Assembly: GCA_048213135.1 (NCBI GenBank) | Contig: PS015145.1 | Coordinates: forward strand, 31,791-88,456 | Origin: Reclinomonas americana ATCC 50394 | Lineage: Eukaryota | DNA length: 56,666 bases | Reading direction: 5' to 3' | In this document: positions 1 to 56,666 of the stretch, piece by piece | Numbering within the stretch: position 1 is the first letter of the stretch | Layout: the number at the start of each line of letters is the position of its first letter | Program-made: the position numbers and the translations under genes | The notes under the pieces: model-generated | What the model was told of the DNA's origin: nothing | The model's database searches: none | Seen by the model: only the letters and a program-made list of their open reading frames with translations

Positions 1-3000
1 AGTCGTGGGTCACCGGCGGCCAGTTCCTCACACTGATGTTCCGCGTCGAGCAGCTCGTCATGGTTTGGCGTCTTCTGGCTCTCTCCCTCTCTCCCCTCTC
101 TTCTCTGTCCCATTCGCTCACTGTCGTGGAACTCGGGCAGGGTCTGCTTCAACACGGCTGTCGCTTCCACGTGGTATTCTTCCGCCGTCGTCCCTCACAG
201 GTGCCTGCCATGCACCTGGCTCGTGCGGTGGTCATCCAGCATCTGCGTGATCGGTTTGCAGCACCACTTCGCAGCGACATTGCACTGCGTCGCATCGTGC
301 CTCGCTCACACTTGTTGTTGGTCGGCATCGTGCAGTATGTTCACCAAGCTCGCCGTCGACTCGTCGATGGCCTTGCTCCACTTCGACTCGTGGCTCGACG
401 ACGAGTTCACTCGGCATGTGCTCTCCGCTGGCTACACAGCCGTCATCATTCAACCGGGCAGGCTGCTGTCGGAGCTAGTCGCCGATACTCACCCGCTCAT
501 GGTAACCACTGTCGTGCGACCCGCGCGCGCACTTGGCAGAGTGTGTGTGTTGATTCGAACTGTGTATGGTGCGTGCAGGAATCACCCGCCCAACACGCCA
601 ACTGGTCCATGTACTTGCACCATCAGTTCGCGTGGCTGCATTTCGCCTGCCGCATCCCCTACATCATCGCGTCGTCGCTCAACTTGAGTGGCGCGCTTCC
701 GATGGCCGATGTGGGCGACAACGGCGAGTGGCCAGTACGGCGAGCGCTTCGCCGTCTCCCGGCGACCGTCGACCCTGTGGCCGCGCGGCGTCTAGCACTC
801 ACTCGTTGGTGCACTGGCATCGCCGACAAGGCGCAGCGAGGATTGGAGCCCGATGCGGTGACAACGGCCGACGAGCACGCTTTTGCAGCCAAGTATCGTC
901 TGCTGTTGACAAACCCGGAATTGCCGCTCGACACCACACTCCAGCGTGGTGGGCGGGCACTGCTGGCCACTGTTGTGGCTGTGGCTATGCTGCTGCCTTC
1001 CGAGCAAGTGCCGGCTCACGTGCTCCGTGCCTTGCTCCTCTGCAGCGTACTTCAGCGCCACCTGACGCTGGCACAACGCATTGTGCTGGCTGTTGAGGTG
1101 CGTCTCCGCCTTCCGTCGTGTATTGCGATGAACTCTTGACACTCACCTTTGTTTTCCGCCTGCGCAGCCGTCGCCGATTCCCGGCCCCATTCTGGCTCAC
1201 ATAATGCAGGCTCTGCACTTGTCTGTGACCGTGGCCGACGCGGCGCTGCACGTCAGTCGCGACGAGGAGGTATGCAGATGAGCCGCCATTCATTGCTAAT
1301 CTCGCGATTTTGCTTAGTCTTCTGTTGTACACGCACAGGACTTTCTTGTGCAGTGCACGGCAGGCTCGCCGAACAATGTCGCCGACATCTTTGACGGCCG
1401 CCTGCTAGCGCACGTGCTTCTCCACACAGCCGCGTCGCCAGCGGTGGACGTGGACACATTTGGCCAGCATGTCGAGTGCTTCCGAGACTGGCAGTGGGTG
1501 ATGCACGGTCTTACTGTTGCCGGCGTCGATGTGACTCGTATCCAGACCGAAACTGCCGAGTACTCGCACGTGTCTGTGCTGCCTGCATCAGCGGCAAACG
1601 CCGGCCACATTCGTCGCCGTCTGCTGCCCGTGAGAAGCATGCTGGAAAACTCGGGTGTGCGATTATTTTTGGGGGCGCACTCTGTTCTCGACACACCACC
1701 GCTCATGGCGTTCTCTTACTCCACAGTGTCTGGACTGAAGTTTGCCGAGGCCAGCGCACAGGAAGTCCGCCAGTGGAACGAGGACGCGCTGGCACAGGAA
1801 CGAACGTGGGTGGAGATATACCACTATCACAGCGACAGGGTGAGTGCCGCTTGCTGTCGTGGTGTGTTGTCGATTACTACTCACCGCCGCACTGCTGCCC
1901 TTGTTCCATTACGTGCAGGTGCTGCGCAGTGCCCGGTCGGCTCGTGTTGAAGCCAAACCGCAGCACCCCATGTTTCTTCGAGGCAAGATGCGGAAAGAGG
2001 CTCAGTCGTACGCCCGCATGCATGCATCTGCAATGGCTGCCGGCCTGCCGGACATTGTTGCGTGTGGCCGTGAGAATGTGCTGCGCAGGGCGAGCGCAGC
2101 ATTCACTTTTATTGTTGTGTTACGTAGATTATTCCAACAAGCCGAGAGGAGCAGGCGACAATGCGGCGAGTGTATGACCAGCGTCGGAGGGAGCTGGAGG
2201 CCGCGTACGCTCTCTGCGAGAACGACGAGGCCGCTGGCACTGCTGCACTGAGTCGCATTCATGCGGGACGTCACGCGGAACTGTATCCAGCGTTGGGAGA
2301 GGGCTTTCTGCCGGTCTGTCACTTGGCATTCTCGTAGTGCTGTCAAACAGGTGCTCATCTTCCTATCTGTGCAGGAACCATGGCAAGAGAAGATGCTGGA
2401 CTTGATTGACCTCCGTCGCTCCATGTTGGTGTGCGCGCCGACCTCGTCGGGCAAGACATTCATTTCTCTCTTGCTGATGGAGCGTGTTCTGCGCTCTGAC
2501 AACACCGGTGTTGTGGTGAGCTTGCCATTTTCGCTTGAGACTGCACTCGCTGCATTTAACCTGGCATGCAGATCTATGTGTGTCCGACCAAGGCGCTGGC
2601 ACAGCAAGGTTCCGCCAATGTGCTCACTGTGTGNNNNNNNNNNNNNNNNNNNNGACTTGCCTCCAACTTCGCGCATCGTGTGCAGCTCGTCAAAAATCAC
2701 CCACTTGATGCTTTCGTACCAATTGTTACGGACGGCAGTCGGTGAGGTGAGAATGAGCTCGAGAACAACGGGCACGGTGACGAGGATTTGCACGCCGCCA
2801 CCCTGTGCATCTTGTCTGCAGTAGTCATGACATGTAAGAATCCCGTTGCAGTCAGGCGTGCGACACAGTGCAACACACCCAAATCGCTGCGCGCTGGTCA
2901 GCAGGGCCACTCGAGGTGAATTTTCTTTGCGGAAACGGTACGCCGTCAACGTCACTGCATGCAACGCAGTTGAGTCAAGCGCCTGCAGTAGCTGACAAGT

Positions 3001-6000
3001 ACGNNNNNNNNNNNNNNNNNNNNNNNNNNNNNNNNNNNNNNNNNNNNNNNNNNNNNNNNNNNNNNNNNNNNNNNNNNNNNNNNNNNNNNNNNNNNNNNNN
3101 NNNNNNNNNNNNNNNNNNNNNNNNNNNNNNNNNNNNNNNNNNNNNNNNNNNNNNNNNNNNNNNNNNNNNNNNNNNNNNNNNNNNNNNNNNNNNNNNNNNN
3201 NNNNNNNNNNNNNNNNNNNNNNNNNNNNNNNNNNNNNNNNNNNNNNNNNNNNNNNNNNNNNNNNNNNNNNNNNNNNNNNNNNNNNNNNNNNNNNNNNNNN
3301 NNNNNNNNNNNNNNNNNNNNNNNNNNNNNNNNNNNNNNNNNNNNNNNNNNNNNNNNNNNNNNNNNNNNNNNNNNNNNNNNNNNNNNNNNNNNNNNNNNNN
3401 NNNNNNNNNNNNNNNNNNNNNNNNNNNNNNNNNNNNNNNNNNNNNNNNNNNNNNNNNNNNNNNNNNNNNNNNNNNNNNNNNNNNNNNNNNNNNNNNNNNN
3501 NNNNNNNNNNNNNNNNNNNNNNNNNNNNNNNNNNNNNNNNNNNNNNNNNNNNNNNNNNNNNNNNNNNNNNNNNNNNNNNNNNNNNNNNNNNNNNNNNNNN
3601 NNNNNNNNNNNNNNNNNNNNNNNNNNNNNNNNNNNNNNNNNNNNNNNNNNNNNNNNNNNNNNNNNNNNNNNTTCGCGTGTCTTATGGTTGCATCCCCCCC
3701 TATGCGTACAATCACTGACCGTTACCCATCCAAAAACAGCACTGGAACGCTTGCTTCTCCTGACACCGTGCCCGTTTGTTGGTTTGTCTGCGACGATTGG
3801 TAATGTGGAGCCCTTCAGTGACTGGCTGGTCTGTTTGTGTGTATGAATCATGCACTGTTCTTTGTTGATGAGCCACAAACATCGCTCATTCCTGGACACA
3901 TGCAGCGCGACATTTGTCGGAAGCGCGCAAATCCAGCGTACCGCGACTTCGAGACTGTCGTCCAGGTTGACCGCTTCAGCGACCACTTGCCGTCGGTGTA
4001 CACCTTGTCGGAAGAGGCTGGTGCTCGTGGCTCACTCGAAGCGGTTCGTTCATGAGTTTCTTTGCACTCTCGTTGTCGTGTTGTGTGCTCACCGCCGAGA
4101 GTCTGCTGCTCCAGTTTCATCCGTGTGCCGCAGTGGAGGTGGCACAACTTCTTCGATCGTCGCAGTTCCCGTCCACTGTCAAGCTTTCGCGCGCGCACTG
4201 CAGTCAACTGCGTGACGATCTGAGTGACCGACTGCGGCAGTCACGTCTCGAGGCGCAGATCGACGTGCCTGCTCTCACATCCAAAATCGACGGCCTGCTC
4301 GGCACTCTTGAGAGGCTGGTGGTTCCTCTGGCTGCAACGGATTACGCCACACGTTCACGAGTACGCCAGTGGGAACGCGAGGTCACTCACGTGCTGTGGA
4401 GGTGAGGAGCACAATACCGACACAGCGTTCGCAAATCATCGCTCAAGATCACCCCTTGTGCGCAGATGCGTTCACTGGGCACAAGATGGCGATCGTGAAC
4501 CCATGGAACCAGCTGAGCTTGACCTTGCGGATCGCCTGATGCGTCGCGCCGTGGACGACGTCTTGGAAAAGTATCGCCGTCCTCTTGCGCAGGCTGTCGG
4601 CAACTCCGCACCGTACCGCCGTCCAGAGCAGCTGTTGCCACTTGTTGAGATCCTCCGCGAGCGAGGTCCGTTGCTACTGCTACATGTGTTGCTGTCAACA
4701 GTGCATGCACGCAAACCTCAGTGCTTCTCCTCAACCAAATACGACAGATTTGTTGCCTGCCCTGGTCTTCTCCTTCTCCCGCCACAAGGCCGAGAAGGCT
4801 GCCATTGCAATCGCCGAGTATGCCAAGACGGCATTCGATTCTCGGCAGCGTCTGAATGCTGCGGACTTGCAGCGCATCGACGAGGAGCAACTCGTCAACT
4901 TGGGCCCTTTGACTCTCGGCGTGAAAGACGAGGAGTTGGATGCTGCAGACCGGTTGCTGAAGCAGCTCTTCGAAGCGCTCAAGAACGGTGATTATTTACG
5001 AGGCAGCGTACTGTCACTGCTTATGTATGCTGACAGTTGTTGCTCTGGCACCTGCAGGTGTTGGTCTGCACCACCGATCTCTGCCGCCGAGCTATCTCCG
5101 CCTGGTTGAGGTCATGTTCCAAACCGGCAAGCTTCTGGTCGTGGTTGCCACGGGCACACTGGCGTACGGCGTGAACATGCCAGCGCGGACTGCCGTGTTT
5201 CTGTCGGATTCCGTTCACACGACGCCTGTCATGTTCCAGCAAATGAGTGGACGCGCTGGTCGCCGTGGGTTCGAGAATGGCGGCGGCATTGGGCACTTGG
5301 TGTTTGTGGACTTCAACATGCAGCGCATTCAGCGCCTGTTGACTGCGCGCTCGGCCGACATTATCGGGCACCTGCCGGTGACACCCTCGGCTGTTCTTCG
5401 CCTGCAGATCTTTGCCAGGCAAGCACGAGATGGCAAATTGGTGTGTGTGCAATGTGCATGCGCCATCAGTTGTTTTCTACTGCGAACTCACTCAACAATG
5501 TGTGTGTGTGTCACCGCCAACCAGGCCAGACAACTTGTCAATCGAATTGTGGATTCGTCTCTCTTTGTCCGCGGTCGACAGGAGCGCCTCAATCAAACGC
5601 ATCAGCTGGGTCGTTTGAGCCTCGAGATTCTGCGTCGACTTCGCTTGGTCGATTCTCGCGGAGACCCGCTGTCGTCGGCTGGCCTCGTCGCCCACATTTT
5701 CTACACCGAGCCTGCCAACTTGGCTCTCGGCTTCCTGCTCAGCCGCGGCCTCATCCACGAGCTGGCCAAACGACATGCCGAAGGCCGCGAGCGCTTGCTC
5801 CTCCATCTGATGGCATTCCTGTTCATGCGTAGCTTCCCGTCGCGCTTCTGCAAGGAGGAGGAGGTGCTGACACTCGATCCGCCTGACGAGAAGTGCGTGG
5901 TCTGATAGTTGCCATGGTTCTCCACGCATGATGTGCACTGACGCCAGCGTTGATTGTTGGACAGGCTGTTGCAAGGACTGCGCGATTACAACGAGGAGGT

Positions 6001-7020
6001 GCTTCAAGTCGCGAATGACTACGTGTTCCAGTTCGTTCGTGCGAAGATCCGCCAGGGCGAGTTGCAACCAGTCGACCGATTGCCATTTTCCGAGTTCGGC
6101 TTCCCTCGTCAGCCTCTGGTGGCAGCAGAGGGAGCCGATGGCAACAGCCTGTTGCACACCCTTGAACGACACCGAGTTCGGCGCGGTTTGTGCCATCCGC
6201 TGCTCGCCGCGGTCGGCTACAGTGACTGGTTCGGCGAGGAGTCGGCATCCGAGTTTGCGCTCTCGGTGCGCGACGACATTTATGTTGGCGCCGAGTGCAT
6301 TCCGTCTGTGCGCCTGGACGGTACGTCGTGTTCGCCCCACTGATAGCCGTTGCGTTGTGTACCGCAGTCGCGTAACCAGTGTGACTTGTTCGCAGTGCGA
6401 CCGCTGGCCTGGGTCACCGTGTTCTACAACAACATGAACTTGAAGAAGGTGGCAAAGCAGTTCAGCATGTCGGTACGTTACAGGGCCACAGTTCTCTCTG
6501 TTTTATGAGTGCTTGGACGAGGCGAAGTGCTCACTTGCCACGCTGTGTAGCCGTCGGATCTGGAGCGCGATCTGCAGGACTTTGGGAAGATTCTCCGCAA
6601 GTGTCACACGGCACTGAAGGTCATGGTCGAGGAGGGTACCGAGTGCCCGGTGACCAAACTCTTTGAGTTACGCGCACATTCTCGCACCGGCTGGTGGTCT
6701 TCGTGCGACGACACAACTCACAGCAGTCGCCACACAGCGATCTGTCGAACAATTTCACAAAGAAACTGGTGGCTGCCGGTCTCCGACCCGGCCACGACGA
6801 CTACGATCGTCGACGGAAGCAGTGGAAAGAGCGCCCTCCAGTGGCCAGAGAAGGAATGGATCCGAACGCCACGCTATTGCGCCAACACGGCGGTGCCAGC
6901 AGTCGCCAGCTCCGTCGTGATCGCGATCTGTACGCCGAGTACGGCAGTGGTGCTGCTGCGGCCGACAGCGCGTGGACTGGCGAGGACTATACCGACGATG
7001 GTGACGACGGTGCGGATTAA
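1..7020 (+). CDS. DDX60: DDX60-like Ski2-family DExH RNA helicase (5' partial, multi-exon)
   Basis: Spliced motifs in order: [13 protein letters not shown] (N-terminal region), [13 protein letters not shown], motif I APTSSGKT (~2435), Ia [22 protein letters not shown] (in the inverted contig 2654-3003), [11 protein letters not shown] (~3781), [46 protein letters not shown], then [13 protein letters not shown] as in the DDX60 C-terminal region. TAA at 7018-7020. Confidence 0.85.
2654..3003 (-). other. Gap-flanked contig carrying helicase motif Ib/II exons in inverted orientation
   Basis: The minus strand encodes [17 protein letters not shown]...[14 protein letters not shown], the segment missing from the + strand helicase between motifs Ia and III. 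Confidence 0.9.
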
Positions 7021-7344
7021 CTCACCACCACTGCCTTCCGAGGCCCAGTTCGAATTCGAAGTGAAGGTGCAATTGCCCTTGTTGTTGAAATGCATTGCTT
7101 CGCACATCGCAACGTGTACAGCAGTACTTGCCAGCAAGAGAGTTGTACTTATCAACTCACTACCCCCTTTGGCTTTAGGCATGCATGCATGCATGAGCAA
7201 GGCGAGTCGCAACAATTGGGCATCGGTGAACGAATGAATCCATCCATTTGCCTTTGCCTTTGCTTGCTTGCTGAAGAAGGAGAGCAGGCAGCTGCAGACT
7301 TCCTCACCGAGACATAGAGTGAAACAAGAAGAGACGCAGCGTCC

Positions 7345-10300
7345 ATGACCAGCGACATCCGCACTGTCATGTCGCAGGCCATTGAGGCTCTGGCGAGACA
7401 CGATGCTGCCGGGTATGCCGAGGCCGCGTCTGTGTTGCGACGTGTGTCACCAGAGACCGTGAAAGTGCGTGCACACACAAACACACGCACACACACACGC
7501 ACACACAGAGAGAAGAGTCATCTCCGCGCGCGCGTGACCTCGTGCGCATGACACAACGCGTGCAAGACACGTGAAATGCAGCAGCCACTGACACACACAC
7601 GCGCTCACATGCTCTGTCACCCTTCTCACTCTCTCACACACACACACTCGCATCTCCATGTGATTTCCCTCTCACTCTCTCTCTTTCTGCTCTGTCTCGC
7701 TCACACAGACCCCCGACGATGTGGTGGCGGCCTTTGTGGAGGACCTCTTCCAGGCGTCGCACCTGGAGGACCCACATGCACTGCATCAGCTGACCTTTCT
7801 GACACGCATTGCCAATACCTATGCCGTGACCACACTCGAGGTGCGCAACTTCAAGCAAAAGAGAGAATAGTCTGCCTTCACTTCTCCATTCTTCTCACTC
7901 TGTGGTGATGATGATGGTGTCAGCTGCTGGAGCTCAAGAGCATCGGAACCAACTTGGCTGGTGCGTTATTTCTCAGTGCCGTCGTCGTCGATATAGTTTG
8001 TACTCATTTTTCGTGCACAGTGCTCACCGACACACTGGCGCGACTCCAGCGAGTGTACAAGAGCGCCAGGCGGCTGGCATCGTCGAACAAGCGCGAGCCG
8101 TACTCGCAGCTGTTGCTGGAGCTGCAGCTGCTGGAGTGGATGCTGGTGTGTGTGTATTGAGACAGACTCAATTCTCCGCTCCGTCTCTCACGTGGCTGTT
8201 GCGCAGGAGGCAATGGTCAAGGTGGCCGTGCACGGCCATCCGCCAGGCCCCATGGACAAGTCGACGTCGACGCTGTTGGATGTCGGACCGGGTTTGCCGC
8301 TCCGCGCGCTGCGCACGGCGTTGCGGGCCAAGCCGGCGTCTGGTGAGATGCCGCCCTTGAATACTGCGTTTTTGGCGGCACTTGCCGACGCGCCACGCAA
8401 GAACACACTGCGAGTTGCGTCCCCGGCGCTTCTGCCTTGTCGTGTGCATGTTTTCAAACTCACGCGCATCGCATCGACAGCACGTGGTTTCCATTCATGT
8501 CCTCCGCGCGACCGCCATTGCCACCCTGTCGGAGGTGCCCCTCTTACAACTGCACTGCTTCTTCTCCTTCCTCGTCTCATGTCGTCTTCGTTGCAGAGCG
8601 AGGCAATCACGGCCGTGGAGCACATTCAGGAGTTCCGCAACCGCTCCAAGATGGACGAACTAGTCAAGCTCGCCGTCATCAGCGCCCTCTTTGAGATCGT
8701 CGCCTGCAGCAATTCGCACGTGGTGTGCGAGGAGGCGTACTTTGGCACAGGCCACCGCAACGGCAATCCCCAATATCCCGGTCTTCCTGTTGCGTACGCA
8801 CAGCAGCACACAACAACAAGCGTGTACGTGCTCACTCACCCCATTCTCTTTCAACATGGGCACACAGGAATTCATGCAATCAAAGGTCGATCTCGTGCAC
8901 AGCATGGCCGTGCGCGGCCTCATTGACCTGCTGGAACACCCTCTGCCGTCGATTCGCACCAATGCGCAAGAGGTGCTGGAGGCGAAACGCGTCAAGATCC
9001 CCACCAATCGCCCCTCGTGGGAAAAAATCACCACCGAGCGCTTCGAGCAGCTGGGTGATGGTGGCGGCGGCGGTGGCGGCAGTCGCGGTGGTGGCAGCAG
9101 CGCCGACCCGGCACGCAGGCAGCCGAATGGCACGTCTTCTACTGCGTCGGCTGTGGGCAACGGGTCGGAGATGCCCACGCCCCTGGTGACCATTGCCAGC
9201 GGGGTCGCTGGTGTTCCAATGGTGGTGGTGACACACGTGGGCGCCTCGGCCGCCGCTCAAGCCTCAGGGCAGCAACGTTCCATGGCAATGTCACCGCACA
9301 GCGACATTAGCGACAGTCACAACAACACGGAGAGTATTCGTTCGCTGGCCAGCGTCGGCTCCCTGGCCTCCATCACGTCTGTCAACCCTGTGCGCGAGGG
9401 CCGCCGGCACCGTCCCTCCTTTGGCGTGCCCGGTGTCTCGGGCATGCATTCCGACGCACACTCAATGCTCGGCTCCGAGCTCGCCACGGCAGTCGAGGAC
9501 AATGTGGTTTGTGTGAGCAGAGCGAGTTTATAGAGTGAGTGAGTGACACGAGAGTGTTGACTGGGGCGCACAGATCGGACCGAGTCGGAGGCGGCATGGC
9601 ACGCACTCGTTCGTGCACCGCACCTCCAAGTTCCCCATCTCGCGCTGCGTGGAGCGATATCGCGAGCTGGTTCGCTCGCTGTACGACCAGGCATTCTCGG
9701 TGGACACTTCCGAGTCGCAGGTGTGTCTGCATGTGTGTTTGTAACATGGCGACTCCACGGCACTGAATAATGGTGTGCAGGTGGTGGTACTGCACGGCCC
9801 ACTGGGAGCGTGCGCAGGTGATGTGGCGAGTACGTATGCCGACGAGCGCTACGAGGATTACTCGGCGGTGTACACGATTTTCATTCGCGATCCGCGAGAT
9901 GTCAAGTCAGGTGCGTGAGAGTGAGAAGGAAAACTGACATCTCACCCTCTGACCTCCATGCTTGCGCAGAAATCCTCCGCATCATTCACGAGAGCCACTT
10001 GTACTCGGTCGGCATTACCACCGACGAGCTTCTGTCGGCGTTCCGCAAGTCCCACTCGGACAGCCAGTCGAAAGTGCTGGTGGCAGCCGTGGTGATTCCA
10101 ACATGCGACCTGGCAGCCATTCATCACGCGCTGCGTACGTACCTGGCCTCCAACAAGCTGCACCTGCTTTTGCTTGTCGGTGACGAAGTGCCGCCGGTCG
10201 CCACGTCGCACTCGCTGCGATCGGCCGCCGCGCCCCCGGCTGCACCACAACCGGTGCTGATGGTGGGATCGGCGCCTGCACCCTCGCCGCTGGAACGGTG

Positions 10301-13300
10301 CCTGGCGTCGGCGCCGGCCGGCTCGCGCGTGTTCCGACTCGCTCGCTTCCAGCAGGCCGACTGCGTGCAACTACTGTCGCAATACCTCGCGCATGAAACC
10401 AGTGCGTCGCCAAGCGGAAGCTTCACCGCTGCGTCGGCGGTCGCTGCTGGTGGGAGCGGAGGTGGTCGTGTCTCGGAGAGTGTGGCCGACTTCCTGGTGC
10501 GCACGTTTTCGGATTCGCCTCTAGCGCAGTTGCTGGCGGCGGCCGCGCTGCGCAGTGTGTGGCGGCGTTCGCTGGTCGGCGGACTGGCCCAGGAGATTGA
10601 CGAATCGCTCAAGCAGTGTGGCTTGCCTGGCGGTCGTGCGGTGGTGAGCGACGAGCATGTGGGCGTGCGACGCGTGGTGGCCTCGATGCTGCGTCACGTG
10701 TCACAAGCGTCGCCGTTGGCCACGGAACTGATGGAGATGTTTGCGGTGCTCGACTCGCGCCCGGTGCCGACCACGTTCTGGCGTTTCTGGGCGCGCATGC
10801 ATGGATTTGTCGGTGGCCAAAACACCGACGAGATGACGTGCGTGTCGGCGTTTGCACTGGGCGCCGGCGGCGACGACGATCGATTCTTGTCGCGCGCCTT
10901 GTCCTCGCTCGACGAGTTGGCGCTGATTGTGCAAGTGGACTCGGAGCTCTACGACATGCACCCGGGCGTGCGGCGTGCAATTCTGGCTGGCATGTCGCCG
11001 GTGCAGCAGACGACGCGTGCGGAGGAGGCTCACGCGTTGCTGCACCGCTTGTACTCGGACACCGTCAGCCTCGGCACCAGTTCGCGGTATCACCTCATGC
11101 TCGTGCAGCTGTTGCCACACGCCTTGCACATCTCCAAGCTGAACGAGGCCGGTCCGGAAAATTGCGAGTTGCAAGTGCATGTGGCGTCGCTCTACTTGAG
11201 CGAAGTCGGCGACTGGGTTCACGCGGAGGAGGCTCTTGCCGCCGCCACCGCCTACAGCGAAGGCGATGGTCGGCAAGCGCGCTCTGTTTCGGTGAAGGTG
11301 CGCTGCGCCGTTCGCTTGCAGCGTGCGCAGGTGCTAATGGCACGCGGAGCCGTGCAAGAGGCCGTCAACTTGCTGCGGACCACCATTGAGGTTTGTCACA
11401 GTAGTCGTCGCCATGTTGAGGGGATCTCACGTGCCTCGTGATTTCACTGATATGTGTGTGTGCGCAGCTCCCGGATGTGGCGTCCGAGCCGTCGGTCATT
11501 GCACAAGTTCACGAGGGGCTGGCCGACTGCCTCACGTACTTGGGAGATCATGCCGATGCAGCGGCGGAGCTGCGCCGCTGCATGGAGCTGTGGGAGGAGT
11601 CAGAATACGGCAATCGCATTCGGTGCAGTCTCAAGTACGCTCGCATCTTGGTGGAAGTGGGCGAGGCGCGTCGTGCCGAAAATGTGGCCATGCTGGCGCT
11701 GGCCGAGGAGTCTGACGACGTCGATGGAGACCCGCTCTCTCGACGCTACGCCGGCGCCTCCACTCGGACCAAGCGTACCGACATTGACGTGATCAATCTG
11801 CGGATAGCGCGCGCGAGTGCGCTGGAGGCACTGGATCATCCGGACAGCGCCATGGAGGAGTATCGGATTGCGTTGCAGGCCATGTCCCGCATCACTGCAC
11901 GGCGGCACCCCATCACTCCACGCATCGAGATCGCCACTGGGCGCTTGTTCTTTGCGGCCGGCAATGTGCCTAAGGGCTCGAAACACCTCATTCGCGCCAA
12001 GCGCCTCCTGTCGGAGATGTTTGGGCCGCTGTCGGGCGCCCTCGGACCGCTGCTGTCGACATTGATTTACGAGCACCACATGCGGAGCTGGACGGCGCAT
12101 GCCAACAAGTACGAGGCCGAGCTGACCTGTGTGTTGTGTGGACCCGATCCGCCGCCGCCGGAGGAACGGTGGTTGCTGGCGTACCGATTGGGCGAGCTGC
12201 ACTCGATGCTGCTCAACTCCAAGAAGGCGCTCGAGTACTGGAATATGGCGGTGCTGGTGTCGGGTGACTTGCGCGAGCGGCAACGGCCGCTGTGGCGAGC
12301 GGATTCGCTGGCGGCACTCGGCGCCGAGCTGGTGCAGTTGAACCAGCTGGAGCGTGGTATCGACACATTGCAGGATGCCGTTCGCATGTACCAGAGTGCC
12401 GTGCAGGCAGCGCACACGCGCACCGAAGCGCAGGCACTGAACCTGCTCCCCGGTTACATGCGGGCGCGACTGCAATTGGCACGAGTGACACGCTCGAACG
12501 CCGAGCGGGAACAGGAGATTCGTCGGTGCGTGATGTGAGAGATGGGCGAGGAGAGAAAGGAGAGAGCAGAGTGGTGCTCACAATCGACTTTTGTTCCACA
12601 GCTTTGTGCCCTATTTTGAGGCGTATGCCGATCCGAGCCAGCAAGTCGGTGGTTCTCCGTATCCACGCATCCTCACCGCGCTCATGCTCCGCAACGCACA
12701 ATGGTGCGCGCGCGTCGGTCCCGGTGTCAATTCATCGATCGACGCGTTGCTGGAGGAGACTGGTCTCATTGAGTTGGCCTCGGTGCGGATGTCGCCTTCT
12801 TTGTGTGTGTGTTTCATTCTCGCGCGCCGTCTCACATTGTTTGATGCAATGCAGACATCGTTGTCGCCAGAGCTGGCATCGGTCCCCGAGGCATCGTCGC
12901 TGGAGACGCTGCTCACCGAGCGCACGCAGCTGGGACAGCTGTCGGCCTGTCTCCGTGCCGCCATTGTGCTTGCAGAAGATGTGGGACAGGTTCGGCGCGC
13001 GCGCGTATCTGTGTGCTGCCATCAATGTCTTGTCGTTGTCGCTGATCGCTGTCGTGCGCTGAGCAGCCGCAGGTGGCGGTCACACTCTCCGACTATTTGG
13101 CGAACACATATCAACGGCTGTACGGACCCGACGCTGCCATGCGCGCTCGTGAGCTGATCCGGCAGGCGCGGCTGTTGAAGCAGATGAACTACATTGACGA
13201 GGCTCTCGAGGCGGAACGCGCTGCGAATCAGATTGTTAGCCCTGCTTTCAACCGCAATGTGACATCGACGGCGCCGGAGACACCGGCGGCCCCGTCACCC

Positions 13301-13309
13301 GTCGACTAA
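7345..13309 (+). CDS. Large multi-exon protein: helical N-terminus, degenerate NB-ARC/STAND-like domain, TPR-like C-terminus
   Basis: ATG at 7345 and GT-AG introns. VVVLHGPLGACAGDVA sits at the Walker A position without GKT (9781). Downstream are FSDSPLAQLLAAA (GxP-like), ATELMEMFAVLDSRPVP and LYDMHPGVRR (MHD-like), followed by TPR-like helical hairpins. Stop at 13309. Confidence 0.6.
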
Positions 13310-13371
13310 GGAAGAGAGACTCGCAGGCGATTAAATTTTTGTTGTTGCTGTTTACCGACTTCAGGTGTTTA

Positions 13372-16300
13372 TCACGTGCCTGTGTGGAAACCGAGCACAA
13401 GTTGGAGCAGGCAGAACGCTGGCACTGCCGACGATTCCGCCCCGCCAGCAGAGCTTCTACTGGTGATGATTTCGCAACATGGCACCAAGGCAACCGCGCC
13501 ATCCAAGACGGATTCCAACTCTGCGCAGTCGGCACGGACAGTGAGGGAGAGTGAGACAATGCCGCGGGGGAAAAGACAGCACGCACCACTGACAAGCTGC
13601 TGCGGCGACGGTGATTGCACAAAGCCGTGTACGACAGTGGGAATCCACGCTCGAGCCACCGAGATCTGCAACACCGCAGATGGTTGAGATAAACCGCAAG
13701 TTGGTGCCCGGGGATGACAACAACACCTACCTCGCACATCGCATCCTCCAATCCGCAAGCCACGGCACACTGTCTGACTGCTTGTGCGGCTGCTCGGCCG
13801 ACACTATCCAACGTGCACGAACCAGCGCCACTGGCATCAGCTGCGTTGCACACGAGTGAGTTCGTGAGTGGAAGGGCCACGATTGAGCCGTGCATGACGC
13901 ACCAAACATCAAGTGCGCAAACGCCACTCGCCGATCTTCCGCCTCCACCACAACGGCTCGCCATGACACCGATACGCCGTCAACTGTGATTCCAATCTCG
14001 ACTCAGTTCATGGTACACGTGAGGAACACTCGTTGAGGAATGAACCTGTCGCAGCATCATGCACAACCGAGTCGACGACAAAGCGCGACGCCAGCGGACA
14101 CACCTCCACTCGCGCACCGCGTGGCAGTGCATGGACACGAATTACATCACGCACACACTGCACGGACAAGAAAACGAATTGTGAGACACTATAATCATCT
14201 GCGTGTATGGATGTCACGAAACTGCATCGTCGTTGGTGGAACCCCACAAGTCGGCATGATCGTCGTCGCCAACCACACACACCACAGCCGAGTGAACACC
14301 GGAATCCACATGCACGCCAAACACCTGCAGCACCGACTCCACGTGTTGCCAACACAGAGACGCTCCACTGCTCGACGCCAATGTCATGGAGCCCGGATCC
14401 AGTGCGATCTGGCCGGCCGGGAAAAGAATGCCATTGCACTGCAATCAGAGTTATCAGAGCAGCGCTCCGAGATCCTCCACACCGTGTCCATTACCACACC
14501 ACGCAACATCCACACACTGACTGTACGGTCCGATGCACGCCGGCGCCCACGCGGAGATACTTTGCACGTGCAGTGCGCGTCGCGCCACTTGACGGCTGTC
14601 CACCACCACCAACTCCATGTGCAACGTGTCGTCGCCATCCGCACCTTGTATGCACACACTGGGGGGAGGAGGATCAATGAGGGAGGTCAGCGCATCAGTC
14701 AGTGCGGGTCGGGGGCACATACCGTGACGGAGGATTGTGCAAGCCCACGTGTCGACGGTACTCGGCGTTGACGGCGCCAAAGGATTGCATGTCGGCCAGC
14801 ACCAGCATGCAATGCACCGCATCGGTCATTCCGAGACCATGCTGCTCGAGAGTCTCTGCAGATGCGCATGCCCGAGTGAGAGGCAGTCGCACATCGAAGC
14901 AGCATGAGCGTGAAACATCAGCACCTCGAATTGCGCGAAACGCCTGTGCAACCGCCCCGGAAGCACCATCGTGACCGTGTCGCACCGACACAACCACATG
15001 GCACACTGGTCCTCGTTGACGCACTCGGATACATACGCCTGATTGCAGAGATTCATCGCCCGCATCGCTCGCTGGCGGGCTTGCCGAGCAGTTCTCGACC
15101 TCCACCACCTCCTCCACCTCCACGACATCATCGACCTCAGTCACCGTGCCATCCACGTGGCCAGCCTGTGCGCCCTCCTCTTTTTCTTCGGTGTGGTAGC
15201 GCACAATCCGCATGTAGCTGACGGGTGCCCACTCGTCCGTGCAGTGCACCTTCACCTCGGCCTCATCACTGCACGTACGATCATCAGCAGCGCTCACAAC
15301 AGAGCACAGCGCTCACTCCTGCGCAACATGACAATCCGCCGACGAAAGAGTGGCGAATCGAGCGTCAGAGTCTCATATTCGCCGCCTTCGCCACACACAT
15401 GCAAGCCGATTTGTCGGTTCTGTTCTCCACTGCTCTGGTGAGTTCATGCTCTCTCCCTCTTCCTCCACCACTTGCCCATGCATACATACCAGTTCATGAA
15501 ACTGCGGCTGCAGCTCCGCAATCGTCTTGCCGAGATGACGATCCGGATGCAATCCGGCCGCCGCCGTCTTCACCAACACCGCCGTCAGCGGCGCATCGAT
15601 CATGCCCTGCAGCAGAGCCGTCTGATCGCGACGCCACAGGTACGCCAGCGACACCAGCCCCAATCGTGCGCATCTGTGAGGCTCACGAGTGAACACCTGC
15701 AACAGAAGAGAGAGGGGAAGAGAGATGAGAATCACAAACGCAACACATTCTCCACGCGCAGTCGCTGATAGTCGGAGAGGATGGCACCAGAGGACACTGC
15801 CTCGACCTCAGGCATGCGTCGCTGCAACAGAGACTTCATGTCATCAAAGCAAGCACGGATGTGTCTCGGAAAAAAACCTCCCCCAGCTCCACCTTGACAA
15901 AGCGCAGCAGTCTCATGAGATCCTCGGTCTCGTCGCCGGCCGTCGGTGTGGACGAGTACGGCAGCGAGGTGTCGCGTGCATCACCGCGAATGGTCCCGCA
16001 AAAGAGCGGCAATCCAGTGCACTCGGCAAAGGCGCGGACCACGTCCACGGCCACTGTTTGGTACATCCAGCTGTCGAGCTCCTCTGAGGGTGAACAGGGA
16101 GAAGGACGAGAGGAGAAGGTGGGAGGGAGGAGGGGGGAGGGGGAGGGAGGGGGGAGAGAGGAGAAGGAGTAAGGAGAGGAGGGAAGGAGAAGGACGAGAG
16201 GAGAAGGGGGGAGCGAGGAGGAGGGGGGAGGGAGGGAGAAGGGAGAGAAGGTGAGTGAGTGTGGAGTACAGGCAGACAGGCATAATGTGAGAGAGAGAGA

Positions 16301-16376
16301 GAGAAAAGCAAAGGAGGGAGAGAAAGAGGACTTTGTGTGACTGTGTGTGACTGTGTGTGAGACTGTGTGTGCCTCC

Positions 16377-16409
<33 letters not shown>

Positions 16410-16746
16410 TGTGCGTGTGTGTGTGTGTGTGTATCTGTGTCACCTTACTCTTTCACACACACACAGCGTTGCAAATCTCATCCTGTTCTCCTCTCCTCCT
16501 CCTCCTCCTCCCCTTCAGCCTTCCTTCCCTCTCCGTGCTCTCTCTCTCTCTCTCTCTCTCTCTCTCNNNNNNNNNNNNNNNNNNNNNNNNNNNNNNNNNN
16601 NNNNNNNNNNNNNNNNNNNNNNNNNNNNNNNNNNNNNNNNNNNNNNNNNNNNNNNNNNNNNNNNNNNNNNNNNNNNNNNNNNNNNNNNNNNNNNNNNNNN
16701 NNNNNNNNNNNNNNNNNNNNNNNNNNNNNNNAGCAATCACTTTCAT
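13372..16746 (-). CDS. DPH6: Diphthine--ammonia ligase with C-terminal RidA/YjgF-like domains
   Basis: Start MKVIA at 16746 runs into an N gap. Motifs: MYQTV, GDETEDL, GAILSDYQRLRVENV, CARLGLVSLAYLWRRDQ, HVCGEGGEYETLTLDSPLF, LHVQSISAWAPACIGPYSQ, LPRGARVE. The 3' end is approximate. Confidence 0.9.
16340..16566. repeat. (GT)n and (CT)n microsatellites in a DPH6 intron
   Basis: Directly visible; they abut an assembly gap. Confidence 0.95.
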
Positions 16747-16837
16747 CGCAAAATCACACAGAGACAATCAAAGACAAATGACATCACCAAAAACACCCTT
16801 TCCTTACGTTTTCGTGTTGAGTGTTGAGAGAGTAAGG
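16747..16837. promoter_or_regulatory. Probable bidirectional promoter region between DPH6 and LRRC6
   Basis: Divergent ATGs at 16746 (-) and 16838 (+) are separated by 91 bp of relatively AT-rich sequence. Confidence 0.55.
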
Positions 16838-19664
16838 ATGGTGCGTATTACAGAGGAGATGCTGCGCAAGCGGTCGGAGCACAATGAGGTGAGTTGTGTG
16901 TGTGGAAAGAGGGCGGGAAAAGGAAAGAGGCGGGTGATCGTTGTTGACTGACAACTCTCTCTCACAGGGTCAACTGAGTACTCTGGAGGAGGTGCGTCTT
17001 GTGTGTGAGTGTAAGGAGACTGTGCAGATGCTCACACGCAGCTTACACAGATCACGTTGCATCAGTTCGACATTGGTTGGTGATGATGTTCTCTCTCCTC
17101 CTCTCCTCTTCTCTCCTCTCGTTCTCCCCTTCTCTGTTCTCTCCTGTCTCTCTCTCTTCTCCTTCTCTCTCTCCTCTCTCTCTCTTCTCTCCTTCTCTCC
17201 TCTCTCCTGTCTCTCTCTTCTCCTTATCTCTCACCCCCACCTCTCCACATCACAGAGCGCATTGAGCTGCTGGGCGACTACTGCCGCAAGCTGCGCATTG
17301 TGTATCTGCAGAACAATCTCATTCCCAAGATCGAGAACCTGCACCACCTGAAAGAGCTGCGATACCTCAACTTGGCCATCAACAACGTGTCGCGCATCGA
17401 AGGCCTCGAGCAGAACGAGGCACTGGAGAAGTTGGATCTTACGGTGAACTTTGTCGACGATCTGCTCAGCATTGAGTCGCTGCGCGGCAACTACAATCTG
17501 CGCGAGATCTACTTGACGGGCAATCCGTGCACGCAGTACGAGGGCTACCGGGAGTTTGTGATCAATGCGCTGCCGCAGCTGACGGTATGGTCTTTGTGTG
17601 CTTGTTTGTGTCTGCGCGGCTCGGGTGTTCACCTCGGCGTGCAGTGGCTCGATGGGCAGGAGATTACGCGAGGTGAGCGGCTGCTGGCCGCGCAGAGGCG
17701 CGAGGAGGTGCGGGCACGGATCGTGGAGCAGCAGGCGGTGGCGATTGCGGAGAATCAGGAGAAGGAGAGGCAGGCGGCGGAGAAGATCCGCAAGCAGCGC
17801 GAGGACGATGAGGCGCGCATCCAGCGACAACTCGAGCAGCAGAGGGCGGCCGCTGGCGAGGGTGAAGGTGTGTGTGTGTGCACGCGGGAGAAAGAGTGGA
17901 GGGAGTGTCGAGAGATTCATGTGGTGATGTGCACAGGATCGTCAAGTGGGGCGGCGCCTGCGGAACCAGTGGAAACCGATCCGTGGACACTGGCCGTCGA
18001 CGCCAGCAAGGAACACACGTACGGTCACTCACGAACGGAGCGTGTGGCCATCTACAGCGAGATTGAGGAACTGCGACAAAAGGCCGGTGCGTCGCGCACT
18101 GTGGATCCGAACGGACTGACGGAGACTGAGCGAGTTGCGTGGTGGCGCCTTCCTTTTCTTCTTGTTGTTGTGTGCTGACCCAGTGCATGCACAGGCGGGC
18201 AAGGCACCAAAACGCNNNNNNNNNNNNNNNNNNNNNNNNNNNNNNNNNNNNNNNNNNNNNNNNNNNNNNNNNNNNNNNNNNNNNNNNNNNNNNNNNNNNN
18301 NNNNNNNNNNNNNNNNNNNNNNNNNNNNNNNNNNNNNNNNNNNNNNNNNNNNNNNGTGCGCTCCGCTGCCGAGAGCCGCGGTGGCGCCGGTCGCACCTTG
18401 GGCATGGTCAGCACGAGCTCGCCAGTGACGGCGGAGCGCTGCGCCTTTGAGCGTCCCACATGCACCTCCTCGGGGAGCACCAGTTGCAGCAGCTGCGCAC
18501 AACAGTGAGGAGAGGAAAGAAAAAGAACAAGCGTGTGCGCCACACCTTGCCCTTGATGTCGAGGCGAATAAATGTCGGATGCAAGTCGACGTCGATGAAC
18601 GACGAGTCGAGGAACTTGCCCGGCCACACATGCAGCACCACATTCAGGCGATTCTCCTCCTCAAAGCTCCACTTCCACTGGCCCTCGTTTTTCATCATCA
18701 CTCGTCCATACAGTGCAATCTCCTCGTCCACGGTGCGCCGTACNNNNNNNNNNNNNNNNNNNNNNNNNNNNNNNNNNNNNNNNNNNNNNNNNNNNNNNNN
18801 NNNNNNNNNNNNNNNNNNNNNNNNNNNNNNNNNNNNNNNNNNNNNNNNNNNNNNNNNNNNNNNNNNNNNNNNNNNNNNNNNNNNNNNNNNNNNNNNNNNN
18901 NNNNNNNNNNNNNNNNNNNNNNNNNNNNNNNNNNNNNNNNNNNNNNNNNNNNNNNNNNNNNNNNNNNNNNNNNNNNNNNNNNNNNNNNNNNNNNNNNNNN
19001 NNNNNNNNNNNNNNNNNNNNNNNNNNNNNNNNNNNNNNNNNNNNNNNNNNNNNNNNNNNNNNNNNNNNNNNNNNNNNNNNNNNNNNNNNNNNNNNNNNNN
19101 NNNNNNNNNNNNNNNNNNNNNNNNNNNNNNNNNNNNNNNNNNNNNNNNNNNNNNNNNNNNNNNNNNNNNNNNNNNNNNNNNNNNNNNNNNNNNNNNNNNN
19201 NNNNNNNNNNNNNNNNNNNNNNNNNNNNNNNNNNNNNNNNNNNNNNNNNNNNNNNNNNNNNNNNNNNNNNNNNNNNNNNNNNNNNNNNNNNNNNNNNNNN
19301 NNNNNNNNNNNNNNNNNNNNNNNNNNNNNNNNNNNNNNNNNNNNNNNNNNNNNNNNNNNNNNNNNNNNNNNNNNNNNNNNNNNNNNNNNNNNNNNNNNNG
19401 CGCCAGTGGCAGAAGCAAATGGAGGCCGACATGGAGGAGACGGGTGACGGCCCGTATCTCTCTGACGAGGAGGGTGCCGATGATGACGATGATGTGGATG
19501 CAGAGAAGAGATCAACTGGGGAATCCGCAGCCGCCGCCGCCTCTGCACCTCCACCGCCCAAGCCACGAGAGAGTGTGGACTATCGCACAATCGTACGCGG
19601 TGGCAGCGGATCAGTGGCGGCGTCAACACCCGCGATGCAAGAGCGCGAGACTCGACGACTATAA
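16838..19664 (+). CDS. DNAAF11: Dynein axonemal assembly factor LRRC6/DNAAF11 (tilB)
   Basis: MVRITEEMLRKRSEHNE, CRKLRIVYLQNNLIPKIENLHHLKELRYLNLAINN, LYLTGNPC-type LRRcap (IYLTGNPC) and WLDGQEITRGER. The CS-domain exons lie in the inverted contig 18356-18743. Acidic tail, then TAA at 19664. Confidence 0.92.
18356..18743 (-). other. Gap-flanked contig carrying LRRC6 CS-domain exons in inverted orientation
   Basis: The minus strand encodes KNEGQWKWSFEE...KFLDSSFIDVDLHPTFIRLDIKGK|LLQLVLPEEV...AQRSAVTGELVLTMPKV, typical of the LRRC6 CS-like region. Confidence 0.9.
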
Positions 19665-19782
19665 TAATGTGGATGGCGATGATGGAGTGAATGGTACCAG
19701 TCGCTCTTCACTTCCTTTTTCGGTGTGGATATACTGTGTGCTTCCTTGTCTCTTCTCTTGCTTGTGGTGACGGGTGGGGTCT

Positions 19783-22700
19783 TCAACTGTCGTCAAAGTT
19801 GAAGGCGCCCTCCTCGAACAACTCATCCAGGTCGTCGTCCACCACTCGCTTGCCGGCCAGCTTGTTGGAACGAGGAGTGCGCTGCGAGGCCTGCGTTGAC
19901 ATGAGGAATTGAGTGGGCAAACGACAGTGCAGGTGGTGGACTGTGCAGGGAAGCGAACCGAAATGTCGCTGCTGGTGGTGTTCTTGGCGGAACCGGCGCG
20001 GAACTTGTTGCCGGCGGCCACTCGTGCGACCGGCATCTGCGCCACGGTGGTGACACGAGTGCGCTTCTCCTCGACGCGCTTGTGGACCACGGCATTGCCG
20101 CGATCGGCGGATGTCGTGGTCTTGGTGGTGGTTGTCGTGGTCTTGGTGTGCTGCACATCGTCGGAGCTGAACACGGAGAACTCGGACGATCCAGACGAGG
20201 GCTATCGCACATGCAGGGAGAAGGAGCAGGTGAGCCACGTGTGCGCACAAGCGAGGTGCGCAGTTGCGCGAACCGTGTGGGAGCCCTGGGTGGACGACTT
20301 GTACGGCTGTGACTGCTTCGCCCGCAGCTCCGCCACCTGGGCGTCCTATGCCTCACACGCGTGTTGGATAAAGGCGATGCAGGGGACGACAGCGACTGGA
20401 GAACCCGCACTCTCACCAGCAGCTCCGCTTCGCGGGCATACTTGGAGACCAGCTGTGCAACGGTGTCGTTGTAACGCTGCTCAAGCTCCTTGAGCATGGC
20501 CTCCTTCTCCATGGCAGCCTCCAAAGCCTGCTGCTTGCTCTCCAGGTCGCTGGCGTGCTTGCGAGAGGCCTGCTCGAGTTCCTGCAACACGACGTGTGCG
20601 ATTGAGAAACGGTGGAGTTAGCAGCATAGAAGGCGAGCAACAGACCTTGGCGTTGCGTTCGGCGGCCAGGCGCAGCTCGTCGCTCATCAGTTGCTTGATG
20701 TGCCCGTTCTCCTTCTCGATGCGTTCAATCTCGCACATCACGGCCTCCAGCTGACAGTGAGTGTCAGCCGATGTCTCGTCGCCCAGGCTGCGCATCGAGG
20801 CGGCTCGCATCTCGAGATCGGCCACACGTCTCGTGGCCATCTCCACTGCCGCAGTAGCACGTACGAGGTCGTCGCGCAGGGTGCGAGCGTCGGCAGTGCC
20901 CTGCGAGGCATACAGAGATCAGAAGGGGGAAAAAAGCATATGTATCCATCCCCCGTGGAGACTAACCTTGGCGACATCCATGTCAAACGACTCCCGCTGT
21001 GCCTTGGCTCGATGCAGAGCATCGCGGTGTGACTGCAAGTCGTTGACGGACTCGCTCAACGAGCTGTGCCGACAGCTCATAAGTCCACCAAAACAGCCGA
21101 GCGGGGTGAGCCATACAACACAGCACGCACCCCTCGTGTACGTCACACTCGGCCTGATGTCGCGCCATCATGGCGTCCTCGTCGGCCATCAGCTGTTGGC
21201 CGATCTCGCGGTTCTCGTGCAGCTGGACGCGCACCTGCGCCGCCAGAGTGGCCTCCATTTCGTCCACCTGAGCACGCAGCTGCTGTGCGGCATCGGCCGA
21301 CTGCGCGGCATTGCCGCGTGCCTGCTCCACCTCGCCGCGAATGGCCTCGTCCTCCACCTGCAGCGTCGCTCTCACACCTGCAGAACGATGAATGAGAAAG
21401 ATGTGCAATACAGCCACCCGTGCAGCACCACGAAACTCTCCGCGGCCTCCAGCAGCTGCCGCTCCTGCTCTTGCACCGTGGCCCATTGCTGACTGGCTTC
21501 TCGCACGGCTTGATCGCGTTCGAGGCACTCGGCCTGCAGCGCACGCACCAACGCGCGATGCTTGTCGGTGGACTCGATGAGACTCGCCTCGGCGACGGTC
21601 GCCTCTTGCTCCACACGCTGCATGTGCTCGTACATCCCCACAAGCAGTGCGCTCTCACACTCCAGTTGGCTCTGCATGCCGGCAATGTGCTCCTGTGCCG
21701 AGTGCTCTCGCTGACGCAGCGACAGCACATGGCTTTCACTCGCCGCCAGCGACAGTCGACAAGCCTGCGACGGAGCGACGTGGAAAGTGACGTGTGTGTG
21801 TGTGGGTGGATGAACATTCAATGGCAACGTACAGACCTCCACAGTTTCCGCGGTCTGCTGCACTTGCGCAGTGAGTTCGGCGGTGGAGCTCTCGAGCGTG
21901 TCGCTGTCGGCAGTGAGCCGCTTCAGTTCGCCCTCGGCTGCCTCGACCTCGCCTTGCATGGCATGCGACTCATCGCGCAAGCTGGCGAGCTGTGTCTGCA
22001 GCTGCTCAATGTCGTCGCGCTGTGCGGTCAGCGTCTCCGACAGTCCTTGCTGTCGGAGAGTCTCTGCGGGCACAGTGGTGAGTGACTGACCGGCAAGCAT
22101 GGAAAGACGTCGTCGCACCCTTTTGATTCTTCTCGCGACCCAAACGGATGCTCTCCTCGAGATCGGAGCGGCGCAGTTCAGTGGCATGATACTGCTCTTC
22201 GAGGTTCAGAAAGTGCTCGTTGACGAACGCGCTGTACTGTTCATCTGCGACGGGCAATCAGAAGCCACCAGCACGCTTGTGATGAGGAAGGGAAAAAACG
22301 GACGCAACGAAGCTGCATGCCCAGCAAGAAGTCTTCGACGACGACACGCAGCTCCTCCGCCGCCTCGTTCTGCACGGCAATCATGGCTTCGACTTCGGCC
22401 ATCGCGTTGCGCTCTGCGTGGGGCATGTGAAACAAAGAGAAGAGAAGAGGGGAAGAATGGAAGAAGGAAGAAAGTACGAGAGAGAGAGAGCCAACTCCAT
22501 GGTGAGGATACAAGCGACACACACGCGTACCTTCCTTCTCCACCACAGCAAGGAGGCACTGCTCGGTGCGGAGACGCTCCTCGACTGCCACCAACTGACG
22601 CGCCTCATCCGCCAGCTCCACGGCGACAGCCTCCTGCAAGCAATGTGAGACTCCCTCCTCTTGTGCCTCTGTGCGCGCACTTGCCTTTTTCTGCGCCAGC

Positions 22701-23012
22701 TCCGAGGCCTTGCGTTGCTGCACCTGCAAGTGACCTGCATGACAAAAACCAGTCAGAGACAATGACACAGAGAGAGAGAGAGAGAGAGAGGAACAAAAGG
22801 TAAACGAAACGCGCAGTGGCCCGCAGTGACTCGAAGCGAGATGATGGCTTGGTGCGCGCAGGTGCCAGTGATGCAGCAGCAGCAGAGAGCCCAGTTGAAG
22901 TGCGATTGGTGACATCGCGCAAAGGTTGTTGCACTTGACCTTTGCCAGTGGCCACACGCACTCCTCCTCCACTGCCACTGCCACTCATCGCCGACGCAGT
23001 GCCAGCAGACAT
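19783..23012 (-). CDS. Long coiled-coil protein of unknown function
   Basis: Multi-exon gene with E/Q/A/L-rich heptad exons, N-terminal PLRDVTN (destruction-box-like), and a basic S/T-rich tail ending LDELFEEGAFNFDDS*. Confidence 0.7.
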
Positions 23013-23134
23013 TGTCACCCTGAAACGCGCGCGCTCTCTCTCGCTCACTTCAAGTGCGTGTGACAATACAAAAAGAATGCGCGATGCTCGCGCGCGACTG
23101 TCTACTCACATTCACTGTCCTCCGTAAGAGTCAC

Positions 23135-24734
23135 TCACTTATCTTCTGGTCGCACAACGACGGCCGGAGTCTGCTGCCGCGCTGGCGGGTGCGCGCGTGT
23201 CGACGGTGGCGAGATGATGTCCCACATGTTGGCCCATATGGAACCGCGGTCGTAGAAATTGCGAACTTCCACCTCGTTCCACACTCGTTCCAGTTCCTCT
23301 TCGGTGACGGTCTCGTCGTTGAGGTTGATTGCGGCCGCTGATTGTGAGCCGGCTCCACGTTGCTTGATGTGGCCGCTGGAAGAGGCGGGATTGGAAGGGG
23401 TGCAACCGGGCGGCTCCTTGGCACCGCGCTTCGGCTTGTCCTTTTTCTGTTGCTTGGCAGTCGACGTCTTCTTGTCGTCGACAATGCCACCGGCGAGACG
23501 CAGCTGCCTCCGGCGACGGTAGTAGTCGGCGGTGGAGTGGATGTCTTGCCACTTGAATGACTCGGCGGTGGTCATGTTGCGCGACATGAGGTACTTGGGC
23601 GAAAGGAGAAGTGAGCCGAGACAATGGTTGCATGCACGTCGCCACCACAACGAAGACGCACCAGGTGGTACACAGTGAACCACAACAGGAACCCAACAAA
23701 CACCGCGGAGAGGATGAAGAGGAACACCAGCGCCGAGTAGTAGCTCATCAGATACTGAGCGGGAAAGCATGAGCGAGAAGCGTGCGCAGGGGTGAGCACG
23801 AGCTGCACACCTGCAGAATGGTCCAGTGCGTGGGCCAGTACATCTCCTCGGTCTCATACACCACAAACTGGCGGTTGTACAGATCCTGCGAGGTGACAAT
23901 GTGCATCGCGGTGGCCAGCGCCGTGTACATGCCATACGACACCATGGCGAGGTTGACAAAGAGGAACGCCATAAAGTGGCGATAGTTGAGCTCGCCAATG
24001 TCGGTGTTGAGCCACACACAGTGGTGATCCATGCGCTGCGACACGCGTGTGAGCGGTGAAGAGACACACAACAAACAAAGGAAGAGTTGTCTGCCACACG
24101 CAACTGCAACACACTGATTGCACACGGAGCAGTGCTTGGAGCGCGCGGGTCGCTCAAACTTGCACGTGCCACACGTCTTCTCCACGTACAACAGCTGATC
24201 GAGCTCATATGCTGCCGCGTACTTGGCCACATTCCGCTTGGTGATCACTCCCGGGTCGGCAAACGAGGCCCACACAAACATGGCCAGTGACGCGCCAACA
24301 ACAACCGTACCACCATACCTTCACGAGAGAGAGACACACACACAGGATGAGCGTCTTGCTTGTCTGTGTGTGTGTGTGTGTGCGTGTGTGGCGACTCACT
24401 GATGCGCCTCTGAGAGGTACTCGTGTGGCAACTCGGCGGCGACCGTGTCCTCGAAAAAGTAGAGGCCCGTGAGCAGCAGCAGCACGTAGAGGATCTGCAC
24501 GAGTGGGTTGGGCGTGCGAGTCACGTAGTGCTGCAGGCGGTGCCAGAGAGTGCGCGGTGGGGCATTGTCGCCTGTGACTTGTGATCGTCGTGTGCAGTCG
24601 AGCTTTTGCAGGAGGGCTTCGCGGGTGCGGCCGACCCATGTGTTCTGCAGAGCGGGTGTGTTGCCGCAGCCGCAGACGAGCAGGAGGAAGCCGCCGGTGG
24701 CGGTGTAGAGGGTGAGGATGATGGCGGGCCACAT
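23135..24734 (-). CDS. DHHC protein S-acyltransferase (SWF1/ZDHHC4-like)
   Basis: ADPGVIT, CGTCKFERPARSKHCSVCNQCVA|RMDHHCVWLNTDIGELNYRHF, NMTTAESFKW and NFYDRGSIWAN, plus several TM helices. Confidence 0.92.
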
Positions 24735-24811
24735 GAAGAAGAGAAGGGATGGATAGTGAAAGTCCTGTCCGCCTGTTGTTGTTGGTGTTGCAAACTAAAC
24801 AGACGCGGGCT
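24735..24811. promoter_or_regulatory. Probable bidirectional promoter between the DHHC gene and NLR-like copy 1
   Basis: Divergent ATGs at 24734 (-) and 24812 (+) are 77 bp apart. Confidence 0.5.
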
Positions 24812-27800
24812 ATGGCACTGCTGACAGACGAGGAGTTGCGTATGAGCTCACACCTCCTACTTCTCCACACTCCTCCTCTCACATGCCTTGTGCCCCAGAT
24901 CGAACTGCGTGCGCGCCATGAAAGCAGTACGTGGCGTGGCTGCTCGTGCGCTGCGTGCATTGGTGGAACAAGAGCTGCCTGTGTTTGTGCGGCGATGCGC
25001 GGAGGAGACGGAGGCGTCGGGAGCGGGGAAGGTGGAGTTGATGAGGGAGTGGATGAAGAAGCAGGTCAACAAACGAGATGCACGGTGTGTGTCTTGTCCA
25101 ACTTCCACTCCTCTCCTTTGCCTCCATGCTGATGCCGGGTGTCACACAGCACTGCGCCAGCGGGATCTGACCGCGAGCGAGTGTTGTGCTATGACTCATC
25201 GCGTGCTGCCATGGACGAGTGGCAGCGAGCGTTGGATGCTGGCGAGCCTGCTCCCTCGTGCCAGGCGTTTGACATTACGTGGCTCACGTCGGTGTTGCTG
25301 AACGCACGCTGGGCGCTGAGGGTGGACGCCGCTGCGCACGAGGTGCGACATCTGATCTCCGACGCAACGCAGGTGTGCGGATAAATGCATGCTTTTCCCT
25401 GCTCCTCGTCTGCCTTCTCTCTCACCTCTCAGTGCAGCGCGAGGCGATCGGCGGCCTGCGTGAGTTGCGCAACGAGCTCATGCATGGTGCAGACATGAGG
25501 CTCTCCGCAGAAGGGTTGCGCCAGCTGCTGGGAGACGAGAGCAAAGATGGACAAGTCGCTGTGCTGTTGCGACAAGCCGGCGTTCCGCAGCTGGACACCT
25601 TCTTGCGAGATATTGATGCCGTTCGCCGCGGTGCGTGTGAGCAAGAGCGTGCATGCATGTGTGTGAAGAGAATGATGCTCATCAGTATGGGTTTTTGTTT
25701 GCCTCACGTGCAGCCGCGGCGCCTGTCGGCAACCCAATCACCTTCTGCAACGTGGGTCAGCTGGACGGATTCCCGTTTCCCAGTCGTGTTGTCGAGGCCG
25801 AGCGACTCGCCGAGCGACTGCTGGAGTGTGATGCTGGTGAGTAGATGTGGTTTTCGTTTTCTCATTCTCTCTCTCTCTCTCTCTCTCTCGCACTCATCCA
25901 CTCTCTCTCTCTCCCTCACAGGTGACACGCCCGGAATCCTTGTGCTCTCTGGTGAAGGAGGAAGCGGGAAGACCACACTAGCGGAGCTGGTGGTGTCGGA
26001 GATGGAGCGCAGGAAGTGGCGTGGCTCTGCACTGTACTCGGATATGCGCGGTCACACAGCTGATGCTCATCGCTTCACGTCGGTGAGTGAGCAGAGAGTG
26101 GATTTTCTTGAGTGCAATGATGTGTTGATCGTGGTGATGCAGACAATGGAGGTGCTCGGGAATGGACTGCGGGGATTCGCGCACGCCATGATGCCAGTGC
26201 AGTCCGATGCATAGCTGCTGGCCCAGATTGATGCGTGGGAGCGGAGCGAAGATGTGGACGCGCTGCGCAGCCGTTTGAGTGACTTGATGCATGACAGTCA
26301 CTGCGTGCTGTTGCTTGACAATGTCGGCAGCGGAGATCAAGTGCTGGCAGTTATGCGGGCGGAAGGCGCGCGCAGTCGAGTTCGTTCAGGTGTGTGCATG
26401 TATGGGCGAGCTGAGTAGATCTAGATCACCCTGTGGCTCACTATCGCGCGCATCTGCTGTGTACAGGCGTCTGCCGGATGACGGCGCCAATGACAATTGT
26501 AACAACTCGATTCAGTCGGGTAGCTGAGCAGCTGAAGCAATCGCCGTTGTTGAGCTCGGTGACGGTGTTGCATGTGGCCGTGGGTGATGTGGAACTGGAG
26601 GATGTGGCCAAGTATGTACGTCAGCAAATCGATGCACCTGAGGAGATCTGTAACGAGGTCACACAGGCGACGGTAGCGAAGCCGCAGGCATTTCGTGTTG
26701 CCATGTGTCTAAGGTACGCTCTCGCGCATAGCGCTTCTCTCACCGCTTAACGAGTGACTGGGGGATGACACACGCAGTATGCTTGCACGAGAGTCGCTGG
26801 AAACACTTGCCGGTGATGAGTTGCATGGACGACTTGCGGCGACTCGAGCGCTCGCACTGGAGGAGCTAATGAGCAAGAATTTGGCGGAGTGTTCGCCGCT
26901 GATGCGACGTGTGCTGGTGCTGGTGGCGGCTTTGCAGCAGATGCGCGTGCATGCGACGAGTCGCACGGTGTCACTGCTGACCCTGGCGATGAGCGCTGGC
27001 GGAAGCAATGGGGAGTACGGTAGTCAGGATGAGAAAGTAAGGGAAGCACTAGAATGGCTTCGTCGGTCAATGCTGTTGCAGGCCAGGGTGTCACATTCGT
27101 GTGATGCATTGTGCCAAATGATGTCTGGTGATGACTTTGTGGTCTCGCCCTCGAGGGTGGAGTACGGAGTTCACGATCTATTGATGGAATGGATCGTTAC
27201 GCGAAATCGAGAGAGTGAGCTGCTCGAGTGGAGAGATATTGTGGCTGACGCGATTCTGAGTGGCGTGAGCCGTTGCGAAGCTGGAGTTATCAGCGACGCG
27301 ACACTTGCCGACATTCGTCCATGTTTACAAGTGCTGTGGAGTGATCTGTTGCCGATGATGACGCGACGATGGGTATGGAACGCAGTGCCAGTTGACATAC
27401 TGGAGGCGTGGCTCACCGGTGTTCTTGTCCTTGCTCAACTTGTGGAGAGACGACTTCCAGTCGGCGAGTTTGGCGCCAATGTGGCGGTGGAATGTGCCGG
27501 ATGGCTGCGTGAGCAATCTCTCAGTGGAATGGATCGGAGTTTGTTGCACCTGAGAACACGGTGTGTGGCAGCGCTGTTGATTAGTGCGCGTCGCGACAGT
27601 GACGCCGCCGAGTATTTGGAGGGGTATCTGTCGACCGTGGTGTCCACGGACGATGAAAATACGATAGCAGTAATCCGACATCTGTACGCAGACTGTCTGC
27701 GAAGCACAGGCAAACTAACTGAAGGCGAGCGGCTGTACCGGCAGGTACTTGCACAGAAACGTGAGTTTCTGGGCGACAGGCATCGAGACACGTTGGCTGT

Positions 27801-29658
27801 CATGAACGATCTTGCCAAATGCACGCAGGCGACCGGCAATCTCGACGAAGCCGAACGACTGTACTGGGAGGTATTGGAGTTGAGACGAGAGGTGCTTGGT
27901 GCCAGACATTTAGACTCGTTAGCTGTCATGAACAATCTTGCCGACTGCATCCAGGGGGGCGGCAATCTTGCTGAAGCCGGGCGACTGTACTGGGATGTTT
28001 TGGAGTTGAGACGAGAGGTGCTTGGCGCCAGACATCCAGACACGTTGACTGTTATGAACAATCTCGCCGACTGCGTTCAGAAGAGCGGCAGTCTCGCCGA
28101 AGCCGAGCGACTGTACCGTGAGGCGTTGGCGCTGAGACGTGATGTGCTTGGTGACAAGCATCCGCTCACACTTATGTCCGTGAACAATCTCGCCATGTGC
28201 ATTCATGAGAGTGGGAACCTCTCTGAAGCCGAGCGACTGTTTCGAGAGGTTCTGATGGTTAGGCGAGAGGTGCTTGGTGACAGACATCCAGACACGCTGG
28301 CGTCCATGAACAATCTTGCCAACTGCATACAGGAGAGAGGCAGTTCGGTTGAAGCCGAACGCCTCTTTCAAGAGGTGTTGGTGCTGCGACGGGAGGTGCT
28401 TACTGACAAGCACCCCGACACTTTGTCTTCCATGGCCAATATCGCCATGTGCGTCCAGTCCAGCGGCAACTTCGACGGAGCCGAGCCATTGCATCAGGAT
28501 GTGTTGGCGTTGAGACGTCAAGTGCTTGGTGACAGGCATCCAGACACGCTTATGTCTATTAACAATCTCGCCGACTGCGTCCAGAAGAGGGGCATTCTCG
28601 CCGAAGCCGAGCGATTGCATCGGGAGGTGCTGGCGTTGAGGCGCGAGGTGCTTGGCGAAAGGCATCCGAGCACGCTGGCATCTATGAGTGGGCTTGCCAA
28701 CTGCATCCAGACGAGTGGCAATCTCTTCGAAGCCGAGCGATTGCATCGGGAGGTGTTGGCGTTGAGACGCGAGGTGCTCGGCAAAAGGCATCCAGACACG
28801 CTGGCATCTATAAGTGGGCTTGCCAAGTGCATCATGGACAACGGCAATCTCGCCGAAGCCGAGCGACTGTATCAGGAGGTGTTGGTGTTGCAACGGGAGG
28901 TGCATGGTGACAGGCACTCAGACACGCTGGCGTCCATGAACTACCTCGCCGTGTGCATGCAGTCCAGTGGCAATCTCGTCGAAGCCGAACGACTGCATCA
29001 CGAGGCGTTGGTGTTGCAGCGTGAGGTGCTTGGTGACAGACATCCTCTCACGCTTTCGTCCATGAACAATCTCGCCATCTGCATCAAGGACAGCGGCAAT
29101 CTCTCCGAAGCCGAGCAACTGTGCCGTGAGGTGTTGGCGTTAAGACGTGAGGTTCTGGGCGCAAGGCATCCAGACACGCTGGCATCCATGAGCACTCTCG
29201 CCATGTGCATCAATGAGAGCGGCAATCTCGCTGAAGCTGAACGACTGTGTCGTGAGGTGTTGGTGTTGCAGCGTGAGGTGCTTGGTGACAGGCATTCAGA
29301 CACGCTGGCGTCCATGAACAATCTCGCATTGTGCATCCAGGCGAGCGGCAGCGCTAGCCTCGCAGAAGCCGAGCGACTCTTTCAGGAGGTTTTGGCGTTG
29401 AGAAGTGAGGTTCTGGGCGCAAGGCATCCAGACTCGCTGACGTCCATGAGCAACCTTGCCATGTGCATCAAGGCAAGCGGTAATCTCGCCGAAGCCGAGC
29501 GACTGCTTCGGGAGGTGTTGGCGTTGCGGCGTGCAGTGCTTGGTGACGCGCACCCAGACACACAGGTGTCGGTCAATAATCTTCGCACAATTGAGCAACA
29601 GCGTCAAGTCTCACAAGGGTGCTCTCTTACACGAACACGCACTTGCGTTTTCCTGTAA
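24812..29658 (+). pseudogene. NLR-like gene copy 1: DZIP3-type HEPN + NB-ARC-type NTPase + ~15 TPR + CaaX, with in-frame TAG at 26212
   Basis: MALLTDEE|SNCVRAMKAVRGVAARALRALVE, FDITWLTSVLLN, LRELRNELMHG (25468-25485), Walker A GEGGSGKT (25951-25974), Walker B VLLLDNV, IVTTR, VHDLL (27169), 126-bp repeats, and C-terminal CVFL*. TAG at 26212-26214 aligns with CAG in copy 2, so coding status is uncertain. Confidence 0.75.
27712..29590 (+). repeat. Coding tandem array of ~15 x 126 bp (42-aa kinesin-light-chain-type TPR)
   Basis: Consensus [42 protein letters not shown]; no introns in the array. Confidence 0.95.
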
Positions 29659-30297
29659 GTTTGGCTCCACACGGCTCACGGAGTGATTCTGAAGGCTTGT
29701 CATGAACATATGACTTTTTGATGATTGTGATTCGTTTTTTTCGTTTACTTCCCAAGTCCGCATTCAAGGCTGACGGTGAGAAAATCGAAAGTCAGCAGCA
29801 GTAGCTCGACATAGTCACCGACGATGACAACGCATACGACCAACTGCAACTCAATGTGAACTGCATGCGCCCATTCAACATTTGCGCCGCAGCGAGCGCT
29901 ACAGTAGTAGCATGCCGCGCAGCGCTGCTGATATGTGCTTGACCGACTGCACGCCATGCTCTCTATTGTTCAACCTCATAATCAGTGACGCCTCCACTGC
30001 TCTGCTTGTTTCACGAGCACGCTCCTGGCTCCCTGGCGTCGGCCTTCTCCGACGACGTCGACTGTTGTACGTTTCGTCGCTTGCGCTGTCGAGGCTCATT
30101 TCGAGGAGACTTACGACTGCATAGAGGCACTTTAACGAATTCTGCACAGCTGGCGTGCTATCAACAAGCAGACAAGCAGACCAGGAGCGTCCTGTCCGCA
30201 CCTGCCTGGCTTGTTTTTCCGGCAAATCTGGCGCATGCGCAGCGCTGCGCGCGTGTCGTCAGACGGACAGCTGCTGTCAGCTTGATAGAATTCACTC

Positions 30298-33200
30298 ATG
30301 GCGTTGCTGACTGACGAGGAGTTGTGTAGTCATCCTCTTTCTCCGCACACCACCTCCTCTCACTTCCCTTGTGCCCCAGATCGAACTGCGTGCGCGCCAT
30401 TAAAGCCGTGCGTGGCGTGGCTGCTCATGCGCTGCGTGCGCTGGTGGAACAAGAGCTGCCTGTGTTTGTGCGGCTATGTGCGGAGCAAACAGAGGCGTCG
30501 GGAGCGGGGAAGGTGGAGTTGATGAGAGAGTGGATGAAGAAGCAGGTCACCAAACGAGATGCGCGGTGTGTGTCTTGTCCAAATTCCGCTCTTCTCCTTG
30601 GCCTCCATGCTGATGCCGAGTGTCGCGCAGCACTGCGCCTGTGGGATCAGACCGCGAGCGAGTATTGTGCTATGACTCGTCGTGTGTTGCCATGGACGAG
30701 TGGCAGCGTGCGTTGGATGCCGGCGAGCCTGCTCCCTCGTGCCAAGCGTTTGATATTACGTGGCTCACGTCGGTGTTGCTGAACGCACGCTGGGCGCTGA
30801 GGGTGGACGCCGCTGCGCACGAGGTGCGGCATCTGATCTCCGACACAGCGCAGGTGTGCTGATAAATGTATGCCTTCCTCCCTCTCTCGTTCTCATCTCT
30901 CGGTGCAGCGCGAGGCGATCGGCGGACTGCGTGAGTTGCGCAACGAGCTGATGCATGGTGCAGATATGCGGCTGTCCGCAGAAGGACTGCGCCAGCTGTT
31001 GGGAGACGAGAGCAAAGACGGACAGGTCGCTGTGTTGTTGCAACAAGCTGGCGTTCCGCAGCTGGACACCTTCTTGCGAGAGATTGATGCTGTTCGTCGT
31101 GGTGCGTGTGAGTAGGAGCGTGCATGCATGTGTGTGAAGAGAGTGACGCTCATCAGTATGGGTTGTTGTTTCTGACACGCAGCCGCGGCGCCTGTCGGCA
31201 AGCCAATCACGTTCAGCAACGTGGGTCAGCTGGACGGATTCCCGTTTCCCAGTCGTGTTGCCGAGGCCGAGCGACTCGCCGAGCGCCTGCTGGAGTGTGA
31301 TGCTGGTGAGTGGATGTGGGTTCTCATTTCTTTATTCTCCCTCGCACTCATCCACTCTCTCTCTCTCTCCCTCGCAGGTGACACACCCGGAATCATTGTG
31401 CTCTCTGGCGAAGGAGGTAGTGGCAAGACCACACTGGCGGAGCTGGTGATCTCGGAGATGGAACGCAGGAAGTGGCGTGGCTCTGCGCTGTACTCGGATA
31501 TGCGCGGTCACACTGCCGATGCTCGTCAATTCACGTCGGTGAGTGAGGAGAGAGTGCGAGTGCGGCCACAGGGTTGTTGATCATGGCGATGCAGACAATG
31601 GAGGTGCTCGGGAACGGACTGCGGGGATTCGCGCACGCCATGATGCCGGTGCAATCGAACGCTCAGCTGCTGGCCCAGATTGATGCGTGGCAGAGGAGCG
31701 AAGATGTGGATGCGCTGCGCAGCCGTTTGAGTGACTTGATGCACGACAGTCACGGTGCGCTGTTGCTTGACAATGTCGGCAGCGGAGATCAAGTGCTGGC
31801 AGTTCTGCGGGCGGCAGGCGCGGGCAGTCGAGTACGTTCAGGTGTGTGCGTGTATGGGTGAGCTGAGTAGATCACCCTCTGGCTCACTTTCCCGTCTGCT
31901 GAGTACAGGCATGACAGCACCAATGACAATCGTGACCAGTCGATTCAGTCGAGTAGCCGAGCAGCTGAAGCAATCGCCGCTGCTGAGCTCGGTGACGGTG
32001 GTGCATGTGTCGATGGGTGACGTGGACAGGGAGGACGTGGCCGATGCCGAGCGACTGTATCGGGAGGCGTTGGAATCGAAGCGTGCGGTACTTGGTGACA
32101 GACACCCAGATGCGCTGGCGTCCATGAGCAATCTCGCCAGCTGCCTCAAGGCAAGCGGCAATCTCACCGAAGCTGAGCGACTGTTCGGAGAGGTGCTGGC
32201 GCTGAGGCGTGAGGTGCTAGGCGAGAAGCACGCAGACACGCTGGCATCAGTGAGCAATCTCGCGAACTGTATGCTGGCGAGCGGCGTTGTTACCGAAGCT
32301 GAGCAACTGCATCGGCAGGTGCTCGCATTGAGGCGCGAGGTACTTGGTGACAGACATCCGTCTACGCTGGCATCCATGAGCGATCTCGCCGTCTGCATGC
32401 AGGCGAGCGGCGATCTCTCGGAAGGCGAGCGACTGTATCGAGAGGTGCTGGCACTGAGGCGTGCGGTTCTGGGAGACAGGCATTCGGACACGCTGTCTTC
32501 CATGAACAATCTCGCCAGTTGTTTGTTGGCAAGCGGCAACCCGACTGAAGCCGAACAGTTGTATCGCGAAGCTTTGACGTTGAGGCGTGACAAGCTCGGC
32601 GACAAGCATCCGGACACGGTGACTTCTATGAGCAGTCTCGCCAGCTGCATGCAAGCGAGCGGCAAATTTGCTGAAGCCAAGCAACTTTATCAAGAGGTTG
32701 TGGTGCTGAGGCGCGAGGTTCTCGGTGCCAGAGATCCCGACACGCTGACATCGATGAGCAATGTTGCTACTTGCGTCCACGCCAGTGGCAATGTTGTCGA
32801 CGCCGAGCGACTGTACCGGGAGGTGCTGGAACTGAGGAGGGAGGTGCTTGGTGTCAGGCATCCACGCACAGTGTCGTCCACGTACGATCTCGCCACCTGC
32901 ATCGAGGCCAGCGGCAACCTCACTGAAGCAGAGCGACTGTATCGAGAGGTGTTGGCATGGAGGATAGAGGTGCTGGGTGCCAGGCGACCAGACACGTTGA
33001 CTGTCATGAGTGATCTTGCCCGGTGCACGCAGATGAGCGGCAATCTCGTCGAAGCTGAACGCCTTTTCCACGAGGTGTTGGTGCTGCGACGGGAGGTGTT
33101 TGGTGACCAGCACCCCGACACGCTGACGTCCATGGCCAATGTCGCCAAGTGCATGCAGGCCAGCGGCAATCTCTCCGAAGCCGAGCAACTGCATCGAGAA

Positions 33201-34457
33201 GTGCTGGCGCTGAGGAGAGAAGTGCTTGGCGAGAGACACCCAGACACGCTGGCGTCCATGAACGATCTCGCCAACTGCACGCAGGCAAGCGGTATCGTCA
33301 CCGATGCAGAGCGTCTGTATCGGGAGGTGCTGGCGCTGAGACGCGAAGTGCTCGGCGACAGGCACCCCGAGTCTCTGTTGTCCATGAGCGACCTCGCCAG
33401 CTGCATGCAGGCGAGTGGCGACCTCGCCGAGGCGGAGCGACTGCACCGAGAGGTGTTGGCGTTGAGGCGTGAGGTGCTTGGCGACCGGCATCCGAGCACG
33501 TTGACGTCCATGGCCAGTGTCGCCAAGTGCATGCAGGCCAGCGGCAATCTCGCCGAGGCCGAGCGATTGTTTCGAGAGGTGTTGGCACCGAGACGCGAGG
33601 TTCTCGGCGACAGGCACCCCGACACGCTGGCATCGCTGAACAGTCTCGCCAGCTGCCTGCAGGAGAGCGGCAAGCTCGTCGAAACCGAGCAATTGCTTCG
33701 GGAGGTGTTGACGTTACGACGGAGCTCGCTTGGCGACAGAAACCCGGACACGCTTACGTCTGTAAGTAGTCTCGCCACGTGCGTGCAGGCAAGCGGCAAT
33801 CTCACCGAAGCCGAGCGACTGCACCGGGAGGTGTTGGTGCTGCGACGGGAGGTTCTTGGTGCCAGGCATCCGCACACGCTTCTGTCGATGGCCAGTCTCG
33901 CCAGGTGCTTACAGGTCGGCGGCAATCTTGCCGAAGCCGAGCGACTGTATTGGGAGGTGTTGGCATTGCAGCGTCAAGTGTTTGGTGACAGGCACCCACT
34001 CACGGTGACGTCCTTGAGCAACCTCGCCATGTGTGTTCAGGCCAACGGCAACGTCTTCGAAGCCGAGCGGCTGTACTGGGACGCGTTGACGTTGCAGCGG
34101 CAGTTGCTTGGCGACAGGCACGCTGACACGCTGTCGACCATGAACAATATCGCCAACTGCATGCAAGCGAGCGGCAATCTGGAGGAGGCCGAGCGACTGT
34201 ATCGGGAGGTGTTGGCATTGCGGCGGGAAGTGCTTGGTGACCGACACCCAGCGACGCTGAACAGCCTCGCCAGTTGTCTGCAAGAGAGCGGCAATCTCGC
34301 CGAAGCCGAACGACTGTATCGCGAGGTGCTGGCGCTGCAACGTGAGATGCACGGCGACACGCACCCGGACACACAGCAGGCGCTGCACAACTTGCGTGCA
34401 GTTGAGCGACAGCAGCGCAGCGCACAGCGATGCTTGCGCAAGTGCGTTCTCCTCTGA
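30298..34457 (+). CDS. NLR-like gene copy 2: HEPN + NB core (helical/winged-helix part absent) + ~19 TPR + CaaX
   Basis: Same exon/intron layout as copy 1. RNELMH at 30939-30956, GEGGSGKT at 31407-31430, ALLLDNV and IVTSR. The frame then runs directly from EDVA into DAERLYRE (32042/32043) and ends RCLRKCVLL* (TGA 34455-34457). Confidence 0.85.
32043..34395 (+). repeat. Coding tandem array of ~19 x 126 bp (42-aa TPR)
   Basis: Same consensus as copy 1; unit 18 is 3 aa short (HPATLNSLA). Confidence 0.95.
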
Positions 34458-34624
34458 TCGGAAAATATTAATGTTAAGCCAGTGAATTACGAGACGCGAT
34501 CGCCTATCTCTCGTAGATTGCTGTTTGGCATGCTTCGATATCTTTTCCCTTTGCAAGCAATCAGACACACATGAACATCGATGCTTGTTCGGAGCACTAA
34601 ACTCCGCACAGTTTCTCTCGGGCA

Positions 34625-34809
34625 ATGGCGGCGCCCGCTGCCTCACGTTGCGACACACACTCACTCACTCACTCTCACTCTCACTCAGAGTCTTCTCACA
34701 CGAGCGATTCTCCACAGCATGCGTCGACATTGGCGAAGCACCGCGCGCAGTCATTGGCAAGCGCCCTCATCGCGCCTACGTGCACAATCGCGCCTCAGAT
34801 GCCGAGGTA

Positions 34810-34842
<33 letters not shown>

Positions 34843-34925
34843 AGAGCGCGCGAAGAAGGAGTAGCCTTAAGTGCCGCCTAATCTCTTGTTGCATTCACCC
34901 GCTCTCTCTCTCACTAACTCACTTC

Positions 34926-35014
<89 letters not shown>

Positions 35015-38000
35015 TCACTCACTCACTCACTCACTCACTCACTCACTCACTCACTCACTCACTCACTCACTCACTCACTCACTCACTCACTCACTCACTC
35101 ACTCACTCACTCACTCACTCACTCACTCACTCACTCACACTTCCACACACTTTCACACACTTTCACACACTTTCACACTCCCTTCCCTCACTCTCCCCTC
35201 ACAGATGCCTCTCCGCGCGGTGAGTCTCGCCGGCGACCTCTCTCACCTTCGCGCGATCACCTCCACTCGTGGTGTGCGTGTGTGTGACGTTGAGGGCGAC
35301 TCGTCTGCACAACCTCCATCCTCCAAGGCCGTGGATTCGTTTGCGACACAGGAGGTGGTGGAGGCGGAGGTCGCGTCGGATGTGGTGCATGTGATTGATT
35401 TGCGACGTCCGCTCACCGACGATGATATGGCGGCGCTCGACGATGGGCAGGCGATCTCGTTGGTGTTTGCGAGGAAGGTGAAGGTGAGTGCGTTGTGGGG
35501 AAGGGAGTGTGGGAAGGGGGGCTCTCGTTTCTTGCAGGTTTGTAGTGTTTCTCCTTGATTCTTTGTCACTCTTCTTCTTTCCTCACTCTCTCTTGCTGTT
35601 CGTTTGTATCGCTCCAGCACCGATGTGTCGTCTTCATTCTCTGCTGTTCTTGTTTCCACTCGTTTCTCGCCTTGCACTCTCCATCTATTCTTTCCTCCCT
35701 CCTTTGTTTCGCTTCTCTCCCTCTCTTGGTGTTCGTTTGTATCGCTCCAGCACCGATGTATCGTCTTTATTCTCTGCTGCTTATTTCCTCTCGTTTCTCG
35801 CCTTACACTCTCCATCTGTTCTTTCCTTCGTTTTGCCTTCCCTCTCTTGGGGTTCGTTGGTATCGTTCCGATGCCTGCGCTTCGCTCTTCTTCTCGTCTC
35901 TGCATGTTTCCTCTCGTTTCTTGCTTGTCGCTGCGTTCGTTTGCATCACTCCAGCATCTACGTATCTTCTGTGCTTGGTTCCCCTTCTTTCTTTCGCTGC
36001 CTCCTGACGCTTGCGTGGTTGTCTCCTTTCTCTCTCTCTCCCTGTCTGTGTGTGTGTGTTGGCATTCGTTTGTATCGCTCCAGCACCGATGAATCATCGT
36101 GTTACTATTCTCTGCATGTTCTCTCGTTTCTTTCGCTGCCTCCTGACGCTTTCGTGCTTGTCTTCTCTCTTTTCTTTCTTTCTTGTCGCCAGCACCGATA
36201 TATTGTCTTGCTCCTCTTCCGTGGTGGCTTCTCTCGGTTTGCGCTGCATCTTTTGTGTACTATCCTTTCCCTTCTTCTTTCGCTTCTCTCTTTTTTCTCA
36301 CTTGCTGTTCCTGTGTGACATCGATCTTCTTTTTCGCTTCTCTCTCTCACTTTCTCTCTCGTTTCCTCGTGCTTCCTCGCTCTTGGTGTTCGTTGCATCG
36401 TTTCCTTTTGCTCCCTCGCTTCTCCCCCTCTCCCCCTTCTCCCCCCTCTCCCCCCTTCTCCTCTTCTCCCCTTCTTCCCCCTTCTCCATCTCCTGCTCAT
36501 GGATAACACACACAGGACGGACACGAGGCCGAGTTCACACGCTGGGTGCATGACGGCATCCGGCGAGTCATGCGCAAAGTGCCCGGCTACCTCGGCCTTG
36601 ATCTCATCCGGTGTGTTATTGCCCTCTGCCACTCATATTCCTCTTTTTCCCCTCACCCTCTTGCGCTCGATCCACAGGCCGTCGCAAGACTACGCGGAAT
36701 TCGTATCGGTGTCTCGTTGGGCCGATGTGCACGCCGTTGCGTGTTGCACTGCACCCATTGTCTGCTTCCAATCCATCGGCCACTCATCCCTTCACGATTC
36801 CGCAGCTGAAGCAATTTTTGAACTCGCCCGAACGCATCGCGTGGGTAGACGAGGCCGAGGGCCTGATCGAGGGCTCCACCGACATTCACATCATGGGCAC
36901 CGAGGGCTACTTTACGCTGCCAGAGGACTCCTCCGGCAACAAGCTGGAGATCATCCAGACCACTCCCACTCCCGCTGGTCCACCGGTACGCTCTTTACAC
37001 TTTTCCATTCTCCGCGTCGACGTGTGTGTTGATGTGTGCGTGCCGCAGCCGCCACCGCCGTGGAAGACGTCGGTCACCTTCTTTTTCGGCATGTACCCGA
37101 TCCAAGTCGGGCTCGGCTATCTGTTGCGCCCAAAGACCGCCCTGTGGCCGTTGCCGGGTAGTTCACTGCTGCAGCTCTCCATTGCGGTGACGGCACTGGT
37201 GCTTTTCGTCGCCGCCCACCTCACCTGGTTCTTCTGGTGCTTCCTGTACCCGGGGTACCCGCGGCCGCCGTTTGCAAAAATCTCCATCTTTTGTCTCTTT
37301 GGCAAGGCACCGTGGTGTCGACCTCGCAGCGACGCACCGATAGACGGCGCGACGGCAACCGAAGTAGTTTCCGACCGTCCCCCAGCCTCACCATCTGTGG
37401 CACCCACTGCCGCCGCCGCCGCCAATCTACCGCCGCCAGTACCTAGCGATGAAGGGGGCGACTTGGCGACCGACCGCGACGGGGAGGCGCTCGAGAACGA
37501 CACGACACAGCAGAAGATTCCGCGTCGCGCCATCTTTCATCCAGCCGCCGGCCACCCCGGCTCCGAAACGGAGGTGTGTGTGATGTTCTGCTCTCCTCCG
37601 CGCGACGCGCGTGTCGCGGCCTCACCGCTCATCGCCACTGTGCAGGTGGAGATACCCGAGGTGCATCTGGGGCAGCGGCATGCAAGTTTGCCGATGGCAA
37701 AACTGCCGGGAGACAGCAGTGCCAGTGCCGACCTGCAGCACTTTGATCGCATCCTCAACGAGAAGGATCCGCTGACGGTGACCGTGTCACGTACGGTGAT
37801 TCCCGGCAAGGAGGACGAGTATCTGGATTGGCTCCGCCGGGGCATTCGCACCATCTTCCGCCACAATCCCTCCTACCGCGGCATGACCTTGATCCGGTAT
37901 GTTTCTTTACCTCTCTGCGGTGTGCGTGCTCTCCTCCTCATCTCTATGCGTGTCGCAGACCATCTCCACAACGCACCGAATTCATCATCATCTCTCACTG

Positions 38001-38644
38001 GGAGACATACGAAGGGGTCAGTTGCTTTTTTTTTTGGTTCCGTGTCTCCCCAAATCGTGCTCACTGTGGCCGTACCGTGTGTGTGGTAGATGCGCCGCTT
38101 CTTGACCAGTCCAGAGCGCGCTCAGTGGATGTCCGAGAGCCTGCACCTGGCCCAGTCCATGTCGCCGGTGCACGTGACGTCGGGTTTGGAGGGCTTTTTG
38201 GTGTTTGACAACACGGCCGCCATCACCGACGCCGAGTGGGAGGTGGATGAGGAAGCGGGTCTTGCCAAGCAGGGGCCACCGCCCTTGCCACCGGTGCCGC
38301 TGTGGAAGACCTTGCTGATGGTCGTGTCGGTTCTGTGGGGACTCTCACTCGGCTACTCGTACGCTCTGCGGCCGTACGTGCGGACGTGGGCGCCGCCGCT
38401 CACGCAGTTGGTCATCTCCGTCATGGGTATCATTAGCATGTCCATCATTGTCATGCCACACCTCACCTGGCTGTTGTGGTGCTGGTTGTACGGTCGAGCG
38501 CCTCGTCCACCCCTGTACAAGATTTCCATCTTTACCCTGTATGGTGAGTAGGGAGGGAGGGAGGGAGACTGTCACTGCAGTCAGCTTACTCCCCGTGCCT
38601 CTGCAGGCATCTGCTGCCGCGGTCGCGGCAAGAAAGGCCGGTAG
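34625..38644 (+). CDS. Membrane protein with two tandem [ABM-like ferredoxin-fold domain + TM hairpin] modules (COG3224-like)
   Basis: Module 1: ISLVFARKVK|DGHEAEFTRW...PGYLG...FLNSPERIAW...PPPPWKTSVTFFFGMYP. Module 2: LTVTVSRTVIPGKEDEYLDW...PSYRG...FLTSPERAQW...GLEGFL...PLWKTLLMVV. The start exon is uncertain (34625 or 35205). Confidence 0.75.
34927..35140. repeat. Compound microsatellite (CA)n-(CTCA)n in an intron
   Basis: Directly visible: ~80 bp of CA repeat followed by ~130 bp of CTCA repeat. Confidence 0.98.
35596..36200. repeat. Degenerate intronic minisatellite (roughly 80-135 bp spacing)
   Basis: Core gttcgtttgtatcgctccagcaccgatg recurs near 35598, 35731 and 36065, with degenerate copies near 35852, 35935 and 36187. 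Confidence 0.85.
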
Positions 38645-38783
38645 AAGCTGAACTCTACAATTAGTGCTACCACTGCTATTTACCAGCTGGTGTATAATAT
38701 ATTCGGCGTAAATAAAGCGGTACACTTGTGACAGCACTCAAATGTCCGTCTCTGCTTTCGCTCGAGCATCAACAGAGCAAGCA

Positions 38784-41700
38784 TTACCGACCGAGATCCG
38801 ACAAGTCAATTCTGAACTGCTTGGTGGCGGCACCCGCGCTCTTCTGACGGCGGTTCTTAAACACGGAGCCATCTTGCAGTTCGCGTACCATCGAGTCCAT
38901 AATGCCCTTCTCTGGTGCTGCTGGTGCCGCCGCCGATGCCGCCGCAGTGGACGAGCTGCCAGCTGCTGGCGACACGGGCGAGGCGGCCACACGCGAGGCC
39001 ACGCCACCACCGCCGCCAATGGCCACTGCGCAGCAAGTGACACAAGCAAAAAATGAGACCAAGATATGTGCATGGATCACCAAGACGAGTAACGAACCGA
39101 CAGACGCCGCTGCCGCCGCTGACTGAGCCATGGACTGGCGCTGTGCGGCCTCGCGCCTGGCAGCCTGCTCCTCTGCCTTCTTCCGACGCTCCTCCACCTT
39201 GCGCAGCTCGGTGCTGGAGACTTCAAAGTCCCTGAGGAAAGACTCCATGTTCTTGAAGAAGCTCTCCGGATCAAACTTCTTTGGCTCCTCGCCAAAGAAC
39301 ACGGCCAACTTCTCCAGGTCGTCCTGCAACGTCGTAAAGTCGCTGCTGACAGACTCCCACTCGCGATGATGCTCGTCGAGGAACGCCTGGTGGGGGGAGG
39401 GGAGGGGAGAACAGTAAGATAGCCGACGACAGTGACTTGTGAGTGCGCGAGACGAACCTGCATGACTCCCTGGAACCTGTCGCCAGCGCCGGCGGCCTGC
39501 TGAATCTGGTCCTGGATCAACTTCATCGACTTGCTGACGGCGGCAATGTCATCGCGCAGCGCGGGCATGTTCACTGCGGTGCAAGGGTGAGACCGGAGAG
39601 AAGGAGGTGGTAAAGGGAAGGGAAGGGAGGTGAAGAGAGACGATGGAGAAGGATGACAGGCACGAGCGACAAAGAAGAGGGCTGAAACGAAGAGAGTGAT
39701 GCGGAAGGGAAGACGGAGGGAAGGAGGGCGAGAGGGAAGAGTGGAGAGAAACAGGGAGGAAAAGAGAAAGGCAACAGTGACAGTAACAAGTAGGAAGAGA
39801 GGAGAGAAGGTAGTAAGGAGAGAAACAGGGAGGAACACAGTGACAGTAGCGAGAAAGAAGAAAGGAGAAAGGAGGTGAGGATAGCAGCAGCAAGTTGTTC
39901 GGGAGAAGGAAGAGAGACAGATGAAAGCAGAAGATAGCGAGAGACATGGAGAGGACGCAAAGATGGATGCGTCGCACTGCGAGTTTGAGAAGTTGCGCGA
40001 AAGAGAGAGAGAGAGATAGAAAGGCATCTGCGCTTATCCCTCGATCTGTACCTCGGCTGGCGTCGGGGATGTGCGCCAGATCGGCACGCAGATCCATCAG
40101 ATCGGGATACTTGGTCTGGCACAGACGCACAATGTACATCAGCAGCGTCATGCCCTCGGCTCCGCGCGTCTCCTTCAGCTTGCCGAGCGACTCGAGTCGG
40201 AAACCGTACGCATTGCCACGGAATCCGCCGCCGTTCATGTAGTTGCCAATAGCCAACACGATCTCCAGCAGACGCGTCAGCTTGGTGCTCTTGCGCAACT
40301 CTTGCGCGGCAAAGGTGACATTGCTCAATTGCTGTGTGCACGAGCACGGATGAGAACCGAGAACAGAAGTACACGAATTAAGAACACACACGTACCGGCA
40401 CAATGTCGTCCACCAGTGCGCGGTACTTGTATGAGAACAGCCAGCACTTCATGCGCGCCTCGAGACGCGGCACCGTACCGATCTGATGGCAAGGCACACA
40501 CATCAGCACTCAACATGCACCTCATTTTCGTCCTCTCGCACACACAAACAAACGAGACGCAACGACGCGAACAAACTGCTCCGCACGACCGAGCTCGCCC
40601 TGACCATCCCAGCTGCCGACCAACTCGACCTGTCACCGCCACATCACGATGAGTGAGCATGAGCAGATGTACGGCAGAAGCGGTGCGACACACAAACCTC
40701 TTCGGCTGTTGGCGCAATGTTGATCAGCGCTTGCACGTGACGCTCTGTCAGCACATCGCGGTTCATCTGGATGATGGCCTGCCGGAGATCCTCCAGCGGA
40801 ATCTTGGCAAACGTGGAACCGAGCACAATGCCTGCACGACAAATCGACACAGTGCGTAAGCACAAGCACACTCACGCCACTAAACAGGGACGTCGCTCTC
40901 AACTCATGTTCTGGTTGCGCTTGCCCTCCAGCAGCGACACAATCGCCGGGCGACTCGACGACGCCGACGAAGCGGCTGCCGAGGCGGCTGGTGCCGATTC
41001 CACAGCTGAGAACATGGACTCGAGCGAGTCTGTGTCGAGGTCGACCGACGACAGGTTCTCCACAATCTTGCTCTCCGTCCAAATCGAGCCTGCGACCTTG
41101 ATCGGCTGCACCTTGTCCCACTGCACGCCCTTCAGTTTGGTCTTCGGAGCGTACTTGGGGAGTGGTGGTAGTGGCGGACCGGCTGTTAAAGAAAGCAGAG
41201 GAATGAGAAAGAACGTATGATGCAGTTTCGAGACAATTCTCGACCACATGTCCCACCTGGCATGAAGCCCGGCGCAGGCGGCGCACCCGGAGCTGGCGGA
41301 GCACCGGGTGGTGGTGGTGGAGCTCCAGGCGGCGGCGGCGGTCCACCAGGCGGCNNNNNNNNNNNNNNNNNNNNNNNNNNNNNNNNNNNNNNNNNNNNNN
41401 NNNNNNNNNNNNNNNNNNNNNNNNNNNNNNNNNNNNNNNNNNNNNNNNNNNNNNNNNNNNNNNNNNNNNNNNNNNNNNNNNNNNNNNNNNNNNNNNNNNN
41501 NNNNNNNNNNNNNNNNNNNNNNNNNNNNNNNNNNNNNNNNNNNNNNNNNNNNNNNNNNNNNNNNNNNNNNNNNNNNNNNNNNNNNNNNNNNNNNNNNNNN
41601 NNNNNNNNNNNNNNNNNNNNNNNNNNNNNNNNNNNNNNNNNNNNNNNNNNNNNNNNNNNNNNNNNNNNNNNNNNNNNNNNNNNNNNNNNNNNNNNNNNNN

Positions 41701-44700
41701 NNNNNNNNNNNNNNNNNNNNNNNNNNNNNNNNNNNNNNNNNNNNNNNNNNNNNNNNNNNNNNNNNNNNNNNNNNNNNNNNNNNNNNNNNNNNNNNNNNNN
41801 NNNNNNNNNNNNNNNNNNNNNNNNNNNNNNNNNNNNNNNNNNNNNNNNNNNNNNNNNNNNNNNNNNNNNNNNNNNNNNNNNNNNNNNNNNNNNNNNNNNN
41901 NNNNNNNNNNNNNNNNNNNNNNNNNNNNNNNNNNNNNNNNNNNNNNNNNNNNNNNNNNNNNNNNNNNNNNNNNNNNNNNNNNNNNNNNNNNNNNNNNNNN
42001 NNNNNNNNNNNNNNNNNNNNNNNNNNNNNNNNNNNNNNNNNNNNNNNNNNNNNNNNNNNNNNNNNNNNNNNNNNNNNNNNNNNNNNNNNNNNNNNNNNNN
42101 NNNNNNNNNNNNNNNNNNNNNNNNNNNNNNNNNNNNNNNNNNNNNNNNNNNNNNNNNNNNNNNNNNNNNNNNNNNNNNNNNNNNNNNNNNNNNNNNNNNN
42201 NNNNNNNNNNNNNNNNNNNNNNNNNNNNNNNNNNNNNNNNNNNNNTCCAGCACGCGGAGCGCCTCCAGGTGGTGGAGGTGGCGGTGGCGGCGGTGGTGGC
42301 GGCGGTGGCACGCCTCCAGCACTCGGAGCGCGTGCGGCACCTCCAGGTGGTGGTGGTGGCGGCGGTGGAGGCGGAGGAGGCGGCGGTGGCACTCCCTGCG
42401 CGTTGACATGACCCGACGCTGATGGTGGTGGTGGTGGTGGAGGTGGCGGCGGTGGGGGTGGTGGAATCGACTGATCCGAACCTCCCGGTGGTGGAGGCGG
42501 TGGTGGAGGTGGTGGCGGTGGTGGTGGTGGAATCGAATCGTCCGAACCTCCAGGTGGTGGTGGTGGTGGTGGTGGTGGCGGCGGTGGTGGCGGAGGTGGT
42601 GGAGGAGGCGGCGGCGGCGGTATGTCGTCTCCATCAACGCCAATGGGTGGTGGCGGCGGAGGTGGTGGAGGTGGAGGCGGGATGACCGAGCCCGATGCCA
42701 TGGCAACTGCTGCGGCAGTAGCCGGCGTGCCGGACATGGGGGGCGGTGGCGGCGGAATAGCGGCACCCGACGGCGACGGCGGCACGACTGTTGAATGAAT
42801 CATGAACAACAAATCGTCGTACAACCAGACAATCAATGCAAGACTCACGTGAGTGCAAGAAAGATGGCGCCGTGCGGCGACCCTCTTCAATTCCGGCTTC
42901 GTAGGCCAGCCTCGTCACCAGCGTAATGGCATCGCGCGCCAATTGTCCAAGCTGCGAGGATACTCAGTCATGCGATCTTTCGAGGGGAGGGAAGGCGAAC
43001 GAAACTTGGCTCTTGACTTGCAAACGCTGCAGCATTTCGCAAGTCTCACTGAATTCGTGCTTGAACTTGTCCATCGTCAGCTGCTGCAAGCGCTCCATAA
43101 CTATGCGCTCCTGCGCGTTGACAATGTCCAGCTCCTGCACCTTCTTCCGCTCGTCATTCAACGCCTGCTCCAGCTCCTCAATGCGCACAGTGCGATCGTC
43201 CATGTCGTCGACGTCGTCACCATCGCCGCTGCTCAGCGTCTTGCCGATGAAGCGGCCAATCACTTTCAGGCGGCCCATGCGCTCCTCTTCCCGACTGGTA
43301 AGGAAAAGGAGGAGAAGAAATGTGAGATGGGGGGTGAAGAGGATGGAATGGGAAGGGAGAAAAGATGATGGAAGAAAGAAGATGAGAGAGACACACGCAC
43401 ACACCCACAGAGAGAGAGTGGAAAGAGAGGAGATCGGCAAGAAATAGAGAGAGCGTGTGTGCGAGAGAGACAGACAGACACGTAGAGAGAGAGAGGGAAA
43501 AAGGATATCGGCAAGAAAAAAACGATACAAGAGAATATAAAAGAGAGAGAAAGAGAGAATTGAGAGAGTGACACACACACACACAAAGAGAGGAGATCGG
43601 AAAGAATGAAGACGAAAGTGAGAGAGAGAGAGAGAGAGAAGAAAGAGAGAGAGGGAGGAGAGACACACACAAATACAAAGAGAGACCGGGAAAAACGATG
43701 AAGGAACGAGAGAGAGAAGAACGCACCAGAGAGAGACACACACATACATACACTCTCCTCGAAAGGGAGAGACTAGCTGTCCTCATTTCATCCACGCAAC
43801 TCATAATCCGTCTGCGACAACTGGTAGATGCCCTGCAGAATGTCCAAGAACACACCGCGTGCCTCGCGCGACTGCTCGAAACGGCGAGCAATCACTTCAC
43901 TGATTTGCACCGGGTCCTCCACATCAACCTCGTCCTCGTCCTCCTCCTCCATCAGCTCGTCTTCCAGCGCGTCCAAGTGACTCTCGAAGGCCTGGCCAGC
44001 ATCCTCAATGGCACGCAGACTCTGCACGACAGCAACAACGGATCAGTCTTGCGGGGAGATGCAAACGACTGCATAGAAAGCACGCAACCCCAATAATGTC
44101 CATAATGTCGAGCTTCTCAAACTCCTTCTTCAGCTTGCCACGCATGTTGCCGCTGACGTTGATGAACACGTTGATGAATGTCATGCAGGCGATCTTGAAC
44201 TCGGCGTCGTCCACACTCTTGAGCGCGTTCAGCAGCGTCTGGAAGCGGAACTTTTCGCGCTTCACCAGCGCAAAATGATCGATGGCGTCCAGGGCCAGCC
44301 AGAAGATGCCCTGCCCCTCGTCCTTCTTGCGCCTATGCAAAAGTGGTAAATTGAGCGAACGTATGCCATCCAGCAAGAGAACGACAAGAGAGCGGAGACA
44401 CACCAGATGACGACAAAGAGCAGGCGGAGCACTTGCGTCTTGACGCGGACGTTGGGGTAGTCGAACACGAGGAAGAGCTTTTGCAGACTCTTCGAGTAGG
44501 CCAGGAACTTTTCGAGGCCCGACTGCGTGTCGACAATTTGCTGAATGCAGGAGACGGCGCCGAGAAGCACTCCGCGGTCCTCCTCACTGTGCGGCGCCGT
44601 TGGTGAGACGTGCCAATAAGGAGACAGAAAAGGCAACACAAGAACGCAACATGGGCTTCATCTCCTCGTCGCCCATGACGTGGAACAGTTCCTCGAGACC

Positions 44701-45560
44701 TGCGGGCGAGTGAGTCAATGCTGAGGAAGGGAGGCAAACTGATAGAGGAAAACACACACCTCCGGCATCCAGGAACTGGTTGACCCAGGAGAGCGGACGA
44801 CTGCGAAGCTCCTGATGCAGAGGGAAGTGAGGCATGAACATGGNNNNNNNNNNNNNNNNNNNNNNNNNNNNNNNNNNNNNNNNNNNNNNNNNNNNNNNNN
44901 NNNNNNNNNNNNNNNNNNNNNNNNNNNNNNNNNNNAGGACCAGGCGGTGTCAGACAATAGGAGAAGGGTAGCGAAGGGAAGGAGATGAATTCTTCACAAC
45001 AATGCTTCTGTGAGCATGTGAGCGGCAGGAACAGACAGTGGCGGACGAGTGTCAGATGAGCGTCAGCTCACTGTATGCGAGGAGATCGGAGCAGAGAAGC
45101 AATGGAGGAAGAGAAGTTCTTCACAGCATGCGTTCTATGAGCATGTGAGTGGCAGGAACAGACAGGGAGAGACAGGGATGGAGTGGCGGACGATTGTCAG
45201 ATGAGTGTCAGCTCTCTGTGCGTGTGTGTGAGAGAGAAAGAGAGAGAGAGGGAGAGAGAGAGCATAGGAGGAGGAGGAGGAGGAGGAGTTCATCACAGCA
45301 CTGCCTTCTATGAGCATGTGAGTGTCGGGTGCAGACAAGAGACGGAGTGGCGGACGAGTGTCAGACGGGCCCTCGTTTCCATCCACCCTCTACATATCAC
45401 TCCTCTCTGTGCACAAGTGCGTATGTGTGTGGGAGGACGAGAGAGAGGAAGAGAGGAAAGCAAAAATCGGAAAAAGGCAGTTGATGCATGATGAGATCCT
45501 TCCTGTCAGAGTCTCTCTTCCCCTTTGCTCCCTCCTCTCTCACTTTCTCTCTCTCTCTCT

Positions 45561-45602
<42 letters not shown>

Positions 45603-45986
45603 CTCAGTCATCCCTCTCGAATTTTCTCTCGCACATTGACGCAACTCAGACATGGGCAATTGACGCATTCTTTCACGCGCTTCCTCCTTCACAACGCCCA
45701 TATCATCCTACAAACAAGAACAAACAAACAAACACACACACAAACCACACACAAAAACTATAAAAATCCTCACTCCAACACACGCGCGTGCACACAGCAA
45801 TGCACACTCACCATAAACTGAAGAGAGATAGTGTGTGTGTGTGTGTGTCAGTGTCAGTGTCAGTGAGAGTGAGACTGAGAGTGAGCCATGTCAGACAGGC
45901 CTGCACACCTTCTCAAACGATTCGTTGATGTTTCCGGCACCGCCTCCGCCACCAGTGGGCGTGCCTGGTGTTCCCGGCGTTGCCAT
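38784..45986 (-). CDS. Diaphanous-related formin (GBD/FH3-FH1-FH2-DAD)
   Basis: ELRSRPLSWVNQFLDAGG, FKIACMTFINVFIN (FH3), a polyproline FH1 spanning gap 41355-42245, LKGVQWDKV, LEIVLAIGNYMNGG..GNAYGFRLESLGKL (FH2), FFGEEPKK, and DAD GIMDSMVRELQDGSVFKNRR. The 5' exon is tentative. Confidence 0.93.
44990..45366. repeat. Three degenerate direct repeats in a formin intron
   Basis: ttc(t/a)tcaca...ttct(a/g)tgagcatgtgag...gtggcggacga(g/t)tgtcaga recurs at about 44990, 45117 and 45289. Confidence 0.8.
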
Positions 45987-46191
45987 GTTGCCGCTGCTTG
46001 CTGTGTGTGTTGAGAGTGGCGTGGACAATGTGGGTGTCCTGTGCGTGTCATGCGGCTCGAAGTCTCCATTTCCAAGTACAGCGAAGATCAACACCAAGTC
46101 AACGGAACGACGCACCCCGGCGCCAATGAATTCACTAGCGATTTGCGCTGTTTTTGAAGGGCCATTGCTTTGTTGATTCACGATTGTTTGC

Positions 46192-56666: not shown

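Follow-up and report, generated by a model that had tools for sequence, protein, structure and literature searches.

Two tandem genes on the forward strand of the window, the whole 56,666-nucleotide stretch of DNA analyzed here, appear to encode duplicated STAND receptors with a HEPN-type head, an NB-ARC-like switch, a TPR sensor of 14–19 units, and a C-terminal CaaX box, a reading to which we assign a probability of roughly 0.55. Copy 1 and copy 2 are located at positions 24812–29658 and 30298–34457, respectively. At the level of sequence, we regard the predicted gene structure, the duplication of the locus, the purifying selection on the pair, the predicted TPR array, and the predicted STAND-like NTPase with its motifs as established. 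The NLR/Avs-like layout proposed in a first-pass annotation was recovered in all its components, namely a tandem pair, an effector-like N-terminal domain, a STAND-type P-loop NTPase, and an array of 42-aa TPR units.

Structure, selection, and lesions of the tandem pair

Copy 1 consists of nine exons on the + strand (24812–24837, 24899–25084, 25150–25372, 25438–25630, 25714–25836, 25922–26082, 26143–26389, 26467–26713, and 26778–29658), and its conceptual product of 1428 codons is open apart from one internal TAG. Seven of its eight introns, which are 60–85 nt long, have GT donors, intron 1 has a GC donor, and the acceptors are AG throughout. Copy 2 consists of eight exons on the same strand (30298–30323, 30380–30565, 30631–30853, 30909–31101, 31183–31305, 31378–31538, 31595–31841, and 31909–34457), every intron of which is GT–AG. 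Its spliced translation contains no internal stop, an exon of 848 codons stays open, and the intact open reading frame gives a product of 1235 aa. The introns of the two genes range from 55 to 85 nt, and the presence of such short spliceosomal introns indicates that the host is a eukaryote. All motif strings quoted in the first-pass annotation were found at their proposed places in both copies when the exons were joined; its exon 1/2 junction, given as ...TDEE|SNC..., was in error and should read ...TDEEL|SNC..., with a GC–AG intron at this position in copy 1 and a GT–AG intron in copy 2.

In blastn, the copies aligned from their ATG codons (24812 and 30298) to 26609 and 32042, respectively, with 88% identity. 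Gaps occurred in none of the seven shared exons (89–96% identity) and in six of the seven introns (71–89% identity). Over 425 codons, dS was 0.24, dN was 0.03, and omega was 0.13, with 71.5 synonymous and 33.5 non-synonymous differences (Fisher p = 1.9e-22); the paralog pair has been under purifying selection. Since both the exon/intron indel contrast and the dN/dS ratio back it, the splice model is more than the outcome of motif hunting.

As assembled, both copies fall short of a complete, canonical receptor. Both genes had previously been taken for intact receptors, which this assembly does not bear out: copy 1 carries a premature in-frame TAG at 26212–26214 (codon 331, exon 7) in the stretch from Walker A to Walker B, the matching codon of copy 2 being CAG (31664–31666), and copy 2 is missing the putative GLPL-to-MHD part of the switch, which corresponds to its helical and winged-helix domains. 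A reassigned genetic code is unlikely, because TAG is found once in the two coding sequences against 103 CAG and CAA codons. Since the window comes from a draft scaffold containing seven runs of N, the base at 26212 may be in error, or the site may be heterozygous. The segment found only in copy 1 (26610 to about 27720, some 1.1 kb), delimited by the end of the blastn alignment and by translation, runs from the last part of exon 8 through intron 8 into exon 9, of which it takes in the initial ~310 codons, and would hold the GLPL- and MHD-position parts of the switch and a helical linker; its AF2 single-sequence model had a pLDDT of 51 and was unusable. Past 32042, copy 2 passes straight into TPR units. 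The missing part is in frame, and the deletion junction shows a short microhomology to the start of a TPR unit. Because of the TAG in copy 1 and the loss from copy 2 of the switch part that ordinarily binds ADP and mediates oligomerization, a receptor mechanism may fail from either gene as assembled.

Domain composition of the predicted products

The N-terminal domain, a putative HEPN-like effector of about 210 aa, is encoded by exons 1–4 on the + strand (24812–25630 in copy 1 and 30298–31101 in copy 2), and the candidate HEPN domain is spread over exons 2–4 in three different frames. Predicted to be all-helical, this domain most probably represents a divergent RNase head of the HEPN type, with a predicted HEPN fold and predicted RNase activity; the kinds closest to it are DZIP3 and DUF4559, which precede NACHT domains in marine invertebrates. 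The candidate catalytic motif RNELMH (R-N-x3-H) was translated from 25468–25485 in copy 1 and 30939–30956 in copy 2, and in both it agrees with the Rx4–6H pattern of the HEPN superfamily, with Asn after Arg. FDITWL is encoded at 25268–25285 and 30749–30766, respectively. The Rx4H motif put forward in the first-pass annotation was present; a bare Rx4H, however, lies within chance expectation: when the 212-aa domain was shuffled 20,000 times, it arose in 31% of the cases and Rx4–6H in 67%, whereas RNx3H was rarer, at 0.6%. A second motif of the Rx5H form (RVDAAAH, residue 128) is also contained in the domain. Because the domain is 94% identical overall between the copies (omega 0.094), conservation of the motif between them is uninformative.

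Pfam profiles were scanned exon by exon, which splits the score of a multi-exon domain. The only family touching the N-terminal domain was DUF4559 (PF15112), with sub-threshold matches (E = 0.03 and 0.0096; 14.2 and 15.9 bits; cut-off, 27 bits) at the RNELMH helix of exon 4, the one with E = 0.0096 spanning 54 residues; exons 2 and 3 otherwise gave chance-level matches. HEPN_DZIP3 (PF18738; 144 positions; cut-off, 27 bits) gave no match at E ≤ 10 on exons 2–4 of either copy in the per-exon scan with HMMER filters, so that this profile did not bear out the suggested kinship with DZIP3-type domains on single exons; the apparent likeness in the patterns FDIT..L and LR..RN.L.H remains a lead. The ESM-Atlas neighbours of exon 4 included DUF4559, HEPN_DZIP3, and HEPN_Swt1 with scores of 0.79–0.82 (lead level, 0.9); the two best neighbours were unnamed viral clusters, and the concordance was 1 of 10. 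The proposed HEPN identity is weakly supported, by one RNx3H motif together with a DUF4559 profile match (14–16 bits against 27) and language-model neighbours (below 0.9), both under their thresholds. The ESM-Atlas search with exon 3 returned nothing, PADLOC and NCBIfam returned no match on the exons of the domain, and phmmer returned no match for exons 3 and 4 in the PDB and only a chance TPR match for exon 4 among 1.84 billion representatives. Word-based sequence searches found no relatives.

The core of the proteins is a STAND-like P-loop NTPase with an NB-ARC-like order of motifs. The pre-Walker-A helix and the nucleotide-binding domain were assigned to exons 5–8 of copy 1 (25714–26713, + strand) on the basis of sub-threshold Pfam matches and hhalign. 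Walker A (GEGGSGKT) is encoded at 25951–25974 in copy 1 and 31407–31430 in copy 2, Walker B (LLLDNV) at 26308–26325 and 31760–31777, and sensor-1 (IVTTR and IVTSR) at 26496–26510 and 31929–31943, in agreement with the NB-ARC-type succession GxGGxGKT, hhhhD[DN], and T[TS]R. The 53-aa Walker A exon gave sub-threshold Pfam matches to nSTAND3 (E = 6.6e-5; 23.1 bits against a cut-off of 27.2), NPHP3_N (2.4e-4), NB-ARC (PF00931; 3.7e-4; 20.3 bits against 23.5), and NACHT (1.3e-3; 19.1 bits against 26.7), and it likewise matched AAA_16 within E values of 7e-5 to 1e-3. In this separate scanning of exons, the NB-ARC match was confined to the Walker A exon, and Pfam gave no STAND match on exons 7 and 8 or the linker, nor any match covering the region of the GLPL and MHD positions. 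With hhalign, comparison with an alignment of six bacterial NB-ARC-type TPR proteins yielded 87.8% (E = 3.3e-6), whereas the nSTAND1 group yielded 1.8% and shuffled or reversed control queries yielded 0.1–0.2%. The relaxed alignment was collinear, with Walker A, Walker B, and sensor-1 aligned at high posteriors; with low to moderate posteriors, AKPQAFRVA of copy 1 was placed at the GLPL position and GVHDLL (VHD, 27169–27177) at the MHD position.

The TPR array, which was delimited by TRF and, in copy 2, also by a listing of the units, consists of near-regular units of 126 nt (42 aa), with 14.3 units at 27759–29561 in copy 1 and 18.6 such units at 32041–34372 in copy 2, both on the + strand. 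The copy 1 array exceeded the Pfam cut-offs for TPR_12 (E = 4.7e-149, 485 bits, 15 stretches) and TPR_10 (E = 2.9e-141, 456 bits, 14 stretches). Variation among the units was greatest at positions 32, 34, 36, and 41. Both translations end in a CaaX-type box (Cys at −4, two mostly aliphatic residues, and X), CVFL-stop at 29644–29658 in copy 1 and CVLL-stop at 34443–34457 in copy 2. The box is kept across a region with a 12-nt indel, and the DNA homology between the copies decays right after the stop. CaaX boxes in which X is Leu direct geranylgeranylation, and prenylation at this predicted site would tether the protein to the membrane.

Proposed mechanism and alternative readings

If the proteins work like Apaf-1, plant NLRs, and bacterial Avs, an ADP-bound switch and the TPR arm would keep the protein monomeric in the resting state; this state would be lifted when a ligand binds the TPR solenoid at its variable face. 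Nucleotide exchange would then lead to oligomerization and bring the N-terminal domains together. In HEPN RNases, two domains make up one active site, and because of this requirement the proximity of the N-terminal domains would turn on RNA cleavage, resulting in cell-autonomous shutdown or non-self restriction. Both the ligand-driven oligomerization and the immune role of these proteins are proposed from this analogy.

The mechanism depends on the head being a HEPN domain, and it is possible, though on balance doubtful, that these STAND–TPR receptors instead carry a helical adaptor specific to their lineage, or an effector that targets membranes or proteins, and that RNELMH arose by chance. 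Such a head would be consistent with the sub-threshold scores of all HEPN families and the missing HEPN_DZIP3 match, with the frequency of Rx4–6H in shuffles (67%), with ESM-Atlas leads below 0.9 whose two best neighbours are unnamed, with the lack of a homologue in sequence searches, and with the 94% identity that makes motif conservation uninformative; it also has precedent in the many unassigned N-terminal domains of fungal and other NLR-like proteins. Against it, two methods, an HMM and a language model, both name NACHT-partner HEPN families on the RNx3H helix, and RN-x3-H, in which Asn follows Arg, is the motif form reported most often for DZIP3-type HEPN domains (PMC9646362) and appeared in only 0.6% of shuffles. 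We consider it less probable still that the genes are remnants in decay, both copies being pseudogenes or becoming so through the nonsense mutation in one and the internal deletion in the other, with no receptor function left. The TAG at 26212 and the loss of ~1.1 kb including the GLPL and MHD positions from copy 2 point in this direction. However, omega remained at 0.13 over 425 codons through 71.5 synonymous changes since the duplication, and constraint on the codons past the TAG was not significantly weaker than on the preceding ones (0.245 vs 0.129, p = 0.16). In addition, the 848-codon exon of copy 2 is open and its deletion in frame, both copies keep their CaaX box and the position of the stop, and the TAG may reflect a base error or a heterozygous allele in a draft scaffold with seven N runs.

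In another, improbable reading, the proteins would be regulators or scaffolds of the STAND–TPR type that serve in housekeeping or signalling, comparable to AfsR, MalT, or NPHP3/kinesin-light-chain-like proteins, rather than immune receptors. The Walker A exon matched AfsR weakly (PDB, E = 0.77; NCBIfam, E = 0.002), and weak NPHP3_N and TPR_NPHP3 matches were also obtained; the neighbouring genes are ordinary (Helicase_C, DHHC, LRR, and GH94) and form no NLR cluster, and a search of the window for a third copy found none. By contrast, Pfam detected no DNA-binding or other regulatory domain, and the tandem duplication, the change in repeat number (14 vs 19 units), the variation focused on a few TPR positions, the lack of a conserved orthologue in very large databases, and the lesions in both copies together argue for fast-evolving conflict genes rather than housekeeping scaffolds. 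Returning to duplicated STAND receptors with a HEPN-type head, a bolder version of this preferred reading seems a long shot: in a non-animal eukaryote, the genes would encode an RNase-NLR that is anchored in the membrane and restricted to its lineage (HEPN, NB-ARC-type NTPase, TPR, and geranylgeranyl tail), built independently of animal HEPN–NACHT proteins and with no relative recognizable among 1.8 billion representatives, the copies of which work as a pair. Equally speculatively, copy 2, which has lost part of the switch and has the longer TPR array, might then serve as a sensor, decoy, or regulator partnering copy 1, as in paired plant NLRs.

Comparison with known systems

HEPN–NACHT/STAND–TPR architectures have been described in the literature since 2013. 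With the architecture published for more than 10 years, the HEPN assignment unproven, and both copies damaged in this assembly, the present result has value as an annotation but is no surprise. Should the head prove to be a genuine HEPN RNase, the genes would add a unicellular or otherwise non-metazoan-looking case to the RNase-armed STAND receptors, with a different NTPase subtype and an added lipid anchor. They would then bear on whether RNase-headed effector–STAND–repeat receptors spread by inheritance, transfer from bacteria, or repeated assembly, and would provide a small domain, of ~210 aa, in which to study how proximity activates HEPN RNases.

The genes are NLR-like in architecture only. 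Animal NLRs of the NACHT–LRR type were considered and rejected, since NACHT was sub-threshold and ranked below NB-ARC and neither gene contains an LRR. Fungal NOD-like receptors join NB-ARC to 42-aa TPR units, and the genes share with them the NB-ARC-like core, regular 42-aa units, variable repeat number, and rapid turnover. We know of no HEPN heads among fungal NLR N-terminal domains. RNase L and Ire1 are KEN-domain HEPN RNases whose activity needs ligand-driven dimerization or oligomerization of a regulatory module; they resemble the predicted products in an RNx3–4H-type motif on a helix and in this ligand-driven step, which is only proposed for the genes here. Their module is built from a kinase or pseudokinase plus sensors of the ankyrin or lumenal type, whereas a STAND NTPase and TPRs are predicted here, and phmmer against the PDB detected no sequence similarity to the RNase L/Ire1 KEN domain. 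Table 1 of PMC3710099 includes the KEN family among HEPN domains, and PMC4986451 deals with fungal NB-ARC–TPR NOD-like receptors.

In the bacterial HEPN–STAND–TPR proteins, exemplified by Npun_F6454 (PMC3710099, Table 1), and in Avs, which are anti-phage STANDs with TPR-like sensors, the order effector–STAND–TPR is the same as here. In Avs, the TPR sensor captures the ligand, relieves autoinhibition, and drives a tetramerization that scaffolds nuclease effectors (PMC13581612). The TPR units of the present genes showed 34–55% identity to bacterial TPR_10/12 arrays, and similarity was confined to this part, as residues 1–780 gave nothing at E ≤ 1 against 78 bacterial loci. Unlike the bacterial genes, the gene here has eight spliceosomal introns and a eukaryotic CaaX box.

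DUF4559 (PF15112) is presumably the CXorf38-type HEPN of PMC3710099. The CXorf38 HEPN carries an inserted Zn ribbon (PMC3710099), whereas the N-terminal domain here has four scattered Cys and no Zn-ribbon-like CxxC pairs. DUF4559 is found on 45 of 99 NACHT proteins of a clam (PMC8298618). As in these bivalve proteins, the domain sits before a STAND NTPase, with DUF4559 touching the RNELMH helix, although the scores are 14–16 bits against a cut-off of 27.

HEPN–NACHT/STAND(–TPR) proteins are described from cnidarians, bivalves, Capsaspora, and bacteria (PMC3710099, PMC8260672, PMC9646362), including DZIP3-type HEPN fused to NACHT and TPR (PMC3710099). The DZIP3/hRUL138-like HEPN–NACHT proteins show lineage-specific expansions, Capsaspora included (PMC3710099, Table 1; PMC8260672; PMC9646362). 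The genes here differ from these in lacking a HEPN_DZIP3 match on single exons and any detectable sequence relative, in an NTPase more NB-ARC- than NACHT-like, and in the CaaX box and 55–85-nt introns. They share with them a predicted helical N-terminal Rx4H domain with Asn after Arg before a STAND NTPase, C-terminal repeat sensors that may be TPRs, tandem genes of variable copy number, and an RNase effector proposed to be turned on by oligomerization.

Gene models, constraint and surroundings

The motifs quoted in the first-pass annotation for the two tandem genes occur in stop-to-stop ORFs on the + strand that are scattered over three frames. Joining these ORFs at AG acceptors and GT donors, with one GC donor, yielded a nine-exon model for copy 1 (24812–29658, +) with 1428 codons and a single internal TAG. 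The same procedure yielded an eight-exon model for copy 2 (30298–34457, +) encoding 1235 amino acids without an internal stop, and the introns of the two copies were 55–85 nt long; spliceosomal introns of this short kind identify the DNA as eukaryotic. After joining, every quoted motif was read again at defined positions in both paralogs, and the candidate HEPN domain, described in the annotation as split and not visible as a unit in the ORF track, was indeed spread over the three frames. The manual splicing of the annotation recovered the motifs but misplaced the exon 1/2 junction; canonical splicing joins ...TDEEL to SNC... by removal of a GC-AG intron from copy 1 and of a GT-AG intron from copy 2. 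An alternative exon 2/3 junction, 25064/25178 with a 113-nt intron, was open in both copies and was judged less likely than 25084/25150 because of the donor, acceptor, and pyrimidine tract; the choice alters only a loop.

Alignment of the two copies by blastn started exactly at the proposed ATGs (24812 and 30298) and ended at 26609 and 32042; the 1805 aligned columns contained 67 gaps and were 88.0% identical. Exons 1 to 7 contained no gap, with 23/26, 172/186, 209/223, 176/193, 118/123, 145/161, and 228/247 identical positions, respectively, whereas introns 1 to 7 showed 71–89% identity and contained gaps in six of seven cases (11, 0, 14, 2, 17, 14, and 10 gap columns, respectively). Of the differences counted by the Nei-Gojobori method over exons 1–7, 60 were synonymous and 27 were non-synonymous (dS 0.243, dN 0.032, omega 0.131), and omega was 0.094 over the N-terminal 209 codons. 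When the shared part of exon 8 was included, the counts were 71.5 synonymous versus 33.5 non-synonymous (Fisher p 1.9e-22). The gap-free exons, as opposed to the gapped introns, and the synonymous excess argue that the predicted frames are real coding frames and that purifying selection acted on both copies during most of the period after they duplicated. The predicted splice model, whose junctions are computational, rests on more than motif hunting.

The window is GC-rich (about 55–64% outside gaps), and its seven N runs (2634–2653, 3004–3671, 16567–16731, 18216–18355, 18744–19399, 41355–42245, and 44844–44935; 2,632 bases), none of which lies within 24812–34457, identify a draft scaffold. 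These gaps, and not AT-rich DNA, account for what look like low-GC islands in the composition profile. No third copy of the paralog was found within the window, and the window scan detected no Rfam family or tRNA. The neighbors of the pair are ordinary genes. Upstream are a Helicase_C gene (4961–5902, +), a TPR_12 ORF (11420–12535, +; E 2.4e-11), and an LRR_9 ORF (17087–18175, +; E 1.4e-10), the latter two being unrelated to the pair by tblastn. Long microsatellites of the (CA)n and (CTCA)n types lie at about 34900–35220, just downstream of copy 2, and read HTHT... or SLTH... in ORFs. ORFs at 49170–51631 (−) match the catalytic and supersandwich domains of GH94 and resemble cellobiose/chitobiose phosphorylases. 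GH94 is uncommon in eukaryotes, and this gene may have been acquired horizontally or may serve as a lineage clue.

TPR array, nucleotide-binding core and C-terminal tail

The 42-aa TPR array reported for both paralogs was clearly recovered. Exon 9 of copy 1 matched TPR_12 (E 4.7e-149, 15 stretches) and TPR_10 (E 2.9e-141, 14 stretches), and the period in TRF was 126 nt, repeated 14.3 times at 27759–29561 and 18.6 times at 32041–34372. Among 31 extracted units, the framework was strongly conserved and variability was concentrated at unit positions 32, 34, 36, and 41, a pattern that, we infer, is compatible with a ligand-binding surface on an otherwise constant solenoid.

A first scan of genome contigs with a 336-aa TPR piece gave 45 pattern matches, none of which was confirmed. 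A degenerate-pattern scan of prokaryotic genomes with a TPR block gave 228 relatives, and the 78 loci kept showed 34–55% identity to the window protein in the TPR part. Residues 1–780 of spliced copy 1 had no match at E<=1 in these 78 loci. In the 59 bacterial ORFs having sequence upstream of the array, this sequence carried a Ser/Thr-kinase signature (40/59), a P-loop (13/59), or neither (6/59). Pfam analysis of 10 of the 59 identified Pkinase in five, NB-ARC in two, nSTAND1 in one, AAA_16 with a cyclase domain in one, and nothing in one. Locus L039 combined EAD1 with NB-ARC, and locus L033 combined a nucleotide cyclase with AAA_16. The most similar arrays (46–55% identity) were those of loci L001, L004, and L002, the first two lying in tandem on one 21-kb MAG contig; these three ORFs had only 72–132 residues before the array and did not resemble the first 780 residues of the window protein.

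For the nucleotide-binding region (exons 5–8) and the linker that begins exon 9, exon-by-exon Pfam searches gave matches only on the 53-aa Walker A exon (exon 6), all below the cut-offs: nSTAND3 (6.6e-5), NB-ARC (3.7e-4), NACHT (1.3e-3), and also AAA_16, AAA_22, and NPHP3_N. Pfam returned nothing meaningful for exon 7, exon 8, or the 324-aa linker, each scanned separately. In PDB phmmer searches, exon 6 matched generic P-loops only, exon 7 gave chance matches only (E>0.4), and exon 8 gave no match at E<=10. A word-based search with linker residues 1–320 of exon 9 found no homologue, and AF2 prediction of exon 9 residues 1–324 without an alignment had a mean pLDDT of 51. At the domain level, residues 215–700 of spliced copy 1 were compared by hhalign with the aligned NOD regions of six bacterial TPR proteins, chosen as those with an NB-ARC-like P-loop. 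The probability was 87.8% (E 3.3e-6) against this NB-ARC-like group and 1.8% against an nSTAND1 group, and shuffled or reversed queries gave 0.1–0.2%. In the Pfam scan of the Walker A exon, NB-ARC scored 20.3 bits versus the 23.5-bit cut-off.

The confident core of the hhalign alignment spanned 43 columns, from the pre-Walker-A helix through Walker A. At a relaxed threshold, CVLLLDNV aligned with the bacterial Walker B and PMTIVTTR with the sensor-1 TSR, collinearly and with high posteriors; AKPQAFRVA fell at the GLPL position with low posteriors, and EYGVHDLLMEW at the MHD position with moderate posteriors. The Walker A, Walker B, and sensor-1 motifs described in the annotation are thus present in an order collinear with bacterial NB-ARC-like proteins. 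From these sequence comparisons, we conclude that the predicted core is a STAND NTPase with an NB-ARC-like motif order, the subfamily assignment being tentative.

Both C-termini carry a CaaX-type box, CVFL-stop at 29644–29658 in copy 1 and CVLL-stop at 34443–34457 in copy 2, preceded by Cys and basic residues. The homology of the copies reaches the stop codon across a 12-nt in-frame indel and decays immediately after it. Leu at the X position points to geranylgeranylation, and the STAND–TPR proteins may therefore be geranylgeranylated and anchored to a membrane. Among the titles listed for literature on CaaX or prenylation with NLR, NB-ARC, or STAND, none concerned a prenylated STAND receptor, and an immune analogue was present in the form of prenylated GBPs. 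A DHHC palmitoyltransferase gene (23751–24320, −) and copy 1 are transcribed divergently from starts about 490 bp apart; its position beside genes with Cys-rich lipidation-type tails is notable and probably a coincidence.

The N-terminal domain

The head of about 210 amino acids encoded by exons 1–4 contains RNELMH in both copies. Among shuffled versions of the 212-aa domain, only 0.6% contained RNx3H and 31% contained bare Rx4H. In Pfam scans of separate exons, the sole family touching this domain was DUF4559, which we take to be a CXorf38-type HEPN, with matches below the cut-off on the RNELMH helix (copy 1, E 0.03, 14.2 bits, residues 8–31 versus model 151–174; copy 2, E 0.0096, 15.9 bits, residues 8–61 versus model 151–200). 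PMC8298618 reports DUF4559 in 45 of 99 NACHT proteins of a clam. The named ESM-Atlas neighbor sets of exon 4 were DUF4559 (0.82), HEPN_DZIP3 (0.80), and HEPN_Swt1 (0.79), all below the tool threshold; its top two neighbors were unnamed viral clusters, and the concordance count was 1/10.

Other searches gave no such lead. The domain was tested for membership of the Pfam family HEPN_DZIP3 and was not assigned to it, the profile giving no match at E<=10 on any of its exons; this model also had no match in five bacterial and 14 control genomes. Exon 3 returned nothing in Pfam or ESM-Atlas (nothing useful at 0.78–0.80), and neither exon 3 nor exon 4 had a PDB phmmer match at E<=10. PADLOC and NCBIfam found nothing in the exons of the domain. 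Word-based searches against longer proteins found no homologue of exon 4 (E<=10) or of the exon 4–exon 7a read-through ORF, and metagenome scans gave 115 pattern matches for exon 4 and 599 for exon 3, none confirmed. The only phmmer match of exon 4 among 1.84 billion representatives, protein P0001 (five stretches), consists of TPR-type repeats throughout and was rejected because its match to LRQLLGDESKDG in the query was judged coincidental. Complex prediction of the exon 2, 3, and 4 peptides, run without controls, scored 0.00 against a mark of 0.34, a result that weighs neither for nor against the HEPN assignment. The proposed HEPN RNase head was favored by RNx3H and by the sub-threshold DUF4559 and ESM-Atlas leads, and disfavored by the lack of any profile match above threshold and by the frequency of bare Rx4H in shuffles; on balance, we lean modestly toward membership of this domain in the HEPN superfamily.

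Lesions, predicted activation and known systems

In copy 1, codon 331 lies between the Walker A and Walker B motifs and reads TAG (26212–26214); copy 2 has CAG. A reassigned code with TAG as Gln would read through this codon; however, one TAG stands against 103 CAG/CAA codons, so reassignment is unlikely. Constraint after the TAG was not significantly weaker than before it (pN/pS 0.245 versus 0.129, p 0.16), and the TAG is therefore a recent change, allelic, or an assembly error. If real, it would leave a copy 1 product of 330 amino acids with the head and Walker A only. The C-to-T change at 26212–26214 also makes a potential 'tag' acceptor ending at 26214; it is speculation that splicing from exon 6 to this acceptor would remove 24 codons, keep the frame, and avoid the TAG. 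Copy 2 has no counterpart of copy 1 from 26610 to about 27720, and '...GDVDREDVA' is followed directly by TPR units. The deletion junction shows short microhomology with the TPR unit start, and the deletion is in frame, leaving an 848-codon exon open. The absent segment holds the GLPL- and MHD-position elements assigned by relaxed hhalign; in STAND proteins, such elements hold ADP and mediate oligomerization. It is somewhat doubtful that the genes as assembled yield an operating receptor.

The domain order, motifs, constraint, and duplication are the observed part of the case. If the proteins act like Apaf-1, plant NLRs, and Avs, the TPR solenoid would capture a ligand, and capture would lead to nucleotide exchange and oligomerization. 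Oligomerization could then bring the N-terminal domains together for RNA cleavage, as in dimerization-dependent HEPN RNases. PMC13581612 describes the TPR sensor of Avs7, the release of autoinhibition, and tetramers that scaffold the effectors, and Anantharaman et al. propose the same activation logic for HEPN–NACHT proteins (PMC3710099).

An effector-like head–STAND–TPR architecture for the pair has a probability of about 0.9. The earlier interpretation as NLR-like receptors with a HEPN effector thus held for the architecture, while the HEPN identity stayed below thresholds and both genes carry lesions that it had not recognized. Table 1 of PMC3710099 lists DZIP3-type HEPN domains fused to TPR, NACHT, CARD, DEATH, and LRR, with Nematostella, oyster, and Capsaspora each showing lineage-specific expansions, and already includes bacterial HEPN–STAND–TPR proteins. 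Cnidarian species have 17–83 HEPN–NACHT proteins each in the examples given in PMC8260672. A pearl oyster has >50, with C-terminal TPRs on some NACHT proteins, according to PMC9646362, where the commonest motif form is Rx4H with Asn after Arg, as in the RNELMH of the window. Literature searches on HEPN with NB-ARC, TPR, or STAND, or with NLR, protist, or holozoa, supplementary files excluded, gave no paper on the exact combination in a protist. Such architectures have already been published in animals, Capsaspora, and bacteria, and the paralogs would be sequence-orphan members of the known HEPN–STAND–TPR architecture, with the NB-ARC-like core, the CaaX tail, and the switch-deleted partner copy as possible twists on the known systems.

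Follow-up and report, generated by a model that had tools for sequence, protein, structure and literature searches.

A CaaL box kept at the C-terminal end of two tandem NLR-like genes suggests sensors that are lipid-anchored by their tails

Two genes lie in tandem on the forward strand of the window, the whole stretch of 56,666 nucleotides that was analysed. Each is intron-bearing and has a long open reading frame as its last exon (26779-29658 for copy 1 and 31755-34457 for copy 2), and these reading frames end in QGCSLTRTRTCVFL and RSAQRCLRKCVLL, respectively, directly before the stop codon. We take copies 1 and 2 to be a tandem pair of paralogs from a STAND/NLR-like family that is restricted to one lineage. 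Each copy consists of an unassigned N-terminal domain of about 250 residues, an NB-ARC-like P-loop NTPase, a long array of KLC-type TPR units, and a short basic tail closing on a CaaL box. The features are collected in Table 1.

Table 1. Features of the two tandem genes and of the adjoining gene, in window positions
Feature	Position	Strand	Details
DHHC palmitoyltransferase gene (part)	23751..24734	-	Pfam PF01529, E 1.5e-21; head to head with copy 1
Copy 1 gene	24812..29658	+	9 exons, 4284 nt, 1427 codons, one internal TAG; frame-consistent GT..AG introns of 60-85 nt; model translated
Copy 1 introns	24835-24898, 25085-25149, 25373-25437, 25631-25713, 25837-25921, 26083-26142, 26390-26466, 26714-26777	+	splice sites conserved in copy 2
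Copy 1 P-loop exon	25922..26082	+	GEGGSGKTTLA
Copy 1 Walker-B-like exon	26143-26389	+	LLLLDN
Copy 1 in-frame TAG, codon 327	26212..26214	+	CAG in copy 2
Copy 1 IVTTR exon	26467-26713	+	
Copy 1 last exon	26778..29658	+	ARC/linker of ~300 aa, then 15 TPR units, then tail
Copy 1 TPR array	~27724-29619	+	15 units of 42 residues
Copy 1 upstream Cys (position -12)	29620..29622	+	TGC; possible S-acylation site
Copy 1 box CVFL and TAA	29644..29658	+	TGC 29644-46, GTT, TTC, CTG, TAA 29656-58; tail ends CSLTRTRTCVFL, stop
Copy 1 donor-like GTAAGT over the stop	29655..29660	+	PWM score 4.59
Copy 2 gene	30298..34457	+	8 exons, 1234 codons, no internal stop
Copy 2 exons	30298-30320, 30380-30565, 30631-30853, 30909-31101, 31183-31305, 31378-31538, 31595-31841, 31909-34457	+	
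Copy 2 TPR array	32046..34418	+	19 units of 42 residues
Copy 2 upstream Cys (position -8)	34431..34433	+	TGC
Copy 2 donor-like CAA/GTGCGTT over the Cys codon	34442..34448	+	PWM score 8.1; inside the real-donor range of 6.4-11.4
Copy 2 box CVLL and TGA	34443..34457	+	TGC 34443-45, GTT, CTC, CTC, TGA 34455-57; tail ends CLRKCVLL, stop

The first-pass annotation had called the two genes NLR-like, and the domain evidence agrees. Upstream of the repeats, both copies carry GEGGSGKTTLA, LLLLDN and IVTTR/IVTSR, which we take to be the P-loop (GxxGxGK[ST]), Walker-B-like (hhhhD) and RNBS-B-like (TTR) motifs of an NB-ARC/STAND NTPase. The repeats match TPR_12 and TPR_10 in both copies (E 1e-141 to 1e-201), above the Pfam threshold at E 4.7e-149 to 3.7e-201, with a unit period of 42 residues in nearly all units. 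In the PDB the closest sequences are 4y6w, KLC1 and 4y6c, and the entries matched include KLC1/2 and Podospora repeats. The Pfam NB-ARC profile (PF00931) stayed below its gathering score of 23.5 bits, with 18.3 and 21.2 bits over profile positions 12-42 only, in a scan made exon by exon because introns split the domain. The weak matches of the copy 1 P-loop exon, to NB-ARC, AAA_16, nSTAND and NACHT, are confined to the P-loop. Between IVTTR and the repeats of copy 1 lies the putative ARC/linker stretch, which has no Pfam match, no match among 8000 candidates in a protein search, and a single weak match (E 9.6e-5) in a phmmer search against 1.84 billion representatives. Two scans of metagenome contigs, one using the ARC region and one the Walker-B exon, yielded no relative that could be confirmed, and for the non-TPR part of the proteins none of the protein-database, phmmer and metagenome-contig searches returned a further homolog. 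A VHD tripeptide at residue 600 of copy 1 resembles MHD only by eye. The sole Pfam match of the N-terminal domain is a sub-threshold one to DUF4559 (E 0.006-0.03). A HEPN nuclease was considered for this domain, given RNELMH at residue 155 in both copies, which would be read as the Rx4-6H motif, and was rejected as no HEPN family matched. Elsewhere in the sequence, the best matches of a GH94 fragment reach 42% identity and belong to unnamed or Myxococcales MAGs, and scans for Rfam families and for tRNAs came back empty.

The tails are the focus of this study. On retranslation of both reading frames, the positions, residues, basic residues and second cysteines that had been described for them all proved correct, and in both copies a cysteine stands exactly four residues from the C-terminus. 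The earlier reading of the box as a geranylgeranyltransferase-I (GGTase-I) signal also fits, since CVFL and CVLL both satisfy the experimentally derived rule Cxa[L/F/I/M/V], a2 being nonpolar and X hydrophobic, as given in the available text of PMC11304957. The same text names CVLL as the natural box of yeast Rho1, required for Rho1 function, and both boxes have raw read counts in the supplement. Judged by their letters, both boxes are predicted to be optimal GGTase-I sequences, beyond a plain CxxX. In the 11-residue linker before the cysteine, nine of 11 residues are small or polar, none is acidic, and K/R number two in copy 1 and four in copy 2; this composition agrees, in both copies, with the hydrophilic, flexible, K/S-rich linker of 11 residues described for PrePS in the accessible part of PMC1175975. 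Just before the box cysteine, copy 1 has T and copy 2 has K. A point against the anchor comes from alignment-free AlphaFold2 models, in which the entire tail of copy 2, box included, is a confident helix (pLDDT 92 in the last block) and only the tail of copy 1 has low confidence (pLDDT 73, then 55). Guanylate-binding proteins with a CaaX box are large immune-type NTPases whose C-terminal helix ends in the prenylation box, so a helical tail is no bar to prenylation. The C-terminal helix of hGBP1 is mentioned in PMC1175975.

Judged from the aligned sequences, the box appears to have been kept while the tail around it diverged. A DNA alignment pairs the two tails with one 12-nt in-frame gap, and the tails are therefore homologous and not of independent origin. 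Of the 26 residues that align beyond the final HPDTQ common to both copies, 11 are identical, five of these being the C, R, C, V and L of the box region; the other 15 have changed, and a 4-codon in-frame indel has been added. The box and stop are identical at 12 of 15 nucleotides, and right after the stop codons the similarity falls to random level (27% ungapped identity over 100 nt). The CaaX is present in two of two paralogs. Among 1034 stop-bounded frames of at least 30 residues in the window, 70 have a cysteine at -4, 12 end in C-aliphatic-aliphatic-X and three in C-a-a-[L/F]; two of these three are copies 1 and 2, which leaves one in the other 1032 frames. The best 120 of 404 protein matches to the tail region are generic TPR_10/12 proteins that align over the TPR part only, at 34-57% identity, and none of those 120 ends in CxxX.

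The box could nevertheless be an unused relic, a single chance product of the time before the two copies separated, which has not yet decayed and is neither prenylated nor of any role. We regard this as unlikely, though it deserves the most attention among the alternatives. A cysteine at -4 is common in this GC-rich DNA, as the frame counts show, and the retention test is one comparison between two related sequences, a single paralog pair. The outcome depends on the divergence assumed: simulated neutral retention of the box features (Cys at -4, nonpolar a2, L/F) together with the stop is 14% at d = 0.27, the dS of the 5' exons between the copies, and 3% at d = 0.5, but 0.4% at d = 0.89, the dS of the last TPR unit. 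The high local divergence, seen in this last repeat, in the tail residues and indel, and in the random-level DNA past the stop, speaks against a relic, as do the joint retention of a second cysteine and basic residues and the fit of both boxes to an optimal GGTase-I sequence.

It is improbable, but worth setting out, that the 3' ends are mis-called and that the mRNA of one or both genes is spliced from 29655 or 34442 to a short downstream exon, in which case the protein would have no CaaL end. The copy 2 site scores like a real donor: among the GT sites within the two reading frames, a single one of 204 and none of 148 reach its score. A pyrimidine-rich TAG at 34516, 75 nt downstream, is a possible acceptor. 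The copy 1 GTAAGT is followed by a pyrimidine tract and an AAG 102 nt away, but its score is unremarkable, with 26 of 204 and 28 of 148 GT sites within the two reading frames scoring at least as high. A precedent lies in the window itself, in a third STAND-like/TPR gene (9822-13310). Its reading frame seems to close with RRCVM, at TGC GTG, but this point proves to be a splice donor, TCG/GTGCGTG; the gene continues and ends in APSPVD. This gene, which has no similarity to copy 1, was also tried as a CaaX case and rejected, its cysteine standing at -3. Against splicing at the two CaaL ends, the donor-like sites differ in position and each is confined to its own copy; where copy 2 has its site, copy 1 reads ACT TGC, without GT. 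Conservation instead covers the stop and TGCGTT, which encodes Cys-Val. It does not extend to the putative downstream exons, as neither the DNA downstream of the stops nor its three forward frames show significant similarity between the copies. Additionally, all 8 introns have a CAG acceptor, and the candidates are TAG and AAG; eight of nine training donors have G at -1, where the candidates have T or A. Strong donor-like sites also arise by chance, as the one at 27561 inside the reading frame of copy 1 scores 11.28 without a usable acceptor.

The first-pass annotation had given the tail to both paralogs, and this stands as far as both reading frames end in CaaL. Two defects qualify it, a premature TAG in copy 1 and a missing ARC/linker module in copy 2. 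In the sequence as assembled, the in-frame TAG would leave the copy 1 tail untranslated. Reading TAG as glutamine was rejected: the terminal reading frames, open through 959 and 900 codons, hold no in-frame TAG, so TAG is not a common sense codon here, and the single one in copy 1 is either a nonsense mutation or erroneous. Copy 2 has lost about 1.1 kb, the equivalent of 26610-27708 in copy 1, with the junction near 32042, and may be a crippled switch; its exon 2 also has ATT where copy 1 has an internal ATG. From these defects one could argue that both copies are becoming pseudogenes and that the full-length, tail-bearing protein is not made today, whatever the ancestor did. We consider this quite improbable. 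The genes are real and under purifying selection, with a dN/dS of 0.134 between the copies over 433 codons. Exons 1-8 are 91.7% identical (1183/1290) with a sole, in-frame gap of 9 nt, whereas the introns are 83.0% identical (376/453) and full of indels (48 gap columns), and yet every splice site is kept. The terminal reading frames have stayed open, and the copy 2 deletion preserves the frame. In a draft assembly such as this one, with seven N gaps, the lone TAG could come from a mistaken base call or belong to just one allele.

C-terminal peptides are frequent ligands of TPR domains, and in the AlphaFold2 models the last helix runs on into the tail in both copies, but the possibility that the V-x-L end is a lipid-free signal, either a peptide ligand of the protein's own TPR groove or of a partner domain, or an amphipathic membrane helix, is very slim, as it leaves the retention of the cysteine at -4 and of the second cysteine upstream unexplained. 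A metal site is unlikely too, since the spacing between the two tail cysteines differs (3 versus 7 residues).

Taken as a whole, the best explanation is that the CaaL tail is the C-terminal prenyl anchor of an NLR-like protein, to which we give a probability of about one half. The kept CaaL signal suggests, from sequence, sensors that are lipid-anchored to a membrane by the tail end. Under the prenyl-anchor reading, the visible stop codons would be the true ends of the coding sequences, GGTase-I would geranylgeranylate the cysteine at -4, and the usual Rce1/Icmt processing would follow. The upstream cysteine beside basic residues would act as a second membrane signal, through S-acylation, charge or both, and the TPR or sensor end would thereby be kept on the membrane. 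Translation to the CaaL end, lipidation and membrane location are all steps that we infer. Of the earlier interpretation, the motif, the fit to the enzyme rule, the composition of the linker and the retention between paralogs stand; the identity of the membrane does not, as the sequence gives no basis for the plasma membrane or food vacuole that had been proposed.

Boxes of this kind are carried by Cdc42 (CVLL) and by guanylate-binding proteins. The latter differ from the present proteins in having a dynamin-like GTPase fold and neither NB-ARC nor TPR, and they are unrelated in sequence. The Rho-family substrates of GGTase-I, such as yeast Rho1 in the available text of PMC11304957, are alike in three respects: a CaaL box that is identical or nearly so, basic residues immediately before it, and a second cysteine that may be lipidated. 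Here, however, the box is carried by a STAND NTPase of 1234-1427 residues bearing a TPR array instead of by a small GTPase, and lipidation of this protein is predicted.

NLR-type switches that are lipid-attached to membranes are likewise represented by plant RPS5 and RPS2 and by S-acylated NLRP3, whose anchors are N-terminal myristoyl or palmitoyl or internal S-acyl groups, according to the accessible portions of PMC3801107 and PMC11392533. In copies 1 and 2 the lipid box is at the C-terminal sensor end instead. In the available text of the review PMC3801107, a C-terminal signal for prenylation/palmitoylation is described for one protein only, the guardee RIN4. The literature search found no precedent for a C-terminal prenyl anchor on an NLR-like protein, which agrees with the earlier remark that such prenylation would be unusual, and it is plausible that an anchor of this kind would represent a different geometry from the known ones. 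The position of an NLR decides what it senses and how it signals. If the prenyl anchor is true, the ligand-binding solenoid would lie on the membrane with the effector domain toward the cytosol, and the clients of GGTase-I, most of them small GTPases, would come to include a large STAND protein.

The general layout is shared with the NB-ARC-TPR proteins of fungi, Ectocarpus and Acanthamoeba, which combine a P-loop NB-ARC-type NTPase with self-similar 42-residue KLC-type TPRs and have been proposed as pattern-recognition receptors (PMC4053784, as far as its text was available). The 42-residue TPR-like repeats of Podospora (PDB 4y6c, 4y6w) are like the TPR arrays here. The present genes differ from these proteins in an ARC/linker without detectable relatives and in a sub-threshold Pfam NB-ARC score.

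The DHHC palmitoyltransferase gene upstream of copy 1 invites a further reading, which we hold to be a long shot: a family, protist or fungal, that would be doubly lipidated at the sensor end, by geranylgeranyl at the CaaL cysteine and by palmitate at the conserved cysteine upstream, with the DHHC enzyme as a co-regulated acylating partner. Were it true, the locus would represent a genomic module of receptor plus lipidating enzyme, with the TPR sensor flat on the membrane, where it might, for example, watch a membrane-bound target. The two genes would start close together, as 77 nt separate the candidate ATG of the DHHC gene, at about 24734, from that of copy 1, at 24812.

Both NLR-like tandem paralogs, referred to here as copy 1 and copy 2, end in a C-terminal CaaL box, CVFL and CVLL, respectively. 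The first-pass annotation had claimed such geranylgeranylation-type tails, and its observation is correct, since translation confirms TGC codons at the very positions it reported (29644 and 34443). Prenylation of the tails is the best single explanation, at a probability of about 0.5, but it depends on the quality of the motif and on the comparison of a single paralog pair. The window itself is eukaryotic draft assembly with a G+C content of about 58% and seven runs of N.

Coordinates of the terminal reading frames and of other genes in the window
Feature	Position	Strand	Remarks
Copy 1 terminal ORF	26779-29658	+	Translation ends in QGCSLTRTRTCVFL, then stop
Copy 2 terminal ORF	31755-34457	+	Translation ends in RSAQRCLRKCVLL, then stop
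DHHC palmitoyltransferase gene	23751-24794	-	PF01529, E 1.5e-21; DHHC motif present; head to head with copy 1
GH94-type glycoside phosphorylase fragments	49170-51631	-	Best database relatives <=42% identical, some from Myxococcales MAGs
Diaphanous-type formin (FH2, FH3)	38787-44583	-	Ordinary eukaryotic neighbour
CstF-77/Suf-like gene	53797-56666	-	Ordinary eukaryotic neighbour
LRR_9 gene	17087-18175	+	Ordinary eukaryotic neighbour
Third STAND-like/TPR gene	9822-13310	+	Long ORF with no Pfam match, then weak TPR_12 (E 2.4e-11)

Short GT..AG introns were revealed by aligning the two copies. A frame-consistency search placed eight of them (60-85 nt) in copy 1, all at splice sites conserved in copy 2, and the gene models comprise 1427 and 1234 codons. 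The N-terminal 250 or so residues are split over exons and were scanned by Pfam exon by exon; they match no significant family in either copy, giving only a sub-threshold DUF4559 match. Both contain RNELMH, of the HEPN-like Rx4-6H form, within a conserved domain (25438-25630 and 30909-31101). A P-loop, GEGGSGKTTLA, follows at residue 260, with LLLLDN at residue 359 and IVTTR near residue 395. Judged on these sequences, both proteins are NB-ARC-like STAND NTPases and not certified NB-ARC members, because the Pfam NB-ARC match covers the P-loop alone and is sub-threshold in both. Copy 1 then has an ARC/linker, a stretch of about 300 residues, for which a word-indexed protein search returned zero relatives, 1.84 billion representatives gave none beyond one match at E 9.6e-5, and metagenome contigs held none. 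TPR_12/TPR_10 repeats make up most of both ORFs (Pfam, E 4.7e-149 to 3.7e-201). Copy 2 contains 19 of the 42-residue units and copy 1 contains 15, of which 14 were identified by pattern and one sits at a double-length gap; among solved sequences, kinesin light chains and the 42-residue TPR-like repeats of Podospora (4y6w, 4y6c) come nearest.

The alignment shows that the two tails are homologous. Beyond the final HPDTQ common to both, 11 of the 26 residues that align are the same, including both cysteines, one arginine and the box valine and leucine, while four codons have been gained or lost in frame. The box and stop share 12 of 15 nucleotides, identity falls to the random level, 27%, over the 100 nt that follow, and neither DNA- nor protein-level similarity was found between the copies downstream of the stops. 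The shared 5' unit (24812-26609 and 30298-32042, introns included) is 88% identical with a dS of 0.27, against 72-75% nucleotide identity across the TPRs and tail. For the last TPR unit, dS is 0.89 (omega 0.36), which makes the 3' parts either much older than the 5' parts or quicker to evolve; the contrast suggests that the 5' part underwent gene conversion, or that the repeats diversified and were shuffled rapidly. A box surviving as a neutral relic is unlikely, but it is the most probable of the alternatives. In a Jukes-Cantor simulation requiring Cys at -4, a nonpolar third box residue, a final L/F and the stop all to be kept, neutral retention was 0.4% at d = 0.89, which speaks against it; however, retention rose to about 3% with d = 0.5 and to about 14% with d = 0.27, and a single paralog pair was compared. 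Only three of the 1034 stop-bounded frames in the window end in C-a-a-[L/F], two of them being copies 1 and 2, and a CxxX ending is absent from all 120 of 120 generic TPR relatives among the matches listed. There is thus moderate evidence, from one paralog pair, that the box is under constraint.

Splicing past the CaaL codons, which would make one or both 3' ends mis-called, is improbable, yet it stays a live rival because of the copy 2 donor score and the behaviour of the third gene. Under a position weight matrix trained on nine local donors, real donors score 6.4-11.4, plus one weak donor at -2.3. CAA/GTGCGTT, over the copy 2 Cys codon, scores 8.1, is matched by just 1/204 and 0/148 in-ORF GT sites and has a TAG acceptor 75 nt downstream; the third gene does splice at TCG/GTGCGTG at its apparent ORF end. 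The copy 1 site at the stop, CCT/GTAAGTT, scores 4.59 and is equalled by 26/204 and 28/148 sites. Against splicing, the candidate donors lie at non-homologous positions with neither conserved in the other copy, the would-be extra exons are unrelated, and the candidate acceptors are TAG and AAG, whereas 8/8 introns use CAG. Additionally, a chance in-ORF site at 27561 scores 11.28 with no acceptor.

That the genes are decaying is somewhat less probable again, despite a blemish in each. A single in-frame TAG interrupts the NTPase exon of copy 1 (26212-26214), the corresponding codon of copy 2 being CAG. Copy 2 has no equivalent of 26610-27708 and has lost the whole ARC/linker in frame (junction about 32042), so its NTPase core is fused straight onto the TPR array. 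Nevertheless, dN/dS is 0.134 over 433 codons (dS 0.267), and exons 1-8 are 91.7% identical (1183/1290) with a single 9-nt in-frame gap, compared with 83.0% (376/453) and 48 gap columns in the introns; purifying selection on the pair is clear. Since copy 1 is otherwise under such selection, its TAG is either a nonsense mutation of recent origin, an allelic variant or a mistake in the assembly. TAG is unlikely to encode an amino acid here, as none occurs in the 1859 codons of both terminal ORFs.

The prenylation reading fits GGTase-I. According to PMC11304957, the yeast enzyme prefers Cxa[L/F/I/M/V], a rule said to hold for the mammalian enzyme too, and Rho1 cannot do without its CVLL box. The PrePS paper (PMC1175975) describes an 11-residue linker that is small or hydrophilic; Ser or Lys is preferred at -1, and lysine is enriched over -1 to -7, for GGT1. 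In copies 1 and 2 the linkers are SQGCSLTRTRT and QQRSAQRCLRK, each 9/11 small or polar with zero acidic residues, and they have two and four basic residues, respectively. In AlphaFold2 models built without an alignment, both tails continue the last helix, with low confidence in copy 1 (pLDDT 73, then 55 for the final 18 residues) and high confidence in copy 2 (92). These models are neutral evidence because the PrePS paper allows prenylation of helical tails such as that of hGBP1. Another function for the tails is very improbable.

A full-text search found no paper joining NB-ARC, TPR and CaaX. Among papers pairing NB-ARC with prenylation, the excerpted text of PMC3801107 and PMC9244165 (the latter off-topic) describes no prenylated NLR, no STAND, NTPase and CaaX paper was relevant by title, and the NLR and CaaX/prenylation matches, as far as their excerpts go, deal with NLRP3 S-acylation or the mevalonate pathway. 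In the former paper's excerpts, RPS5 and RPS2 are acylated N-terminally, a C-terminal signal occurring only in the guardee RIN4, whereas the predicted lipid box of copies 1 and 2 is C-terminal. NB-ARC-TPR proteins are named candidate receptors in Acanthamoeba and Ectocarpus in a portion of PMC4053784. If true, the reading would give a C-terminally prenylated NLR-like STAND protein.

Among the neighbours, the third STAND-like/TPR gene has no BLASTP similarity to copy 1. RRCVM-stop at 12538 was rejected as its C-terminus; GTGCGTG there is a splice donor, and the gene runs on to APSPVD-stop at about 13310. The GH94-type gene was possibly acquired laterally. The candidate DHHC ATG (about 24734) and that of copy 1 (24812) are just 77 nt apart, a curious arrangement beside tails with a second, possibly S-acylated cysteine, though dense gene packing may be all that it reflects. 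Right downstream of copy 2 (34900-35200) stand long microsatellites of (CA)n and CACTCA-like type, and (CT)n runs occur within introns too, e.g., at 25860-25900.
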